Shown here: positions 1 to 64,000 of the stretch, piece by piece
Numbering within the stretch: position 1 is the first letter of the stretch
Layout of the letters: each line of letters opens with the position of its first letter
NCBI GenBank assembly: GCA_963675785.1
Contig: OY776562.1
Span: 1,312,001 to 1,376,000 of the forward strand
From: Anaerolineae bacterium
GTDB taxonomy: Bacteria; Chloroflexota; Anaerolineae; UBA1429
Reading direction: 5' to 3'
Length of the DNA: 64,000 bases
Notes under the pieces: generated by a model
What the model was told of the DNA's origin: nothing
Seen by the model: the letters and a program-made list of their open reading frames with translations, nothing else
Databases searched by the model: none
Position numbers and translations under genes: made by a program

Positions 1-4
1 CCCC

Positions 5-82
5 ATGAAATATGCCCTGTCTCGTCACCCCTACTTTGTCCGTTGGGTCAAAAATCCCAACCCATCCACAATGAGCGTATAG
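5..82 (+). pseudogene. Truncated N-terminal remnant of an oligogalacturonate-lyase-like beta-propeller paralog
   Basis: Translates MKYALSRHPYFVRWVKNPNPSTMSV*; LSxHPYFVRW matches the N-terminus of the 6735..7865 protein (LSEHPYFVRW). At the window edge. Confidence 0.5.
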
Positions 83-85
83 CAC

Positions 86-832
86 GTGCGAAAGACACCC
101 CTCATCCCCCTGCCCGGGGGCACCTTGCTCATGGGCACACCCGCGGTCGCCCTCGACGGCCTGATGCGCACCTATGGCATCGGCCACCGCGAGATTCTGC
201 TGCCAGAGACGCCCCAACATCGTGTAGAGATTGCCCCCTTTAGCTTACAGGCTTACCCGGTCACCAACAGCCAGTACGCTACCTTTGTAACCGCCAACCC
301 CACCTGGGCGCCGGGGAACATAGCCCCCGAGCTGCACAATGGCCTCTATCTGGTACACTGGACGGATGGCGTTTGCCCGCCGCAGCTGGCCGATCACCCC
401 GTCACCCACGTGAGCTGGTTCGCGGCCCGGGCCTATGCCGCCTGGTTGGGGCTGCGTTTGCCCACCGAAGCCGAATGGGAATACGCCGCCCGCACCAACC
501 GCCCACAAGCCGAGTTCCCCTGGGGCAATGAACCGCCCAGCAAAGCCCGCGCCAATTACGCGAATCAGGTGGGCGGCACCACGCCGATAGGCAGTTACCC
601 AGCCACCCCCTGGGGCCTTTACGATCTGGCCGGCAACGTTTGGGAATACTGCCAGGATCTCTGGTTCGAGCACCATGACCGCTCTAACGGTGCTAGCGAC
701 CTCGCACGCCGCGCCATTCGCGGCGGAAGCTGGCAGGGCCAGCCCGTCAATCTGCGCCTCACCTACCGAGACAGCCATCCGGCCCTGGGCGCCAGCCCCG
801 TAGTGGGTTTTCGCTGCGCCGCAGACCTGTAG
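86..832 (+). CDS. Formylglycine-generating-enzyme (SUMF1/EgtB/PvdO) family domain protein
   Basis: Motifs YPVTNSQY, HPVTHVSW, RLPTEAEWEYAAR, GLYDLAGNVWEY, RGGSW, GFRCA; lacks the Cys pair after RGGS found in true FGE. Confidence 0.9.
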   Translation: MRKTPLIPLPGGTLLMGTPAVALDGLMRTYGIGHREILLPETPQHRVEIAPFSLQAYPVTNSQYATFVTANPTWAPGNIAPELHNGLYLVHWTDGVCPPQLADHPVTHVSWFAARAYAAWLGLRLPTEAEWEYAARTNRPQAEFPWGNEPPSKARANYANQVGGTTPIGSYPATPWGLYDLAGNVWEYCQDLWFEHHDRSNGASDLARRAIRGGSWQGQPVNLRLTYRDSHPALGASPVVGFRCAADL

Positions 833-849
833 CAAATCCCCTTGTCATG

Positions 850-927
850 GTATTTAGACAATCATCTAAATAGATTTGACAGCCCTTGCCTTTTCCATAG
901 AATCTATTTAGATGGTTGTCTAAATAC
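850..927 (+). promoter_or_regulatory. Sigma70 promoter flanked by two ArsR/SdpR-type operators
   Basis: TTGACA 876-881 and TAGAAT 898-903; palindromes TATTTAGA-N6-TCTAAATA at 851-872 and 905-926; 850-876 and 901-927 are 26/27 inverted repeats. Confidence 0.85.
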
Positions 928-943
928 TGGATCGGAGGTGTGA

Positions 944-1228
944 ATGGCTTTTCCAGAGACGTTTCGGGCGCTCTCGGACCCGGTGCGGCGCAAGATTCTG
1001 GTGTTACTCAAGGATGGCAGGCTCTCGGCCGGCGAGATCGGCGAGCACTTTGACCTGACCGGCGCCACCATCTCTTACCACCTGGCTCAGCTCAAAAAGG
1101 CCGATCTGGTGTTTGAGACCCACTATAAGAATTATGTCTACTATGAGATCAACATGTCCGTATTCGAAGAGGTGATGCTCTGGTTTTCCCAGTTCAATGC
1201 CGAGGATAAAGATGAAGAGAAACAATAA
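944..1228 (+). CDS. sdpR: ArsR/SmtB-family autorepressor, SdpR-like
   Basis: FRALSDPVRRKIL...SAGEIGEHF...ATISYHLAQLK wHTH; RBS GGAGGT; directly upstream of an SdpI-like gene. Confidence 0.85.
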   Translation: MAFPETFRALSDPVRRKILVLLKDGRLSAGEIGEHFDLTGATISYHLAQLKKADLVFETHYKNYVYYEINMSVFEEVMLWFSQFNAEDKDEEKQ

Positions 1229-1862
1229 AATGGTGCTCCTCAGTACCCTGATTTGCCTGCTGCCCATGCTCCTGTCTTGGGCCCTTTATGACCAGCTACC
1301 GGATCAAGTCGCCATCCATTTCGATGCTGCTGGCAACGCAGATAACTATTTGCCCAAGGCCTGGGCTGCTTTTGGGCTGCCTATGCTCATGGCGCTTATC
1401 AATCTCTATACCTATTTCAGGCTGATCAACGACCCAAAAGTGGAGAACGCCTCGTCCCAACTCAGACAGATCACAAAGTGGCTCGTACCTGTTCTTTCCA
1501 TCATCATTATTCCCGTCATGTTGTTCATGGCCATGGGCGTAAGCGTGCCCATCTCTTTGTTGGGTTCAGCAGTAGCCGGCGTGGTCATTGTCTTGACCGG
1601 CAACTATTTGCCCAAGTGCAGGCGCAACTATACCGTGGGCATCAAGCTCCCCTGGACCTTGGACAGTGAGGAGAATTGGAACAAGACCCACCGCTTTGCT
1701 GGTTATATCTGGGTCATCGGCGGCTTGGTCATCATCGTAAGTTCCTTTTTCTCAGCATGGTACGTTCTGCTGGCCGTCATCGCCTTACTCGTCGTGTGCC
1801 CCATCGTCTACTCGTATGCCTTTTATAAAAACAGCACCCACAGCGACCTCGAAACATCCTGA
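1212..1862 (+). CDS. sdpI: SdpI-family membrane immunity protein (DUF1648 + SdpI)
   Basis: LPDQVAIHFD..G.AD; GNYLPKCRRNYTVGIKLPWTLDSEENWNKTHRFAG; start chosen at ATG 1212. Confidence 0.85.
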   Translation: MKRNNKMVLLSTLICLLPMLLSWALYDQLPDQVAIHFDAAGNADNYLPKAWAAFGLPMLMALINLYTYFRLINDPKVENASSQLRQITKWLVPVLSIIIIPVMLFMAMGVSVPISLLGSAVAGVVIVLTGNYLPKCRRNYTVGIKLPWTLDSEENWNKTHRFAGYIWVIGGLVIIVSSFFSAWYVLLAVIALLVVCPIVYSYAFYKNSTHSDLETS

Positions 1863-1879
1863 GCCAACGTTCAAAATAG

Positions 1880-1905
1880 AGGGAGACGGTTTCGTCTCCC
1901 TTTTT
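1880..1905 (+). terminator. Intrinsic terminator
   Basis: AGGGAGACG-gttt-CGTCTCCCT followed by a T run. Confidence 0.75.
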
Positions 1906-1988
1906 CAATATCTCCCAACCTCGCTGCTCACCCCACGTGCTGTGTTATACTGGGCTCAGGTATCCCATCACAGTGAGAGGAGCATGTC

Positions 1989-2831
1989 GTGCTCACCGAA
2001 CAGTTCCAAATCATCTTGCAGAACGCCATCCAACTGCTGCCCCGCATCGTCGCCGCCGTGGTGGTTTTTGTGCTGGGAGTGGTGTTGGCCAATGCCGCTG
2101 CCTCAGCCATCAAACGAACCGCAAGTAAGCGCATCGAGCACCCCGAGACGGTCAACGTCCTAAGTCGGCTGGTTCGCTGGGCCATCATCGCCCTGGCCGC
2201 CGTCATCGCCCTCGATCAGGTCAATTTTGACGTCACCGCCTTTCTCACTGGTTTGGGGATAGCGGGCGTTACCATCGGCTTTGCCCTGCAAGATATCGCC
2301 CAAAACTTTGTGGCGGGCATCATCCTGCTTCTGCGCCGACCGTTCTGCATCGGCCAGGCTGTGAATATCGCCGGATTCTCGGGTTCCGTCCTCGATGTCC
2401 AGGTGCGCGATACCACCATCCGCACCTGGGATGGCGAGGTGGTAGTGCTGCCCAATAAACAAGTGCTCAGCGAGCCCATCACCAATTATTCACAGAGCGA
2501 CAACCGCCGCCGCACCATCATCGTGGGCCTCAGCTATGAGCAAGACCTCGACCAAATCAAGGAAACCCTACTGCAAACCGTGTCCTCGGTAGAGGGTGTG
2601 CTGCAGGATCCCGCGCCCATGCTGCATGGTGAAGAGTTGGGCGATTACACCGTCAACGTGGCCATTCGCTTTTGGCTCAACCAGCGCACCCACAGCCTGC
2701 TCGATGTCCACTCGGACGTGGTGTTTGCCATTCAAAAGGTCGCCCGCGAGCGCGGCATCGATCTGCCCTATCCCATTCAGGTGGTGCACCTGCCCGATAT
2801 GACCTCGGCCTCCAAGCCAGCCACCGAATAA
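1989..2831 (+). CDS. mscS: Small-conductance mechanosensitive channel
   Basis: GLGIAGVTIGFALQDIAQNFVAG, RPF.IG, TTIRTWDG..V.LPN, IDLPYP. Confidence 0.92.
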   Translation: MLTEQFQIILQNAIQLLPRIVAAVVVFVLGVVLANAAASAIKRTASKRIEHPETVNVLSRLVRWAIIALAAVIALDQVNFDVTAFLTGLGIAGVTIGFALQDIAQNFVAGIILLLRRPFCIGQAVNIAGFSGSVLDVQVRDTTIRTWDGEVVVLPNKQVLSEPITNYSQSDNRRRTIIVGLSYEQDLDQIKETLLQTVSSVEGVLQDPAPMLHGEELGDYTVNVAIRFWLNQRTHSLLDVHSDVVFAIQKVARERGIDLPYPIQVVHLPDMTSASKPATE

Positions 2832-2880
2832 CAAAAAGGGGGAGACGCGAATGCATCTCCCCTTCTCTTTCCTCGCTCGC

Positions 2881-5151
2881 TTAGTCCAAGTTCAGCATGA
2901 CCTCGGTGGTACCAGCGGGCACCGCAACCCTGCTTCCGCCCACCGCCGTCACCGCCCAGGGGTAATCGGCCCTGTCCACCTTCACGTGGATGACCTGGCC
3001 GCTACGCAGCGCCGTCACCGTCTGGCTGGCCTGGCCCAGGTTGTCATAGGCCGTAAAGCTGACGCTGGCGCCGTCCGCCAACGCATAGAGGTGATAGTCG
3101 ATACCGTCGAGGTAGTTGTAATCGGCGTTATCGTCATGGCTGCCGTAGGGAATAATGCTATTGGGCCGGGCCAGCACCGGCAGTTCGAAATAGGTGCAAA
3201 CGTGCTCTTGCCAGCCGCCGCTGTAGGCCACCTCATCCAGAATGTTGATCCAGGTGCCTTGGGGTAGATAATAGCTGGCCAAGCTCTGGTCGTTAAAGAT
3301 AGGCGCCACCAACAGGCTGCCGCCCAGCATGTACTGACGATCCAGATAGCGGCAAGCGGGATCATCCTGGTATTCCAGCAGCATGGGTCGCAGCAGGGGC
3401 ACGCCCGTCTTGTGGGCCTCCACCGCACCCGCGAACAGGTAGGGCATCAGCCGGCATTTCAATTGGGTGAACTGGCGCAACACCTCGCTGGCCTCTTCAC
3501 CAAAAGCCCAGGGCACACGCTGGGTGCTGCTGCCGTGCAAGCGGCTGTGGGTCGAGAGCAGGCCAAAGGCCACCCAACGTTTGAACAGATCGGGCGTAGC
3601 CGTAGCCTCAAACCCGCCAATATCGTGGCTCCAAAAGGCAAACCCCGAGAGCGCCAACGACAGCCCACCACGCAGGTCCTCGGCCATCGATTCATAGGTA
3701 GCCGTACAATCGCCACCCCAGTGAATGGGAAAGCGCTGGCTGCCGGTGGTGGCACTGCGGGCAAACAGCACCGCCTGGCCCTCGCCTTTGTAGGTTTCCA
3801 GCAGCTCGAACACCACCTTGTTATAGAGGTAGGTGTAATAGTTGTGCATCATGGCGGGGTCCGAGCCATCGCACCAGACGATGCCCTTGACCGGGATGCG
3901 CTCGCCGAAATCGGTCTTGAAACAGTCCACGCCCATGTCCAGCAGGGCCCGCAATTTATCCTGATACCAGCGGCAGGCCGCCGGGTTGGTGAAATCCACC
4001 AGGCCCATGCCCGCCTGCCACAAATCCCACTGCCACACGTCGCCATTGGTGCGTTTGACCAGATAGCCGTTGGCCGCGCCCTCGTCGAACAGCGGCGAGA
4101 GTTGAGCAATATAAGGGTTAATCCAGACGCAATTCTTGAGCCCTTTGTCGTGGTTGCGCGCCAACATACCCACAGGATCGGGGAAAGTGCGCCCATCGAA
4201 CTCGAAATCACACCATTGGAACTCGCGCATCCAAAAGCAATCATAGTGGAACACCTGCAGGGGAATATCTCGCGCCTTCATGCCGTCGATCATGGCGCTG
4301 GTGGTGGTCTCGTCATAATTGGTGGTGAACGAGGTCGAGAGCCACAGGCCAAACGACCAGGCCGGGGGCAACGCGGGCTTGCCCGAGAGCGTGGTATAGC
4401 GGCTGAGCACATCCTTGAGTGCCGGGCCATCGATGATGTAATACTCTAGCTCTTCGTCGGGCACCGAGAATTGCACCTTGGAGACCACCTCCGAGCCCAC
4501 TTCAAAGCTCACATAGCCGCTGTGACCCACCAACACGCCATAGCCCCGGTCAGAAAGATAAAAGGGAATATTCTTGTAGGCCTGCGCCGTGCAGGTGCCG
4601 CCATCCTCCTGCCAAATGTCCACCACCTGACCGTTCTTCACATAGGGGGTAAAACGCTCTCCCATGCCGTACACATTCTCGCCCACGGCCAAATCCAGCA
4701 TCTCGCGCAGATAGTGGCCGCCGCCCTCTTGCTCGATATAGGCCAGGCTGCCATCGCGAGCGGAGGTCAGCAGTTTGTCACCGTGGTAAAAGCGAATGCC
4801 CCAGCCACCGGTCTTGTCCACTTTGGCTCGCAGCGCTCCGCTACGCAGCACAGCGTGAGTCTCGTCCTCACTAACGGTCACCTGTGGTGCTTCATCCTCC
4901 AACGCGAACATCGGCCTCTTGGCGGCGCTGCCCTTGTGATGCACGGCCTTGACGCAAATGACGCCCTCTAACGGCGAAGAGAGTTCCACCGTCAGCACCG
5001 GCAGATTGAGGGTATCGCCGCGATGCTGTATCACCTTGGTCGGGGCGATGACCGTCAACGTATCATCTGTCAGTCGCACATCGTAAGCTTGTGCTGCCTT
5101 GTGAAGGGTAAATCCTTCGGCCACTCGCCACATGCCGTTCAGAAACTTCAT
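2881..5151 (-). CDS. yicI: Alpha-xylosidase, GH31
   Basis: MKF.NG.W start, WSFGLWLSTSF, CFKTDFGERIP nucleophile motif, FWSHDIGGFE. Confidence 0.93.
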   Translation of the reverse strand: MKFLNGMWRVAEGFTLHKAAQAYDVRLTDDTLTVIAPTKVIQHRGDTLNLPVLTVELSSPLEGVICVKAVHHKGSAAKRPMFALEDEAPQVTVSEDETHAVLRSGALRAKVDKTGGWGIRFYHGDKLLTSARDGSLAYIEQEGGGHYLREMLDLAVGENVYGMGERFTPYVKNGQVVDIWQEDGGTCTAQAYKNIPFYLSDRGYGVLVGHSGYVSFEVGSEVVSKVQFSVPDEELEYYIIDGPALKDVLSRYTTLSGKPALPPAWSFGLWLSTSFTTNYDETTTSAMIDGMKARDIPLQVFHYDCFWMREFQWCDFEFDGRTFPDPVGMLARNHDKGLKNCVWINPYIAQLSPLFDEGAANGYLVKRTNGDVWQWDLWQAGMGLVDFTNPAACRWYQDKLRALLDMGVDCFKTDFGERIPVKGIVWCDGSDPAMMHNYYTYLYNKVVFELLETYKGEGQAVLFARSATTGSQRFPIHWGGDCTATYESMAEDLRGGLSLALSGFAFWSHDIGGFEATATPDLFKRWVAFGLLSTHSRLHGSSTQRVPWAFGEEASEVLRQFTQLKCRLMPYLFAGAVEAHKTGVPLLRPMLLEYQDDPACRYLDRQYMLGGSLLVAPIFNDQSLASYYLPQGTWINILDEVAYSGGWQEHVCTYFELPVLARPNSIIPYGSHDDNADYNYLDGIDYHLYALADGASVSFTAYDNLGQASQTVTALRSGQVIHVKVDRADYPWAVTAVGGSRVAVPAGTTEVMLNLD

Positions 5152-5340
5152 CGTGCTCGCTCCATCTTCGCTTGCCAGGTGCTATACGGATCAAGTGTAT
5201 AATCAGGTGAGGCCATCATACGCCAGAGCTGATTTGCAGCAAAGAGCGTCAAAAGCACAAGCACACCCCCTGCCACACTTGACCGAATGGGGCATTGCGC
5301 TTACCTTGTCACTCCATCGAATACACACACTGAGGAATGT

Positions 5341-6657
5341 ATGACAAACTCTCGCCTGTCGCGGCCTGAACGTCTGCCAACCAGCTACGCGCGTAACTAT
5401 ATCGCTATGGCCTCCGACGGCATTTTTTTCGAGATCGGCGCCGCACTGATCAGCATGACCACAGTCATTCCTGCCTTTGTCGATGCCCTGGGCGGCTCAG
5501 CTTCGCTGGTGGGCTTGATCAGCGGCCTCTCCAACGGCGCTTGGTTGCTGCCTCAGCTCCTTGTGGCCAATCTTGTGGCCCGTTACGACCGGCGCAAGCC
5601 CCTCATCATGTGGGCCGCCTGGCTCAGCCGCCCGTTGTTCTTTGTCTTTGCAGCACTAGTCATGCTGCTGGCCGAGAGCCATGCGCAGCTCTTGCTGGGG
5701 CTGTTGGTAGCCACCATCTGTGTGTTCTATATCTGCGATTCGTATGTCTCGCTGCCCTGGATGGATCTCCTCAGTGTCGCCATCCCCGAACGGCGTCGCG
5801 GCCGTCTGCTCGGTACCTATCAGGTGTTAGGGGGGCTTGGCGGCGTCATTATGGGCACGGTCGTGAATCGCATCCTCGCTGCGGACAGCCGCTGGGGCTT
5901 TCCAGAAAACTATGCCCTCATTTTTGGCCTGGCCTCGTTGGGCTTTGTGATTGCGGGCGCGGCTCTCTCTTTTGTGCGCGAGCCTGAAGGCTGCTATCCC
6001 AAAGCCAACACACCCAGCATTCTGGAAACACTGCGCCGCATCCCCGGGATCCTCAAAGAGGATCGCGCTTTTTTTCGCCTCATTCTGGTCAAGGTCATCG
6101 CCGGCTTTGTTTCCATGGCCAGCTCTTTCTATGTGCTCTATGCGGTGCGCCTGGGCGGCTTGAATATCGCCTCGACCGGCCTGCTCATGTCGGCTCAGGT
6201 CGCCGGCACTATCGCCGCTGGCCTGTTGATCTCGGTCGTACAGGATGCGCGCGGTCCGCTCTACCACATCCGGCTCGTCTGTATTCTGGCCATCGTGCCA
6301 CCCGCCGCCGCATTGGCCCTGTCCATGGCCTCTGGGCAATTTCAGGCACCCTTGTCGGTCTATATGGTCCTCTTTTTCGTGTTGGGACTGGCGATCAGTT
6401 CCTTCGGCTGGCCATTCTACAATTGGATCATCGAGCGTGCTTCCGCCGAGAATCGCCCTCTCTACATTGGCACCATCAATACCCTGTCAGCATTCACAAT
6501 GCTGGCTCCTATGGTTGGTGGCCTACTGGTGGATGCCATTTCCTATGAAGCCGTGTTCATCGCCGCCGGGTCTGCTGCCCTGCTCGCTTTGCTGCTTAGT
6601 CTGAGCTTGCCCACCACACGCCCCAAGCAGCCCACTGCCAATGAGGCGGCTGAGTAA
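5341..6657 (+). CDS. MFS transporter
   Basis: About 12 hydrophobic segments; RYDRRKP loop; IPERRRGRLLG. Confidence 0.85.
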   Translation: MTNSRLSRPERLPTSYARNYIAMASDGIFFEIGAALISMTTVIPAFVDALGGSASLVGLISGLSNGAWLLPQLLVANLVARYDRRKPLIMWAAWLSRPLFFVFAALVMLLAESHAQLLLGLLVATICVFYICDSYVSLPWMDLLSVAIPERRRGRLLGTYQVLGGLGGVIMGTVVNRILAADSRWGFPENYALIFGLASLGFVIAGAALSFVREPEGCYPKANTPSILETLRRIPGILKEDRAFFRLILVKVIAGFVSMASSFYVLYAVRLGGLNIASTGLLMSAQVAGTIAAGLLISVVQDARGPLYHIRLVCILAIVPPAAALALSMASGQFQAPLSVYMVLFFVLGLAISSFGWPFYNWIIERASAENRPLYIGTINTLSAFTMLAPMVGGLLVDAISYEAVFIAAGSAALLALLLSLSLPTTRPKQPTANEAAE

Positions 6658-6673
6658 TTCGTGCTCAACAAGC

Positions 6674-6708
6674 AAAAAGGGAGCCGATGACTCTATCGGC
6701 TCCCTTTT
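6674..6708. terminator. Bidirectional intrinsic terminator
   Basis: AAAAAGGGAGCCGAT-gactct-ATCGGCTCCCTTTT between convergent genes. Confidence 0.8.
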
Positions 6709-6734
6709 GTCATTCAGTTCACCCCAAAACGGCG

Positions 6735-7865
6735 CTACATACGCGCTAGCACATCCTCGACGCGAGTGAGCGCCACATCCACCTTGCCGAACACTGTGGT
6801 TGTATAGATGACATACTGCCCGTCCGCCGAGAATTGCGGATGGGGATCAATGTGGTAGGCATTGCGCGGATACGGCGGCTGCGGCAATCCACTGGCAATG
6901 GCGATCTCTTTGCCAATTGTGCGATCGTAGAACAGCACCTTGCAGGGCTGTTTGGCCCATTTGTAGGGGCTTTCATCGGCGCAATAATAGCGCCGCGTGG
7001 GATCGCAATGCGAGTGGCATAACGGCCCCTGCCATACTTTAACTGCCGTGCGATCCTCTACGGTGGCCTCGAACACCCCCTGCTCGTAATCCGTCCAACA
7101 CATGGTGCCGTCGTCAGCCCACCATTCGTGGCAAGCCTGAGTGCCATGCCCAAAGTAATCGCCGCCGCGCAGCGGTTCGAACAGGTTGCCATTGATGCTC
7201 ATCAACCATATGCGCAAGTCAAAGGGGAAACGCTCGCCACTAATGCCGTCGATCCACCAGTCCTGAGCGATGGAAAACAAGCCAGGGTTCACTGGTGAGA
7301 ATTGAGCGTGGTTATAGTTCCGCCCGAACTCTTTGAGCACCTCTACCTCGCCGGTCTGGGTATCACCCAAACCCACCCACCAATGGTTGCCAATTTTGCC
7401 ATCCAGCAGAAAATAGCGTCGGTCAGCAGAAAGGGTCAGGTGCGTGGCCAAATGCCCCAGCGTACGCCCATTGATCCAGGTCTCATCCAGGGTGCACACT
7501 ACTTGCGGCTCGCCCTCCAGAGGCTGAAAGAAAACCTTGTTCTTCATAGTCAGATAGCAGCCTGGCCCGCGGGGATCGCCCACTAGGGCCACCATAGGCG
7601 ACGCATCGTCGAACTGCGCCGCGGGATAGTGGCGGACGAACGGCGCTTGCGAATCCATGCTCAGCACACCCAGTGTCTTTTGCGGGCCGGGAGGAAAAGC
7701 GGCATAGAACCAGAGGTAGCGACTATCCGCGGAGAGGCTGCGGTTGGTAAAGTAGAACGACTGCTGGTGCGGCGCAACTCGCTCTGCGAGTATATAACTG
7801 GGGACACCGGTCTCGGGATCGGTCCAGCGAACAAAATAAGGATGTTCTGACAGATTATTCTCCAT
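6735..7865 (-). CDS. Oligogalacturonate-lyase-like (PL22/TolB-type) beta-propeller protein, paralog 1
   Basis: FYFTN.S.S.D, NHAQFSP, CHEWW, CHSHC, HIDPHPQFS.DG His-rich motifs; RBS GGAG before 7865. Confidence 0.7.
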   Translation of the reverse strand: MENNLSEHPYFVRWTDPETGVPSYILAERVAPHQQSFYFTNRSLSADSRYLWFYAAFPPGPQKTLGVLSMDSQAPFVRHYPAAQFDDASPMVALVGDPRGPGCYLTMKNKVFFQPLEGEPQVVCTLDETWINGRTLGHLATHLTLSADRRYFLLDGKIGNHWWVGLGDTQTGEVEVLKEFGRNYNHAQFSPVNPGLFSIAQDWWIDGISGERFPFDLRIWLMSINGNLFEPLRGGDYFGHGTQACHEWWADDGTMCWTDYEQGVFEATVEDRTAVKVWQGPLCHSHCDPTRRYYCADESPYKWAKQPCKVLFYDRTIGKEIAIASGLPQPPYPRNAYHIDPHPQFSADGQYVIYTTTVFGKVDVALTRVEDVLARM

Positions 7866-7885
7866 GCAACGCTCCAGTACCTGCA

Positions 7886-9007
7886 CTAACGAACGCGTTC
7901 GGCCAAATCGCTCACGCGGGCCACGGCCAAATCAAACGTACCGCGCACCGTTGTGGTATAAATCACCCACTCATCATCGGGCGAGAAATGCGGGTGTGGG
8001 TCAGTATGATACCAGCGCCGAGGCATGTAATGCGAGGGCAGGCCGCTGGCGATGGCTACTTCTTTGCCGGTCTCACGGTCATAAAAGAGCACCTGGCAAG
8101 GCTCTTCATCCCAACGGTAAGGCGTCTGATCAGCCACCCAGTAACGCCGCTGAGAGGTGCAATGCACGTGACATACCGGCCTGGGCCACACACAATTTGC
8201 CTCGCGGCCCTCCACCGTCCCCTCATAGGCGCCGCGCTCGTAATCGGCCCAGCACATCCAGCCGTCTTTGCTCCAGAACTCGTGGCACACGTTGCTGTTG
8301 TGGCCAAAGTAGTCCTGGCCGCGGAAGGGCTCAAATACACTGCCATCCGTGCGCATGAGCCAAATGCGTTGCTCAAAGGGGAACTGCTGACCTGAAGTCA
8401 TATCGCGCCAGTGATCCTCAGCGATAGAGAACAAGTCGGGATCATGATAGGAGAACTGGGCGTGGTTATAATGGCGGCCAAACTCTTTGAGAATCTCAAC
8501 CTTGCCCGTCCGAGTATCGCCCAGCCCCACCCACCAATGGTTACCAATTCGGCCGTTCAACAATAGGGTATGACCGTCTGTCGAAAGGGTGATGTGGGTA
8601 GCCATCAAGTCCTGGTAGCGTCCCGCAATCCAATCGGGATCCAGCGAACAAACCGGCGTGGGCTCGCAGCAATCCACCGGCTGCCAGTACACGGTACTGC
8701 GATTGGCAAAATAGCAGCCTTTACTGTTGGGGTCGATGAGCGGGGCCTCAGCGCGGAACCCAGCCCTCGGAAAGTGGCGAATCTCGGGATTGTCGGCGTC
8801 GGTAGAAACAACGCCCAAAGTGTGCTCTTCCGCTGGCGGAAATGCCGCATAGAACCAAAGCCATTTGCCATCCGCCGACATGGACGGGTTTACAAAGTAA
8901 AAACCCTGCTGCACCGCTGCCACGCGTTCGGTGAGAATATAGCTAATCACACCGCTCTCAGGGTCTGTCCATGGTTCAAAATACGGGTGCCTTTCGGGCT
9001 CGAACAT
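7886..9007 (-). CDS. Oligogalacturonate-lyase-like beta-propeller protein, paralog 2
   Basis: Same motifs (FYFVNPS, NHAQFS, CHEFW, HTDPHPHFSPD). Confidence 0.7.
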   Translation of the reverse strand: MFEPERHPYFEPWTDPESGVISYILTERVAAVQQGFYFVNPSMSADGKWLWFYAAFPPAEEHTLGVVSTDADNPEIRHFPRAGFRAEAPLIDPNSKGCYFANRSTVYWQPVDCCEPTPVCSLDPDWIAGRYQDLMATHITLSTDGHTLLLNGRIGNHWWVGLGDTRTGKVEILKEFGRHYNHAQFSYHDPDLFSIAEDHWRDMTSGQQFPFEQRIWLMRTDGSVFEPFRGQDYFGHNSNVCHEFWSKDGWMCWADYERGAYEGTVEGREANCVWPRPVCHVHCTSQRRYWVADQTPYRWDEEPCQVLFYDRETGKEVAIASGLPSHYMPRRWYHTDPHPHFSPDDEWVIYTTTVRGTFDLAVARVSDLAERVR

Positions 9008-9191
9008 GGTACAGCCTCCTATCCCAACCTCTGACGGGCCTAGAGTAGCACATTGACAAATTCAGAGCAAGCAAAAGAGAAGCTAGCAACTGCTTTATTG
9101 CACGGTTCTACTTGTAGAAAGGTCTCGTATTTTCCTTGCGCTTTCCTCCCTTTCGTGCTAAACCAATCCCACATCAGGGGGAGAGGTTATC

Positions 9192-11081
9192 ATGCTCAAG
9201 TTGCAAGGGTGCAGCTTTGTGGATGAACAGGGCCGCGAGCTTCTTTTGCGCGGGGTCAATCTGGGGGGCAGTTCCAAGGTGCCCTTGCGTCCTAACGGCG
9301 CTACCCATCTGCCAGATAGTCTCTCTCAACCCGAAAAGGTTTCCTTCATCGGACGGCCGTTCCCGCTCTCTGCGGCCCGTGAGCATTTTGCTCGCCTGCG
9401 CGAATGGGGCCTCACTTTTTTAAGATTCGTCATCACCTGGGAGGCTGTCGAACACGCCGGCCCCGGCATGTATGATCACGCCTATCTCGATTACCTCACT
9501 CAAGTCATCCAAATGGCCGGGGAATATGACCTGAAGGTGCTCATCGATCCTCATCAGGATGTGTGGAGCCGCTGGACCGGCGGCGATGGCGCTCCTGCCT
9601 GGACACTCGAACTGCTGGGCATGGACATCTCTGCACTGCATACTGCCAGTGCATCTTACCTCCATCAAGAGGCAGGCGACGCCTATGGCAAGATGGTCTG
9701 GCCCGCCAACAACGGACGATATGCTGCCGCCACCATGTGGACCCTATTTTTCGGTGGCGATCTCTTTGCCCCCGCCACTACCATCTCTGGCCAGCCGATA
9801 CAATACCTGCTGCAGGGTCACTTTTTCGAAGCGATGCGCCAGGTAGCATTACGTCTGCGCGGCATGTCCCACGTGGTGGGCTTTGAGACACTCAATGAAC
9901 CAGCCAGCGGCTATATCGGACGGTGTTCATTGCACGAATACGCCTCACCCCTGCTGCGCAACGGTCCTTCGCCCACTATCTGGGAGGGTATGCTGCTGGC
10001 CAGCGGATATCCTCAACGCATCAAATTGGCACGCCAGGGTATCCCCTATCTCTTTCCCCGACATGTGCTGGCCAACCCCGAGGGGCGCAGTCTCTGGCAG
10101 CCCGGTTATACCTCTGTGTGGCAGGCCAATGGCGTATGGGATACGGATAACGGCGCCAAAGCCCATATCTTGCGCAATGATCACTTTGCTATGGCAAACG
10201 GTCGCCCTGTAGACTTTGCGCAGGACTGCTTTCATCCCTTTGTTCGGCGTTACGCCAGCGGTATCCGCGAAATCCTGCCAGATATGCCCATTTTTGTTTG
10301 CCCGGTACCCGCTGATCACGAAGCTATAAGGGGCATCGATCTCTTGCCGGATGATGTGGAAAATCTGGTTTATGCGCCGCACTGGTACGACGGCGTTACT
10401 CTCTCTATGCAGCGTTACCTGCCTTGGCTGGGGGTAGATTACAACAGAGCGAACATACGCCTGGTACTGGGGCGTCAAAGACGCCTTCGAACCATTCGGC
10501 ATACGCTGCAGAATCTACGTACCGAAGCCCAAGGCCGCAATGTGCCCTTGCTCCTCGGTGAAACTGGCATCCCCTATAACCTCGATGAGGGCCAGGCTTA
10601 TCTCAGCGGCGATTACAGCGACCAAATCAATGCCTGGCGTGACATCCTGCAGGGCGTCGAGGATGCACGGCTCAGCACCGCCTTTTGGAACTATACGGCC
10701 GATAACGACAACCTTCATGGCGATCAGTGGAATGGCGAAGATCTCTCCATCTACAGCAGCGATCAGCGTAGCGATCCAGACGACATCAATTCGGGCGGGC
10801 GCGCCCTGGAGGGATTCATTCGTCCCTATGTGATAGCCACTGCTGGCAAACTAGTGAATATGAACTATCAGGATTCCAATCGCACTCTTCGTGTGACTAT
10901 TGAGCACGATCCGACTATCAGCCATCTCACAGAGCTATATGTGCCCAGCCTCCAGTATCCCAACGGCTGGATCGCCAGGGCTAGTCACGGCCATATCGCC
11001 GCGAATGATAGTATTCAGCATCTGCTTTGGGAGCACGATCCTGTAAAAGGCAGACAAACCCTTACATTGGCCTCACGTTGA
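9192..11081 (+). CDS. GH5 glycoside hydrolase (endoglycoceramidase/steryl-glucosidase-like)
   Basis: LRGVNLGGSSK.P, WEAVEHAGPG.YD, IDPHQDVWSRWTGGDGAP, TLNEP (acid/base), LGETG (nucleophile), WNY...GDQWNGEDLS. Confidence 0.88.
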   Translation: MLKLQGCSFVDEQGRELLLRGVNLGGSSKVPLRPNGATHLPDSLSQPEKVSFIGRPFPLSAAREHFARLREWGLTFLRFVITWEAVEHAGPGMYDHAYLDYLTQVIQMAGEYDLKVLIDPHQDVWSRWTGGDGAPAWTLELLGMDISALHTASASYLHQEAGDAYGKMVWPANNGRYAAATMWTLFFGGDLFAPATTISGQPIQYLLQGHFFEAMRQVALRLRGMSHVVGFETLNEPASGYIGRCSLHEYASPLLRNGPSPTIWEGMLLASGYPQRIKLARQGIPYLFPRHVLANPEGRSLWQPGYTSVWQANGVWDTDNGAKAHILRNDHFAMANGRPVDFAQDCFHPFVRRYASGIREILPDMPIFVCPVPADHEAIRGIDLLPDDVENLVYAPHWYDGVTLSMQRYLPWLGVDYNRANIRLVLGRQRRLRTIRHTLQNLRTEAQGRNVPLLLGETGIPYNLDEGQAYLSGDYSDQINAWRDILQGVEDARLSTAFWNYTADNDNLHGDQWNGEDLSIYSSDQRSDPDDINSGGRALEGFIRPYVIATAGKLVNMNYQDSNRTLRVTIEHDPTISHLTELYVPSLQYPNGWIARASHGHIAANDSIQHLLWEHDPVKGRQTLTLASR

Positions 11082-11149
11082 GCTTGCATCCACCCCATTA
11101 CCGTGGTATCACTCCAGCGTCGTATCCATTTTGACTCTGGAGATTGCTT

Positions 11150-12268
11150 GTGACTATTTCACTCGAAAATCACCCCTTCTTTATGCCTTGGGACGATCCT
11201 GTTTCTGGTGTGCGCAGCTATATCTTGGATGCCCGCATCGCCCCGCACCAGCAAACCTTTTATTTTACCAATCCGTCCATCTCTGCAGATGGACGCTACC
11301 TCTGGTTCTATGCATCTTTTCCGCCGGGCCCAGCCCGTACCCTGGCTGTCGTCTCTTTAGATGCTAATAACCCTTTTATCCGCCACTTTCCGCAGGATCA
11401 GTTCGGTGATGCGTCACCACTAGTGGCTCCTCAAGGTGACGCTTGTTACATCACCATTGGCACGTCGGCCTATTTGCAGCCGCTGGAGGGTGAACCTCGC
11501 CTGGTTTGTTCTCTATCAGATGAGTACATCCACGGTCGTCCTGTCGAACACTTGGCCACTCACCTCACCCTCTCCGCCGATGGTCGTTACCTGCTCATGG
11601 ATGGTCGCGTGGGCAACGAATGGTTCACCGCCACTGGCGATATCCATACTGGCGAGGTCAAGATCATCAAAGAATTCGGCTATTGTTACAACCACCAGCA
11701 ATTCTCGCCAGTCGACCCTACGCTATTCATGATGGCCCAGGATTTCTATCGCGACTATTACAGCGGCCTACTTCATGTCTATGATCAGCGTATTTGGCTC
11801 ATGCGCACCGACGGCAGCATGTTCGAACCTCTACGCGCTCATGTGTGGGATGAACACACCACCCATTGCAGCCACGAATGGTGGGCTGCCGATGGCAGCA
11901 TTTGCTGGGTCGATGACCATGCCGGCATCAAAGAATGCACGGTTGAGGATCGCACCGAGCACCTGGTATGGGCACAAACTTGCTCTCATGCTCATTGCGA
12001 TCCAACCAAGCGCTATTATGTTTGCGACGATAACCCCAATTACTGGCGCGAACGCGATTGCCTCGTGCGTTTTTATGATCGCACTACCGGCAAGGATGCT
12101 GTGATTTGTTCTGGCATGCCAGTGCCCTATGGTGGAAAAGATCACTACCATAGCCATCCGCATCCGCAGTTTTGCGTTGATGGTCAACTCATCGCCTATA
12201 CCACCACCGTGCGTGGACAAGTGGATGTAGCCCTAACACGCACTGAGGGTGTTCTTGCCACAATGTAA
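11150..12268 (+). CDS. Oligogalacturonate-lyase-like beta-propeller protein, paralog 3
   Basis: FYFTNPS, NHQQFSP, HEWW, HSHPHPQF; GTG start after GGAG. Confidence 0.7.
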   Translation: MTISLENHPFFMPWDDPVSGVRSYILDARIAPHQQTFYFTNPSISADGRYLWFYASFPPGPARTLAVVSLDANNPFIRHFPQDQFGDASPLVAPQGDACYITIGTSAYLQPLEGEPRLVCSLSDEYIHGRPVEHLATHLTLSADGRYLLMDGRVGNEWFTATGDIHTGEVKIIKEFGYCYNHQQFSPVDPTLFMMAQDFYRDYYSGLLHVYDQRIWLMRTDGSMFEPLRAHVWDEHTTHCSHEWWAADGSICWVDDHAGIKECTVEDRTEHLVWAQTCSHAHCDPTKRYYVCDDNPNYWRERDCLVRFYDRTTGKDAVICSGMPVPYGGKDHYHSHPHPQFCVDGQLIAYTTTVRGQVDVALTRTEGVLATM

Positions 12269-12318
12269 TTCTGTGCTGTTACAAGCTCTTGTAACAGCAC
12301 TGCCGTATGGAGGTTACA

Positions 12319-13437
12319 ATGACCATTTCACTCGAAAATCACCCCTTGTTTGTTCCCTGGGACGATCCCGTCTCCGGCATACGCAGCTATATTCTGGATG
12401 CCCGTGTAGCGCCGCACCAACAGACCTTTTACTTTACCAATCGCACCATCTCAAATGATGGCCGCTACCTTTGGTTCTATGCGGCCTTTCCGCCAGGACC
12501 CGCCCGTACTCTGGCCGTTGCCTCTTTGGATGCTTCTGACCCTTTCATCCGCCATTTCCCGCAGGATCAGTTCGGCGACGCCTCACCGCTCATCGCCCCC
12601 CAAGGTGACGCCTGTTATATCACCATCGGCAACTCGGCCTATCTGCAGCACCTGGAAGGCGAGCCGCAGCTGATTTGCAGTCTGCCCGAAGGCTATGTGC
12701 ACGGACGTTACACCGACAGCCTAGCTACCCACCTCACCCTTTCTGCCGATGGCCAGTACTTGCTCATGGACGGCCAGGTGGGCAACGAGTGGTTTACCGC
12801 TACCGGGGATGTGCACACTGGCGAGTTCAAGATCATCAAAGAGTTCGGCTATCGCTACAACCATCATCAGTTCTCACCCGTCGATCCGACCTTGTTCATG
12901 ATGGCCCAGGATTTCTATAACGACCTCTACACCGGCAAACGCTATGTCTATGATCAGCGTATCTGGCTGATGCGCACTGACGGCAGCATGTACGAGCCAC
13001 TGCGCGCCCACGTGTGGGACGAGCACACGACAAGCTGCACCCACGAGTGGTGGGCTGCCGATGGCACCATCTGCTGGGTCGATAACAGTATCGGCGTCAA
13101 AGAATGCACTGTTGAGGACCGCACCGAACGCGTGGTTTGGAAGCAGCTTTGCTCCCACGCCCACTGTGATCCTACCAAACGCTATTATGTCTGTGATGAC
13201 AATCCCAATGACTGGTATCAGCGGGATTGTCTGATCCGCTTTTACGACCGAGCTGCTGACAAAGATGCTGTTATCTGCTCGGGAATGCCCCTTCCCCCTT
13301 GTGGCAAGGATCGCTATCACACTCATCCACACCCACAGTTTTGCGCCAATGGCCGGCTCATCGCCTACACCACCACCGTGCGCGGCCAGGTGGACGTAGC
13401 CATCACCCGCACCGAGGATGTGCTCGCCACGATGTAG
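12319..13437 (+). CDS. Oligogalacturonate-lyase-like beta-propeller protein, paralog 4 (recent tandem duplicate of paralog 3)
   Basis: Long identical peptide blocks shared with 11150..12268. Confidence 0.7.
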   Translation: MTISLENHPLFVPWDDPVSGIRSYILDARVAPHQQTFYFTNRTISNDGRYLWFYAAFPPGPARTLAVASLDASDPFIRHFPQDQFGDASPLIAPQGDACYITIGNSAYLQHLEGEPQLICSLPEGYVHGRYTDSLATHLTLSADGQYLLMDGQVGNEWFTATGDVHTGEFKIIKEFGYRYNHHQFSPVDPTLFMMAQDFYNDLYTGKRYVYDQRIWLMRTDGSMYEPLRAHVWDEHTTSCTHEWWAADGTICWVDNSIGVKECTVEDRTERVVWKQLCSHAHCDPTKRYYVCDDNPNDWYQRDCLIRFYDRAADKDAVICSGMPLPPCGKDRYHTHPHPQFCANGRLIAYTTTVRGQVDVAITRTEDVLATM

Positions 13438-13454
13438 ATGGCTAAATGTCCTGC

Positions 13455-13488
13455 AAAACGAGGAGAGAGACTCTCTCCTCGTTTTTTT
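13455..13488 (+). terminator. Intrinsic terminator
   Basis: AAAACGAGGAGAGAG-a-CTCTCTCCTCGTTTTTTT. Confidence 0.8.
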
Positions 13489-13506
13489 GTACCAGAGATA
13501 ACGCGT

Positions 13507-13536
13507 CTCTCAGCGTGGCGTTTAGACCCCACGCTG
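13507..13536. repeat. Solo REP-like hairpin
   Basis: CTCTCAGCGTGGCGTTTAGACCCCACGCTG resembles 30040-30069 CTCTCAGCGTGGGGTTTTCAACCCCACGCT. Confidence 0.65.
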
Positions 13537-13660
13537 ACATCTTCTATCCTACTGTCCCCACCTCAGAGAAGCCGACTCCAAAGATTCAGAGCAAGCAGTT
13601 GACACCCTATCCTCTATCGGCTAACCTGCCGCCACATCTGAGAGACAGGAGTCCTCTGCT

Positions 13661-14713
13661 ATGGCATTTGAACCCGATTATCATTACATGCTCGACGTGC
13701 TGGCCAATCGTAGGCCGGAACGTCTGCCCGTATACGAACATCTCATCAACCCGCCCTTTATGGAAAAGGTGCTGGGCACCCGCTTTGCCCACCTGGGTGC
13801 CTCAACCGATCCGGGCGAGTTGAACACCTTCTTTGCCAACTATTGCCGCTTTTACCGCGAGATGACTTATGACACCGTCTCTTACGAGGTTTGTATCACC
13901 GAGATTCTCCCCGAGAACGGCGCCATCATGGGCGGAAAACCTGGCCCTATTCAGAATCCCGCCGATTTCGAACGCTACCCCTGGAACGATCTGCCCGATA
14001 TCTTTTGGGCAGCAGCCAAACCCCGCTTTGACGCCCTGCGCCAGGCCATGCCCGAAGGCATGTTGGCGCTGGGTGGGGTCGGCAACGGCGTGTTCGAGAT
14101 CTCGGAGGATCTGGTAGGGTTCGAGTACCTAGCCTTTATGCAGGCCGATTACCCGGCGTTGCACACTCGCCTCTATCAGGCGATTGGCGATCTGATGGTT
14201 GAACTCTGGCAGCGCTTCTTGACCGAATACAGCGATCTCTATTGCGTCTGTCGCTTTGGCGATGATCTCGGTTTCAAGACCAGCACGCTGGTCTCGCCAC
14301 GCACACTACGTAAACATGTCATCCCCCAATATCGCCGCGTTATTGAGTTAGTGCACGATGCTGGCAAGCCTTTCCTATGGCATTCCTGTGGCAATATCTT
14401 TGGCGTCATGGAAGATGCCATAGCCGTTGGCATCGACGCCAAGCATTCCAACGAGGATACCATTGCCCCCTACGACCGTTGGATCGAACTCTATGGCGAA
14501 CGTATCGGCTTGCTGGGCGGCATTGATGTGGACGTGCTCTGCAAATACAAGCCCGACGAGGTCTTTGAACGTGTGATCAAATCAGGTCGGCGTTTTCGCG
14601 CCTCTGCCAAGGGCTATGCGCTCGGTTCGGGCAACTCTATCCCCGAATACGTGCCAGTAGAGAGCTACCTGGCCATGATTCGTGCGGCCCAAGCCTTGCG
14701 AGAAGAAGAATAG
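13661..14713 (+). CDS. Uroporphyrinogen decarboxylase/MtaA-family protein
   Basis: FGDDLGFK...LVSP, WHSCGN, LGGIDVD, GYALGSGNSIP. Confidence 0.85.
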   Translation: MAFEPDYHYMLDVLANRRPERLPVYEHLINPPFMEKVLGTRFAHLGASTDPGELNTFFANYCRFYREMTYDTVSYEVCITEILPENGAIMGGKPGPIQNPADFERYPWNDLPDIFWAAAKPRFDALRQAMPEGMLALGGVGNGVFEISEDLVGFEYLAFMQADYPALHTRLYQAIGDLMVELWQRFLTEYSDLYCVCRFGDDLGFKTSTLVSPRTLRKHVIPQYRRVIELVHDAGKPFLWHSCGNIFGVMEDAIAVGIDAKHSNEDTIAPYDRWIELYGERIGLLGGIDVDVLCKYKPDEVFERVIKSGRRFRASAKGYALGSGNSIPEYVPVESYLAMIRAAQALREEE

Positions 14714-14812
14714 CGGCTCATTCAATCAACCAGAGGGAGACCGCTTTGATTCGTCGGCGTCTTGCCTGCGTAGAGAATAGTATTTATGTCAAATACTAGA
14801 GGAGGTTTGGCC

Positions 14813-16069
14813 ATGTATAACCTTCCCAAACGCGTTTTGCCTATGCGCAAACGTGCAGAGATCATCGATCTAGCCCTGAAAAAGCGGCTGGACACCATCG
14901 TACCCGCCGCTATGCGTCACGCAGGGATCGACATGTGGTTGGTACTCTGCCAGGAGGATGACCTCGACCCCGTCTTTCGTACGCTCATCCCCATGAACTG
15001 CTGGTGCCCCATCCTGCAGATGCTCATCTTTTACGATCGCGGTGAGGCGGGCATAGAACGCATCAACCTCTCCATGACCAACACCGGCACCCTATACGAT
15101 CGCCCTTGGAGTGGGCGCGGCGAACAAGAGCAATGGACGCTTTTACACGACCTCGTGGCCGAACGCGACCCGCAGCACATCGGCATCAACATCGGTTCGG
15201 TGCAGTGGGCGGCTGGCGGACTCACCTACAACCTCTATCAGCAGCTTGTATCCGCCTTGCCAGCGGGATATGCCGATCGGCTGGTCAGCGCCGAAAAGCT
15301 GGTCGAATACTATGGCTCGGTGCTCAACCCCGTGGAATTGGGCCTTTACGATCACGTTGGCGCCATAGCCCACGACTTGATAGAAAGCTCGTACAGCCCC
15401 ATGAACCTATGGCCCGGCATAACCACCACGACTGACTTGGAGTGGAATTACTGGCAGATGGCAGCCGATTGCGGCCTGGATGTGGCTTTCAAGCCCTACT
15501 TCAATCTGGTCCGCGGCCCAGAAAATGCAACCCAGTTCGGCACCGAGGACACCACCATACGCCCGGGCGATCTAGTCCATTCGGACGTGGGCGTGCGCTA
15601 CCTACGCCTGATCAGCGACCATCAGCAATGGGCCTATATCCCACGCCCTAACGAGAGTGAGCCGCCAGAGGGCATCAAGAATCTCATGGTTCAGGCTGGC
15701 CGTCTCCAGGACGTTTACATGGCTTCGTTCGAAACCGGCCTTACTGGCGATGAGTTGTTGGCTCGCATCCTTACCCGCGCCCACGAGCAGAACATCCCCA
15801 ACCCCAAAGTCTACTCCCATTCGCTGGGGCTCTACCTGCACGAGCCCGGTCCGCTCATCGGCCTGCCCTGGGAACAAGAGAGCTGCGTCGGTCGCGGCGC
15901 CGTGCCCCTGCGTGAGGGCAACTGCTTTACCATGGAACTCTCTATCACCGAGGCCGTTCCTGAGTGGGACAATCAACCCGTCACCTTTTCCATTGAAGAA
16001 GATGTGGCCTTTGTCGATGGCACCTGCCGCCTCATCGACGGCCGCCAAACCGAGTTCTACCTGGTGTAA
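14813..16069 (+). CDS. M24 (Xaa-Pro aminopeptidase-like) metallopeptidase
   Basis: IRPGDLVHSDVG, SDHQQ, YSHSLG..LH..GP, MEL, EED metal ligands. Confidence 0.85.
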   Translation: MYNLPKRVLPMRKRAEIIDLALKKRLDTIVPAAMRHAGIDMWLVLCQEDDLDPVFRTLIPMNCWCPILQMLIFYDRGEAGIERINLSMTNTGTLYDRPWSGRGEQEQWTLLHDLVAERDPQHIGINIGSVQWAAGGLTYNLYQQLVSALPAGYADRLVSAEKLVEYYGSVLNPVELGLYDHVGAIAHDLIESSYSPMNLWPGITTTTDLEWNYWQMAADCGLDVAFKPYFNLVRGPENATQFGTEDTTIRPGDLVHSDVGVRYLRLISDHQQWAYIPRPNESEPPEGIKNLMVQAGRLQDVYMASFETGLTGDELLARILTRAHEQNIPNPKVYSHSLGLYLHEPGPLIGLPWEQESCVGRGAVPLREGNCFTMELSITEAVPEWDNQPVTFSIEEDVAFVDGTCRLIDGRQTEFYLV

Positions 16070-16072
16070 AAC

Positions 16073-16105
16073 AAAAACTCCCGAGCCAAAACCGGCTCGG
16101 GAGTT
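16073..16105. terminator. Bidirectional terminator
   Basis: AACTCCCGAGCC-aaaacc-GGCTCGGGAGTT between convergent genes. Confidence 0.7.
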
Positions 16106-16117
16106 GCTTACCTTTTC

Positions 16118-16492
16118 CTAACTAGCTCTTAATTCATTAGGGAACAACCATTGTAGTGCCTCGCGCTCGCTATCTACCACTCGTAACTGCACGCCACGAT
16201 TCACCGCCACTGTCTCAAAGAACTTGTTGATGTTCCGCTGAGGAGCGATCAGCGCAAAACGCATATCCCGCGGCCAGGCTGCTGCCACGACTCTGCCAAG
16301 CTGATAGCGGTCCCAGTTAGGAACGGGCGGCATCATATCACGAATATCGATGAGCACCCGCTTACAACCAAAGTTTCGTCCCTCATCGGCTGCCCGCAGA
16401 TACATTTGTTCCATCGAGCCCAGGCTGTATTGACCGGAAACATGAACCGCCACATAGCCATCGCGCAGTTCAACATCCACCTGGAGGCTCAT
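16118..16492 (-). CDS. STAS/SEC14 (SpoIIAA-like) domain protein
   Basis: RVLIDIR, FFETVAVNRG, EALQWL. Confidence 0.7.
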   Translation of the reverse strand: MSLQVDVELRDGYVAVHVSGQYSLGSMEQMYLRAADEGRNFGCKRVLIDIRDMMPPVPNWDRYQLGRVVAAAWPRDMRFALIAPQRNINKFFETVAVNRGVQLRVVDSEREALQWLFPNELRAS

Positions 16493-16908
16493 TTTGCTAG
16501 CCTCTCGTGAGCAGAAGCTAATACAGGAGTACTGCCCTTTGAGCCATCCGTCCGGCAGCCGAGCCAGGCCAGAGCATCCTGCTCATTGTTCATGACCCGC
16601 ACCTGGGCTCCGCGATTCACGGCCACATTCTCAAAGAATCCGCTGACGCCTTCTTGCGGATAGACGATAGCTGCCCTGACGCTCACTCCCCAAATATCCG
16701 AGACGATTGTGCCAGCCTGAAAACGATCCCACTCTGAATAAACGCCCTCCAAAGCGCTCAAATCGACAAGCACATTGGATACGCCCCGTGTCCTAGCCTC
16801 TTTGGCCACCCACTCAACAAAAGGTTGCATGTTCTCAGAATCATGCTGGCCATGCACACAAACACGGATATACCCCTCATACAACTCTGACTCAATGTCT
16901 AATCCCAT
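16489..16908 (-). CDS. STAS/SEC14 (SpoIIAA-like) domain protein, paralog
   Basis: NVLVDLS, FFENVAVNRG, DALAWL; ATGA overlap with next gene. Confidence 0.7.
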   Translation of the reverse strand: MGLDIESELYEGYIRVCVHGQHDSENMQPFVEWVAKEARTRGVSNVLVDLSALEGVYSEWDRFQAGTIVSDIWGVSVRAAIVYPQEGVSGFFENVAVNRGAQVRVMNNEQDALAWLGCRTDGSKGSTPVLASAHERLAK

Positions 16909-16956
16909 ACTGGCTCCCCAGACTGTGGAGCCCGCCCCCCCGGGCATACTATCATG

Positions 16957-17523
16957 CTACTTTTCTAATAAGAAACGCGAGCGCATCTCTTCCCATAAAG
17001 ACTCAAGCTGGCTGTCCCCCTTAACCAGATCATCCGTTAGGTCAACACACTCGGCGAGTTCACTACCGGTCGCCACAGGCGGCATACCAGCAAATTCGTA
17101 AAAATCGATCTCGGTGATGCCGTCGGGCCGCCCCGTCATATACATGGAATAGGCACGCGTATGCACCAGGCGGTTCTTCCCGTGCACGCTTCTCCGATCC
17201 GAGTCCGTCATAGGCGGACTGAATGAGGGTGGCTTTTTGTCCACCTTTTTGGCGGTCTCTGCGGCCAGATCGGCGGCAACCTGCGTAGCCAACCAATCAT
17301 TGCCCACCCGACGCAGCAGACCTTGCTTTTCTGCACGCCCAAGCGCGTCGCGCACGGCCTGCAAATCGATCTGATCGCGATGGCGAGTCCAGCAGAACCA
17401 CTCTGGACCCAGCGAATAGGCCTTGATCGCTGCATCCTCGACATCGACGGGTCGCGCTGTACCACCCAACAGGGCTACTGCGACAGCTGCCACTTGTTCG
17501 CTGGATAGAGATCGGTACGGCAT
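16957..17523 (-). CDS. Hypothetical protein, probable winged-helix
   Basis: RBS GAGGAGG; N-terminal LLGG..PVDVEDAAIKA..L.P..F.W..H.DQID helical module. Confidence 0.7.
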   Translation of the reverse strand: MPYRSLSSEQVAAVAVALLGGTARPVDVEDAAIKAYSLGPEWFCWTRHRDQIDLQAVRDALGRAEKQGLLRRVGNDWLATQVAADLAAETAKKVDKKPPSFSPPMTDSDRRSVHGKNRLVHTRAYSMYMTGRPDGITEIDFYEFAGMPPVATGSELAECVDLTDDLVKGDSQLESLWEEMRSRFLLEK

Positions 17524-17681
17524 GGCATCCTCCTCGAGCCCTTTCAATAACACGCCCTTGTGTCTTAATAACCTTGACACCATTCAACCACAAAAGAAGC
17601 AATCCCGCAACCACCGTATTGCACAAAAAAAGAGGGACAGCCGAGCTATTTCAGCTCGTACTGTCCCTCTGATGACTATTT

Positions 17682-19091
17682 TCAGGGCACATAACCTACC
17701 ATACGGCCTGAATCGAGTTCAAACAGGCCGGCAGGATGGTCCACCTCGGCTGCCAGCGGCACCTGACGCAAAATAAGCGGTATGAATACCCGATATGCTG
17801 CCGGGGTATTCACCACCACCTCGGCTTTAGTCGTTAGTTTGACCTCTGACACGCCGACTACATAGTTCGTATCCGCAGCCCGCAGGCTTACCGCCTGCAC
17901 CTGGCTGGAATTGGGCGTGGCCTTGAGATAGACCACCGAGATTTCCGCTGTGGCGTTATAGATTTCTTCCAGCTTGGCCAGTGAGCAATCGCCGGTGTAA
18001 AAGCAGGAATCGAACTCGACTCCAGGCAGTACAAAGTATTCCGGCGGCGTAAAGCGGTCTACCTGTGGTAACAGGCTCAGGTACGGCCCCGCTGACTGAT
18101 CCGCGTCCTGATAGACCAGATTCAGCGGAAAAGCCCCGCCGTGCTGTAAATTCTGCGAGAGCATGGCGTTATCCGGCGCCAGACGCACCGTGCCGCCGAT
18201 GGAACGGTTTACGTTATTCTTGTCAATGACTGTTTGACCATTTGCATCAACTTGGGTTGCGTAAATATTGAAATCAGAAACTGGGTAATTGAAGAGTACA
18301 TAGTTGGTGCCAGAGGGCGCGTTGATATAGATACGCGGATGACGATCCTCGTAGGTAGCGCGCAATTGTTGTACAACTCCCTCGATGACTCCCGCATCGC
18401 CCGGAGAATAATCCCCCAGGAAAGACTGAAAGGTTTGTGTTTGGTGCCCCAAATACTGGACCGTCACCGCATCGGGAACCGGCAACGTATATACCGCGGT
18501 AATCCACACCTCGGCGGAAGTATCGGCGGGCTGGTAGAGCACATAGATCGAGCCGCCCATGTTGGCCGGTAGATTTAGTCCTTCGCTACTGAGCAGCGAT
18601 GCGCCGCTCACCGTGTGTTTAGCCTCCGGGTAGCGATACCAATCCTCCGCGTTGGTAGTGGGCGTCGTTGGTCCCGGATCTAAATACTCGACCTGCATCA
18701 CGTCATCGGTGATGTCTTGGCTGTTGAGATACAGACGCACCGTAGCAGCAGGCATGGTAGAAGCTATATGGTCGTAATTGGGCATTTGCCCCAGCGTATT
18801 GAACACATAAGCGCCACCCCACCAATCCACATAGCGCGGCGAGGCTTGCACCGTAATCTGCAATGTGTCGCTGATGACTTGAGCTGATTCATACAGCACC
18901 ACGCCGCCACCACCCGAATAGGACACAATATGCCCCGCCAGCACGCTATCGGGCACCTGCCCGGCAATGTCGACGATATTTAGCGCCTGGGGCTCGGTCC
19001 ACTCCACCGAATCCGCCGCCACGCCCGACGCCGCTGTGCCCAGCAATAACCCCACCAGCACCACTACCATCACCGTGCGTAATACGCGCAT
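17682..19091 (-). CDS. Secreted hypothetical protein with Chloroflexota-type sorting motif
   Basis: Signal peptide MRVLRTVMVVVLVGLLLGTAASGVAA; YRVFIPLILR near the C-terminus. Confidence 0.75.
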   Translation of the reverse strand: MRVLRTVMVVVLVGLLLGTAASGVAADSVEWTEPQALNIVDIAGQVPDSVLAGHIVSYSGGGGVVLYESAQVISDTLQITVQASPRYVDWWGGAYVFNTLGQMPNYDHIASTMPAATVRLYLNSQDITDDVMQVEYLDPGPTTPTTNAEDWYRYPEAKHTVSGASLLSSEGLNLPANMGGSIYVLYQPADTSAEVWITAVYTLPVPDAVTVQYLGHQTQTFQSFLGDYSPGDAGVIEGVVQQLRATYEDRHPRIYINAPSGTNYVLFNYPVSDFNIYATQVDANGQTVIDKNNVNRSIGGTVRLAPDNAMLSQNLQHGGAFPLNLVYQDADQSAGPYLSLLPQVDRFTPPEYFVLPGVEFDSCFYTGDCSLAKLEEIYNATAEISVVYLKATPNSSQVQAVSLRAADTNYVVGVSEVKLTTKAEVVVNTPAAYRVFIPLILRQVPLAAEVDHPAGLFELDSGRMVGYVP

Positions 19092-19105
19092 CGCTTACTC
19101 CCTAT

Positions 19106-20275
19106 TTATCCATCCGCAGGGCCCTGCCACAGCCCCGTAATCTCATCATAACAGAAACCGCTGCCCTGCAGGCCAGCATCCAAGCGCGGCCAACCCGCCG
19201 CCACCCGCGCCGCCGTCTCCTCCCAGGGCAAAATGCCGCTGGTGGGATCGGGCGTCTCTACGCTGCAAGCGCCTACGGCCACGGCCATGGTAAGGGCCTG
19301 TTCCGCGGTCACGCCGTGCAGCAGCCCCGCCAGGAACCCGGTAATGGTGGTGTCGCCAGAACCGACCGTACCCCTCACCTCAACACTGAAACAGGGCGCC
19401 CACAGCTCGCGATTCGCCCAATGGGCGCTCATGGCGGGTGCGGCGCGGCCCAGTTCGAGTTCGCCCGCCGTGCGCAAATAGGCCCCGCGATGGCCCATTT
19501 TAATGAACACTACCTGCGCTCCGAGCGCCAAACACTGCTGCGCCAAACGCCGCGGCACCTCGGGATCCATGGCCTCGATCATACCGGCAGCCCCCGCCTC
19601 GGCCAGCAGCGCATCATAGGCCGGGCGATCCAGCATGTAGAGCAGCTCTTCGATGCTGGGCACAAACAGGTGCACCTGCGGCAGCGCCCGTTTCAAAATC
19701 AGGGGCCAATCGGCCTGGCCGCTGTCTCGCGAAGCATCTGGCATGGAGGTATCCAGCGAGACCGTAGCGCCCGTGGCCTTGGCCCGCCGCAGCAGTTCGG
19801 CCAGCTCTAGTCCGCCATTGGCGTACATGCGGCGCATCAGCGGCGGATATCCGAAATGGAACAGCCTGGCCTCCCGCAGCAGCTCCAGCGGCAGGTCGTC
19901 CGGCCCAAACGTGTCGTTGGTACCCGGACAGTGCAAAAAGGCGCGGTCGATGCCCGGCGGATTAATGACCAACGAATAAGAGCTGGCCTCGCCCGCCGCC
20001 GTAATCAGGTCCTTCCCCAGGCTGGCATCATCGGCTGAGAGCACTTGGCGCACTAATGCACCGATGGGGTCATCGCCCACGCGACCCACCAGGCGTGTAT
20101 CCAGCCCCAACTTGTGGGCCGCCAGGCCTACGTTGCTGACCGCCCCGCCGGTAGAGACCACGGCCTGGCCAACTTCGGTGAGCCGACCCGGCGAGATGAG
20201 CGGCGAGGGCGAACCTAACGGGATGATGGGAATAATGTCCAGGCAGAGGTGCCCTGCAACCACAATGTCGGTCAT
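19106..20275 (-). CDS. PfkB-family carbohydrate kinase
   Basis: GGAVSNVG..A.KLG, VGDD..G, GTVGSGD anion hole. Confidence 0.9.
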   Translation of the reverse strand: MTDIVVAGHLCLDIIPIIPLGSPSPLISPGRLTEVGQAVVSTGGAVSNVGLAAHKLGLDTRLVGRVGDDPIGALVRQVLSADDASLGKDLITAAGEASSYSLVINPPGIDRAFLHCPGTNDTFGPDDLPLELLREARLFHFGYPPLMRRMYANGGLELAELLRRAKATGATVSLDTSMPDASRDSGQADWPLILKRALPQVHLFVPSIEELLYMLDRPAYDALLAEAGAAGMIEAMDPEVPRRLAQQCLALGAQVVFIKMGHRGAYLRTAGELELGRAAPAMSAHWANRELWAPCFSVEVRGTVGSGDTTITGFLAGLLHGVTAEQALTMAVAVGACSVETPDPTSGILPWEETAARVAAGWPRLDAGLQGSGFCYDEITGLWQGPADG

Positions 20276-20404
20276 GTGCAATACCTCACAGGTTAACAAA
20301 AGTGTACCATACCCCCGCATGACGGGCTGTGAATTTCACGTATAGGGGCGAGTTGAAGGATAGCAGAGGGCGGGGTGCGGGGCAAGAGGGAGGAAGGAAA
20401 GCTT

Positions 20405-21211
20405 CTATTGGCGAGTAGCAATTTCTATAGCCTTGGGATCTCCAAATAGATAAATATCAGCGTTACTTATGATACTTTTGTTAAAAGCTTTTGTTTGACC
20501 CGGAGACGCAACAACGAACTCAATTCCACCTCCATTTTCCCAACTAGCATGTAAAAGTATCTTTGAAGATAAAGGGAAATCAAGATATCCTCGGGAAGAC
20601 TTTAAGCCGTTGGTAACATCAAATACTACAGGGTTGTCACATGTTATGAATAATTTGCCCTCCTCAGCAGAGATTATCTGCCATCCCATCTGCACTATCA
20701 GGTGCCATATTTTCGGTGTAGCTTCAGCAGGCACTACTTCATGCCACACTGAATTCGAAAATTGCTCTCTTCTATCTTTGATTTGGCGCAAGAGCGTCTC
20801 AATTATGTCATCATGACTAGGATTACGGCCTCGTAAACAGAGCAACTGGCTCTCTTGATACGCAAAAATATTATTCACCTCGACTCGCTCATCTACCCAC
20901 TCAGCCCATGCAGGCACCCGTTTTTGGAGTACCGAGATGTACTTTGCAATAGCAAATCTATCTTGCAATGACAAAGGGGAACACCTAGATAATAGATTTT
21001 CAATTGCAGTATTGGCAGGGCTCTCAATTTCTTCTGCCAAATATCGTTCGAGTGGCATTGGATAAAGCCTATTGATAGCTCCAAATATTCGAGGAGCTCC
21101 CAAAACCTGTTTTCCTGTTCGAATGTCGAATTGGGTTAGCTGTTCTCCACATGTACAGAACTTACGCAAATAAAACTGCGGAATATAATGATTGTGTTTT
21201 GTGTCAGTCAT
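20405..21211 (-). CDS. DUF4238 domain protein
   Basis: HNHYIPQFYLRKF N-terminus, LE..LAEEIE, FITCDNPV, FPLS; AT-rich. Confidence 0.85.
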   Translation of the reverse strand: MTDTKHNHYIPQFYLRKFCTCGEQLTQFDIRTGKQVLGAPRIFGAINRLYPMPLERYLAEEIESPANTAIENLLSRCSPLSLQDRFAIAKYISVLQKRVPAWAEWVDERVEVNNIFAYQESQLLCLRGRNPSHDDIIETLLRQIKDRREQFSNSVWHEVVPAEATPKIWHLIVQMGWQIISAEEGKLFITCDNPVVFDVTNGLKSSRGYLDFPLSSKILLHASWENGGGIEFVVASPGQTKAFNKSIISNADIYLFGDPKAIEIATRQ

Positions 21212-21427
21212 AGAATCCTTTCTTGCTAGATTCTGACCTTCGATTTGTATCGTCAATTTCGCAAGCATTTGATCTTACGTAGAGATCAGATTATCGACAC
21301 CTCTATAGGAAACTAGCAGAGCAACTTTGTCCTAGACAAAACTAGAGCACTAGGCCCCTGAACCTCTCCAGTAAGATCAATGCAATGTATGATGTTACTG
21401 ATATGGTCTTTATAGTTCCAATCTTCT

Positions 21428-21733
21428 CTAAGCCCATTCCTGCATCGCTTCTTGAAACATTTCTTTCCAGGAACCAAATCGCGAATTCGTCTTAACAAAT
21501 TGATCCAATTCTTGTTCAGATATAGATTCAAAATCCGCTTGAGACTCAATCTTAAAGCCTGTGGCATCGAAAAAGGCTGAAATTGTACTAAAGTCAGTAT
21601 TTCGTTTCATGAACGCAGTATGGAAAAGTTCCCCCAAAGGAACCTTGGTCTCTCCATCAAGTGCTCTAGCTCGATGTTCGAAATCCCGCAAGCTATGCTC
21701 AAAGTCATCAAATCCACTAATCTTGAAGCTCAT
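21428..21733 (-). CDS. Hypothetical protein
   Basis: RBS GGAGG; MSFKISGFDDF...VPLGELF...F.SWKEM; AT-rich island. Confidence 0.7.
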   Translation of the reverse strand: MSFKISGFDDFEHSLRDFEHRARALDGETKVPLGELFHTAFMKRNTDFSTISAFFDATGFKIESQADFESISEQELDQFVKTNSRFGSWKEMFQEAMQEWA

Positions 21734-22445
21734 TTTCTTCCTCCATAGAGCTAATATCGCCATGTTCCATAGTAGCCACTGGCGCATCTACAGAATCCAC
21801 CGCGCCTTCCACAAGCTGCTCTTCTTTGGCTTGAGATACTCTTTCCAAACTTCTACGAATGTCTGTCGAAGTAACAATCCTTATACCAGTGGAGCCAAAA
21901 GTGCCGTCGCTTATTATTCGCCGAAAAGACGAATTCATCTTCTCAAACTCGTTTACTAGAGATGCCAGATTGTCAGAATCCATGAGCGAGTTTTCATATA
22001 TGGAAAGATCAATATCGAATCGATAGGGACCGTAGGATGTAGATGACATATCCGAGTAGGAGACGTCGAACGCCCAAGATTTCTCCAACTTATTGTCCTG
22101 AAAATACGCCGGGGCATGATCAAAATACAGACTGAGTTCAGCTCCAGGTGCTAGATAGGGTATTCCAGTCTTGAATGCACTAAGATCGGCAAGACGTTTT
22201 CCGTTAGTGCTGTGTATATCCGTTGCAGAGTTTAGCCGGATACCTTTCGCCACCGCATTGCCTATATTCTTGATCACAATACACATCAGACCGTGTTTCT
22301 GGAACTCCATCTCAATAATCACAGAAGGAACTGGCTTGGATGCTTGCACAAGCTCTTTAGTACTCCTTGCATACCATGCTGTTAGACCTACCAGAACAAG
22401 TGACGCGACAACGTTTACGATGCCTAGCAATGTTGTACCATCCAT
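21717..22445 (-). CDS. Hypothetical protein with N-terminal TM anchor
   Basis: LVLVGLTAWYARST TM segment, IKNIGNAVAKGI beta motif; AT-rich island. Confidence 0.7.
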   Translation of the reverse strand: MDGTTLLGIVNVVASLVLVGLTAWYARSTKELVQASKPVPSVIIEMEFQKHGLMCIVIKNIGNAVAKGIRLNSATDIHSTNGKRLADLSAFKTGIPYLAPGAELSLYFDHAPAYFQDNKLEKSWAFDVSYSDMSSTSYGPYRFDIDLSIYENSLMDSDNLASLVNEFEKMNSSFRRIISDGTFGSTGIRIVTSTDIRRSLERVSQAKEEQLVEGAVDSVDAPVATMEHGDISSMEEENELQD

Positions 22446-22776
22446 TATTGATGCTCCCTCATCTTTGGCTTTCATCTGCGACCAAGGTGCGCGGTAATTC
22501 GCTACGTCTTTGATATGAAGAATCTGCTGTGGAGCAAAAGTTTATTTACTCCGCGTTTGATTATACGACCCATATAATTAGATTGTAAGTATCATTGCCT
22601 AGAAAGAGACAAAGAACATATGTGTTATTTTCTCGTACTGCACCCTGTAAACGATATCCCCTTAGTTTCCTACATCAATTGAACTAGTTCGCCTTTTGTG
22701 TAACTCCCGGTCAGACCGGTAGTTGTCCCTACCAGCCTGAATTCGTCCGTGGACATCTCAATCCTAGACCGGAGAC

Positions 22777-23390
22777 GTCTCCGGCCATTCTAGCGCATCG
22801 GGCTGAACCCCGATGCTAGGCACGCAAACCCTCCCTTGCGGGAGGCTCGGAATCGCAAGTTTCTGTATAAACAGCCTAAGGGGAATCCAATGGATTCCTT
22901 CAAGGGTTTGCAATAATAGCACTCAGCCTTGTCTGCAAGGCAGTTTAGCCTAGTGCATCAAAAGCCGTTTATCACTTCTTCGGACACCCCTTTCAAAAAA
23001 GCCCTACGTCCGCAGGACGCCCATACCTAGGTCCGCACCAACGGTGCGGCGAGACACCAGGCATCGGAACGATGCCAAGTCCCGGCCGTTCTAGCGCATC
23101 GGGCTGAACCCCGATGCTAGGCGCATAAACCCTCCCTCACGGGAGGCTCGGAATCGCAAGTTTCTGTATAAAGAGCCTCGGAGGAATCTGGGAATCCTAT
23201 GGATTCCCCTGGATTCCTTCGAGGGTTAGTAAATGAAGCACTCAGCCTTGTCTGCAAGGCAGTTCAGCCTAGTGCGTCACAAGCTGTCTATTACTACTTC
23301 GGAGACCCCTTTCAAGGGTCTTTCGTGTCCTTGGATACCTTATCATAGGCCGGGACTTGGCAGAGGAACGATACAGTCCCGGCCTATTTC
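22777..23390. repeat. Tandem ~300-bp structured non-coding element (two full copies plus start of a third), with a REP-like first hairpin
   Basis: TAGCGCATCGGGCTGAACCCCGATGCTAGG at 22791 and 23092 (offset 301); shared blocks GGGAGGCTCGGAATCGCAAGTTTCTGTATAAA and GCACTCAGCCTTGTCTGCAAGGCAGTT; no convincing ORF. Confidence 0.85.
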
Positions 23391-23519
23391 CAGCCCCTTC
23401 TCCTTGATTTTCCCTTGTACTCCCCCTGATCTTGTGTTATGCTGATGTCTAGGTAGTTTTGCCTACATACTTTGGCTTTGTTCAGTTTTGGGACTTTTGC
23501 CAAGAAGGGGGCGAGTCGA

Positions 23520-23681
23520 ATGAACTTTTACTGCATCAAGTGTCGCGCGAAAAAGGAAGTCGGCGATTACGAGACCGTCACTTGGAAAAATGGCCGAATA
23601 GCCGCAAAAGCCAAGTGCCCAGACTGCGGCACCACTGTGCACCGCATTCTGCCCATGCCCAAAGATAGCGACAAGAAATAG
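23520..23681 (+). CDS. Small zinc-ribbon protein, DUF5679-like
   Basis: YCIKCRAKKE...KNGR.A.KAKCPDCGTTVHRI. Confidence 0.8.
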   Translation: MNFYCIKCRAKKEVGDYETVTWKNGRIAAKAKCPDCGTTVHRILPMPKDSDKK

Positions 23682-23795
23682 GCTGTTTTACCTTTTCAAA
23701 ATCGCCAATCCTGGCCGCACAAAAAAAGCCAGCCCGATGCTCTCACGTCGGACTGGCTTTACCTTTCTACAGCCGCTCTAGCGACCTTTTCCGCT

Positions 23796-24254
23796 TCACC
23801 CCCGCCAAACCACCTCGAACCTCTCGCAAACCACGGGCATGTCCAACTGTGGCTCTCGCCCCAAACGAGCACACTCTCGACCAAAACAAGCCCAGTGGGC
23901 ACGACGCCAATAAGCCAGCGAACCATCCCCCTCGCCTTCGGTAGCGGCAAACGCCTCCGGCACTTGCTCATAAGGCACCACCTGCACTGTGGTCGTCTCG
24001 ATGACACACTGCGGCTCGCCGGCCCAGTCCGTTACCAGCGAGAGATCGCCCACCTGCGGCAGGGGCTCGTCCTCCGCCTCATAGCTCCACAGCAGCGAGG
24101 CCGTGGCCCGCTTGGCTCCTGCCATCACCAACGCCGCCAGTTCATCAGCGCTGGGCTGGTTATCATCGAAATAGAACACCTCGTAAGGCTCGGCTGGCGC
24201 TTGCAGATGCTGCACCCGAAAAGCCTCCCAAAAGCGAGCGGCGCGCTCTTCCAT
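23796..24254 (-). CDS. ASCH domain protein
   Basis: ADELAALV.AG.K.ATAS, A..EGEGD.SL.YWRRAH, VVCERF. Confidence 0.9.
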   Translation of the reverse strand: MEERAARFWEAFRVQHLQAPAEPYEVFYFDDNQPSADELAALVMAGAKRATASLLWSYEAEDEPLPQVGDLSLVTDWAGEPQCVIETTTVQVVPYEQVPEAFAATEGEGDGSLAYWRRAHWACFGRECARLGREPQLDMPVVCERFEVVWRG

Positions 24255-25495
24255 CAGGCCTCCTCCGCTTTATTGGCAGCTATATCCTCAATCGCCTTTT
24301 CTGGCGCCATACTAGCCAGTCCACGCGAGAATCCCGCCACAATGATGGGCTTTAGCAGGATAAAGGCCCCCATCAACACCGAATAGAGGGCCGGCGTAAT
24401 CAGCCCTGCCGTCAGCAGCAGGTTCTCGGTGATGATGCTGGTGTTGAACTTGCTGGTGAGCCCCACGCCCATCACCAGCGATTCACGCTTACCCAATAGT
24501 TTGTGGAACATGCCATAAGAGAGCCCCACGCGAATGATCAGCGAGAGCGCCGCCACGGCAATCACCAACCAGGGGTTGGCTATTATCTCTTGCAGCGACA
24601 TCTTGGCGCCCAGCCCGAAAAAGAAGAACGGCCCCAGAAAGACGTTGGCTACAAAGAAAACCGGCTGCTTGAAATGCTGAAAAGCAGGCCCCGGCAAGAG
24701 CTGCTTGACGGCAATACCAGCAAAGATAGCCGAAACCGTGCCCATGTCGTTGAACTGGAGCGAGCCGAAATAGATAAAGCCAAAGGCCGTGAAAAAGATG
24801 CCAAAGGGCACCACAAAAGACCCCGGCTTGAGACGGGCAATCCATTTGCGCGTATAGCGCCCCAATCCCGCGCTCAGCAGCACAGCACCAACCAAGCCTA
24901 GCAGCACCAAGACCATGTTCAGAGGCGTACGCCACAGGCCCTCGGTCGAGGTGTTGCCCAGCATGGCCGGCAGCATTACCACAACAGAGAGCGTCAGGAT
25001 CTCGAACACATCATCGAACACGCCAATGCCCAGTGCCAACTGCCCAAAACGCGTGTTCTCCACACCAAACTCTTTGAGGATGGCCAGCAGAATGACCTCA
25101 CCCACTGTGCCAAAGGCCAGCCCCGCCACCAGGGCCACCAACAGCGAGCCCCCCACAAAGTCCGGGAAAAGGAAATAGAAAAAGAGGCCGACAGCCGTGC
25201 CTTCCACCAGCGTCAGGACGATATCGCCCCCTACGATATAAGCACCAAGGTGACGCAACTGCTCGAAATCCAAATCCAGGCCGATGTTGAACAGGAACAG
25301 CAGCATGCCCAAGCGCGAAAGCAAGGCAAATTCGGCGCTCTGCACCGTCTCGGTAAAGAGGCCGCCCGCAGTCAGGCCCATGCCTAGCAGCACGATGGTG
25401 AACATCCAGGGCAGGCGTAGGGTGCGATTCAGCAGGTGCCCGATCGTTAGAATCACTCCATAGATCACCAACCCCAGCAGCAGGATATCTTGCAC
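24254..25495 (-). CDS. Cation:proton antiporter (CPA2)
   Basis: Many TM helices; LFLFNIGLD, GIGVFDDV; GTG start after AAGGAG. Confidence 0.85.
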   Translation of the reverse strand: MQDILLLGLVIYGVILTIGHLLNRTLRLPWMFTIVLLGMGLTAGGLFTETVQSAEFALLSRLGMLLFLFNIGLDLDFEQLRHLGAYIVGGDIVLTLVEGTAVGLFFYFLFPDFVGGSLLVALVAGLAFGTVGEVILLAILKEFGVENTRFGQLALGIGVFDDVFEILTLSVVVMLPAMLGNTSTEGLWRTPLNMVLVLLGLVGAVLLSAGLGRYTRKWIARLKPGSFVVPFGIFFTAFGFIYFGSLQFNDMGTVSAIFAGIAVKQLLPGPAFQHFKQPVFFVANVFLGPFFFFGLGAKMSLQEIIANPWLVIAVAALSLIIRVGLSYGMFHKLLGKRESLVMGVGLTSKFNTSIITENLLLTAGLITPALYSVLMGAFILLKPIIVAGFSRGLASMAPEKAIEDIAANKAEEA

Positions 25496-25568
25496 AGACG
25501 TTCTCCTTACAACACATTGCAAAAAAAAGATGACGCGGGCATCCCCCCGATACCCGCGTCATCTTATC

Positions 25569-25811
25569 CTAATTGGCTGCTTTCAGCCAGGCCGTCACCT
25601 CGTCCTTACGCGGCAAACTACCCGAGTTGACCAACTTTTCGTTCAGCACCAATCCCGGCGTGCTGAGTACATCATAAGCCATAATCTCGTCCAGCTCTGT
25701 GACATGGATCACATTGTATTCCAGACCCAGCTCATCAGCCGCCTCGCGCGTAATCTGCTCCAGCCGCTTGCACTTGGGGCAACCGCCACCCAACACCTTG
25801 ATTTCGATCAT
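25569..25811 (-). CDS. Small redox-active disulfide protein 2 (MTH895/thioredoxin-like)
   Basis: IKVLGGGCPKC, STPGLV.NE. Confidence 0.9.
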   Translation of the reverse strand: MIEIKVLGGGCPKCKRLEQITREAADELGLEYNVIHVTELDEIMAYDVLSTPGLVLNEKLVNSGSLPRKDEVTAWLKAAN

Positions 25812-25821
25812 GCCTTACCTC

Positions 25822-27291
25822 CTATGATTGTACCTTGGTTGCCTTGGCCTGACGTCGGCTGGTCCACACCAGCCCGGCCGCCAGAACGCCCAACGTCAAT
25901 ACGATATACAGCGCCAACACTGCCAGACTCGCGCCGTCCACCCAGGCGCCATAGATGAGTCCGGACAGGGTGCTGAACAAGGTTACCCAACCCACATACA
26001 CCCAGGCCTTGCTCTTGCCGATCACGCTGGCCGTGATGAGGATGCTCTGCAGGCTCAGTTCGGGGTCGGCCATCAAATAAGCCAGCAGCGGCCCGCGGTG
26101 CATGCCCAGCCCCAGGAACATGTTGGCGATGGGCACCTCCACCAGCGTCGGAAAGTACATGAACACCCCAAAGACCACGCCCACCAGGTTGCCCAGCACG
26201 GTGTTACTGCCCGCTATGGCCTGAATCCACTCGGGCTTGATGAGGCCGCGAATGACGCCCACGGCGAACACGCCCACAATCAGCAGCGGCATGATCTGCT
26301 TGACGAACCGCCAGGTCTCCCACAGCCAACTCTGCATCTCGTAAGCGTCAAAGGCGCGCGCACCCACAATCCACAGTGCCGCCATGCCCAGCGTCACAGC
26401 AATCATCTTGCCGGTAATGGCCACCTGCAAACCCCCAGTAGCCGGCAGCAGGCGCACGGCCGCTACTACCAATGTCAGCACCGTCAATCCCAGGGCCACC
26501 CAGGTCCAGGTGTTATAGCCCTCATCCACCTTGCCCAGGCCCTTCCAGGCCGAGAGGCCGATGAGCGCCAGCATGACGATGAGCAGCAGGCCCTGCACGC
26601 TCACGCCCTCCTGTCCCATCGAAGCGTCATAGGGCACCAGGCGGTTCAGCGTGGCCTGCAGGGTGTCCAACCCGCTGATGGGCAGCGTGAATTGGGCATA
26701 GCTGTTGGTCAACACATCCACCTGCAGCGTGCCAGCGATGAGCACCACCAGCAGCAGTCCTAAAAACAGCCAGGTTCTGCCGCCCATACCGCTGCCCTTG
26801 CCGCCAAAGGCCGCCGAACCGTTGGCAGCCTCGCGTTCGGCCTCGCTCTTGCGGAACATGATGGCCATGATCAAGCCAATGCCGATGCCGAATACCAGCG
26901 ACAGCACCAGGCGAGCCACGGCGATATCCATACCGATGGCCACGCCAGTATAGGTCAGCGCCAGGATGTTGATGGCTGGCCCCACGAACAAAAAGGTGAT
27001 GGCCGGGCCCAGCCCCGCGCCCTTTTTATAGATGCCAGCGAACAGCGGCATGATGGTGCACGAACACACCGCCAGCACAAAGCCCCCAATGGCCGCCGCC
27101 GGATACGAGACCCAGGCCGGTGCGTGCGGCCCCAGGTAGCGCGTGATGGTCTCTTTGGGCACCAGCGCCGTCAAGGCCCCGGCGATGAAAAAGGCCGGCA
27201 GCAGGCACAGCAACACATGCGCTGCCAGGTACGAGGCCAGGTTACCCAGGCCGCCCTGTAACAAAGTCAGTATTGTCGATCCCCAGTCCAT
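25822..27291 (-). CDS. ArsP/DUF318-family permease
   Basis: HVLLCLLPAFFIAG, AVCSCTIMPLF.GIY..GAGLGPA.TFL..GP.IN, YFPTLVEVP. Confidence 0.88.
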   Translation of the reverse strand: MDWGSTILTLLQGGLGNLASYLAAHVLLCLLPAFFIAGALTALVPKETITRYLGPHAPAWVSYPAAAIGGFVLAVCSCTIMPLFAGIYKKGAGLGPAITFLFVGPAINILALTYTGVAIGMDIAVARLVLSLVFGIGIGLIMAIMFRKSEAEREAANGSAAFGGKGSGMGGRTWLFLGLLLVVLIAGTLQVDVLTNSYAQFTLPISGLDTLQATLNRLVPYDASMGQEGVSVQGLLLIVMLALIGLSAWKGLGKVDEGYNTWTWVALGLTVLTLVVAAVRLLPATGGLQVAITGKMIAVTLGMAALWIVGARAFDAYEMQSWLWETWRFVKQIMPLLIVGVFAVGVIRGLIKPEWIQAIAGSNTVLGNLVGVVFGVFMYFPTLVEVPIANMFLGLGMHRGPLLAYLMADPELSLQSILITASVIGKSKAWVYVGWVTLFSTLSGLIYGAWVDGASLAVLALYIVLTLGVLAAGLVWTSRRQAKATKVQS

Positions 27292-27416
27292 CTATCGCCC
27301 CCACCTTTAGCCACTATCTTTTCTGTTTCGGTCATCATCTCGCGCAGTGTCATTCATCACACCCGATTGTTGCCTGCATCAAGCGCCTCGCCCCGTTCGA
27401 CCGCCCAACCTTGCGC

Positions 27417-27794
27417 TTAGCTTGCACAGCAGCAGGTGTCAGCCTCGTTACACCGCGGACAGGGGCAGCCAGCCACAGGCACACGCGGCACGGGGTCGTA
27501 ACGCAGTTTGGGGTTGCTCCCCAGCGCCAAATCCTTGAGCAGCGAAAGCACCCCCGCAGCGCGGGCATCCGCCAGCCTGTAGTAGATCATTTGCCCATCT
27601 CGGCGTACGTCCACCAGTCCGGCATCACGCAGCACGCCCAGCTGCTGCGATACATAGGCCTGGCGCTTGTCCAGAATGTGCGTCAGGTGGCATACACAAG
27701 CCTCGTCCACCGAAAGCAATTCTAGGATGCGCAGCCGTGTTGGGTGGGCAAATGCCTTACTGATCTCACTCAGGGCTTCGTATGTCTCTTCCAT
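27417..27794 (-). CDS. ArsR-family regulator with Cys-rich tail
   Basis: KAFAHPTRLRIL, EACVCHL, VSQQL..LR; tail GCPCPRC...CCC. Confidence 0.9.
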   Translation of the reverse strand: MEETYEALSEISKAFAHPTRLRILELLSVDEACVCHLTHILDKRQAYVSQQLGVLRDAGLVDVRRDGQMIYYRLADARAAGVLSLLKDLALGSNPKLRYDPVPRVPVAGCPCPRCNEADTCCCAS

Positions 27795-27814
27795 TCGGCT
27801 CCTTGTAACACTGA

Positions 27815-27867
27815 TATATTCATAATTAAGAATATACACAGCATAGCGTTTGTTGCACACTTGTCAA
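27815..27867 (-). promoter_or_regulatory. Promoter and operator of the leftward ArsR-permease operon
   Basis: Minus-strand TTGACA (27867-27862), TATGCT (27845-27840); palindrome TATATTC-ATAATTAA-GAATATA 27815-27836. Confidence 0.7.
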
Positions 27868-28026
27868 ATAGCTAGGGTCGCATTCCTCGGAATGATTTGA
27901 GCGGCCATAAAAATGGAATAAACCGAATTATATGCGCTATAAACTCGGCTGAGATACTTCCAGCGCTTGCCGTGTAAAGCAAGAGACGCCCTACTTTTGC
28001 GTACGCGCACTAGATATATTCAACGA

Positions 28027-28055
28027 TTGACATTCTTTTTGTATAGCAATATACT
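28027..28055 (+). promoter_or_regulatory. Sigma70 promoter of arsR-acr3-arsC
   Basis: TTGACA-17 nt-TATACT. Confidence 0.7.
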
Positions 28056-28117
28056 TTAATAAGCATTGAACTATCAAGAGGCAATGATACGACATCATGC
28101 GAATTGGAGGTGTTTGT

Positions 28118-28462
28118 GTGATACGCGATCAACTGGCCATCACGCTGCGTTCCCTAGGCGATCCCACCCGCCTGGCCATTGTGAATACCCTTATGCAGGG
28201 CACCCACTGCAACTGTGAGCTCTCGGACAAGCTGGGCCTTTCGGCCAGCCTCATCTCACACCACATGCGCGTGCTCACCGAGCTGGATCTGATCATCGCC
28301 GAACGCCAACCGCAAGATCGCCGCTGGATCTATTACCGCATCAACCCGTCCGCCGTCGCCGAGCTAACCGCTACATTGACAGCCCTGTTCGATCCCGCCC
28401 GCATCCAACCGCGCGATCCGCTTTGCTGCATCGATGGCTCGTCCTGTTCAAAAGGGGAATAG
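28118..28462 (+). CDS. arsR: Arsenical resistance operon repressor
   Basis: SLGDPTRLAI, HCNCEL, ISHHMRVL, RWIYY; GTG start after GGAGGT. Confidence 0.85.
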   Translation: MIRDQLAITLRSLGDPTRLAIVNTLMQGTHCNCELSDKLGLSASLISHHMRVLTELDLIIAERQPQDRRWIYYRINPSAVAELTATLTALFDPARIQPRDPLCCIDGSSCSKGE

Positions 28463-28465
28463 TGC

Positions 28466-29527
28466 ATGAAGACGTTTGAAAAGTACCTGGCCGTGTGGGT
28501 TGCCCTGTGTATGGGCCTGGGCATCCTGCTCTCGCAAACCGTACCCGGCCTTAGCGAGGCCATCGATTCCTGGCAGGTGCGTGGGATATCCGTCCCCATC
28601 GGCATCTGCCTCTTTTTGATGATGTATCCCGCCCTGCTCAACCTGCAGCTCAGCGAGCTGAAAAAGCTGCGCAGCAACCCCAAACCCATACTACTCTCGT
28701 TGATCTCTAACTGGATTGTGGCGCCGCTGGTGGCCGCTGGTCTGGCCTACCTGTTCCTCGATGACCAACAGCTCATCGTCGCCGTCATCCTGCTGGGTTC
28801 CAGCCCCTGCACGGCCATGGTGCTGGTGTGGGGCCGGCTGGCTGAGGGCAACCAGGAACAGAACGTGGTCAATACCAGCCTCAACACCCTGACCATCATG
28901 GTGCTCTATGTGCCCATCGTCTCGCTGCTCACTGGTATCCAGGGCATCCCCATCGATCGCATGATGCTGCTCATCTCGGCTGGCGTATTTATCGGCCTGC
29001 CGCTCATTGCCGGTATCCTCTCCAAGCGCATCATCTTGCGCACCCGCGGCCAAGAATGGTTCGAGAACACCTATCACCCCATCGTTGAAAAGGTATCCAT
29101 CGCCGCCCTGTTGACTACTTTGGTGGTGCTGTTCTCTCTCAACGGTCAAACCCTCATCGAGAACCCGGATGCCTTGCTCAAGGTCTCAGTGCCCCTGTTG
29201 CTGGGCTTTGTCATTGTGGTTGGCTACAATCTCATCATCACGCGGCTGGCCGGCTTGCATTATAAAGAGGCCATCACCACCGTGCTCATTGGTTCTTCCA
29301 GCCACTTTGAGATCGCCATTGCCACTGCCGTGGCCCTTTACGGCGTAGGATCTTATGCCGCCCTAGGCACCACCATGGGCCTCTTTTGGGAAGTGCCCAT
29401 CATGTTAGGGCTGGTCTCGCTGGGCAAAGCCCTAGGCCGCCGAGGCTATTGGGCCGCAGAACCGCAGCCACAACCCGTCATTACGCCAACGCAATCTTCT
29501 AGCAATTTGGAGAACGAACATGTCTGA
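28466..29527 (+). CDS. acr3: Acr3-family arsenite efflux transporter
   Basis: FEKYLAVWV, LMMYP, NW...P, PCTAMVLVW, SSHFEIAIATA, EVPIML. Confidence 0.92.
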   Translation: MKTFEKYLAVWVALCMGLGILLSQTVPGLSEAIDSWQVRGISVPIGICLFLMMYPALLNLQLSELKKLRSNPKPILLSLISNWIVAPLVAAGLAYLFLDDQQLIVAVILLGSSPCTAMVLVWGRLAEGNQEQNVVNTSLNTLTIMVLYVPIVSLLTGIQGIPIDRMMLLISAGVFIGLPLIAGILSKRIILRTRGQEWFENTYHPIVEKVSIAALLTTLVVLFSLNGQTLIENPDALLKVSVPLLLGFVIVVGYNLIITRLAGLHYKEAITTVLIGSSSHFEIAIATAVALYGVGSYAALGTTMGLFWEVPIMLGLVSLGKALGRRGYWAAEPQPQPVITPTQSSSNLENEHV

Positions 29528-29969
29528 TAAAACCAACGTACTCTTTCTTTGCACCGGTAATTCAGCCCGCAGCCAGATGGCCGAAGCCCTGCTGCGCCAC
29601 CTCGCCGGCGATCGTTACGAGGTCCGTAGTGCTGGCCTGGAACCCAAGGGCATCAATCCCTACGCCCGCGCCGTACTGGAAGAAAAAGGCCTCGATATCT
29701 CCGGCCAACGCTCCAAGCACCTCAGCGAATACATGGATCAAAACCTGGGCGGCTATCTCATCACCGTCTGCGGCAACGCCGACGAGCGCTGCCCTTACTA
29801 CCCCGGCCAGGGCACTCGCCTGCATTGGCCTTTCGATGATCCCGCCGCTTTCGAGGGCAGCGAAGAGGAAACCCTGGCCGTGTTCCGCGCTACCCGCGAC
29901 GCCCTTGAGGCCCGCATTCTCGCCTGGCTGGCAGAGCAAAAAGCTAGCAATAGTAGCGCGGCGGGTTGA
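29520..29969 (+). CDS. arsC: Thioredoxin-coupled arsenate reductase (LMW-PTP fold)
   Basis: LFLCTGNSARSQMAE, ITVC..A.E.CP, HWPFDDP. Confidence 0.92.
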   Translation: MSDKTNVLFLCTGNSARSQMAEALLRHLAGDRYEVRSAGLEPKGINPYARAVLEEKGLDISGQRSKHLSEYMDQNLGGYLITVCGNADERCPYYPGQGTRLHWPFDDPAAFEGSEEETLAVFRATRDALEARILAWLAEQKASNSSAAG

Positions 29970-30069
29970 AACCCGTCGCTGAGGCACAAGTAAAAGCAGT
30001 GCAGGCTTAAACCTGCACTGCTTTTCGAACTCGCTCTGCCTCTCAGCGTGGGGTTTTCAACCCCACGCT
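29953..30069. repeat. REP/REPIN-like composite hairpin element, copy 1
   Basis: GTAG foot + GCGGCGGG-ttgaaa-CCCGTCGC; AAAAGCAGTGCAGG..CCTGCACTGCTTTT; AGCGTGGGGTT..AACCCCACGCT. Confidence 0.85.
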
Positions 30070-30099
30070 TCTATAGAAAACCCAATTCCTCAATAGCAC

Positions 30100-30501
30100 T
30101 CACCCAATCTCATAGATAGGCTTAGCCTCTCGGCGCGCATGGATTACCCGCTGATTTCGCACGTACTGAACAACCCGTTCCAAACAAGAATCGCATACAG
30201 TCTTGATGCCATATGATCGTTGCCAACGAAATATCCCATCAAGGCCACATTGCGTGTTTATATACCGTGAACTGTTGCCCTTGATGTTTTTGATAAGCGT
30301 AGGGATGTAAACACGTGGAAGTATGGAAACGACGAGATGAACATGGTCATCACAGCCCCCTAAAGCGTGAGGAATCGTCTGAGCAGCCTCAATCTGTTCA
30401 CGCATAATGGCAAATACATCCCTCGCGATGCCCGACACAAGAACCGGTTCGCGATGTTGAACCGTCCAAACAATATGGTAATGCGTGCGCCATTGCCCCA
30501 T
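30100..30501 (-). mobile_element. tnpA: IS200/IS605-family Y1 (HUH) transposase, REP-associated type
   Basis: HYHIVW, DHVH (HUH), KGNSS, F.WQRSY, YVRNQ..H catalytic Tyr; no tnpB; flanked by REP elements. Confidence 0.88.
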
Positions 30502-30572
30502 ATCTATTCCTTATTACTTTTATTCTACGTACTGTATGTTTCATAATAACTATTGCCACTTACTCAGACAAG

Positions 30573-30684
30573 GCGCGGCGGGTTGAAACCCGTCGCTGAG
30601 GCACAAGTAAAAGCAGTGCAGGTTTAAACCTGCACTGCTTTTCGAACTAGATCCAAGCTCAACGTGGGGTTTCAACCTCACGCT
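30573..30684. repeat. REP/REPIN-like composite hairpin element, copy 2
   Basis: 30573-30648 matches 29956-30031 with a single mismatch, same orientation. Confidence 0.85.
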
Positions 30685-30688
30685 CAAT

Positions 30689-31069
30689 CTACATCATCGG
30701 TACAGCGCGCTTGCAGAGCTGAATGGCCAGCCCCCAGGGATCGCGCATCATCCACAACTCATCGCCCGCTAGCGTGCTTCCCTTGGGCTCAAACTCTGTA
30801 GCGCCAGCAGCAATCAGCCGATCATGGTCAGCATCCACGTCTTCCGATTTGAAGGCCAAATGCAGCAGCAATGGGCTCATCGCCGCGTAATCGGGCGTGG
30901 TCACGGTGTTATTAGCATACACCTCGAGCATGGTGTTGCCTGCCGAGATGAAATGAGCATCCGCTTCATTGTTTAACTTGCGAATCAGCGTGAACCCGAG
31001 GTTCTTGCAATACCAGTCGCTAAAGGCCACCGGGTCATCTACCTGAATGCCGATATGTTCAATAATCAT
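30689..31069 (-). CDS. VOC/glyoxalase family protein
   Basis: IEHIGIQV, LEVY, LHLAF, RDPWG..IQL. Confidence 0.88.
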   Translation of the reverse strand: MIIEHIGIQVDDPVAFSDWYCKNLGFTLIRKLNNEADAHFISAGNTMLEVYANNTVTTPDYAAMSPLLLHLAFKSEDVDADHDRLIAAGATEFEPKGSTLAGDELWMMRDPWGLAIQLCKRAVPMM

Positions 31070-31117
31070 GCCACCCTCCAAAGAATGCTGTACGTTCTAT
31101 GCCCCAAACGCCCTCAA

Positions 31118-32233
31118 TCAGGCGTCCTTACGGGCCTTGTCCGGATCTCCTACTTGCTGCCAGATATGCACCAGGCCATGTAAATCGCGTCCCCGCGCTA
31201 CCGCTTCACGCCCGGCATCCTCACGCAAACCCACAATGGCAATACCCTTGTCTACCGTGGCCGCGAAAATCGCTTCCATGTCATTGTATTCGGGCTGCGA
31301 GAGATTGATCGCATACAAACCCGGCATATCGCTCATGAGCGGCACAAAGTGGCTGCCCCTGCCGCAAAAATGGATCGCCCCGCCGCCAAAGGCATCCAGC
31401 AAGCGCTGGTCGTAGGGCTTGATGAAGTTATCAAACATACGCGGTGAGAGGTTCATAGCCGAATCATCGCGCAGCATGATGTTGCCCGGGAGCATCAGTC
31501 CCCAGTGGGCGTTGGCATCTTTTTCAAAAGGCACAAGGGCTATCCAACGCTTCATGAAAGCGATATAGGTCTCGGTCGCCAGCTCTAGAAACTCGCGCAC
31601 CATGCCAGGATTATCAACCAGGGCCGTAAACATCTCGCTACCCCACACCACCTCACAAATGTCCATGGGGCCTTGCAGATCGGGGTGATAAATGTGCACA
31701 TAGCGCCCGATCTTGGGGTAGCGCTCGGCAATGTCCCGATAAAAAGCGCCCATCTCGAATACCTGCTGACCATAACCGCACTCCAGATCAGGGATGCCGG
31801 CATCGATGGCGGCCCTCACCCAGGCTTCATCATGAAAAGGTACGGCCGTAGGCAGTGTATCCAGCTTTTCATCCATGATGAAAAGCTCGGTACCAAACAA
31901 GAGGGGCATAATGCCCGTCCCGTAATTGCAGCGCACATTGAGTACTGCCCCACTGCCCTTTGCCAATGCCTGTGAGGCTGCCCCAAATTGCTGCAGCGCC
32001 ATGTTCTCATAGCTCTCCAAACCAGCATTGATGCCTACTTGGGGCCACACAAAAGCAGGAGGATTGGATATCGTGCGCGAAGGAGAGAAAAGGTCGCCCA
32101 CAAACTCGCGACCGCAAAAGGCACGCCATTCAGCCTCAATACGTTCTTCTTCACGAGGATTCAGGCGATCTTCGAGGTCTTGCAGGCATCGCTCTAATAG
32201 ATCGCGCGTTTCGGCGCCTTTATTGCTAGTCAC
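31118..32233 (-). CDS. Uroporphyrinogen decarboxylase-like (methyltransferase fold) protein
   Basis: PDLQGPMD, RDDSAMNLSP.MF..F..PY, IHFCG. Confidence 0.75.
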   Translation of the reverse strand: MTSNKGAETRDLLERCLQDLEDRLNPREEERIEAEWRAFCGREFVGDLFSPSRTISNPPAFVWPQVGINAGLESYENMALQQFGAASQALAKGSGAVLNVRCNYGTGIMPLLFGTELFIMDEKLDTLPTAVPFHDEAWVRAAIDAGIPDLECGYGQQVFEMGAFYRDIAERYPKIGRYVHIYHPDLQGPMDICEVVWGSEMFTALVDNPGMVREFLELATETYIAFMKRWIALVPFEKDANAHWGLMLPGNIMLRDDSAMNLSPRMFDNFIKPYDQRLLDAFGGGAIHFCGRGSHFVPLMSDMPGLYAINLSQPEYNDMEAIFAATVDKGIAIVGLREDAGREAVARGRDLHGLVHIWQQVGDPDKARKDA

Positions 32234-32236
32234 AGA

Positions 32237-33295
32237 TCAAGCGTCCTCGTCTTCAGTCTGCCCTTTGATGCCACTGCCTGGGCTATCGACAGGGAAAGGG
32301 TCGCATGGTGAAGCGGGCAAATCGCCAAAGACCACATCCTCGTCCACCTCGTCCTCAGTGCCGTTTTCGTCCGCAGCCTTTTTGGCGTTGCGCCCCTCAA
32401 ACTGCTTGTAATCCTCATATTCGCCCAGGGTCATGGGTTCCAGTGAACCGTCTGCGGGCACGAGCATAGCCGCCGCATAGTATTGCAGCAAATAAGCCTC
32501 GCCATCCACCTCAAAAGGAATCTCGTCGCTCAGTGGCCCCACCATGCCCCGTTCACCAGCAGCCTGGGTCAACGAGCCGTTGGGATCAGGTCGCACCAAT
32601 AGATGCTGCACCTGCTCGGTGATTGTCCGGCGCACCGCGCTGAGTTTTTCTTTTCGCTCCTCCCGGTACTCTGCCACCCATGCAGTCACCTGAGGGATGA
32701 TCCAGGCTTTTTGTACCGTCAAACCCGGACAAGTTTTTGTTGAAAAATCACGATGAAAGCCCAGGTCCGTTACGGATAGGCCAAAACGTTCGCTCAAAAT
32801 ACCCAGAGCGATGATGCTGTTCTCGAGAATAGCCCCAGAAGGCAGTGCATTATCGTAATTTCCCACCATCTCGACGTGGCGTGTACGATAATTGTGTCCG
32901 TAAACCCCCACGCCGTCATAGCGCAAATCACTAAAGAGCCAAATGCCATCAGGCGCCACAAAGATATGTGGCCCCACAGTCCACCCCTCATACCACTGGT
33001 CATCGGTATCCTGCCAGAGCTGTCGCTCATAATAGGCCTTCATTGCCAGGATGGTATCCATGCCCTTCCAACTGTCCACAGTTGGCTTCCATGTATGATG
33101 CAAAAACACTTGAGTGGGCCGCGGTTCTGGCACGTCCATGGCCTCAACATATTCGATGAACTCATCGGCTGTCAGGCATTTGCCCACGATCTCCATCGCA
33201 GGTGACTTGATGACATCATGCGCCCCAACGCGAGAGTTCTCTCCCCGCGCATTGACTCCCTCACGGTGCAATCCGCGCCACAACGATTGCCACAT
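32237..33295 (-). CDS. N-acetylmuramoyl-L-alanine amidase (Amidase_2/PGRP-like)
   Basis: VFLHHTW.P, GPHIFV, EMVGNYD, FHRDF..KTCPG Zn ligands; start uncertain. Confidence 0.8.
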   Translation of the reverse strand: MWQSLWRGLHREGVNARGENSRVGAHDVIKSPAMEIVGKCLTADEFIEYVEAMDVPEPRPTQVFLHHTWKPTVDSWKGMDTILAMKAYYERQLWQDTDDQWYEGWTVGPHIFVAPDGIWLFSDLRYDGVGVYGHNYRTRHVEMVGNYDNALPSGAILENSIIALGILSERFGLSVTDLGFHRDFSTKTCPGLTVQKAWIIPQVTAWVAEYREERKEKLSAVRRTITEQVQHLLVRPDPNGSLTQAAGERGMVGPLSDEIPFEVDGEAYLLQYYAAAMLVPADGSLEPMTLGEYEDYKQFEGRNAKKAADENGTEDEVDEDVVFGDLPASPCDPFPVDSPGSGIKGQTEDEDA

Positions 33296-34563
33296 TATGC
33301 GTCCCCCTGCACTAGATCCCAGCGGTAATTCCGCGCCATCGCGTGCTTTAAATCCGTCACAACCTGGTTCTTACCATCAATACTCCAAATATCCTTTTGC
33401 TTCCACCGGTAAAGCACCATGCAGCGTATCTTTTGATGGTCAGCGGAGGCGTTCCACTCAGCGATCTCCTGATAAGACCGCTGCACCCAGGCTCGATTCG
33501 CATCTTCCCAGGGCACATTCTGGTCTGTCTCAGTAAGATAAGCTGGTAAATGCCGCATGGTCTCTGGCACCGCCTCCATAAAGTCCATATAGCTGCGGAA
33601 CAAAGCCCGGCGATTCTCAAACGGCGGGCGCATGCATTCCTCACTGGTGATATCATCCGGATTGGCGCTACGACCGTATGTATGCAACGAAATACCGTCA
33701 GCGATGCCCTGTAGTTCTGTCAGCACATCGGCAAAATACTGCACCCAATCGCCACGAGGATTGCTGGCATAGGTGGTTTGTGTATTCCATGGGCCTATAG
33801 CCGCCGTTACCACCTGGTCATTCTCATGGCCTGGTTGAGCATGAATACGTTCGGCACACTGGCGAAAGCAATCGGCATACATTTGAGGGGTGATGATCTC
33901 GCCATTCAAGGGACCACCCGGACGCTCAATGGCCAGATTTGGCTCGTTACCGATGACCCAGATATGGCAACCGCTAGAACCTGCCACATAGCGGGAGCAG
34001 CGAACAGCAAAATCCGCATAGCGACTTGAATGGGGAATGCTGCCACCTGGCGTATAGCCATTGTTGATCCGCACAATCACACCAAAACCGCGCGCAGTGA
34101 GATCATCATAAGCTTCGCTGGAAGCGTCGTCCGTTTCACAGCCAATGTCATCACTGACCAGTACCCAGCCAGGTCTTCCAGCCTGTTCCATCAACTGTTC
34201 GCCACCGCGGTCGTGCAAACCATAGAGATAGGGCGATTCGCCTTCAGCGAGAGGTTCCGGCTCAGGTGGCTCAGGTATGAGAATGATCTGGCCAATTTCA
34301 AGGGCTGTGGGGTCTGTAATACCATTAAAGGCAGCCAACACGGAAAATTTGGCGCCGTCACCATAATATCGGCGGGCAATCGCCCAGAGGGTCTCGCCAG
34401 CAGCGATACGGTGAGCGCCAACTCGCTTGCCCCACTCCCCAACCCAATCGGCGCAATAGACGCCTAGCAGCTCACTCAGGTCCACGCCCTGATCAGCCGC
34501 ACGCGCCAAAACACGTCGAACCAATGCTTGCTCAAGGGAAAAGGATAGCGTCTCTCGGGCCAT
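33295..34563 (-). CDS. LysM + clan GH-A glycoside hydrolase domain protein
   Basis: GETLWAIARRYYG...N.I.DP..L.IGQ.I.IP (LysM); IGNEPN and YLTETD catalytic Glu motifs. Confidence 0.8.
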   Translation of the reverse strand: MARETLSFSLEQALVRRVLARAADQGVDLSELLGVYCADWVGEWGKRVGAHRIAAGETLWAIARRYYGDGAKFSVLAAFNGITDPTALEIGQIILIPEPPEPEPLAEGESPYLYGLHDRGGEQLMEQAGRPGWVLVSDDIGCETDDASSEAYDDLTARGFGVIVRINNGYTPGGSIPHSSRYADFAVRCSRYVAGSSGCHIWVIGNEPNLAIERPGGPLNGEIITPQMYADCFRQCAERIHAQPGHENDQVVTAAIGPWNTQTTYASNPRGDWVQYFADVLTELQGIADGISLHTYGRSANPDDITSEECMRPPFENRRALFRSYMDFMEAVPETMRHLPAYLTETDQNVPWEDANRAWVQRSYQEIAEWNASADHQKIRCMVLYRWKQKDIWSIDGKNQVVTDLKHAMARNYRWDLVQGDA

Positions 34564-34598
34564 GCCTTCTCATTTCTGTGTAGAACGCGATAATGAAC

Positions 34599-36494
34599 TC
34601 ATCCACCGCGCAAAACGCGGGTATCTCCCAAACGCCGGGTAACTCGACGCTGATCCAGTGCTTCGAGCAAGGCCAATGTATAGCGTCTGCTCGTGCCCAG
34701 CAGGTCCCGTATTTCAGCCACAGTTGCCTGCCCATGTTCTTTCAAAAAAGCCACTACACGCTCTTGCATTTCTGTAAAAACGCCTGCCTCATACGCCAAA
34801 TCCGGGCTCACCCGCACCAACCGGCCCGATTCGATCAAATACCCCAATAACTCGGATCCAATCTCGGCCTCAACTTCACCTAGCGCAGGTGGTGTATACC
34901 CTGCATTCCGGATGCGTTCATAGACCCCATCAACAGCCTGTTGTTGAGTTACAGTCAGCACAACCTTGTGTTCGGCCAAAGAGGCTATGCCGCCAATCAA
35001 TTGCAGCGTACCGCGCGCCTGGGCTTCGCGACTCCAGGCATCAAAAGCCTCATCTGATAGCCGCAAGCGGCTGCGCAATTCTTCACGCGACATGCCAACT
35101 CTCAACGGGTGCTCCACGTAAAAGTCCTCTAGCAACTCTAGCGCCTGCTGACAGGTCGTCTCCCAAGCTTCCCGCCCGAATACAATACTGTCGTCGCGAA
35201 GGGCATCGAGCGAGCCGCTGGCCAATACCAGACTGCCCCGCTGCACAAGTTGCCCCAACGCAGTCAGTGCCTCAGTAGCTGCCAAACCGCTGGCATTGCG
35301 CAATTCCTGCCAGCTCTGCGGTCGATTGCCTGGCAAAGCCGCCATAATCTCCAGCGGGGATCCCCCCGAAAAGGCCTTGAGCCGCTCAATGACACGCAGA
35401 TCATTTCGCTTATAACGTCGTCCAGGACGCGTATTCAGCACCACGCCGCCGCCCAGTGTATCCGCAGGAGAAGGCCGGCGCAAGACAAAGCGATCGCCGC
35501 GTTTACATGCCAGTGCCTCGCTCAATCTCAATTGGCCCCAGCCACTCTCTCCCGGCAACAGATCCTCAGCATCCAGCAGTCTCACCCGCGCCAACACACG
35601 AGATGAGCCGGTATAGAACTCGAGTTCATCGTCATGGTCAATACCAATAGGCGCGTCATTGACCACGCGCAGCGACACATCCAGCAGCAAGGTGCCGCTA
35701 ATAACGCCAGGAGCCGCGATCACCTGGCCTCGCTGCACAGCATCCTTGTCTATGCCCGCCAGATTTATAGCCAGACGACTTCCCGGCCCAGCCTTTTCCA
35801 ACGTCTCGCGATGAGATTGCAAACCACGGATGCGAGCCCGTCCTTCGCCCGGGCGAATCTCGACATCTTGCCCTACCTCAAACCACCCGTCTGAAAGTGT
35901 CCCTGTTACCACCGTGCCAAACCCAGACATGGTAAAGACACGATCCACAGGTAAACGAGGCAACCCCAGGTCAGGGCGTTCAGGGGCATCGGCCAGCAAC
36001 CGATCCAATTCGGCCAGCAACTCATCCAGGCCCTGGCCGCTTGTTGCTGAACAGGGAATAATATGTGAACCTTCCAGGCTGGTGCCCATCAACAAGGTTT
36101 CAATCTCATCCACGACCAGTGAGAGCCACTCCTCATCTTTGACGAGATCAACCTTGGTCAGGGCAACCACGCCCCGTTCAATCCCCAGCAAGTCAATAAT
36201 TGCCAGGTGTTCGCGAGTCTGGGGCATCACGGCTTCATCAGCAGCCACCACAAACAGAGCCGCATCAATACCACCAATGCCTGCCAGCATGTTTTTGACG
36301 AAATCCTCATGGCCGGGCACATCGACAACGCTTACATCCAAACCACTTGGCAGAGTCAACCAGGCAAACCCCAGATCAATGGTCATCTGGCGCTGCTGCT
36401 CTTCTTCCAACCGATCCGGATTGATCCCTGTCAACGCCTTGACCAGGGTAGACTTGCCGTGATCTACATGGCCAGCCGTTCCGATAACGTACAA
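34599..36494 (-). CDS. selB: Selenocysteine-specific translation elongation factor
   Basis: GTAGHVDHGKS, EE..R.MTIDLGF, DVPGHE.F..NMLAG, TK.D; C-terminal winged helices with SRRY...LE.LD. Confidence 0.96.
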   Translation of the reverse strand: MYVIGTAGHVDHGKSTLVKALTGINPDRLEEEQQRQMTIDLGFAWLTLPSGLDVSVVDVPGHEDFVKNMLAGIGGIDAALFVVAADEAVMPQTREHLAIIDLLGIERGVVALTKVDLVKDEEWLSLVVDEIETLLMGTSLEGSHIIPCSATSGQGLDELLAELDRLLADAPERPDLGLPRLPVDRVFTMSGFGTVVTGTLSDGWFEVGQDVEIRPGEGRARIRGLQSHRETLEKAGPGSRLAINLAGIDKDAVQRGQVIAAPGVISGTLLLDVSLRVVNDAPIGIDHDDELEFYTGSSRVLARVRLLDAEDLLPGESGWGQLRLSEALACKRGDRFVLRRPSPADTLGGGVVLNTRPGRRYKRNDLRVIERLKAFSGGSPLEIMAALPGNRPQSWQELRNASGLAATEALTALGQLVQRGSLVLASGSLDALRDDSIVFGREAWETTCQQALELLEDFYVEHPLRVGMSREELRSRLRLSDEAFDAWSREAQARGTLQLIGGIASLAEHKVVLTVTQQQAVDGVYERIRNAGYTPPALGEVEAEIGSELLGYLIESGRLVRVSPDLAYEAGVFTEMQERVVAFLKEHGQATVAEIRDLLGTSRRYTLALLEALDQRRVTRRLGDTRVLRGG

Positions 36495-36496
36495 TC

Positions 36497-37726
36497 CTAG
36501 CTCCCTGGCTTGAGTCTGGGTTCAAGGTCTGTCAGTGTCTGCCGTACAGCGGCAACTCGCAACTTGAGCAAATCGAGCATCACGCTCTCGAGTTCCTGCA
36601 CACGAGACATGGCCTCACTATGCAGTGCCGCTACCTGTACTGCTAATTGATCAACCGTACCCACATCCTGCTTGCGCCAGGCTTCGAGGTTATCCAGGCG
36701 TCCATCATGTTGATCCAACACTTTGTTCAGACCAGTCTCCACCGTCTTGAAGCGATCGCTTTCTTGTGCCAGGCGGCGCTCCAACTGGGCGCGGGCTTCG
36801 TCAAGTTGGCGACGCTGCTGATCCGAATCAATCTGCTGTACCTGCCGCACCTGATCCACCTGCTGGCTCACGCCGTGAATGAGTTCCTGGCTTTCCTGCA
36901 GTACACGGCGATTCTTTTCGTGTTGATCGCTGTAATAGCGCATCTGGTCGGCCCACACATCAACCTGGTGGCCAAAGCTCTCGATCTTGCGCCCCCACTC
37001 GGTAAGAGTCTGCGCCCGTGCACGTTCATTCAATCGCACCGTCTCAAACAAGTCGTCTCGCTCACGAGAAATTTCTGCGCGGATGCCATCATAGGCTTTC
37101 ATACGCTCCGCAAGGCGAGGCAATTCCGTCTCCAGCAAGAGCAAGCGCGCTGTCTGATTCTTGTCCGTCTCACCCGATGCTTGCGTTACTTCTTGAATCT
37201 GACCAATAGATTGAACAGTTCGACTAATGCCTTCTTGAAGCTGGCGTTGCTTTTCTTCGCCTGCAGCCACTTTTTTGCCAACATCAGTAAGCGTCTCTTG
37301 CATACGCAAAAGCTGTTCACTCAGCCTGTGTTCTTCGGCTGTTCTCATCGTCAGTGACTGTTCTACACTGTCGAAACGCTCGAGTTCATTTTGAATATCG
37401 CGGATGGCCTGCATATCGTGCTCTCGTTGGGCTTGCCGCGTCTTGGTTTGGTCGTTCAGTGTGCTCTGTAATCCGCGCTCAACTTCATTGACCCTGAGCA
37501 CCAGTTCATCGCGAGTATGCTGCATCGCATCTTCAACAGCTGGAACACGCGCCAGTTGGGCCTGCAACTTTGTCATGCGCTCTTCCATAGACGCGAGCCG
37601 TTGGTTCTGGTCAGCAAGCGCTACTGCTTGCTTGTCTAGTGTCTCACGCAGCTCGGTCACCAGAGAACGCGATTTGCGCAGCTCTTGGTCCAGGTAAGAT
37701 ACGCTAATATCTGGATTAGTGCTCAT
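36497..37726 (-). CDS. Long coiled-coil protein
   Basis: Heptad-rich E/Q/R/L sequence, translationally coupled in the operon. Confidence 0.75.
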   Translation of the reverse strand: MSTNPDISVSYLDQELRKSRSLVTELRETLDKQAVALADQNQRLASMEERMTKLQAQLARVPAVEDAMQHTRDELVLRVNEVERGLQSTLNDQTKTRQAQREHDMQAIRDIQNELERFDSVEQSLTMRTAEEHRLSEQLLRMQETLTDVGKKVAAGEEKQRQLQEGISRTVQSIGQIQEVTQASGETDKNQTARLLLLETELPRLAERMKAYDGIRAEISRERDDLFETVRLNERARAQTLTEWGRKIESFGHQVDVWADQMRYYSDQHEKNRRVLQESQELIHGVSQQVDQVRQVQQIDSDQQRRQLDEARAQLERRLAQESDRFKTVETGLNKVLDQHDGRLDNLEAWRKQDVGTVDQLAVQVAALHSEAMSRVQELESVMLDLLKLRVAAVRQTLTDLEPRLKPGS

Positions 37727-39345
37727 TCAATCCCCTCGAATCTGTACATAAGCGGCGCCTCAAAACCCTCATCATTTACGAAAGCAACAGTCCCAAGATC
37801 TGCCCAGTTCCAAAGCCATTCGGCATTCTCATCGGCACTCACAATGCAGCCGTATGAATGGGCCTGGCCCACATACTGTGCCCAATCGACAGCACCGTTG
37901 GAAAGCCGCGGGAGAGCGTGAAAGCCATTCTCAGTGCCACCGGCCCAATAAAGCCCCAGCCACTTGGGCATCCAAATATTCCAGGTTGAGCCATATGCTT
38001 CTTCCATCTTGCTCTGTAGCGGATAGCGCCCAGCATTGGTGGGCGCAGAAGCTCGCCCAATCATAACCGACCACTCTTTGACAACAACATCATCCTCATA
38101 GACTTTGACCCAGAAATCGGCTAATGAAACCACGATCCGCGTAGAAGGGCAATAGGCATCGCGCACCGCAACGATGGCTGCCTGCACATCCGGATCGTCA
38201 GGGCAAACCTCGGCCAATTCCAGCACAGCATCTATAGCCACTTCCCAATCTTCGGCGTCGACGTTAGGATCGTCGCTCCAATCCGCTACAATGTTGGCAT
38301 AAGAATCGCATAGCATTGTAATAGTGTCTTTGTAATCACTATGCAGTTTTTCTACGCGCGTGAGCTTTTCAATGACAGTCTCCGAGTCATTCACCCAGTA
38401 GGCTTCAACACCCTCCATGTACAATTCGTGTACCCGGCGTACGTCCTGAACGCCTAAATGGTTCCCATCCAGGCGTACTGCCTCGTCCAACAACAGGTTG
38501 GCATCACTCAACTGGTTTTCGTCAATAAGCTCAAGGGCCTTTTCATAATAAGCATTGGCCAGTGCAGTACAAGCCTCATTATCATAGGGGGCAATCTCGC
38601 GAATCGCTTCAAGGGATGTGATGGCCGAATCCCAATCCGCCACCGTAATGCCCACATTCGCTCTGATCCAGAGATCCGCCGTCAGTTCATCAGTAGTAGG
38701 AGTAGGCGTTAGGTTGGGATCTTGCGTGGGTAACACTTCGGCCAGAGCAAAGGCGTAGCTCTGTCGATACGCCGAAAAACCCAACATCACGCCAGCGACA
38801 ACTATAACCACTGTGATAAAGGAAATAACTGGTGTGGCAATCTTGTCGAGACGTTCTCTCGTAAGCCATACATGCCACAAGCGGTGCCAAAAAGCGGCAA
38901 AACCAGCGCCGGCTTTTGCCAGCCAGCGGCCCAATGTGGTAGCGCTGCCCTGTGTAACCAGCCAGGCACGTTTTGCCCCACCACTCAAGGCTTCACGGCG
39001 TTCCTTGCGGCGCATCTGCGCAGCTTCAACTTCAAGTTCTTCACGCGTCTGGCCGCCTTGAGCAATCCGCTGTTCTTCAGCCCAACGCAATGCTTCGGCA
39101 ATACGGGGACTGTCGCGCAGCATGGTTTGCCCTTCGGTCAACAGCCGCACCGCCTCAGTGGGCGTTTCAGCACAATAAGCCAGCCAAAGCCAAGCCTCCT
39201 CACAGTCGGGGCATGTCTGAATCACACGGCGGAAAACCTCTGCCGCTTTTTGCGTGTCACCACCCTTGGCCAAAGAAACGCCTTCAGTGAGGTGGGACTC
39301 GATCAAATAGCGCATCCGAATCTCTTCTTGCCCGCTCGAAGCCAT
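37723..39345 (-). CDS. TPR + L,D-transpeptidase (YkuD) membrane protein
   Basis: N-terminal TPR (EEAWLWLA), one TM helix, C-terminal GFHALP...SYGC motif. Confidence 0.85.
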   Translation of the reverse strand: MASSGQEEIRMRYLIESHLTEGVSLAKGGDTQKAAEVFRRVIQTCPDCEEAWLWLAYCAETPTEAVRLLTEGQTMLRDSPRIAEALRWAEEQRIAQGGQTREELEVEAAQMRRKERREALSGGAKRAWLVTQGSATTLGRWLAKAGAGFAAFWHRLWHVWLTRERLDKIATPVISFITVVIVVAGVMLGFSAYRQSYAFALAEVLPTQDPNLTPTPTTDELTADLWIRANVGITVADWDSAITSLEAIREIAPYDNEACTALANAYYEKALELIDENQLSDANLLLDEAVRLDGNHLGVQDVRRVHELYMEGVEAYWVNDSETVIEKLTRVEKLHSDYKDTITMLCDSYANIVADWSDDPNVDAEDWEVAIDAVLELAEVCPDDPDVQAAIVAVRDAYCPSTRIVVSLADFWVKVYEDDVVVKEWSVMIGRASAPTNAGRYPLQSKMEEAYGSTWNIWMPKWLGLYWAGGTENGFHALPRLSNGAVDWAQYVGQAHSYGCIVSADENAEWLWNWADLGTVAFVNDEGFEAPLMYRFEGIE

Positions 39346-39997
39346 AGGAGATCTCCTTCTGCAGCGTAAACGCTGGCTCGATTATAGCATTGCACCACAC
39401 ACCCGGCAATAGCACCATGCCCGAAGCAGCCTGACTGAAGCGGCTAGAATATTGCTCAAAGTAGATTGCAAGTTTTCTTACCTAAAATGTAGTATAACGT
39501 TATTATCAGAATAAATAATGATAAAATATATAAATGCATATGATTGAATAAAGGAGTAAATTTCAAAGAATTGACAGTATTATCATCCGGATGCGCAAAG
39601 CTTGGTCAGTTACCCCAGCAAGCCAGAGCCCTTGGGAAAAACAGCTTTAGGCAACCAATGCGCTGACACATATAGAAGTATCTGTACACCGAAATATGCA
39701 AAATTCAGTAATCAAACAATCGAAAATCATGTTCGATTGTTCAACGATAGAAATCATGCTATATCACTAATAAATGATTAACATGACATCTAGAAATGAT
39801 TTTAATAGATTCATAACCTCGACACATAATGAAATAGACATCTGAAGAGAACCTACCTGGCTGAAATCAGAGTGAATAATCACTTTTATTTGGTGACAAC
39901 CCTGCAACATCGATGATCTAGACTCATTGTTAAAGCCATATGATGATCACTCTGCACAAACAAATCTGTTTAACCGTGGTTGAATCGAGAAGGTGCG

Positions 39998-40717
39998 ATG
40001 AATCCATCAGAGAAAAAAGCGGAACGCATCCTGCAAATCGAGCAATTGCTGCTGGCTTACCCCGAAGGACTCACTCAAGCGGAAATCGCCCGCCGCCTCA
40101 ACGTAGATCGTTCCACGATCAGTCGATATCTAGTTTCAATGCCTGCCCATATTTACATTGACGATCTAAACGGTAACCGCTGGAAAGTGGATAGAGAATC
40201 CTACCTGATCCATGTGCGCTTTACCCTCAATGAGGCACTGGCCATACACCTGGCTACACGCTTGCTAGCTACGCGGATGGAACGCCAGAATCCTCATGCT
40301 GCTTCTGGGCTGCGCAAACTGGCTGGTTCCTTGACTCTCCTAGCGCCGCGAATTAGTCAACACATGCAGCGTTCAGCAGACGTTATGGATGACCCCGGGC
40401 AACTCCAAGACCCAAATTTCTTGCGCACCTTGGAGGTTCTCACTCTGGCCTGGGCAGAGGGGCGCAAAACACAGGTTTGGCATCGTAGCGATGATGGTCA
40501 AGTCAGCGAATCTGTTTTTTCTCCCTATTTCATCGAACCGTACGCGGTCGGCCAGGCGGTGCATGTCATTGGCTGGCGAGAACCGCCTGAAGCCATTCGC
40601 ACCCCACACGGGGTGCGTGGATTGAAACCTCAACCGATCGTGCTACCGGCACTCACCTTTTATCGCACTCCACACAGGTATCCTGTGAGCAGACGGATGT
40701 CACCCAGTTCAGACTGA
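39998..40717 (+). pseudogene. HTH + WYL-domain transcriptional regulator, truncated by fusion to a CRISPR repeat
   Basis: LTQAEIARRLNVDRSTISRYL HTH; PYFIEPY..G.A.HVIG WYL core; after AIRT the frame runs into repeat-derived PHGVRGLK. Confidence 0.8.
40596..40694 (+). CRISPR. Type I-C-like CRISPR remnant: one repeat, one 33-nt spacer, one degenerate terminal repeat
   Basis: TTCGCACCCCACACGGGGTGCGTGGATTGAAAC (40596-40628); spacer 40629-40661; ATCGCACTCCACACAGG... from 40662. Confidence 0.82.
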
Positions 40718-41031
40718 GAATCCACTTTTTCCCCTGTGACGCAATGCAAAAAAGCCAGTGCCAAACGTCCCTAAAAATGTGTGGCAGAAGTCGTGAGTTT
40801 AGGTTCCTTGTGATTACTCGCCTGTATCTGTATCAAGATTGTTAACAGTTCATAGCTGTACTTGTGTCGTTAATATTATGTTTAGGGCTACTAGAAATAT
40901 AGGCCTAGTCATGAATAGGCACAGCATTCGGTGGTTCGATACGTTCGCTAAAATACATTCTTGCTTGCGGCACCCCTGCGAATTGTGCTAGTGTGGCGGC
41001 ATAAACGTGATACGAGGAGTGATAAATACGG

Positions 41032-41553
41032 ATGGTAGAAACAGATCGATTGATATTGCGCCCATTGCTGGCCGAGGAACTGGAGCTGATTGCAGCAGAT
41101 CCGCAGCAGCTGACGCGAAAAGCAGGCTTGACCGTCGAACCAGATTTGGCCGAAGAACCGGTGCCCCAAGCTATAGAATCCATGTTGGTTGGCTTGCGTG
41201 CTGCAGACGAGATCGATCGGCCCTGGCAGACTTTTTGGCTAATGCAGCTCAAACCTGATGGTCACGGCGTGGGTATGTTGGGGTTCAAAGGAGTGCCCAA
41301 CGAGAAAGGCGAAACAGAAGTGGGGTATGGCACTACTTTCGCCTATCGTGGAAAGGGCCTGATGAGTGAAGCGTTGGTGGGTTTGCTGGGTTGGGCTTTT
41401 GCCAGTGGGCGCTGCCAGGCAGTGACGGCCGAGACTCTGCCAGAGAACGGGGCATCTCAGCGGGTGTTAAGCAAGGCGGGCTTTGTGCGCGTGCCGGAAC
41501 ACACAGGCGAATGCTGGCTGTGGCGTTTGGAACGAGAGACATGGCGAGCGTGA
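41032..41553 (+). CDS. GNAT (RimJ/RimL) acetyltransferase
   Basis: ETDRLILRP, EVGYG...YRGKGLMSEA, N.ASQRVL.KAGF. Confidence 0.9.
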   Translation: MVETDRLILRPLLAEELELIAADPQQLTRKAGLTVEPDLAEEPVPQAIESMLVGLRAADEIDRPWQTFWLMQLKPDGHGVGMLGFKGVPNEKGETEVGYGTTFAYRGKGLMSEALVGLLGWAFASGRCQAVTAETLPENGASQRVLSKAGFVRVPEHTGECWLWRLERETWRA

Positions 41554-41554
41554 T

Positions 41555-41604
41555 GTTGATTTCCCCACTCCGTTTGGGCCGCAAATGAAGACGAGTTTTT
41601 TCAT
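41555..41604 (-). pseudogene. 5' remnant of a P-loop kinase/AAA gene
   Basis: RBS GAGG + MKKLVFICGPNGVGKST Walker A; the frame then runs antisense into the GNAT gene. Confidence 0.6.
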
Positions 41605-41767
41605 CAGGCGTTTCCTCGACATCGCATGAGCAATACACGAGAAACTTGGTTTATGCTTGAGCATTCACGAGTGCAGTTGTGGTCTTATTTTGCGCTGGCT
41701 ATCTTAACATAAAGCTGTTATACTATACATGCATCTTGATGATGCCTTATAGTCGAGGGAGTACACA

Positions 41768-42022
41768 ATGATGATGTACCCACATTGGGGAAATTTCACA
41801 GGTTTTTGGGGCTTGTTGGCCGTTCTACTCGGCCTGTTTTTGACCTTGTTGCTGGTAGCGGCAATCGTTATTTTGATTATCTGGCTGGTACGCAAGGCTA
41901 AGGGAGATTCAGCGACCAGGGCCAATCAGCCTTCTGCAAAAGAACTCTTGGCGCAGCGCTATGCACGCGGCGAGATCAACCATGACGAGTTCATACGCAT
42001 AAAAGACGACTTGGATACCTAG
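41768..42022 (+). CDS. SHOCT domain membrane protein
   Basis: TM helix, then A.ELLAQRYARGEI..DEF. Confidence 0.88.
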   Translation: MMMYPHWGNFTGFWGLLAVLLGLFLTLLLVAAIVILIIWLVRKAKGDSATRANQPSAKELLAQRYARGEINHDEFIRIKDDLDT

Positions 42023-42042
42023 ATCGAAGGTCATTCATTCAA

Positions 42043-42077
42043 CCGCCCGACATATCAAAAGTATGTCGGGCGGCTTT
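42043..42077. terminator. Intrinsic terminator
   Basis: CCGCCCGACATA-tcaaaag-TATGTCGGGCGG-CTTT. Confidence 0.7.
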
Positions 42078-42126
42078 GTTATTGGGCATTGTCTTGATTG
42101 TGTCAAGAAACAGCACTGATCAGGGA

Positions 42127-42218
42127 ATCAAGCGTTACGCCGATCGGAGATCGAGCGTTACGCCGATCGGGGATCAAGCGTTGCGCCGATCGGGGATCAA
42201 GCGTTGCGCCGATCCCAG
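42127..42218. repeat. 4 x 23-bp tandem repeat
   Basis: Consensus ATCAAGCGTTRCGCCGATCGGGG; units start at 42127, 42150, 42173, 42196. Confidence 0.9.
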
Positions 42219-43183
42219 GGATACGTCCAGCCGTGGTACCACTTGCTGGCATAGAGCCTGGTCAAGTCCTCGGCAGAAAGGCGCGGCTCGCCAGAGGCGG
42301 CGGCGTTGGCCTCTACATGGGCGATGCGGCGCATGCCGGGAATCACTGTGCTGACAGCCGGGTGGTCAAGGATGAACTTGAGTGCCAGGGTAGCCATATC
42401 GGGGGCGCGATTGCTGAGCGCCTTTTCCACCTGCAGAATATGGGGTTCGGCCTCTTCCAGGCGTTCGGATGTCATCCAACTGGCGCGCCAGTCGCCATCG
42501 GCGAATTGGTGCCCAGCGCGGAACTTGCCGGTCAGCAGGCCCTCCTCAAAGGGCACGCGCACAATGACGCCCACCCCATGCGCTATGGCTGCGGGCAGTA
42601 GCTTTTCGGAAGGGCGCTGCTCAAAAATATTGTAGATTACTTGCACGGTGTCGATGAGGCCGGATTCTATCAGGGTAACGGGGCCGTAGGGATCCCAGTC
42701 GTTGGCCGAGACGCCAAAGGCGCGGATCTTGCCCTGTTCCTTGAGCTTGTTGGCTGCTTCCAGCCAGGCGTCCTCTTTCACCCAGGGGGGCGTCCAGGCG
42801 TGCAGCTGCTGTACATCCACATAATCCATGCCCAGGTTGCGCAGGCTGGTCTCGGTGCATTCAATGATATAGTCAGTCGGGAAGACGTCCTCGATGGATT
42901 CATCGGATAATGCGGGCCAAAGGCCGGTTTTGGTAGGTACCTTGGTGCTGACGGTGATTTCGCTGCGGTGGCTGCCCAGCGCCTTGCCAATGAGTTCTTC
43001 AGAATGACCGTTACCATAGCCCAGAGCTGTATCAAAATGGGTGATGCCCTTATCAAAAGCCTTCTGCAGGCATTCAATGGCCTCTTGATCGTCGCGGGGG
43101 CCCCATCCTCCGCCAATACTCCACGCTCCAAAGCCGATCTCGCTTACCCGAATCCCAGTTTTCCCCAGGGTACGCTGCTTCAT
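42197..43183 (-). CDS. Aldo/keto reductase
   Basis: RTLGKTG..VSEIGFG.W, FDTA..YG.G.SE, STK, SL..L..DY.D..QLH. Confidence 0.92.
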   Translation of the reverse strand: MKQRTLGKTGIRVSEIGFGAWSIGGGWGPRDDQEAIECLQKAFDKGITHFDTALGYGNGHSEELIGKALGSHRSEITVSTKVPTKTGLWPALSDESIEDVFPTDYIIECTETSLRNLGMDYVDVQQLHAWTPPWVKEDAWLEAANKLKEQGKIRAFGVSANDWDPYGPVTLIESGLIDTVQVIYNIFEQRPSEKLLPAAIAHGVGVIVRVPFEEGLLTGKFRAGHQFADGDWRASWMTSERLEEAEPHILQVEKALSNRAPDMATLALKFILDHPAVSTVIPGMRRIAHVEANAAASGEPRLSAEDLTRLYASKWYHGWTYPWDRRNA

Positions 43184-43504
43184 TCTTATCAACCTCCATG
43201 CTATGCACGCAATCGACGCACAAAAGGAGCGCCGCAGGCGCACTGCCTTTATTGTAACGTGCCCCGGGGGTGTGTCAATGCCGCCAGCACCCGACAAATG
43301 GCTTATTGGGATGGGCGGCGTACCCTTACACAATCGAGCATACATCCGCCATGGATGTTTCTGCCGTATGTGCGCAACAGCTTGATCGAGTTTACCGCTC
43401 AGACTGGCAGAGTATGAGGATGAGAAGGCCAGCATTCACGCACAGAACCTTGTTTATTCTGTTACGTAATGTATATGCGAGTTGGCAGTACAAGGAGACG
43501 TGAA

Positions 43505-44155
43505 ATGACTATAAGAAAGACCCGCCGGGCCTTTTTAATTGGTGGGAGTGTGTTAGCTCTGGGTGCAGCCGGGGGGTTGGTTTGGGGTCTGCATGCACCA
43601 GAGGATTACAACACGAGCTGGGTTCTGGGGGATGCCGAAGGCAAGCGTGTGCTGGTGGCCTACGCCAGCAAGAGTGGTTCGACCATGGAGATTGCCCGCA
43701 GGATTGGCGAAGAGATGGCTCGTGCTGGCTGGACGGCCGATGTAGCCCCTGCTGAGGAAATCGGAACACTGGCAGGCTATGATGCTGTTGTATTGGGCTC
43801 GGGCATTCGCATAGGCAAACCCTACAAGCCAGCGAGAGATTTTGCGGGGCGTTTTGCTGATGTGCTGGCGGCGCTGCCTACAGCGGCTTTTGCCGTCAGC
43901 CTGAGTGCGGCCTCGCCAGATGAAGAAGCGATGGCCGAAGGTCAGCGTTATGCTCAAGACCTGGGTGCCCTTGTTGATGCCAGGCTGACAGCCAGCATGC
44001 CCGGCGTGAACAATCCCGAAACCCTGGCGCCGATCATCAAGATGGCTTTTCAACAGGTTGATGCAAGTGACCCGAGTTTGCCGCCTGCTGGTGATTATCG
44101 CGATTGGGATTTGGTGCAAAGTTGGGCGGCTGCCCTCGCTTTGGGTCTTGCGTGA
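43505..44155 (+). CDS. Flavodoxin-domain (HemG-like) protein with Tat signal
   Basis: TRRAFL twin-arginine signal; LVAYASKSGST, YDAVVLGS, DYRDW. Confidence 0.85.
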   Translation: MTIRKTRRAFLIGGSVLALGAAGGLVWGLHAPEDYNTSWVLGDAEGKRVLVAYASKSGSTMEIARRIGEEMARAGWTADVAPAEEIGTLAGYDAVVLGSGIRIGKPYKPARDFAGRFADVLAALPTAAFAVSLSAASPDEEAMAEGQRYAQDLGALVDARLTASMPGVNNPETLAPIIKMAFQQVDASDPSLPPAGDYRDWDLVQSWAAALALGLA

Positions 44156-44225
44156 TAGGTTGCTAAACAAAGAACCGCCCCGGTCATAAATGATCGGGGC
44201 GGTTGGTGTTTACGGACAGGTAGGG

Positions 44226-44690
44226 CTAGATGAGCTGAAAGCCCTTTTCTTCGATGAGCCATTTACCAAACGACTGGATGCTCAGCATAACAGTGGTAAT
44301 GAAATCATCAAACAGTTCCTTGTGCACACCCAGTTCCAGGTCAATCTGCTCTTCCATGACAATGTCATAGTTACCGCGGCTGGTTGGTGTACTGCGAACA
44401 AAGGCCTTGGGCCAGCGCTTGTTGCGATTGTGTTCGTCGCATAGGACTCTGGCAGTGCTGGCGCTGCGGGGTTCAACTTCTTTATCAAACACGGCACGCA
44501 CATAAAGAATCTCGTGCTTTTGGCCGCCCGCGATCACATTGATCTGATACTTGATGCCCAAATCGCTGTCTGAGAGCAAGAGCACGATATCACCATCGTC
44601 ATCCGTCATGTACTTGAGTTCACGACCCTTGCAATATTCGACGGCCATTCGCTGAATGGTATCGGGGTTGATGTTCACAATGGAGGGCAT
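44226..44690 (-). CDS. YbjN-domain protein
   Basis: Y.TDDDGDI, LCDEHN..KRWPKA. Confidence 0.75.
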   Translation of the reverse strand: MPSIVNINPDTIQRMAVEYCKGRELKYMTDDDGDIVLLLSDSDLGIKYQINVIAGGQKHEILYVRAVFDKEVEPRSASTARVLCDEHNRNKRWPKAFVRSTPTSRGNYDIVMEEQIDLELGVHKELFDDFITTVMLSIQSFGKWLIEEKGFQLI

Positions 44691-44726
44691 GTGTATTCTC
44701 CTTATCCTAAACCAAAGCGAATGGTT

Positions 44727-45167
44727 TTACTTGACCCCGGGGAACTGGTCGGGCAGCCACTCCCAAAACTGAATGCAGGAAGCGATGGTTGTTGTAGTAT
44801 AGCTCTCAAAGAGTTCCTGATGGATTCCCTCGACGAGATCCAGCTCTTGCTCAAGACTAAAGCTAAAGGTATCCTCGCTGGGGGATGTATAGGCTACTGG
44901 CCAGCGCTTTTCTTCGTTCCACTGGTTACAAAGAGCAATGGCCTTGTCGACACGAGCCATATCAAAATCCTTGGTCGAACGACATAGAATCTGGTAGATG
45001 TTACCTTTGCTACCGGTACTGATAAGATGAATAACGAGGTTCAAGTCGGCAAAGGGCAGCACAAGATCACCGTCTTCATCGGTCAAAAAATGCAGATCGT
45101 GATTTCGGCAATAGCGCTGGGCCATCTCGATGACGAGGCCATCGCGATAGAGCTCTACAGCTGGCAT
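44727..45167 (-). CDS. YbjN-domain protein, paralog
   Basis: F.TDEDGDL, LCNQWN..KRWP.A, DL..GIH.ELF. Confidence 0.75.
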   Translation of the reverse strand: MPAVELYRDGLVIEMAQRYCRNHDLHFLTDEDGDLVLPFADLNLVIHLISTGSKGNIYQILCRSTKDFDMARVDKAIALCNQWNEEKRWPVAYTSPSEDTFSFSLEQELDLVEGIHQELFESYTTTTIASCIQFWEWLPDQFPGVK

Positions 45168-45256
45168 GGACGCATCCTTTCACTGCTTATGCAAAATTAT
45201 ACAAGACCAAACACAAGACAAGTATATGCACTCAACTGTATGATGCAAGCGGTATT

Positions 45257-45832
45257 TCACTCATTTTCATCTACATCGAGCTCGTCATTCGGGATTTCTT
45301 TGGACTCTTCTTCTGCTGGCTCACTATCATTATAAGAGGGCTCGATCAGCAATCCGGGCACTTCGGAGCAATTGATAAAAGCATTCGCAGCCACAATCAT
45401 TTCCCAGGCGGTGCCTTCGTCCGGCCCGATGACGGTAACGGCTTTGTTTCGTGACTGCACTCGTTCGACCACAGCGACGAAATCCGAATCACCGGTTACC
45501 AACACCAAGCGATCAAAGATATCATCGCGGGCTGCTTCGGCGATATCCATGGCCATAATCATGTCGATATCGCTCTTGTAGACACCGATGCTGCGTTCAT
45601 GACTGTTTCGCACAACAATGCGGTCAAACCCCAGAAACTTTAGTTTTACTAAAAAACCGCTCCACCTATCGATATAGGTGGGGCGTGCGACATAAATCCA
45701 GGCACCAACCGGTGTACCATATGCCGCGACCAGACTGATAAGTGCTTCATAATCAATATAACGGCTGACATTGCGGGCACAACGGTATACGTTTTCGGAA
45801 TCGATGGCTAGCAGTACACGTTCTTGAGTCAT
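45257..45832 (-). CDS. NYN/LabA (PIN-like) domain protein
   Basis: IDSEN, KSDID..MAMD, LVTGDSDF..VV. Confidence 0.88.
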   Translation of the reverse strand: MTQERVLLAIDSENVYRCARNVSRYIDYEALISLVAAYGTPVGAWIYVARPTYIDRWSGFLVKLKFLGFDRIVVRNSHERSIGVYKSDIDMIMAMDIAEAARDDIFDRLVLVTGDSDFVAVVERVQSRNKAVTVIGPDEGTAWEMIVAANAFINCSEVPGLLIEPSYNDSEPAEEESKEIPNDELDVDENE

Positions 45833-45866
45833 TTAGAACCTTTCCTGGTGGTGTGACGAGCAGAAA

Positions 45867-46658
45867 TCAGCATGGTTCTGCGGCATAGTGCAACAGATGT
45901 TTGCAAAAAATCGGTACGGTATATTCGGCGGATCCTTGTAGCAGGGCGTAAGGTTGACAGGGATAATACCCCTCACCACGAGTTAAGGGTGTGCTCTCCA
46001 GGTTAAACTCGACGATTAGGGCACCCTGTTCATGCGCCCTGGCTGGCAGGTCAGAGGCGGGATAAACATTGGCAGACGTGCCGATGACCAGCATTAAACC
46101 GCAGGCATCCACTGCCTGATGAATCTCTTCCATACAGCGCACGTCTTCGCCAAAGAGCACCATATTGGGTTTGAGTGGATAGTTGCACTTGGGACAGGCG
46201 GGAGCACTTGGCACTGGAAGCAGATATTCGGCTGTAAAAGGGCCAGTGTAGCCGCATTTGAGGCATTGTACGCTGCGGTGGTCGCCGTGTATTTCCAACA
46301 CTCGAAGGCTGCCAGCAATCTGGTGCAGTCCATCCACATTCTGGGTGATGATGGTGGTGGATAAGCCAGCATTTTGCAATTCGGCCAGAGCCAGGTGGGC
46401 AGCGTTGGGGTGCTTATCTCGCAGGTTTTGGGCCAATGCGCGAAACATTTCCCAGCAGAGACTGGGTGAGCGGTAAAAGGTGTCGATGCTGGCATATAGG
46501 TCGGGGTCGAAAACAGACCAGAGACCATCCTTGCTGCGAAAGTCTGGAATGCCGCTTTCCACCGAGATGCCGGCGCCTGTAAGAATGACGATGGGGCCCA
46601 TGTGCAAGTGTAGGGCAGCCAATTGAGCAAGCTCGACTAGCTCAGTAGGTTCATTCAT
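45867..46658 (-). CDS. cobB: NAD-dependent protein deacylase (sirtuin)
   Basis: TGAGISVESGIPDFR, ITQNVDGLH, HG, two CxxC, GTS..VYPA. Confidence 0.9.
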   Translation of the reverse strand: MNEPTELVELAQLAALHLHMGPIVILTGAGISVESGIPDFRSKDGLWSVFDPDLYASIDTFYRSPSLCWEMFRALAQNLRDKHPNAAHLALAELQNAGLSTTIITQNVDGLHQIAGSLRVLEIHGDHRSVQCLKCGYTGPFTAEYLLPVPSAPACPKCNYPLKPNMVLFGEDVRCMEEIHQAVDACGLMLVIGTSANVYPASDLPARAHEQGALIVEFNLESTPLTRGEGYYPCQPYALLQGSAEYTVPIFCKHLLHYAAEPC

Positions 46659-46737
46659 CTGAGGATCACTATATGAAATAATCAACGGGCACATTGTTCG
46701 GCCTTTTATCCTGGATGTCGCAGTGTGCGATAAATGA

Positions 46738-46885
46738 TTGACATCTGCTTTGATCTACATTATTCTATAAAAGAATCTAGGTAATTATTCGAAAGCGTCT
46801 TTTCAAAAGGGACACCGGTGTGCTAAAAAAGCATCTGGTGATGGGATTGTAGACGTCCTCGGGCTAAGCCCGAGGACGTCTTTTT
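46738..46885 (+). ncRNA. Putative stand-alone small transcript (sRNA or 10-codon ORF) with promoter and terminator
   Basis: TTGACA 46738-17 nt-TATTCT 46761; hairpin CACCGG..CTGGTG; terminator AGACGTCCTCGGGC-taa-GCCCGAGGACGTCT-TTTT. Confidence 0.45.
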
Positions 46886-46920
46886 ATTCATCAGACAGCA
46901 CTACTATAACTCGAAATGGA

Positions 46921-47496
46921 CTAGATGTCTCGGATCAAAATACGTCTTTGCCCTTCTAAATAGCGCAAATCCCTATGGAGACGGGCAACGCGCATGTCGA
47001 GTATTTTAACACGCTCTTGAATAGCTAGTTGCTCTTTGCACCTGCGTCGGCAGTATGTTTGTGCAAGCGCCAGGAGAACAGTTCCCCCACTTACAAGGCC
47101 GCAACCGATGCCTACCCACCCCCAACTTGATCTAGCAATGCCAACCAGTATGCTTCCAAGGCCGGCAAGGAGAGGGATAGCAGCATATAACAAAAAAGTT
47201 AACGATCGTCCCCCGTTAGTACTACTTTGAGCGCGGTTCGTTTCGAGTTCCTCTTGTATTTCGACAAGACTTTGAGACAGTAAGGTACACGCCTCGGTAA
47301 TGGCTATAAAATCCGTGCTGGCTTCAGCGGCAGCAGAGTGAGCAGTGGCATTTCCTTTATCATCCAATCCCAGACGCAAAGGGCTGCTACAAACGGGACA
47401 GTTGATCTGAAACGCCGTGCGATTTTCATCTGAGGGGGATGTATCAAGTAGTGGACTCTGACATTCCGGGCAGTATGTAAGCTCTGCAGTCGGCAC
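46921..47496 (-). CDS. Zinc-ribbon membrane protein, hypothetical
   Basis: CPEC...CPVC, two TM helices, coiled coil; GTG start with GGAGGT. Confidence 0.7.
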   Translation of the reverse strand: MPTAELTYCPECQSPLLDTSPSDENRTAFQINCPVCSSPLRLGLDDKGNATAHSAAAEASTDFIAITEACTLLSQSLVEIQEELETNRAQSSTNGGRSLTFLLYAAIPLLAGLGSILVGIARSSWGWVGIGCGLVSGGTVLLALAQTYCRRRCKEQLAIQERVKILDMRVARLHRDLRYLEGQRRILIRDI

Positions 47497-47732
47497 CGAT
47501 CCACCTCCTCTATTATCCAGGATAAGTATCTTGGGCAGGTACGAAAGCCACGCCGGACGTGTCTAACTTATTTCTCATTCTAATTTTGTAGGATACCCGA
47601 CAATAGATTGTTTTACCAGCAAGTTAACGTTAAAGAATCGTTCAAGTTTACATATATTTATGCTTCTCTAGGGCAGAAATTCGACAATATAAAAAAGGGC
47701 ACTGGCAATTGCCAGTGCCCAAGAAGACTATC

Positions 47733-48200
47733 TTACGATGCACATTCCGTGCAGTTGCCGCTATTCATACCACGGCCATTGGTGCCCTGAGTACCGATGC
47801 CGGTACCGTCACAAGTGGCGTCTCCTGCACCATTACTATTATTCGAAGCGTTTCCATTGAGCTGTTGCCCGTTGTTGTTGCGCAGACCTTGAGCTCCAGC
47901 ATATCCATAACCTTCGGCAGGGGCATTGTCGCAAATCCCATCGCCATCCTCGTCAACAAAGGCTTCGCCGGTTCCGTCGCAAATGCCATCATTGTCCGTA
48001 TCAGCCCAGGCCCCAAGCCCGGCCTGAACGCCGTTGTATTCGCAAACACAATCTTCATCCAAGAGCTGCTCACGAATTTGCTGACGATTCTGAGTTGTGG
48101 TGGTGTCTACTACTTCGTCCGCAGATACGGCGAATACGCCCAAGCTAGCAACGGCCAACAGTGATAGCGCAAGTGCAACGATTCTCGGTGTACGAGACAT
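47733..48200 (-). CDS. Small secreted Asp/Cys/Gly-rich protein
   Basis: Signal peptide from ATG 48200 (RBS AAGGAG); DTDNDGICD and DEDGDGICD repeats, CDGTG. Confidence 0.75.
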   Translation of the reverse strand: MSRTPRIVALALSLLAVASLGVFAVSADEVVDTTTTQNRQQIREQLLDEDCVCEYNGVQAGLGAWADTDNDGICDGTGEAFVDEDGDGICDNAPAEGYGYAGAQGLRNNNGQQLNGNASNNSNGAGDATCDGTGIGTQGTNGRGMNSGNCTECAS

Positions 48201-48596
48201 GTGTGTTTCTCCTTGTTTTGTTCGCGTCCCGATCGCACGGGAGATTCGGTAAGAGTGTATTGGCCTATGCCATTTTGCGATCTGTCCGCGAGCGTTTTTG
48301 CTGTCCGAATCTGTCTTCAATATACCCCCTGGGGGTTTAGTAAATGTTAAGACTTGTTTGGGAACCCAAGTAGACAAGTACGTAGCATTTCAAGATGGGT
48401 GATGGGTGGGCTGGCCATGAATCCATTCCTCCACAAAAAATCATGTTTCTTTTTTAGTATCGTATCATGCTTTCTGTTATATTTGTAGAAATGACAGTCT
48501 TTACTGTTTCAGAATTACATCTATACGAGAATAGGCTTCAGCATATTCATTGTTTTTCATCCCTTTAGATAACCTTGTTTTGATAGGAGCAACCCC

Positions 48597-49022
48597 ATGG
48601 AAAAAGAAACACCCGACCTCTATCGTTTTCCAGCCATTGTCCTTTTCGCCCTTGGTCTACTCGATCTAATACGCGGATTCATGCACACCTTTTTGCTCAC
48701 CTGGTCGGCAGAGCATTTTGCCGGATTCGATCTCGCCACCGTCCCCACCGATCAGCTCTTTTTACTGGGTGTGTTTGGCATCTCGAATCTGTTGACCGGC
48801 CTCATCTACCTGCTCATCTACGCCAAAGCGCGACAACTTGCCCCCTGGATTCTGGCCATCATTCCAATAGCTTATGTCGTCGGTCTGGTGGGCATACGCA
48901 TCTCCGGCGTCGCCGCTCAGGCCACTTTCTCTGGGCGCTACATGATGATGGTTTACCTGGCGGTCAGTGCCATCACCGCCATCATCTTTTTTGTGCGCAG
49001 GAGGCGCACGACGGCAGCATAG
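48597..49022 (+). CDS. Hypothetical membrane protein
   Basis: Four TM helices, RBS AGGAG. Confidence 0.75.
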   Translation: MEKETPDLYRFPAIVLFALGLLDLIRGFMHTFLLTWSAEHFAGFDLATVPTDQLFLLGVFGISNLLTGLIYLLIYAKARQLAPWILAIIPIAYVVGLVGIRISGVAAQATFSGRYMMMVYLAVSAITAIIFFVRRRRTTAA

Positions 49023-49119
49023 CCTACTCATAGTGCGAACAGCCACGTCTATGCCACTTTTGTTTTGGTCAGTTAGCTGAAATCAATGTCTGTTTCTTTA
49101 GCAAGCTCGGCCATCTCGA

Positions 49120-49908
49120 TTGGCTCTAGAATGTGAGCATCTAGACTCACTAGAAAGGCAAACCGTGGACAGACGTATCCCCCATAACACAGATCTGCCA
49201 CATGTTATCCTTGTCGTCGCTGCCAGCATATTTCTGATTCTGTCTATGGCTTCGTGCAATTCCAGTAATTCCGACGATACCATGATGGATGATGTAGAAA
49301 TAGCAACTGCTACAAAGGAGCCCTCCCCTACCAAAGCAGTGACGACAACGCACACACCTCAACCTATACCCTCTGCAATGGCTACAACCAAGCCGACCGA
49401 CACAGCATTGCCTTCGGCGACCCCTACTGTGGCGTCTACACTTACATCCACATCTCTGCCAACTGATACATCTACGCCTGTGCCAGCCACAGCCACAGCT
49501 ACACTTGCCCCTACCAGAGAACCAACCAAAGTCCCTACCGAGACATCGACTGAATCTCCTACTGAGCAACCAGTAGCTGCCGTCTCAGAGGTGCAGATCA
49601 TCAGCATCTTTTACGACGGCGTTGTCAGTCGTAGCGAACCGGATGAATACTGCGAAATCGCCAACCTGGGCGGAACAGACCAATCGCTGAACGGTTGGCA
49701 TCTCAACGCTGGAAATCCCGGCCAAGATTACTGGTTTGGCGATTATGCTCTGGAAGCCGGGCAGCATTGCCGAGTCTATACCAACGAGAACCATGCAGAA
49801 TGGGGCACCTTGTCATTTGGCTGCGGCACTGCCATCTGGAAAAACAGTGGCGATTGCGGCTACCTCTATGACGCCTCAGGACAGTTGGTCAGCAGTTGGT
49901 GTTACTAG
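49120..49908 (+). CDS. Lamin-tail-domain protein, probable lipoprotein
   Basis: SMASC lipobox-like, Pro/Thr linker, EYCEIAN.G...SL.GW.L, IWKNSGD..YLYD..G.LV; start uncertain. Confidence 0.8.
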   Translation: MALECEHLDSLERQTVDRRIPHNTDLPHVILVVAASIFLILSMASCNSSNSDDTMMDDVEIATATKEPSPTKAVTTTHTPQPIPSAMATTKPTDTALPSATPTVASTLTSTSLPTDTSTPVPATATATLAPTREPTKVPTETSTESPTEQPVAAVSEVQIISIFYDGVVSRSEPDEYCEIANLGGTDQSLNGWHLNAGNPGQDYWFGDYALEAGQHCRVYTNENHAEWGTLSFGCGTAIWKNSGDCGYLYDASGQLVSSWCY

Positions 49909-49982
49909 TCGACAAACATAGAGATAAAAAACACGCGGAGAGATTACGCTCTCCGCGTGTTTGCTTATAACTTGTTTGGTGT

Positions 49983-51857
49983 TTATTTCAATACCAAAGG
50001 CAGCATCACATGTGTCATGGAGGGATCGAGGGTGGGCAACGGCGTGTGCGTTGGTGTGCTTGTCGCCGTAGCCGTAGCCGTCGGAGTCGTTGAAGGTGTG
50101 GCGGTCACAGTCGGTGTAGATGTTGGCGTAGCAGTTCCCGCAGATGGCGTGCTATCTGGTACGAGCAGTCGTCCATAGCCAGTGAACCAGTCGTATCCAG
50201 CATCTTCCACATCCAGAGCAGTGCCCGTTAAATAGGCCTCGATCTCATCTGGCCCCCACGAGGGACAGGCTTGAGCCACCAACGCGACCAGTCCAGCCAC
50301 GTGCGGTGTCGCCGCAGATGTGCCGTTGAACAGATACCCCGCATAGGAAGCCGTCAAAACATTAGCATAGGCGGCAATTTCAGGCTTGTCGGCGCCGCCT
50401 GTGCCAATGCCCCCTGGCCCATTTGTAGGCCCTCCTGAGGAATAGTCTTCCAGTGCATAGGGATCAAAATAGGCATCGAGGGCGCCCACTGTCACTGCCG
50501 CTGGAGAATCGGCCAGGTCGCACAAAGCATGGTTGGGATCGGGATTGACGAAAACAGGATAGCCCGAAATCACCACATCAAAATGCACACTGCTGGTTAC
50601 GCTTTCATCCCCATAGACAGCGATCGCATAGGCAGAGTAGCCGATGGGCAACGTGAATGAAAGAAAATCCAGCGGCTGTTGACCGCCAAGGCCGTTCTGT
50701 GGATCGGAGCTCTCGCCTATAATCTTCCAACCACTGTCATAGCCCAGCAACACAACCGCCAGATCTTGGTCACAGTCTTCCCAATCGCTCCAGCGAATAG
50801 CGAAATAACCCGTATCGCCAGAGGCGGCATCATCAAGAAGAGTGGCCTCATTTCCATCCGGAAACTCGTGCCAGCCATCGCCATCGGCATCCGTATAGTC
50901 TCCCGACAAATGCTGATCGGCTTCGTTGCCCGCTGCCGTCGCCCAAAAGATGCCCGCATCCCGGGCCCGTTGTACCTGGTCGGCCAACGGGCCGTAACCA
51001 TCGCCAGCAGTGAGATAATCCCAACCAATCGAGGTAGAAATCACGTCCACGCCCAGCGAAAGAGCCCAGGTTACTGCCTCGGGCAAGTCGGCGTTGGTCT
51101 GTATCTTGGCCAGATAGAGTTGTACGCCAGGCGCCATGTCCGCCACAATCTCGGCACAGGCCGAACCATGCGCACTCGTCGAGCCGTTGATATCGCTATA
51201 GGTCTCGCCATCTACAAAGTTCTGTGCAATGGTAGAAGCAGGCAATTCGCCAGAAGAGACCAGCGATTCCCACCCTTGAAAGCCACCATCGATGACCATC
51301 ACCTTGACGCCAGAGCCGGTGAGCCCTGCGCTCTGCCAGGCATCGGCGTTGGATGCCGTAACACCCTGAGTGGTGTAGGAACCCAGATTGAGCGTCTCAT
51401 ACATCTGTATATAGGCCGGCGTGCGCACATAATTCACAAAAGTCGAATCTGCAGCAGTTTGCAGTGCACTGGGAGGCAGCCAGCACTGCAAAATCAGGCC
51501 ATCCACCCCATCAGACACCGCTGCTTGCTCGATCAGACCCCCTAGCCCAACCACAGTTTTGCGCGCCGAACGCTCATTATCTCCTGTTATGTAGAGTTGA
51601 ATCTGTACCCGCTCCTGGTCATCGAAAACCAGACGTGAGCTGGTATTCTGTAGATCCTGAAGCGAGGCCCCCTTACTGGCAGCCTGGCTGAGCGTATAGA
51701 GTTCCCCATCCATGTTATCGGCACCTGTTTGGGGAGTCACGGTGCCATCGATAGTCAGATTGCCTGACTCTAACGCCTCAGTCGAGTCGTCGGCATAAGC
51801 AGCCGCCGGATAGACAAACCCCACCACTATGAGGAGCAAAGTCAATAACCAACGCAT
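49983..51857 (-). CDS. S8 subtilisin-like serine peptidase
   Basis: VIDGG (Asp), HGSACA (His), AAGN, GTSAATPHVAG (Ser); C-terminal HVMLPLVLK motif. Confidence 0.92.
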   Translation of the reverse strand: MRWLLTLLLIVVGFVYPAAAYADDSTEALESGNLTIDGTVTPQTGADNMDGELYTLSQAASKGASLQDLQNTSSRLVFDDQERVQIQLYITGDNERSARKTVVGLGGLIEQAAVSDGVDGLILQCWLPPSALQTAADSTFVNYVRTPAYIQMYETLNLGSYTTQGVTASNADAWQSAGLTGSGVKVMVIDGGFQGWESLVSSGELPASTIAQNFVDGETYSDINGSTSAHGSACAEIVADMAPGVQLYLAKIQTNADLPEAVTWALSLGVDVISTSIGWDYLTAGDGYGPLADQVQRARDAGIFWATAAGNEADQHLSGDYTDADGDGWHEFPDGNEATLLDDAASGDTGYFAIRWSDWEDCDQDLAVVLLGYDSGWKIIGESSDPQNGLGGQQPLDFLSFTLPIGYSAYAIAVYGDESVTSSVHFDVVISGYPVFVNPDPNHALCDLADSPAAVTVGALDAYFDPYALEDYSSGGPTNGPGGIGTGGADKPEIAAYANVLTASYAGYLFNGTSAATPHVAGLVALVAQACPSWGPDEIEAYLTGTALDVEDAGYDWFTGYGRLLVPDSTPSAGTATPTSTPTVTATPSTTPTATATATSTPTHTPLPTLDPSMTHVMLPLVLK

Positions 51858-52343
51858 CGTGCGGCCTTTCGTCAACAACAGTTAGCACCTATATCATGAA
51901 AATTATATCATTTTTGTAACAACAATGCCATCAAAGCAGCTTGTTCTACTTGCCAAAACGTCTGGGGCGAACGACCCGTTCCACTGCCGCTTGCCACCCC
52001 ACATAATAGGTCTCGGCAGCACCGTATACAGCGCCTCGATAGAATACCCCTTACTTTGAATGTAATAGTCGCGGTCTGGATCATCCACTCGGTCGGGAGA
52101 GACATCTATCATCCGGTTCTAGGCACGTTGAGAACAGCAATGCACAAAAGGCATCCCCTGTATGGCCTGCTTGATCCTGATGACTAATCTCAGGATAGAC
52201 TTGCGATAAGCTACCGACTTGAATTGAATCATTCGTTCGCCCAGTATACATACCCCGGTGAGAGCGTGCATATCCACAGCTCGGATGCACAAAAACAGCC
52301 AGACAATACCCTTGCAGGCACGGTCTGGCTGGCTTAAAACCTA

Positions 52344-52865
52344 CTAGCACTGCTCGGCAAGCAGCTTGTCACGCATCGCCGAAACTTGATCCCCTATATG
52401 CCTATAGGCTCGCGCACGGCAGGCATATAGCAAAGCAAAATTATCACCCGGCTCGGCTCGATCGATGGCGTGGGTCAAGTCTTCCACAGCCCCTACATAG
52501 TCCTCCAACTCTATACGAGCCAGGGCACTCATGTGCAGCGTCTCAATATCCGCAGGGTCGGCCGCAAGCACGGTACAAAAGTCGACTACCGCACCAGCAT
52601 AATCACCGGCCTCCATGCGTACGTACCCACGGCGTCGTATACAGGCCAGGTTGTCGCCGCAGCAAAGGGCTGTATCAAAATCTATCACGGCCTCATCCAG
52701 ACGATTCAGGCTGTGATGAGTCAAACCCAGAAAATACCAGGCTTCCATGAGCGTAGGATCCAGCTCTACCGCCCGACTGAGGTTATCCGTTGCATCGGGC
52801 CAGTTACGCCGTCCGTAAGCATAGATACCCCACTGCTGGTGCAAAACAGCCGGATTCGCCGCCAT
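52344..52865 (-). CDS. Tetratricopeptide repeat protein
   Basis: Repeated A..D...A..L.P TPR pattern. Confidence 0.85.
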   Translation of the reverse strand: MAANPAVLHQQWGIYAYGRRNWPDATDNLSRAVELDPTLMEAWYFLGLTHHSLNRLDEAVIDFDTALCCGDNLACIRRRGYVRMEAGDYAGAVVDFCTVLAADPADIETLHMSALARIELEDYVGAVEDLTHAIDRAEPGDNFALLYACRARAYRHIGDQVSAMRDKLLAEQC

Positions 52866-52965
52866 CTCCCCACCCTCCAATTTGCCAACGCAGGGGAATT
52901 ATGCGTAGACAAGAAGGCAGAAGCAAGAGAGTCCGACCATTCTATGCAAACTGTTAAGAATGCTC

Positions 52966-53325
52966 CTATTGGGCTACCACCATGGCGATAGCATGAGTAC
53001 GCTCGTGGGTCAGGCTGACGGCCCACTCGGTGAGGCCCAACGCAGCAGCACGATCCGCAGCACGACCATGCAGCCGCACAAAGGGTTTGCCGCGAGAATC
53101 CGCCAGGATTTCCATCTCCACCCAGCGAATGCCCACAATCCCGGTGCCTAGCGCCTTGCTGATGGCCTCTTTGGCGGCAAAACGCGCCGCATACTCGGGG
53201 ACATTATCGCCGCAATAGGCCTGTTCTGCCGGGGTATAAATGTGCTTGAGAAAGCGGGGGCCAAAACGCGTCAACGCCCCTTTGATGCGCTCGACCTCGG
53301 TGATATCCACCCCGCAAGTCAGCAT
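52966..53325 (-). CDS. acpS: Holo-ACP synthase
   Basis: GVDI.EV.RI, ARFAAKEA.SKALGTG, GKP, VSLTH. Confidence 0.95.
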   Translation of the reverse strand: MLTCGVDITEVERIKGALTRFGPRFLKHIYTPAEQAYCGDNVPEYAARFAAKEAISKALGTGIVGIRWVEMEILADSRGKPFVRLHGRAADRAAALGLTEWAVSLTHERTHAIAMVVAQ

Positions 53326-54660
53326 CTACCAGCGCTCCGAAACCGCGGCAGGCCGCCCTTGAACCGTCTCGCTGATAGCCTCGCCCAGACGCACGGCATA
53401 GTTCATGCCGCGATCCTCGGGGTAAATCTGCGAGGTGTTGGCCAAATAGAGCTTTTTGATGGGCGTGCGCAAACCAGGAATCCGCCCAGAATAGTCCAGC
53501 CCAATGACCGGCTGAGCATACTGGTCAGAAAACAGCCAGCGCTGCTTGATCCAGTCCGGCGAAAAGCGCGGGTTGATCTTTTGCAGGCTGGGCGTGTACA
53601 GGCGGATGAGTGAATCGGCGTCCATCAAGAACTGCATGTCGTCCACCGACAAATAGTTGGATAGATAGAGCAGATGCGTGCCGCCATAATGGGCCCGCGG
53701 TACATAGTTGGTGTGCTCGATAGCCGCCACCAGGGGGATCGAGGGATCAGCCAGGTTCAGCCAATAATAGGGGCTAAGCGACTCGCTGAGCTCTAGCACC
53801 AACACCTGCGCCGCCATGTATTTGAGCTCGCGCAGCCGCAGGGCATAGGGATCGGGAATCTCAGGCGCCAGGTGCATCGCCACCGGAGAAGGCACCGTCA
53901 TGATGATAGCGTCATGCTCGGCCACCTGCGAGAGCTTTTCATAGGTGTAGGTAAGGCCGCGCGCCTCGCCCCGCTCAATGCGCACCCGCTCAACCTGAGC
54001 GCCGGTAAGCACCCTTCCGCCAGCTTCAGTGATGCCCGCAATCAACGCATCTGTGAGCAACTGGAAGGAGCCCAGCATATAGCCCAGCGTCTCTTGCTTG
54101 AGGCCGCCCCCGGCCAGTTTGCGCCGTAGAGCGATCTTGCCCCACAACCAGGCCATGTTCACCCGTTCGGCGTCAGGACCAAACTTGCTGCGCAGCAGCG
54201 CCCCCCACATCACATCATAAATACGCTGACCGCCCCACTGCAGCACCCACTCTTTGGCGGTGATGCGCTCCAAATGGCGCCAATTGCCAAAACGCTGCAG
54301 GTACAGCGTCTGCATACCCAGCTTGAGCCGCTGCATGAGAGTCAAGGGTGTGAAATTGAGCAAATCCTTCGGCGTAACGAAATCGTAGGCTGTGCCGTCG
54401 TAAAAATAACCCATACGGCTGGAAAGCCAAACGAGCTTTTCTCGCAAGCCCATCTCTTCGATGAGTCGGACGACGTCGGTATCTGAGGGGTAGATGTGGT
54501 GATAGAAATGCTCCAGGCGGGTGCCGGCTACCTCAAAAGTGCCGGCCTGCCCGCCTGCTTGCTTGTTCTTTTCATAGATGGTTACAGTGTTCCCGGCTTG
54601 GCTCAACCGATATCCGGCTACCAAACCCGTCACGCCGCCGCCGACAATCCCAATGCGCAT
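53326..54660 (-). CDS. FAD-dependent oxidoreductase (amine oxidase/protoporphyrinogen oxidase-like)
   Basis: IVGGGVTGL.A..., E.FYHH, IYPEDRG.N. Confidence 0.88.
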   Translation of the reverse strand: MRIGIVGGGVTGLVAGYRLSQAGNTVTIYEKNKQAGGQAGTFEVAGTRLEHFYHHIYPSDTDVVRLIEEMGLREKLVWLSSRMGYFYDGTAYDFVTPKDLLNFTPLTLMQRLKLGMQTLYLQRFGNWRHLERITAKEWVLQWGGQRIYDVMWGALLRSKFGPDAERVNMAWLWGKIALRRKLAGGGLKQETLGYMLGSFQLLTDALIAGITEAGGRVLTGAQVERVRIERGEARGLTYTYEKLSQVAEHDAIIMTVPSPVAMHLAPEIPDPYALRLRELKYMAAQVLVLELSESLSPYYWLNLADPSIPLVAAIEHTNYVPRAHYGGTHLLYLSNYLSVDDMQFLMDADSLIRLYTPSLQKINPRFSPDWIKQRWLFSDQYAQPVIGLDYSGRIPGLRTPIKKLYLANTSQIYPEDRGMNYAVRLGEAISETVQGRPAAVSERW

Positions 54661-54731
54661 AACTGTGAATTAACCTCAAAACGTGTGTGTGATAAGCGCG
54701 GCGTTCGCCCCCATGGCGAACGCATTTCGAA

Positions 54732-54980
54732 TTATACCTCGACTGGCTCGTCCAGGGTAACCATGGCTCCAAGAATCCGCTCCATGGCCATGACATGGCT
54801 GCATACACCGCGTTGCTCAAAGAACCCGCAGCTGCAATGCCACTTGCCGCCCTCATAGGTCACCTGATGGGTCGAGTTATCGCCCTCAAACTGCACCGAA
54901 AAGGTCTCAAAAGAGACTCGACCCGGTTCCTGGGCGTAACGCCGCGCCTTTTGGATCTTGCTAATCATCCCTGAATCCAT
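54732..54980 (-). CDS. Small SWIM zinc-finger protein
   Basis: WHCSC.FF...GVCSH; RBS AAGGAGG. Confidence 0.82.
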   Translation of the reverse strand: MDSGMISKIQKARRYAQEPGRVSFETFSVQFEGDNSTHQVTYEGGKWHCSCGFFEQRGVCSHVMAMERILGAMVTLDEPVEV

Positions 54981-55000
54981 CACAGCACCCTCCTTAATAG

Positions 55001-55121
55001 CAAAAAGGCACCAGGGCTCGTGTCCCTGGTGCCTTACAATGCCGTATCCTGTTTGAGAAGAATCATATCGTGTGCCCCCCTTCACTATCCTGATTATAAA
55101 TAGGCAAAGTGGGCCTGTCAA
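55001..55121 (-). promoter_or_regulatory. Consensus promoter, 10-codon leader ORF and terminator upstream of the SWIM gene
   Basis: TTGACA-17 nt-TATAAT (55121-55093); ORF MILLKQDTAL* 55066-55034; hairpin AAGGCACCAGGG..CCCTGGTGCCTT-TTT. Confidence 0.65.
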
Positions 55122-55143
55122 CAAGCGCTGCGTGTAATTCTCG

Positions 55144-55239
55144 TTAAGCCGCGAATTGCAGCAAACCCACCCCCAACAGGGCAACGGCAGCTAGTAATAC
55201 GGCGGCTACAGGCAGGCTGATCATACGGATGTGGTTCAT
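55144..55239 (-). CDS. 31-aa hydrophobic small peptide
   Basis: RBS GGAGAG; MNHIRMISLPVAAVLLAAVALLGVGLLQFAA*. Confidence 0.5.
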   Translation of the reverse strand: MNHIRMISLPVAAVLLAAVALLGVGLLQFAA

Positions 55240-55352
55240 GGTGTTGCTCTCCAGTTTGTGCGCGTTTCATACATATATATACGCACAAACTGGCAATTAG
55301 TTCCGTAAAGAAAGCGTTAATTTGCGAGAGAATTGCAGGTTGCTCGGGGTAG

Positions 55353-55380
55353 TTGACGAAGGACAGAGCGGCAGTATAAT
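55353..55380 (+). promoter_or_regulatory. Sigma70 promoter of the four-gene NurA-HerA operon
   Basis: TTGACG-16 nt-TATAAT. Confidence 0.65.
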
Positions 55381-55442
55381 GGGTTTGTCTCACGTTTGTC
55401 ATCATCAACCTTTTCCCTCGAATCTATACTGTGGAGGTCTCG

Positions 55443-56531
55443 GTGCCGCCAAGGATTCTCGAGATACTTGGTTCCATATCTTCAGACACGATTCGTGTAC
55501 TTCCTTGTGAACGCCTGAATCTGGACCGAATCGAAGGACTTGTCGACTACTCCGAGCTCGAGTCCATCAACAAGCCGAATCAGCCTTTCGAAGTTGATGT
55601 CCGCACTGACTGGACGGGCGACCTCCATAGCGTTCCCATTCCTTCGCCCTCTCTGCTGCGCTACTTCATGGACGGTTCGAGGCGTACGTACCGGATCGCC
55701 GACATCATTGTGAAGGATCATTACTACCCACTGATCGCCGGCCAGGTGGGAGTGGCTGTCGTCGAGCGAGAGCCAATGAGCGGGAGGCTGCATCCCCTGC
55801 GCCAGTACTGCTCATCCCAGACCGTGCTAGCCATACCGCCATGCTTCACCGAGAGTGACTCCAAGCAGCTTCAGGCGGAAATCGAGCGAAAATCGCCGTA
55901 TCCTGTCGAAGTGCTCCGATATAAAGCCGAAACAGACAAGGACCCCGTCGACTTGGGAGTTGCCCGCATCATGCGTGAGATGGCCGCCAATGAGGTTGAG
56001 ACAGTCATACGCATGTTTTCTGATCAAGCTCTGGGTAACGGCCGCATGCTCGTGGTTGACGGACCACTTCGCTTTGGTCAGTCGTTCGATGTGACTCAAT
56101 TTCGCAACGTCATTGGCGTTAGCAAGACCTTCTTGCCCAGTCTCAAACTCGGCAAAGGCAGGGGACGCCAAGATGTAGGAGCGGTCACGTCGCAACTCGG
56201 CCAAGCTCATAGGACTTGTGTTTACAAGTCGCCCCACGACGATCGGGTGATGGGTGTTTGGTACGTACGCCTCCGCAGCCCCAGCAACCTGACCGGCCCG
56301 CTGCAAGGCCTGATCAAGGTGGAGATATTCGCTTGCGACCAACAGGAACGTGAATATGGGTTCAGCCCTGCGCGCATCGATACGCTCTCTCGCTGTCTCT
56401 ACGAGCACAGAAACGTGACCCCTTTTGGCAGCGATTGGCGCTGGGCGAGCCACCTCTACCCTGTCTTTGCTGCAGAAAGCTATGTCAAGTCCAGGTTCGT
56501 CAGTGACGTCGTGTTCAAAGCCATGTTCTGA
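55443..56531 (+). CDS. NurA-like (RNase H fold) nuclease
   Basis: YFMDGSRR, E, LVVDGPL acidic motifs, IGVSK, HLYPV..AE; GTG start after GGAGGT. Confidence 0.78.
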   Translation: MPPRILEILGSISSDTIRVLPCERLNLDRIEGLVDYSELESINKPNQPFEVDVRTDWTGDLHSVPIPSPSLLRYFMDGSRRTYRIADIIVKDHYYPLIAGQVGVAVVEREPMSGRLHPLRQYCSSQTVLAIPPCFTESDSKQLQAEIERKSPYPVEVLRYKAETDKDPVDLGVARIMREMAANEVETVIRMFSDQALGNGRMLVVDGPLRFGQSFDVTQFRNVIGVSKTFLPSLKLGKGRGRQDVGAVTSQLGQAHRTCVYKSPHDDRVMGVWYVRLRSPSNLTGPLQGLIKVEIFACDQQEREYGFSPARIDTLSRCLYEHRNVTPFGSDWRWASHLYPVFAAESYVKSRFVSDVVFKAMF

Positions 56532-56539
56532 GGTGAAAG

Positions 56540-58195
56540 ATGACAAACCGATGCATTGGTCGTGTGACAGCCACAGAGAATGCCCCAACCAGCTGCGATT
56601 CGCTGCAATTCTGGGTCGACGCTGATGTCATACTCAAACCCTTCGACATTGTTCGTGTAGAGCAAAGAGGACGGGACCCGTCCGAGACAAGCCACACCTA
56701 TGCCATCGTGACCGGCCTGTCCTACATCACGGACAGCGCAAGCCATCTGGCAAACTATGTATCCGCAGACTTTGGAGATGTGAGCCAACATGCCGTGAAC
56801 AAGCGCATGGGCACGGCGATCGCTTTCGCGGACGTGCTCTACAACAACGCCGAGATCGAGATGCCCGTTGTCGATGGTGCCGCTGTCGAATGGGCCGACG
56901 AAGAAGGAATCCGCGAAGCCCTCGGCATCAACAGCTACAGATACCCCATTCCCGCCGGCTATATAAGAACCTCAAATGGCATCGAAGTCCCCGTGGATTT
57001 GGAGGCGGACTATCTGCTTGGCCCAGAAGGAGCCCATCTCAACATCGCAGGGATATCTGGACTGGCTACTAAGACTTCGTACGCCATGTTCCTCCTCAGC
57101 TCAGTCCAGCAACGGCGGGCCGACCAGGTATCTATGATCATCTTCAACGTCAAGGGGCAAGACCTCCTTGCAATCAATGAGCCAAACGACGATCTGACAG
57201 AAGCCCAGCGGCTGGATTGGACACGGTGCGGACTCGACCCAGTGCCGTTCCGAGATGTGCGGTTCCTGTACCCATATAGTCGTAGCGCTACGCAGAACCA
57301 CACAACATCCCACGTTTCGCGAACGACCCTCGAACGACAGAAAGATCAGGGGATAGCACGTAACTACTACTATGATGTGCAGACGGCAATTCCAAAGCTT
57401 TCCTACTTGTTCGCAGACGTGGATGACTCGACTTCGACAATGCAATCAATTGCTGCCGAGATTGCGGAGTGGGAAGATATATCGGAATGGTCAGAATTAT
57501 TTACGAAGGTTGCAAATCGTACTAAATCCGGATCAGGACAAGATAAATCGATTGCAATTGCCTCTTGGAGGAAATTCAACAGAATATTGACAGCACGCTC
57601 TAAAAGCGATCTATTCTGTGAAAAAAGCATAATAAATCAAAAAGAGGAACGACAGGAGACAATCGAGGATGCTGTCAGCTCACTCCGTGGGGGACAGGTT
57701 CTGGTCATTGATATCGAACCGCTTCCTGACCACCTGCAACGCCTGGTCTTTGGAGACGTCATCAAGACCATCTATGGTATCAAGCTGAATGAGCGCGATG
57801 ACGTGTTACCTGATGATTTGGGTCACGTCATCATCTTTGCCGATGAATTGAACAAATACGCACCCGGTACCTCAGGCGCCAACACTAGTTCTCTGACTGC
57901 CAATATTCTCGAGGTTACCGAGCGTGGAAGGTCCCTTGGCACCGTGCTTTTCGGCGCAGAGCAATTTCGCACCGGAGTCCACGATAGAGTCCTGGGTAAC
58001 TGCAGCACAAATGTGTACGGAAGAACCAGTCCAGTCGAGATCGCCAAGTGCCCAGACTACAAGTACTTCCCCAACACCTACAAGAATGCGGTCACGCGCT
58101 TGCCAAAGGGCACCCTCTTGCTGCAGCACGCGCTGTTCCGCGCAGCACTCATCAAAGTTAGCTTCCCCTTCCCATGCTACTATCAGCCAAAGTAA
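56540..58195 (+). CDS. HerA-like (FtsK/HerA) ATPase
   Basis: N-terminal HAS barrel; HLNIAGISGLATKTS Walker A variant, IFNVKG.D, IFADELNKYAP Walker B, ERGRSLG..LFGAEQ. Confidence 0.85.
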   Translation: MTNRCIGRVTATENAPTSCDSLQFWVDADVILKPFDIVRVEQRGRDPSETSHTYAIVTGLSYITDSASHLANYVSADFGDVSQHAVNKRMGTAIAFADVLYNNAEIEMPVVDGAAVEWADEEGIREALGINSYRYPIPAGYIRTSNGIEVPVDLEADYLLGPEGAHLNIAGISGLATKTSYAMFLLSSVQQRRADQVSMIIFNVKGQDLLAINEPNDDLTEAQRLDWTRCGLDPVPFRDVRFLYPYSRSATQNHTTSHVSRTTLERQKDQGIARNYYYDVQTAIPKLSYLFADVDDSTSTMQSIAAEIAEWEDISEWSELFTKVANRTKSGSGQDKSIAIASWRKFNRILTARSKSDLFCEKSIINQKEERQETIEDAVSSLRGGQVLVIDIEPLPDHLQRLVFGDVIKTIYGIKLNERDDVLPDDLGHVIIFADELNKYAPGTSGANTSSLTANILEVTERGRSLGTVLFGAEQFRTGVHDRVLGNCSTNVYGRTSPVEIAKCPDYKYFPNTYKNAVTRLPKGTLLLQHALFRAALIKVSFPFPCYYQPK

Positions 58196-58210
58196 GAGGA
58201 CAAAGCGAGC

Positions 58211-59788
58211 ATGCAAGAATCAGAAGTCAGGATTGGCGCCTATTTGCTTGAGATCATCACCACTGGCATGTATACCAACCCGCTCGACACAGTCCGAGAA
58301 TACATCCAGAACAGCACAGACTCACTGCTGGAGGCCGTGCGTGAGGGGAAGGTTGACCGCGACAAGGCCCGCATAAGGGTTGCGTTCGACCCGCGAAGCC
58401 GCAACCTTTCCGTGCGAGATGAAGGTATGGGAATACCTGCCGATGAGGTAAGTGCCCGTCTGGTAAGTGTCGGAATATCCAATAAGAAGATCGGGGTTGA
58501 CGCCGGCTTTCGAGGCATTGGCCGCCTGGCTGGAACGGCGTTCTGCCGCAAGCTCATGTATGAGACCAGTGCCATCGGTGAGGACATCATATCTCGAGTG
58601 GAATTCGACTGCGAGGGTATGCGGCAGGCGGTTGCGAGGCGAGATGCGAGTCAGGCTGAGCTAGCCTCCGTGATAGCCAGCAACACAATGGTCTTTCAGG
58701 ATTCCACCAGTCTGCGAAACGAGCACTATTGTACAGTGCAAATGGTCGATATCGGTGATGATCATGGGGTGTTTCTTGACCGCAAGGCTTTGACCGACTA
58801 CCTTAGAGAGGTGGCTCCGGTGGCGTTTGACCAGCAATGGTTCTGTTACGCACCGAGAATTGTCGAGTGGACTTGCGAGCAAGGCATTGACCTTCCTGAA
58901 GTGACACTCGTCCTCGAAGAAACTGGCGGCAACAGCGTGCAGATATTCAAGCCCTACAGCACCCTGGAAACAAGTCGCAGCATGCGTGATGGGAATCACG
59001 AGATGCACATCACCGGCGTAGAGTTCTTGCAGGACTCCGGGCCACAGCCGAGGTACTGGGGATGGATAGGCAAGAGCAAGCTCGAAGGTCAGATTGGCAA
59101 CAACCTGACTCGTGGACTCCGTTTTCGTATGCACAACATCTCCATCGGTGAAGAAGCCGTAAGCAACCGATTCTTCAGGGAATGCAATGTAGCTTCGCGC
59201 TTCAATGGCTATTTTGTCGGAGAGATCCATATAATCGATGACCGCGTGCTGCCGAACGCAAGGAGGGATTGGTTCGAAAACAACCCGACCTGGCAGGCCA
59301 TAAGCAATGATCTAGGACGACAAGTCAAGCAGCTCGAAAAACGTGTGAGAGTCGTCTCTACAGAGAGAAACTCAAAGCCGGCCAAGGCGGCGGCGCGCGC
59401 AGCGCGCCTTATCACAAAATACAAGGATACCTCTCAAGAGAGCTCTTCCGCTCCGCCGCATGTCATCACACACGCCGAAGCTAGACAGGCAATGGAGGAT
59501 ATCGGTGACAGCATCCGCGGCATCGATGATTCCAGACCAGTTCCCGGGAAGAGCTATGCCGGCTACAGCCCAGACCAACTCCGGGAGCAACTGGAGTACC
59601 TAAGGTCGCAGATAGGGTCCCAGACCAACGGGACAGTGGCCCTGGCGTCTTGGCTTGACAAGAAGCAGCGCAAAGTTATCACCACACTGCTTGACACACT
59701 TCATTCAAGACTTGATGCTGAACCATATCGAATTGCCAAGGAAACCGTGCTTGAGCTCTACGGTCCTAACGCCAGAAAGAATCAATGA
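58211..59788 (+). CDS. GHKL (Hsp90/MORC-like) ATPase
   Basis: G.Y.N....REYIQNS.D (N box), RDEGMGI (G1), GFRGIGRLA (G2), GEIH...PNARRD.F. Confidence 0.85.
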   Translation: MQESEVRIGAYLLEIITTGMYTNPLDTVREYIQNSTDSLLEAVREGKVDRDKARIRVAFDPRSRNLSVRDEGMGIPADEVSARLVSVGISNKKIGVDAGFRGIGRLAGTAFCRKLMYETSAIGEDIISRVEFDCEGMRQAVARRDASQAELASVIASNTMVFQDSTSLRNEHYCTVQMVDIGDDHGVFLDRKALTDYLREVAPVAFDQQWFCYAPRIVEWTCEQGIDLPEVTLVLEETGGNSVQIFKPYSTLETSRSMRDGNHEMHITGVEFLQDSGPQPRYWGWIGKSKLEGQIGNNLTRGLRFRMHNISIGEEAVSNRFFRECNVASRFNGYFVGEIHIIDDRVLPNARRDWFENNPTWQAISNDLGRQVKQLEKRVRVVSTERNSKPAKAAARAARLITKYKDTSQESSSAPPHVITHAEARQAMEDIGDSIRGIDDSRPVPGKSYAGYSPDQLREQLEYLRSQIGSQTNGTVALASWLDKKQRKVITTLLDTLHSRLDAEPYRIAKETVLELYGPNARKNQ

Positions 59789-61176
59789 ACGTACTGATAG
59801 TCGAACCTTCCTACCGATCCAAATACCCCCCTCTTGGCCTAATGAGAATCTCCGCGTGCCACAAGGCACGCGGAGATTGTGTTACCTTCATTCGAGGAAA
59901 GATGCCTGAGATGCGCGTGCCCCAGCGATGGCATCGCATTTATGTGGGGTCCCTTTTCACGTATGAATTGCCTCGTACAGTAGACACTGTCAACTACTAT
60001 GCAGATTGTGTGCCTTCTCCGGGTGATCTTTGGGTGGGTGGCATAGGGGCAACGCTGCTCCCAGAGTATGTAAAAGAACGCGTTCCAGATGGGGTCCATG
60101 TCTTTGAAGGTCCCCTTGATAGGTCCAACATGCTGGGTCTCGGAGAGCCTCCCGTTGCAGAGTGCATTCCCGACTATGCCATGATTGACTCTGTGGAGTA
60201 TGGCTATCGGCCCAGGGATTCGTACTTTATTCGCGTCTCCATCGGGTGCATTCGCAAGTGCCAATTCTGCGCTGTGCGTCTTCTCGAACCGACTTTTGGC
60301 TACCTGCAGAGTGTCCGAGACCAGCTCGATGCCATTGACTCTCAACACGGTGAGCGCCAAAACCTCGTCATCATGGATAACAACATCCTGGCCCTAGAAA
60401 ACCTCGATCTTGTAATCGCCGAAATTCGCGATGAGGGCTTTGCACGAGGTTCAAAGAGAGGCGGGAAGCTAAGGACCGTCGATTGCAACCAGGGCATTGA
60501 TGCCAGGCTCATCAATGAACATATAGCAGAACAACTGTACTCTATTGCGCTTAAGCCAGTCCGGTTGGCTTTCGATAATCTGTCCGTCGAAAAGGACTAC
60601 AGGCGCGCTGTCGCACTGATGGCCAACGCAGGCTTTAAGCAATTTACCACCTATACCATGTTCAACTACAAAGACGACCCGGCAAGCTTCTATCGCCGCC
60701 TCCAGATCGGCCACGAGCTTGGACAAGAGCATGGCGTCAAGATAACGAGCTTCCCGATGCGGTTCATTCCTATCGATGATGTGAACCGACACTATATCTC
60801 GCCGAACTGGAGCTATCGCTGGCTCCGAGGAATCCAGTGTATTCTCCAGGCAACACATGGCATCGTAAGTCCTAGCGTGCCGTTCTTTGAGCGGGCCTTC
60901 GGAGCAACTCTGGATGAATTCTTGGAGATAACGGCCATGCCTGACGACTATATCATCTACCGTGCCAAGAATGAGACGGAAGGTGCTGCCGAATGGCGTA
61001 GTCTCTATCGGAGACTCGCTCCCTCCGAGCGTCGAGCGTTCTTGTCTTGCCTGCAAGATCTCCATGCCAGCGGCGGGGCCAAACGTGCGACAGAGTATCC
61101 AGAGTTCCTGGATCTCCTCGTCCACTACTACCCGGAGATCAGAGAGGGCGTGACAATGCCTCTGCGCCCCGTCTAG
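59785..61176 (+). CDS. Radical SAM protein with N-terminal B12-binding-like domain
   Basis: YPPLGLM.IS, SLFT, VGGI.ATL; GCIRKCQFC (CxxxCxxC), MDNN, NQGIDARL, RLAFD; ATGA overlap with the GHKL gene. Confidence 0.85.
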   Translation: MNVLIVEPSYRSKYPPLGLMRISACHKARGDCVTFIRGKMPEMRVPQRWHRIYVGSLFTYELPRTVDTVNYYADCVPSPGDLWVGGIGATLLPEYVKERVPDGVHVFEGPLDRSNMLGLGEPPVAECIPDYAMIDSVEYGYRPRDSYFIRVSIGCIRKCQFCAVRLLEPTFGYLQSVRDQLDAIDSQHGERQNLVIMDNNILALENLDLVIAEIRDEGFARGSKRGGKLRTVDCNQGIDARLINEHIAEQLYSIALKPVRLAFDNLSVEKDYRRAVALMANAGFKQFTTYTMFNYKDDPASFYRRLQIGHELGQEHGVKITSFPMRFIPIDDVNRHYISPNWSYRWLRGIQCILQATHGIVSPSVPFFERAFGATLDEFLEITAMPDDYIIYRAKNETEGAAEWRSLYRRLAPSERRAFLSCLQDLHASGGAKRATEYPEFLDLLVHYYPEIREGVTMPLRPV

Positions 61177-61266
61177 CCCCATCCTCCGTCCCCAGCACTT
61201 GACACACCCCCTCTCTCCCTCGACAATCAACCTAACCTACTAATATCCCTAAGGAGACCCCCGATC

Positions 61267-62124
61267 ATGATGAAATCCCTCACCGATACTTACACCCTGC
61301 ATAACGGCACACAGATTCCTTGCGTGGGCTTTGGCACCTGGCGTACACCCGATGGCGACGTATGCATCCGTGCCGTCAAGGACGCCATCGCAGCCGGCTA
61401 CCGCCACATCGATACCGCCGCCGCCTATGGCAACGAAGAAAGCGTGGGCGCTGGCATCAAGCAAGCTGGTGTGCCCCGAGAAGAGCTGTTCATCACCACC
61501 AAACTCTGGAACGCACATCACGGCTACGAGGCCACCTGCGCCGCCTTTGAAGACAGCCTGAATCGGCTGGGCCTGGATTACCTTGACCTGTACCTCATCC
61601 ACTGGCCCAACCCAATCAAATTCCGCCACAACTGGCAAGAGACCAACGCCGGAAGCTGGAAGGCCTTTGAAGAGTTCTATGCCGCCGGTCGCATCCGTGC
61701 CATCGGCGTCAGCAATTTCATGCCGCGCCACCTGGATGAACTCATGAAAACCGCCACCATCGCGCCCATGGTCAACCAGATCTTTGTTTGCCCAGGATAC
61801 ACCGAGCCCGAAACCACCGCCTACTGCAAAAAGAACAACATCCTGATCGAGGCCTACAGCCCGCTGGGCTCCGGTGAGCTTCTCGCCAACCCCACGCTGC
61901 AGGCGCTGGCTCAAAAGTACGCCAAGAGCGCGGCGCAAGTCTGCCTGCGCTGGAGCCTGCAGATGGGCTTTTTGCCGCTGCCCAAGTCCGTCACCACCTC
62001 GCGCATCATCGAAAACACCGCCCTGTTCGATTTCGAGCTCTCTGCCGAGGACGTCGACACCCTGTCCAATCTCAAGACCGATTTCTACGGTGTCGCCAAG
62101 AACCCCGACACTGCCACCTGGTAG
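61267..62124 (+). CDS. Aldo/keto reductase (2,5-diketo-D-gluconate reductase-like)
   Basis: GYRHIDTAAAYGNE, FITTKLWN, DLYLIHWP, IGVSNF, LPKS. Confidence 0.93.
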   Translation: MMKSLTDTYTLHNGTQIPCVGFGTWRTPDGDVCIRAVKDAIAAGYRHIDTAAAYGNEESVGAGIKQAGVPREELFITTKLWNAHHGYEATCAAFEDSLNRLGLDYLDLYLIHWPNPIKFRHNWQETNAGSWKAFEEFYAAGRIRAIGVSNFMPRHLDELMKTATIAPMVNQIFVCPGYTEPETTAYCKKNNILIEAYSPLGSGELLANPTLQALAQKYAKSAAQVCLRWSLQMGFLPLPKSVTTSRIIENTALFDFELSAEDVDTLSNLKTDFYGVAKNPDTATW

Positions 62125-62201
62125 CGGCTGTCAGGCCTCCGCACGCACATCCCCCGCTCAAGGCGGGGGATGTTTTTTACCCAACTACTTTCTCCCCCCA
62201 T

Positions 62202-62330
62202 TTGACAGCCCCTCCCCATTCTCCTATAATCTCGTCAGTTTGCCACAGGGCCGCCGCGCTACCCGGCCTCACATACAGCACCCAACGGCGAGTCCCTCGC
62301 GATGACGCGGAACCACAGGACTCGTCTTTT
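62202..62330 (+). promoter_or_regulatory. pyr operon promoter and leader attenuator hairpin
   Basis: TTGACA 62202-17 nt-TATAAT 62225; GGCGAGTCC(62287)...GGACTCGTC-TTTT(62330). Confidence 0.65.
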
Positions 62331-62355
62331 CTTACGCCAACTTGCAGGAGCCACC

Positions 62356-63432
62356 ATGCCCAGCATTCTCATCCCGGGCCTTATTGATGCCCATGTACAC
62401 CTGCGTCAGCCGGGCGCTCCCCACAAAGAGCGCATTGCCACCGGCACCGCGGCCGCCCTCGCCGGCGGCGTCGTTGGCGTTCTCGATATGCCCAACAACA
62501 CACCGCCCCTCCTCACCAGGATGGATTTTTTCCACAAAGTCGATCTTTTCAACGCCCAGGCCGTAAGTGATTACGGTCTTTTTTGTGGCTACCAGGCTGG
62601 GCGCGCTGAGGACGCCTGCGCCGTCGCTCCGCTGGCCATCGGCTGCAAACTCTATTTGGACGAAACCCACAATGCCGGGGGCGATCCTCTCTCCGACGAG
62701 GACCTCGACGCCTTGTTCGCTTCTTGGCCCGGACCCGGCCCCATCGCCATACACGCTTCTTCGGCCAGTATTCGCCGGGTGCTGCGCTTCGCCGAACGCT
62801 ACGACCAGCCCCTGCACGTTTGCCATGTGCCCCATCCCGACGACTTGCTGGTCATCGACGCTGCCCGTCAGGCTGGGGTAAACGTCACTTGCGAGGTAAC
62901 GCCCCATCACCTGCTCCTCACCACCGAGGACGCCGCGCGCCTGGGCCCCCTCGGCCAGATGAAGCCGCCCCTCTTGCCGCCTGAAATCGTCAAGCTCTAC
63001 TGGGAGCGGTTGGACCTGGTGGATATTATCGCCACCGACCACGCCCCCCACACCCTGGAAGAAAAGGCTGGTCCCAACCCGCCGCCAGGTGTGCCTGGGC
63101 TAGAGACCCTGCTGCCCCTCATGCTGCAGGCCGTCCGCGAGGATCGCCTCACCATGGAGCGCCTCATGCGCCTGCTGGTCTATGGGCCAGCCCGCGTCTA
63201 CCACCTCGATCCGCCCGATGCCGAGGTGCGCGTCTCGCTGGAAGAGTATACCCTGCCCGAATTCGGCTACCAGACCCTTTGTGGCTGGAGCCCCTTTGGC
63301 GGGAAAACCGCCTATGGCCGCGTCGAGTCCGTTACCCTGCGCGGCAAGATTGCCTATGAGAACGGCCAGGTGTTTGCCGAGCCAGGCTCGGGCAGGCTCC
63401 TGAGCTGTATTGAACCCGCCGGCCTCGTTTGA
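62356..63432 (+). CDS. pyrC: Dihydroorotase
   Basis: [37 protein letters not shown]. Confidence 0.92.
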
Positions 63433-63475
63433 GGACCGGCGTATTTTTTGCCATGCGTTCATCACTAGAGGAGGT

Positions 63476-64000
63476 ATGCCTGTGGAACCGCCAAGGAATG
63501 GTCTGAAAACTGTGGGCCTCTCGCCCGACCGCGACAACAGCTTTTATGGTCGAGACATCGTATCCGTCAGTCAATTCTCACCGGCCGATCTCACCTACAT
63601 CATCGGCGTCGCCGATGAAATGCGCTCGCTGGTTCGCCGTGTGGGCGCCACCGACCTGCTCAAGGGCCACATTCTGGCCAACCTGTTCTACGAACCCTCC
63701 ACCCGCACCTCGTCCTCCTTTATTGCCGCCATGGAGCGGCTGGGTGGCTCGGTGATCCCCATTCACGGCGTGCAGTACTCTTCGGTCAGCAAGGGTGAAT
63801 CCCTGCCCGATACCATCCGCACCCTCGAATGCTATGCCGATGTCATTGTGCTGCGCCACCCCGAGATAGGTGCTTCCGAAGTGGCCGCCAAGTATGCAAA
63901 CAAGCCGGTCATCTCCGCTGGCGACGGCGTGGGTGAACACCCCACCCAGGGCCTGCTCGATCTCTACACCATCCATGCCGAGCTCGGCACATTGGACGGC
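63476..64000 (+). CDS. pyrB: Aspartate carbamoyltransferase, partial (runs off the window)
   Basis: Translated by hand from ATG 63476: [34 protein letters not shown]. Confidence 0.93.

Follow-up and report, generated by a model that had tools for sequence, protein, structure and literature searches.

The window, i.e. the whole 64,000-nt stretch of Anaerolineae bacterium DNA that was analysed, contains at 39998-40717 a regulator gene that runs directly into the remains of a CRISPR array. With high confidence, this site can be regarded as a scar left when at least about 9 kb, including a type I-C CRISPR-Cas system, were recently deleted. The regulator is truncated, the sequence that follows it is a CRISPR repeat, the junction between the two is a stretch of six bases, an intact allele occurs in close strains, and the type I-C genes are absent from the genome.

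Truncation of the regulator

The ORF list contained a chimeric ORF of 239 aa at 39998..40717 on the plus strand. Its native part (39998..40602, plus strand) comprises codons 1-201 of a gene for an HTH-WYL-WCX regulator plus the first two bases of its codon 202, and residues 203-239 result from read-through of a repeat, a spacer and a decayed repeat. A Pfam search of the 239-aa protein showed the N-terminal helix-turn-helix of such regulators at residues 9-48 (HTH_IclR, E = 6.9e-07; HTH_11, E = 4.9e-06; and others) and gave no match to WYL, at E up to 0.1, or to WCX. Residues 3-203 of the 325-aa protein encoded by G001, the closest relative, share 65% identity with the native part. Since the alignment ends at T202 while the G001 protein carries WYL at 146-213 and WCX at 243-317, the end of the WYL domain and the entire C-terminal WCX extension are missing from the window protein. 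WCX of the G039 protein is located at 243-320.

The codons at 40592-40603 read GCC ATT CGC ACC, i.e. A199-I-R-T202. T202 was invariant in an alignment of nine sequences (the window protein and eight homologs), and all eight homologs continued after it with F/L-K-x-E-R-I/L and then with a further 120-150 residues. The departure from the WYL motif after these codons, which had been described in the first-pass annotation of this DNA, was thereby borne out by the sequence and by every aligned homolog. The window protein continues instead with P-H-G-V-R-G-L-K, i.e. with the translated repeat, and its chimeric tail was matched by none of the eight homologs.

Homologs of the regulator run to about 325-350 residues, and the window ORF matches them through residue 202. 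The protein was found in 26 of 40 relatives' genomes (27 of 41 with its own genome), and all 20 relatives' matches with E < 1e-20 ended at query residue 200-204, inside open frames of 322-1250 aa. Eighty metagenome homolog loci, with 57-74% identity, were also compared. Residue 300 or beyond, of 325, was attained in 68 of them; in the other 12, the homolog ended at most 9 nt from the edge of the DNA available (11 loci) or 51 nt before it (one locus). A naturally short form conserved in relatives had been named beforehand as the observation that would speak against a deletion; such a form was seen in none of the 20 strong genome matches and in none of the 80 metagenome loci. A search of metagenome_contigs for a closer allele gave a best identity of 74%. 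The regulator would thus have lost its sensor and dimerisation part as well as its target operon, and the 239-aa ORF is better annotated as a truncated regulator or pseudogene.

The remaining repeats and spacer

From 40597 onwards, the ORF consists of a 32-nt palindrome-bearing repeat, TCGCACC...ATTGAAAC (40597-40628). This 32-mer is single copy in the window, where 0 of 100 shuffles matched, and in the one-contig genome of 3,217,757 bases. The full repeat is a 33-mer starting with G; the last intact repeat of the window (40596..40628, plus strand) has at its first position the T of codon ATT in place of this G. The sole remaining spacer, of 33 nt (40629..40661, plus strand), is placed between this repeat and a degenerate terminal, i.e. 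trailer-end, repeat (40662..40694, plus strand). In the latter, 20 of 33 positions are identical to the intact repeat and the 5' half is kept (13/16 identical, compared with 6/16 in the 3' half). Matches of at least 20/33 to the repeat were found at 33 of 3,217,725 plus-strand positions of the genome, with the two window copies included, and at 31 positions on the minus strand; because such matches are so rare genome-wide, the occurrence of the second copy at CRISPR spacing is not due to chance. The succession of a repeat opening with TCGCACC, a 33-nt spacer and a decayed repeat was thus recovered at 40597-40694 as first annotated. The regulator had also been described as fused into the last repeat of the array; the fusion to a repeat holds, but the repeat concerned is the last intact one, i.e. 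the penultimate, since a spacer and the degenerate terminal repeat follow.

Arrays of the same repeat family whose end was visible carried a further imperfect repeat at CRISPR spacing in 27 of 41 cases. When the first imperfect repeats of these 27 arrays were counted by hand, the 5' half was better kept in 17, equally kept in four and less well kept in six, and the decayed copy of the window has the look of a trailer-end repeat. The remaining spacer had no other match in its own genome, no exact match in viral_contigs and no blastn match in phages. The repeat was not found, with up to 3 mismatches, in the genomes of the 40 relatives, most of which are fragmented MAGs in which arrays are often unassembled, so that this negative carries little weight.

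With the exception of its first base, the repeat agrees with the type I-C family GTCGC...GCGTGGATTGAAAY and shares its internal 7-bp stem. Several repeat-spacer units and a leader, as belong to a type I-C array, are lacking: apart from a degenerate repeat, a single spacer and a single intact repeat are all that is left, and coding sequence stands where the leader belongs. The repeat-spacer-repeat stretch is better named an array remnant.

The intact allele in near-identical strains

Part of the stretch 39800-41200 was present in 18 public runs. All sampled words of this stretch occurred in three runs of one study, and fractions of 0.83 and 0.68 occurred in two runs of another. Four runs (X13, X16, X18 and X1) were compared with the window over 39300-41700 as Logan contigs, not as raw reads.

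In X16, a contig of 9101 nt (record 14) matched 40112-40602 with 1 mismatch and then extended for 8610 nt unlike the window. Contigs of X18 (record 22, 1106 nt) and X1 (record 2, 963 nt) likewise diverged from the window after 40602. In X18 and X1 the intact allele continues after this position with G CTC AAA GTC GAA CGG ATC, and the loose end reads in frame as T-L-K-V-E-R-I-E-R-I, i.e. as the motif of the homologs. At the other side, in record 15 of X16 and record 23 of X18, the repeat was followed by a spacer other than that of the window, then by the decayed repeat and by the window's trailer, which leads into the GNAT gene, and the right flank in these contigs matched the window from the repeat to 41211 or 41396. 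The decayed repeat at the array end of both runs has C, not T, at 40669, which is nearer to the consensus. An undeleted allele therefore exists, and both flanks of the junction match it.

Multi-spacer arrays of the same repeat were present in X16, X18 and X1. Ten repeat-to-repeat joints with differing letters between the repeats were observed across the three runs, nine of which resumed at 40597 with 34-37 letters in between, ending in G. The repeat in these arrays is preceded by G, whereas the window has T at 40596. The depth of the repeat bin was 3315 in X16 and 642 in X1, compared with 18-80 and 3-7, respectively, in the neighbouring bins. The X16 sample is a mixture, in which the intact-allele contig had a depth of 18.4 and the flanks 50-62. 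A joint from 40628 to 41354 in X1, found in one contig with a depth of 4.71, was attributed to a chimera or to the array of another organism and set aside. X16 and X18 carry another last spacer, in front of the terminal repeat, than the window does; therefore, either the array of the window was not identical to the arrays of these runs, or a unit was lost separately in a second event. The first-pass proposal that cas genes, the leader and nearly all of the array had been deleted is in agreement with the intact allele in X16, X18 and X1, with the cas content of the deleted segment deduced from relatives.

The deletion junction

The junction (40597..40602, plus strand) consists of the microhomology TCGCAC, which is found in regulator codons 200-202 and again at the 5' end of the CRISPR repeat. 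The base before it is T in the intact gene and G in the repeat, and the base after it is G in the gene and C in the repeat; the crossover lies within these six bases. A short identical stretch was thus present at both breakpoints, and one copy was retained. A deletion at a microhomology of about 7 nt had been proposed from the window alone; the microhomology stands, and its length, as given by comparison with the intact allele, is 6 nt.

CRISPR arrays are classic sites of assembly collapse, and a misjoining of the regulator to the array end via TCGCAC, with collapse of an intact locus, would give the same picture. Such an artefact is extremely improbable. An X13 contig of 11,578 nt (record 8) spans 39300-41700 and crosses the junction with 0 differences, and the depth of its repeat bin, 189.8, is the same as that of the flanks, i.e. 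that of a single copy, whereas depths in the array-bearing runs X16 and X1 are about 40- to 180-fold higher. No X13 contig departs from the window at 40602. Moreover, the genome is a single contig without any I-C cas gene, and the runs X14 and X15 also contain all sampled words of the stretch. Contigs served for this check, and the assembly may itself derive from X13, so that the check in this run is not fully independent. The junction was spanned in the manner that the first-pass annotation had called for, with contigs in place of raw reads.

Flanking regions

The trailer and intergenic DNA (40695..41031, no strand assigned) extends from the array end to a GNAT acetyltransferase gene (41032..41553, plus strand; Pfam Acetyltransf_3, E = 4.4e-22), and follows the array end without a break in contigs of X16 (record 15) and X18 (record 23). 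In Logan contigs, the GNAT gene adjoins the array end also in strains that retain the array; it is the original right-hand neighbour of the array. An Rfam search of 39300-41100 with E up to 1 gave no match. A partial copy of the trailer stretch 40715-40803 also occurs on the minus strand at C1:1,008,062-1,008,242, 344 kb away. This copy is made up of two segments of 43 and 50 nt, which are 93% and 90% identical and are separated by a 92-nt insert; it overlaps the start of a 651-aa ORF and is without an Rfam match.

The upstream intergenic region (39346..39997, no strand assigned) is AT-rich, with a GC content of 0.34-0.44 compared with 0.536 for the genome, and presumably comprises the putative promoter and operator of the regulator gene. 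A palindrome with 13-nt arms was found at 39715-39741, upstream of the gene. Two weak sigma-70-like sites at 39783-39830 were not in excess over shuffles, and the number of sites found in a promoter and terminator scan was likewise not above that in shuffles. At 39687-39799 the contigs of X16 and X18 are interrupted, and two variant contigs of 113/114 nt with raised depth span the palindrome-bearing stretch, which may reflect strain heterogeneity or a short repeated element upstream of the regulator.

The repeat family and the regulator in other genomes

A degenerate form of the repeat was used to scan genome_contigs, which yielded at least 123 stretches, and the DNA of 80 loci was examined. 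Among these 80 (of at least 123), an I-C-type Cas1, Cas2 or Cas4 was found upstream on the same strand in 43 of the 48 loci with at least 3 kb 5' of the first repeat. Cas7c was found in 37 and Cas8c in 23 of the 41 loci with at least 7 kb upstream (tblastn, 1e-8; the same 80 of at least 123). No cas match was observed downstream or on the opposite strand of the repeats in the 80 loci (of at least 123). The repeat family thus belongs with type I-C, as had been stated in the first-pass annotation, the 43 of 48 loci with I-C-like genes (among at least 123) pointing the same way. One locus of the family, in a Bellilinea sp. MAG (L144), has the regulator also at its head. The exact G-form of the window repeat was present in 26 copies in the array of L109, a MAG labelled Bacteroidales; this phylum label differs from those of the Anaerolineae- and Chloroflexia-labelled MAGs with similar repeats. 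As judged from these labels, the repeat family has a wide spread across phyla.

Two loci showed the gene order that the first-pass annotation had suggested looking for in relatives, i.e. WYL-cas3/5/8c/7(/4/1/2)-array. In G001 (contig C37), the regulator, Cas3 (HD and helicase), Cas5d, Csd1/Cas8c and Cas7 follow each other on the same strand up to the contig end. The metagenome locus L042 contains on one strand the regulator, Cas3, cas5c, cas8c, cas7, cas4, cas1, cas2, a leader of about 180 nt and the array. Its 33-nt repeat is identical to the window repeat at 27 of 33 positions, and two of the differences compensate each other as an A/T to T/A swap in the stem. At L042:8618-11854 the regulator and the type I-C Cas3 are read in one uninterrupted frame of 1078 aa, which is either a regulator-Cas3 fusion or the result of a missing stop codon.

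A close I-C Cas3, at least 45% identical to that of G001, was encoded next door to the regulator in seven of the 49 metagenome loci for which at least 1 kb of downstream DNA was available; the remaining 42 had a Cas3 of 26-45% identity (5 loci), a weak helicase match alone (14) or neither (23). Close homologs of the regulator stand at the head of type I-E operons at L029:10001-17085 (72% identity over residues 1-202) and in G008:C3 and G011:C3. The clade of this regulator moves between CRISPR subtypes, and its association with type I-C is not an exclusive one, a point that weighs against the proposed loss of a type I-C system.

Extent and consequences of the deletion

The ancestral order on the plus strand, as suggested by relatives, would have been the HTH-WYL-WCX regulator, cas3, cas5c, cas8c, cas7, cas4, cas1, cas2, leader, array, trailer and GNAT gene. 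In a single illegitimate recombination event, TCGCAC of regulator codons 200-202 would have been joined to TCGCAC at the opening of the last intact repeat of the array, by either microhomology-mediated end joining or replication slippage. The last WYL residues and WCX of the regulator, all cas genes, the leader and every repeat-spacer unit except the last would have been lost in this event. What is left is the 239-aa chimeric ORF, with its 202-aa native HTH part and 37 read-through residues, one spacer and the degenerate terminal repeat.

The extension of the X16 contig, 8.6 kb, is close to the distance of about 8.27 kb that separates the first repeat of L042 from the equivalent codon, which fits a contig ending at the array. 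The deletion accordingly amounts to about 8.6 kb in addition to all but one of the array units. Its gene content is that expected from more distant relatives, whose regulators are 55-74% identical. With 1 difference in 491 bases between the retained part and the intact allele, the deletion is recent, which also accounts for the chimeric frame being still open.

Cognate cas3, cas5c, cas8c, cas7, cas4, cas1 and cas2 genes are found neither upstream of the remnant in the window nor elsewhere in the genome. Csd1 (PF09709) had no match in the genome, but none of 14 control genomes was matched either, so this negative is carried by tblastn. A match to the Cas7c family was also not found in the genome, and tblastn with the I-C proteins of G001 detected the truncated regulator and a weak match to the I-E cas3, and nothing else. 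The genome search asked for by the first-pass annotation therefore turned up neither a further copy of the repeat nor Csd1/Cas8c or Cas7c. That annotation had further stated that no cas genes are present in the window; this is correct for the window, but elsewhere the genome carries a type I-E locus, to which the Cas5 and Cas1 matches belong. The remnant is very probably non-functional, because a Cas5c to process its transcript and an effector to be loaded with it are lacking, leader and promoter have been removed, and the regulator is left without its sensor part and its operon.

The frame is open for 239 aa and its HTH part is intact; relatives of the regulator head type I-E operons, and this genome has a type I-E locus. 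A selected arrangement, in which the short HTH protein and a one-spacer mini-array serve as a regulatory or decoy element, might be read from these features, but is highly unlikely. The fusion is absent from the 20 strong matches among 40 relatives and from the 80 metagenome loci, and with only 1 difference in 491 bases from the intact allele, the open frame indicates youth and not selection. In addition, the second repeat is degenerate, no Cas5c is available for cutting the repeat, and the I-E repeat is unrelated.

The type I-E locus and possible self-targeting

The type I-E locus is retained at C1:1,064,942-1,082,870, 280 kb upstream of the window site, and encodes Cas3, Cse1, Cse2, Cas7, Cas5, Cas6e and Cas1, with 146 repeats and 144 spacers. 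The array, at C1:1073434-1082870, has the repeat GTTTTCCCCACACCCGTGGGGATGGACCG and contains a 603-nt non-repeat stretch (1082056-1082658) before its last four to five units. A +2 frameshift divides the cas3 gene of this locus (C1:1064942-1067592) into two frames that overlap, one of 402 aa, with the HD and DEAD N-terminal part, and one of 507 aa, with the helicase C and Cas3_C parts; cas3 of four relatives is a single frame of 897-917 aa. In an alignment with the G008 protein, an apparent 2-nt insertion, TG, was located between ...LLAPFGV and GTIDQ..., as read from the assembly sequence alone.

One of the 144 I-E spacers (C1:1075294-1075325) matches the chromosome of the same organism at 32 of 32 positions (2673082-2673113). 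The self-target lies inside a TatD-family DNase gene (L108:8991-9788). Its 5' flank in spacer orientation is AGT, and AAG when shifted by one base. These features bear on the cause of the I-C deletion, which may have been CRISPR self-targeting: damage made by Cas3 would have been repaired via microhomology, and the product would have been selected as an escape from autoimmunity, in place of a spontaneous slip. The frameshift in the I-E cas3 and the fully matching I-E spacer in the same genome are in favour of such a course, which is nevertheless rather unlikely. The remaining I-C spacer has no self-match, the AGT flank of the I-E self-target may not license interference, as judged by the E. 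coli system, and microhomology deletions of six nt also arise without a nuclease.

Engineered chromosomal targeting by a type I system in Pectobacterium, in the part of the study by Vercoe et al. (2013; PMC3630108) drawn on here, was escaped by mutation of the cas operon, and deletions with a 7-nt homology at the joint were found. These escape mutants in the cas operon and the homology at the repair site are a further point for self-targeting as the cause. Common to that account and the window are the loss of the cas operon and the short homology at the joint, 6 nt in the window and 7 nt there. The targeting in that part of the study was, however, engineered and the deletions removed the target, whereas the event in the window is natural and removes the system itself.

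The state of the type I-E locus suggests that the lineage may have been under pressure to switch off CRISPR interference. A still bolder version, in which autoimmunity drives a full loss, with I-C excised by a Cas3-provoked and microhomology-repaired deletion and I-E independently silenced by the TG insertion in cas3 with its fully matching spacer against the organism's own tatD-family gene in place, is doubtful and less probable than self-targeting as the cause of the I-C deletion. If true, the window would be one half of a natural record of a two-hit escape from self-targeting that is still polymorphic among sampleable strains.

Comparison with known systems

The loss of CRISPR-Cas systems is thought to be frequent and is usually inferred from patterns of presence and absence. 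In the present case, each breakpoint is resolved, the microhomology of 6 nt can be seen, and near-identical strains of public runs still carry the intact allele. The locus lends itself as a natural case to the study of the manner and the causes of such losses, and of what a decapitated regulator and an orphan repeat-spacer unit do thereafter. The process is a known one, seen here in a well-resolved instance, and no new mechanism or system comes to light. A literature search of limited extent gave reports of remnant arrays and of escape deletions; it is not claimed that a fusion of a regulator to a repeat has never been described.

Remnant or orphan CRISPR arrays without cas genes have been reported in many genomes. 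Like these, the window contains repeat-spacer units without cognate cas genes. It differs from them in that the left breakpoint is resolved to six bases and lies inside a recognisable gene, and in that an undeleted allele is present in close strains.

The WYL-headed type I-C loci (L042, G001 C37 and L144) have a regulator of the same family, with 55-74% identity over residues 1-202, and a repeat of the same family, i.e. GTCGC, stem-loop and GCGTGGATTGAAAY, and the orientation of genes and repeats is the same as in the window. In contrast to these loci, the window lacks all that separates regulator codon 202 from the last intact repeat there.

WYL-domain transcription factors of defence systems, including regulators of CRISPR-Cas, are treated in the part of Makarova et al. 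(2014; PMC4012209) that was consulted, where sll7009 is cited as negatively regulating a type I-D system. The regulators described there resemble the window gene in their N-terminal winged HTH, their WYL sensor and their position at the head of a CRISPR-Cas operon. Compared with the regulators in that part of the article, the window copy is truncated, and lacks the end of WYL and the whole C-terminal extension.

Follow-up and report, generated by a model that had tools for sequence, protein, structure and literature searches.

A four-gene operon on the forward strand of the window (the whole stretch of DNA analysed, 64,000 nucleotides of an Anaerolineae bacterium contig) encodes a NurA-type nuclease, a HerA-type ATPase, a GHKL ATPase and a radical SAM enzyme, here called A, B, C and D. 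We see about an even chance that this operon is a mobile restriction-modification-like conflict system of two separable modules, in which D would mark host DNA in a non-canonical manner and A-B would degrade unmarked DNA. Judged from the genes that take one another's place in related operons, the operon is likely to mark self DNA by a new means; if the proposal is true, a radical SAM enzyme does so in place of a DNA methylase. The features are as follows.

55353..55380, + strand: candidate sigma-70-like promoter (TTGACG, 16 nt spacer, TATAAT; 11/12 matches)
55431..56531, + strand: gene A, NurA-type nuclease, 366 aa from GTG; profile match to solved NurA
56540..58195, + strand: gene B, HerA/FtsK-type P-loop ATPase, 551 aa; profile match to solved HerA
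58211..59788, + strand: gene C, GHKL ATPase, Hsp90-like, 525 aa; PF13589 match and predicted model, with transducer domain and helical C-terminus
59785..61176, + strand: gene D, radical SAM enzyme, 463 aa; N-terminal cobalamin-binding-like Rossmann domain and family-specific C-terminal domain

The open reading frames of the window place the four co-oriented genes in one tightly coupled operon, A-B-C-D, at 55431-61176, with gaps of 8 nt between A and B (56532-56539) and 15 nt between B and C (58196-58210) and an ATGA overlap of C and D at 59785-59788, just as the initial annotation had described. The single promoter proposed ahead of them has a candidate, but the match alone is not above chance, because the same scan gave three such sites in the region, where shuffles predict 4.0. 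The GTG at 55443, which follows a GGAGG at 55433-55437 by 5 nt and fits the N-termini of homologues, is the more likely true start of gene A (362 aa). The flanking genes are housekeeping-like, as had been noted, with an amine oxidase, an ACP synthase and a SWIM protein upstream and an aldo-keto reductase and an amidohydrolase downstream; no defence genes were found among the operon's neighbours in the window. The operon holds no Mre11 or Rad50 and no Pfam methyltransferase domain, which confirms that this pair and a classical methyltransferase are missing from it. Neither flanking repeats, nor an integrase, nor a tRNA was found at the operon, and no integrase, relaxase or element borders were found in the window. 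GC content (0.538, compared with 0.536 for the genome) and tetranucleotide usage (12% of genome windows are as deviant) show no sign of recent transfer.

Gene A has no match in Pfam, NCBIfam or PADLOC. A profile of 11 of its homologues matched the solved NurA chain 7f6d_H (E 9.2e-5), and its closest Atlas cluster is a "putative NurA domain-containing protein" (score 0.97). Gene B matched the solved HerA 7f6d_B both as a profile of 12 homologues (E 8.6e-88) and as a single protein (2e-33), and the two have in common the P-loop GISG(L/V)ATKTSYA and the Walker B motif DELNKYAP. On these matches the proposed identities of A as NurA and B as HerA hold. In homologue alignments D81 (in YFxDGS), E188, D210 and H341 of A and K178, D435 and E436 of B are invariant.

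For gene C, a GHKL/MORC ATPase had been proposed. The GHKL assignment stands on a match to PF13589 (E 3.2e-7), and 28 sequences without exception keep E30, N34, D70, G74, the GFRGxG motif and R352. The predicted model (pLDDT 84.8), however, places C nearer to Hsp90 than to MORC, with VIA Z scores of 23-24 to Hsp90/TRAP1/HtpG, 20.7 to SMCHD1 and 18.5-19.8 to MORC2/3/4. Prokaryotic MORC/paraMORC and Hsp90-like GHL ATPases, which combine GHKL and transducer domains, have helicases, nucleases and modifying enzymes encoded next to them (Iyer et al. 2008; Kaur et al. 2020; both cited in bioRxiv 10.64898/2026.09.30.754977), and the available part of the citing text presents them as proposed DNA clamps or sensors in restriction-modification-like defence. 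Gene C resembles these conflict-system ATPases in its GHKL-transducer architecture. It differs from conflict-system MORC in having no match to PADLOC models, in its proximity to Hsp90 and in its fixed radical SAM neighbour, which is absent from the available part of that account (bioRxiv 10.64898/2026.09.30.754977).

Gene D passes the cut-off of no Pfam, NCBIfam or PADLOC model; Pfam Radical_SAM remains under it (E 0.022). Its initial annotation as a B12 radical SAM enzyme is borne out in part. The CxxxCxxC triad (C155, C159, C162) is invariant, and the predicted model (pLDDT 90.2) has a two-domain fold resembling cobalamin-type radical SAM enzymes, with VIA Z scores of 18.5 to AprD4 (top), 18.0 to MgmA, about 15 to MiaB/RimO/TsrM and 14 to OxsB; the N-terminal domain alone gives Z 8.7-10.6 to cobalamin-binding domains. 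On the other side, PF02310 does not match and the top structural match is AprD4; D is on this account no more than a putative cobalamin enzyme. The best structural matches act on protein (MgmA), sugar (AprD4) and tRNA (MiaB), none of them on DNA. Gene D belongs to an undescribed radical SAM family of 1569 proteins (E<=0.001), of which no published description was found in literature searches.

The order A-B-C-D recurs in 15 of 19 viral-contig loci, all retrieved with the HerA-like protein B alone, and in genome G171 of the same phylum; the gene arrangement is therefore beyond chance. We found B-type HerAs in 26 of 401 same-phylum genomes and examined their neighbourhoods in 24 of these. The high-scoring A-B clade, to which the window belongs, is accompanied by C-D in two genomes (G000 and G171), by an Eco57I/MmeI-like N6 methylase or a Type IIG gene in four (G091, G042, G214 and G412) and by a DruA/Mom-family gene in one (G318). 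Low-scoring HerAs with Mre11 and/or Rad50 account for 14 loci; they reach 217-311 bits with the B profile, compared with 580 or more in the window's methylase-pairing clade, and form a group apart from it. Since, in the nearest NurA-HerA operons, the position of C-D is taken by a DNA methylase or Mom-like gene, this comparison supports placing C-D in the slot of a DNA-modification enzyme. The earlier picture of a radical SAM self mark, with NurA-HerA as the destroying arm, thus gains strong comparative support from gene neighbourhoods. Because Type IIG partners can cut DNA as well as methylate it, the slot may instead be one of "site recognition or nicking". The distribution among relatives is patchy, with gene D in four of the 401 genomes of the phylum and gene B, among 41 genomes, in G000 plus one weak match.

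The partners of D were counted at 88 unique loci. ParB with SNF2 was found at 21 of these, NurA-HerA at 12, DrmA/DrmB and PbeA/PbeC at 9 each, a DpdB-like protein at 6 and a BglII-like protein at 4 (3 of them also with PbeA); C stands beside D together with u25 at 4 loci and as the only partner at 5. The cassette types that end in D also include DGQHR/DpdB and PIN-like. D, often with C directly adjoining, is the end of many different restriction-like cassettes and joins at least eight types other than NurA-HerA. These types are interleaved in the D tree, where the NurA-HerA label needs at least seven changes across well-supported branches. The recurrent gene clusters of D cassettes contain no Pfam methylase domain, except for a Type IIG gene at two loci. 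Of the 36 loci with a C, 30 have it immediately next to D and co-oriented with it; C is not obligatory for D, because 52 of the 88 loci show none within the fetched stretch, many of those contigs being short. The co-occurrence of the four genes outside the window is thus real, but the neighbourhoods indicate two separable modules, A-B and C-D, rather than one fixed system.

In the mechanism that we propose, the first module would be the DNA-degrading arm, with the NurA-type nuclease A riding on B, a HerA-type hexameric dsDNA translocase; we assign this pair to the same clade as the Thermus TdtA/NurA operon and set it apart from the repair clade of Mre11-Rad50. The Hsp90-like GHKL ATPase C and the radical SAM enzyme D would make up the discrimination arm. 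D would generate a 5'-deoxyadenosyl radical, possibly with cobalamin, and install a non-canonical mark on host DNA, while C may act as an ATP-driven clamp that brings D to DNA, as DndD does for DndC or DpdB for DpdA. Incoming unmarked DNA would be threaded and cut by A-B. We infer that DNA is the substrate of D, that there is binding between C and D and that A-B is blocked by the mark.

Cassettes linked to D are located on prophage-like contigs, plasmids and chromosomes. A-B-C-D adjoins an integrase, a repressor and an endolysin at one locus (L093), lies between portal/protease and terminase/Mu-like transposase genes at a second (L094) and adjoins a small terminase and a primase at a third (L106). 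Twelve plasmid records carry D-family genes at a coverage of at least 80%; pNL1 has the gene order PIN-like, GHKL, DGQHR, radical SAM, GHKL.

PADLOC, run on the operon proteins, matched no named system, in keeping with the initial annotation. The closest known system, likened by gene order and sizes in the available part of its description, is the tdtA operon of ICEth1 in Thermus thermophilus HB27, a characterised relative of the A-B half: Type IIG Tth111II (1106 aa), NurA-like TTC1878 (377 aa), TdtA and the N4/N6 methylase TTC1880 (410 aa) (PMC5365140). In both, an operon without Mre11/Rad50 has the gene for a NurA-like nuclease immediately before that for a HerA-family ATPase, tdtA being on a mobile element. 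Three sisters of the window's A-B clade (L208, L209 and L245) match the tdtA order, Type IIG - NurA - HerA (- methylase), at similar sizes, whereas the window has neither a Type IIG gene nor a methylase and carries C and D downstream instead. The role described for tdtA is DNA donation in transjugation, for which the operon is required (PMC5365140), not defence. It is conceivable, although we consider it unlikely, that the window's operon is likewise a transfer module, in which A-B would process donor DNA and pump it out, or do the DNA processing of a phage or element, and C-D, replacing Type IIG, would open or mark the sites at which processing starts. The tdtA-like architecture of L209, with matching sizes (1170, 381, 569 and 405 aa) and A-B of the window's clade, and the carriage of A-B-C-D by mobile elements are consistent with this. 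The donation phenotype, however, may be a by-product of DNA cutting, defence being outside the scope of that study as far as its available text goes (PMC5365140). Moreover, the other partners of D (DrmA/DrmB, PbeA/PbeC, and DpdB-like, BglII-like and PIN-like nucleases) are of restriction rather than transfer type, and the absence of integrase, relaxase and element borders from the window speaks against a transfer module.

The self-marking logic itself has a parallel in TdpABC, reportedly a phosphorothioate-based restriction-modification system (work said to be by An et al., Nat Chem Biol 2025) in which the tdpC modification protects self DNA from the TdpAB translocase and nuclease. In that logic one modification gene guards self against a translocase-nuclease pair, as proposed for the window; the modification enzyme makes phosphorothioate and, unlike D, is not known to be of the radical SAM type. 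Among the PDB matches of the B profile at E<=1, no chain carried the name TdpA. DISARM consists of DrmA, DrmB and a methylase and is methylation-dependent, and the accessible part of the source lists Dnd-Pbe among PT-based restriction-modification systems. A D-family gene closes cassettes that carry DrmA (PADLOC E 9e-171) and DrmB (1e-52) of DISARM, or PbeA (2e-246) and PbeC (2e-175) of DndCDEA-PbeABCD; no methylase or Dnd gene was recognised in the recurrent clusters of these cassettes. The window has none of DrmA, DrmB, PbeA, PbeC or other DISARM/Dnd-Pbe genes.

It is rather improbable that the product of D is a small molecule (a signal, or a nucleotide that is modified or terminates chains, like those made by viperins or OxsB), with C sensing infection and A-B as a separate effector. 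The fold of D resembles OxsB, whose substrates are deoxyadenosine phosphates, and antiviral small molecules are known as products of other radical SAM enzymes, the viperins and, from a partial account, Ophion. Yet the genes that recur next to D include no nucleotide kinase, phosphatase or PRTase, and D is accompanied by DNA-clamp-type NTPases (GHKL, ParB, DndD-like PbeC) and by helicase-nuclease cassettes of kinds that depend on DNA marks in known systems.

Instead of marking self, D could also have foreign DNA as its target and use radical chemistry to recognise, remove or damage phage bases, whether modified or not, or it could damage DNA directly, so that C-D feeds ends to A-B. [quoted passage not shown] We regard this as a fairly remote prospect: the replacement of a methylase or Mom-like gene by C-D is easier to reconcile with modification than with damage, and an unregulated radical DNA-damaging enzyme would be toxic, while no immunity gene was seen. 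For DNA marking by D, phage M6 gp53 provides a precedent, as a radical SAM glycinyl-thymine isomerase acting on bases within DNA which its authors, in the available part of their report, term the first radical SAM enzyme involved in installing a DNA modification (PMC8989533). It is SPL-like, lacks the cobalamin-type N-terminal domain and acts on a pre-installed hypermodification in a phage pathway (PMC8989533), whereas D belongs to a different family with different partners.

Quite improbable, too, is a post-translational modification by D of a system protein such as C, A or B, with infection sensed independently of a DNA mark. The two best structural matches of D include MgmA, a cobalamin radical SAM enzyme that methylates glutamine in a protein, and C is the most frequent direct neighbour of D. 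D has no universal partner protein, however, with C not visible at most loci and other partners varying by cassette, so DNA or a nucleotide is the likelier substrate to be shared by all contexts.

The best solved relative of both B and A, with the same unusual P-loop, is the bacterial NurA-HerA complex 7f6d, which we take to be the Deinococcus radiodurans complex of the end-resection study. With the B profile its HerA scores 298 bits, within the range linked to Mre11-Rad50 and far under the window's clade. The available account of this complex describes a repair machine with no GHKL or radical SAM partner (PMC9960219). Housekeeping repair, by such an end-resection machine (PMC9960219) with an accessory radical SAM repair enzyme, is very improbable for the window's operon, given that repair-type HerAs form a separate group while its own clade pairs with methylases, that D is rare in the phylum and that the cassette resides in prophage-like contigs and on plasmids.

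The layout described in the initial annotation, four co-oriented genes with gaps of 8 nt (A to B) and 15 nt and an ATGA overlap at the C/D junction, was reproduced by ORF listing:

55353-55380: candidate promoter, TTGACG-16-TATAAT
55431-56531, + strand: A, NurA-type nuclease (ORF listing; start probably GTG 55443)
56540-58195, + strand: B, HerA/FtsK-type ATPase (ORF listing)
58211-59788, + strand: C, GHKL ATPase (ORF listing)
59785-61176, + strand: D, radical SAM enzyme (ORF listing)

A probably starts at this GTG, which lies behind GGAGG. With 3 promoter-like sites found and 4.0 expected from shuffling, there is no excess of them here, and we treat 55353-55380 as a candidate only. Housekeeping-like genes flank the operon. 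We agree with the annotation that Mre11 and Rad50 are absent in and beside it and that a classical methyltransferase is lacking: Pfam searches found no Type IIG gene or methylase in the operon. There is no tRNA gene within the window, and no direct repeats were found around the operon. Its GC content (0.538, genome 0.536) and ordinary tetranucleotide composition bear no mark of recent transfer, which counts against recent arrival in this genome. In a search of 25 other genomes, no match to the adjoining aldo-keto reductase exceeded 48% identity; the flanks are therefore untraceable, and synteny does not reveal an empty site.

Among the four proteins, only C has an above cut-off Pfam match (PF13589, E 3.2e-7), and A, B and D have none in Pfam, NCBIfam or PADLOC. 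For A, no Pfam model, including the NurA family model PF09376, is matched even at E<=10. The nearest Atlas cluster of A is named putative NurA protein, and PF09376 is found on 11% of members in one of its three nearest clusters. A profile of 11 homologues matches the solved structure 7f6d_H ('NurA') at E 9.2e-5 over positions 164-312. Residues D81 (in the YFxDGS motif), E188, D210 and H341 are invariant. Homology to the solved NurA and this conserved acidic/His set, predicted to be catalytic, argue for placing A in the NurA family. The B profile matches solved HerA structures 7f6d_B (E 8.6e-88), 8xau_A (2.7e-9) and 4d2i_A (3.6e-3), and B as a single sequence matches HerA at 2e-33, with an unusual P-loop and Walker B in common; PADLOC HerA models match only at E about 5e-3, and Pfam models do not. 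The Walker A lysine (K178) and the Walker B Asp-Glu pair (D435, E436) are invariant. By homology, B is a putative hexameric ring that would translocate double-stranded DNA.

C is predicted (pLDDT 84.8) to fold into GHKL and transducer domains and a helical tail. E30, N34, D70, G74 and GFRGxG are invariant, and the N-box, G1 and G2 are kept. C fits a MORC-type GHKL ATPase by its ATPase motifs; in overall structure it may be closer to Hsp90: VIA Z scores are 23-24 for Hsp90/TRAP1/HtpG, 20.7 for SMCHD1 and 18.5-19.8 for MORC2/3/4. The best partial NCBIfam matches are likewise to HSP90 family protein (8.6e-9) and HtpG, and one PADLOC REase_II model is matched at E 9.4e-3.

The model of D (pLDDT 90.2) comprises a Rossmann-like N-terminal domain, a radical SAM barrel and a family-specific C-terminal domain. 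The CxxxCxxC cysteines (C155, C159, C162) are invariant in 28 sequences, and the closest folds by VIA Z are AprD4 (18.5), MgmA (18.0), MiaB/RimO/TsrM (about 15), OxsB (14) and TokK (13). The radical SAM model PF04055 matches D below cut-off (E 0.022), and 27 of the 120 listed homologues carry it as a precomputed match. The invariant triad and the many fold matches together indicate that D belongs to the radical SAM superfamily. Residues 1-120 resemble cobalamin-binding domains (Z 8.7-10.6), and NCBI names some homologues 'cobalamin-binding domain-containing protein'. The B12-binding model PF02310 does not match the window's D, and 2 of the 120 listed homologues carry it as a precomputed match; AprD4, the top fold match, is not known to bind cobalamin. 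The window's genome has no match to CobS or CbiB and four other B12-binding-domain matches, which suggests that it acquires cobalamin by uptake rather than synthesis. A viperin-like identity was rejected, as D has no such sequence or fold match.

The D family comprises 1569 proteins at E<=0.001, from several phyla as judged by source names, and is absent as a model from PADLOC v2.0.0, Pfam and NCBIfam. Foldseek against viral structures returned only weak matches to B12-type radical SAM proteins (best E 7e-8, TM 0.42), and relatives in the phage record collection are distant (identity <=35%, coverage <80%). By D-profile score, the family proper (>=297 bits) is distinct from a set of shorter viral relatives that reach 230 bits at most. 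The latter, about 290-430 aa long and 25-33% identical to the N-terminal two thirds of D, are common in IMG/VR contigs (L090-L164). Some have fixed neighbours of ~200 aa and ~560 aa without family matches, and genes of this kind are carried by LoVEphage, phiCT453B and Marinitoga camini virus 1.

Of 401 genomes sampled evenly across the window's phylum, four have D and 26 have the B-type HerA. Neighbourhoods were retrieved for 24 of these 26, leaving out G125 (a 69-aa fragment) and G101 (a 2-kb contig). High-scoring A-B pairs were defined by B at >=580 bits (or split, as in G412) and A at >=200 bits against the window's profiles. They adjoin C-D in the window's own genome (G000) and in G171, and an Eco57I/MmeI-like N6 methylase or Type IIG gene in G091, G042, G214 and G412. 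A Type IIG and/or methylase gene also lies beside the A-B relative at locus L245, and a more distant pair in G318 adjoins a DruA/Mom-family gene. C-D thus takes the position that a methylase, a Type IIG enzyme or a Mom-like protein holds in the nearest relatives. Low-scoring HerAs (217-311 bits) form a separate set, found with Mre11 and/or Rad50 at 14 loci in 14 genomes, including a second G091 locus. G099 is ambiguous, and the A-B neighbourhoods of G338, G153 and G431 are uninformative short contigs. A repair function, the weakest of the alternatives, would fit an Mre11-Rad50-HerA-NurA operon, and the window's operon, having no link to Mre11/Rad50, appears not to be one.

Several of these cassettes show features of their own. 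Downstream of the NurA-HerA-methylase cassette in L207 (G091:C412:13000-27000, positions 1-2369) lies a gene for a 477-aa protein with PF02310 (E 4.7e-8), and the next ORF, cut by the end of the stretch, scores 34 bits against the D profile; by sequence, this appears to be another B12-type radical SAM partner of NurA-HerA. In L209 (G214:C13), an IS200-type transposase gene (PF01797, positions 4261-5001) is inserted between the Type IIG and NurA genes, and the HerA gene of G412 is broken into two ORFs (337 and 240 aa). Both point to decay or turnover of cassettes of this kind.

The four-gene order, whose conservation the annotation had proposed as a check, was found in 15 of 19 IMG/VR loci retrieved with B alone, and A precedes B in all 15. 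Five of the 15 are contigs that the D search had already retrieved, and several are near-copies of a single Mu-like element. The other four consist of a Type IIG-A-B set followed by a 411-aa ORF, two contigs that end within or just after B, and B with a fragment of C without D.

We surveyed loci encoding D-family proteins, taking the best 80 of 521 confirmed metagenome loci and the best 80 of 503 viral-contig loci. After the score split and exclusion of L010, L011, L070 and L077 (identical D proteins), 88 loci were compared.

Cassette types at 88 loci of the D family
Two ParB-family genes around an SNF2 helicase: 21/88
NurA-HerA: 12/88
DrmA/DrmB with NERD-helicase: 9/88
PbeA/PbeC: 9/88
DpdB/DGQHR-like: 6/88
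C only: 5/88
C with u25 (unnamed ~300-aa protein): 4/88
BglII-like nuclease: 4/88 (3 also with PbeA)
Nothing recognised: 18/88 (many short contigs)

Among the unrecognised loci, some have a DpnII system together with methylases and a Mob gene; others have a GHKL gene, the set DndB-MBL-Mrr-SNF2 or an integrase. Apart from a Type IIG gene in two loci, no methylase domain was found in the recurrent clusters beside D. Of the 88 loci, 36 contain a C-family gene, and in 30 of these it directly adjoins D on the same strand. In a quick maximum-likelihood tree of 83 D proteins, cassette types are interleaved, and the NurA-HerA label changes at least seven times across well-supported branches.

Two further arrangements were seen among the D-family loci. 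The u25 proteins (L012, L014, L015, L019, L041, L049), ~300-370 aa long, adjoin C-family genes and have a partial, below-cut-off match to NCBIfam NF047698 'PP_RS20740 family' (best E 3.7e-14); they may be nuclease partners of C in these loci. In L077/L089 (positions 10001-12606), two different radical SAM genes lie in succession, that of the D family and then one of 411 aa (PF04055, E 6.7e-13), within a co-oriented array of 12 genes that includes one for an HTH protein.

Members of the family are also found on mobile elements. A-B-C-D adjoins integrase, repressor and endolysin genes in L093, small terminase and primase genes in L106, and in L094 lies between portal/protease/endolysin and terminase/Mu-type transposition genes; in L105, C-D adjoins a CI-like repressor and RecT/exonuclease genes. 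At >=80% coverage, D-family genes occur on 12 plasmid records, all from Alphaproteobacteria. pNL1 and an Agrobacterium plasmid carry PIN-like, GHKL, DGQHR, radical SAM and GHKL genes together with a gene for a long DGQHR protein. On such alphaproteobacterial plasmids (L186, pNL1, NC_009426.1 114946-125348; and L187), the DGQHR - radical SAM - GHKL set adjoins a second C-family GHKL gene paired with one for a 560-650-aa 'PIN-like domain' protein, which by analogy with NurA-HerA may form a nuclease-GHKL effector pair.

Comparison with named defence systems, another check raised in the annotation, left the operon without a counterpart: PADLOC-DB v2.0.0 has no match for A or D and only weak ones for B and C. 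Ophion and HXS were considered as already described forms and set aside as different systems, Ophion being composed of radical SAM, PHP and PRTase proteins. A QueE/Dpd pathway was rejected for want of QueC/D/TGT genes nearby, and classical Dnd/Ssp for want of DndA/C/E genes. In the published literature on radical SAM enzymes with HerA, GHKL, DISARM, restriction or DNA modification, we found neither the D family nor its association with these cassettes described. The main text of the YprA-helicase preprint has uncharacterised DISARM-like classes and no radical SAM enzyme; its supplements might list such a class. The sole DNA-modifying radical SAM enzyme named in PMC8989533 is gp53 of phage M6.

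In known systems, the restriction arms DISARM and Pbe depend on a DNA mark. Since C-D occupies the slot of a methylase, Type IIG enzyme or Mom-like protein, and C-D elsewhere lies beside such mark-dependent arms, the simplest reading of substitution and neighbourhood is that D would mark self DNA. A-B would then be the degrading arm and C would load D, a role that in other cassettes would fall to a ParB-type or DndD-like NTPase. The main rival is a role in DNA transfer like that of the Thermus ICEth1 tdtA operon (Type IIG Tth111II, NurA-like TTC1878, TdtA, methylase), which is needed for DNA donation (PMC5365140) and is the sole characterised relative of the A-B half. The architecture of L209 equals that of the tdtA operon; the window's operon differs in lacking both the Type IIG enzyme and the methylase. 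Other rivals are that D yields a small-molecule product, that it acts on foreign DNA, or that its substrate is a protein.

More broadly, we put forward with considerable reserve that the D family may be DNA-modifying radical SAM enzymes writing an unseen radical-derived mark, for example a C-methyl or carbon-linked group. Such a mark would serve as self label for NurA-HerA, DISARM-like DrmAB, Pbe-like, ParB-SNF2, DGQHR-linked, PIN-like and BglII-like arms, the loader being an Hsp90-like GHKL clamp, a ParB-type protein or a DndD-like ATPase. The operon would then belong to modification-dependent restriction, possibly with new chemistry. If the radical-derived mark is real, it would add a modification chemistry to prokaryotic immunity beside methylation, phosphorothioation and 7-deazaguanine. 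If C-D writes it, a radical SAM enzyme would install a self-protective DNA modification in cells that is common to many restriction architectures. A bacterial NurA-HerA clade usually filed under repair would become the destroying arm of restriction-modification-like systems, which would bear on why the tdtA operon promotes DNA donation. The idea is directly testable, since the family is present in cultured, tractable bacteria, among them Novosphingobium aromaticivorans with its plasmid pNL1 and plasmid-bearing Rhizobium, Mesorhizobium and Agrobacterium.

Other genes of the window deserve mention. Divergent from the operon's promoter region, 54732-55184 (- strand) encodes a SWIM zinc-finger protein of 150 aa (PF04434, E 6.4e-6). 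Adjacent genes for NYN-domain (191 aa) and SIR2-family (275 aa) proteins lie ~9 kb upstream of the operon (45257-46694, - strand) and could be either an ordinary deacetylase or a small conflict module. Further upstream, the stretch 28097-30501 holds an arsenic-resistance-like trio of genes (ArsR-type regulator, SBF/ACR3-like transporter, low-molecular-weight phosphatase) and, following it, an IS200-type transposase gene at 30100-30501 (- strand).
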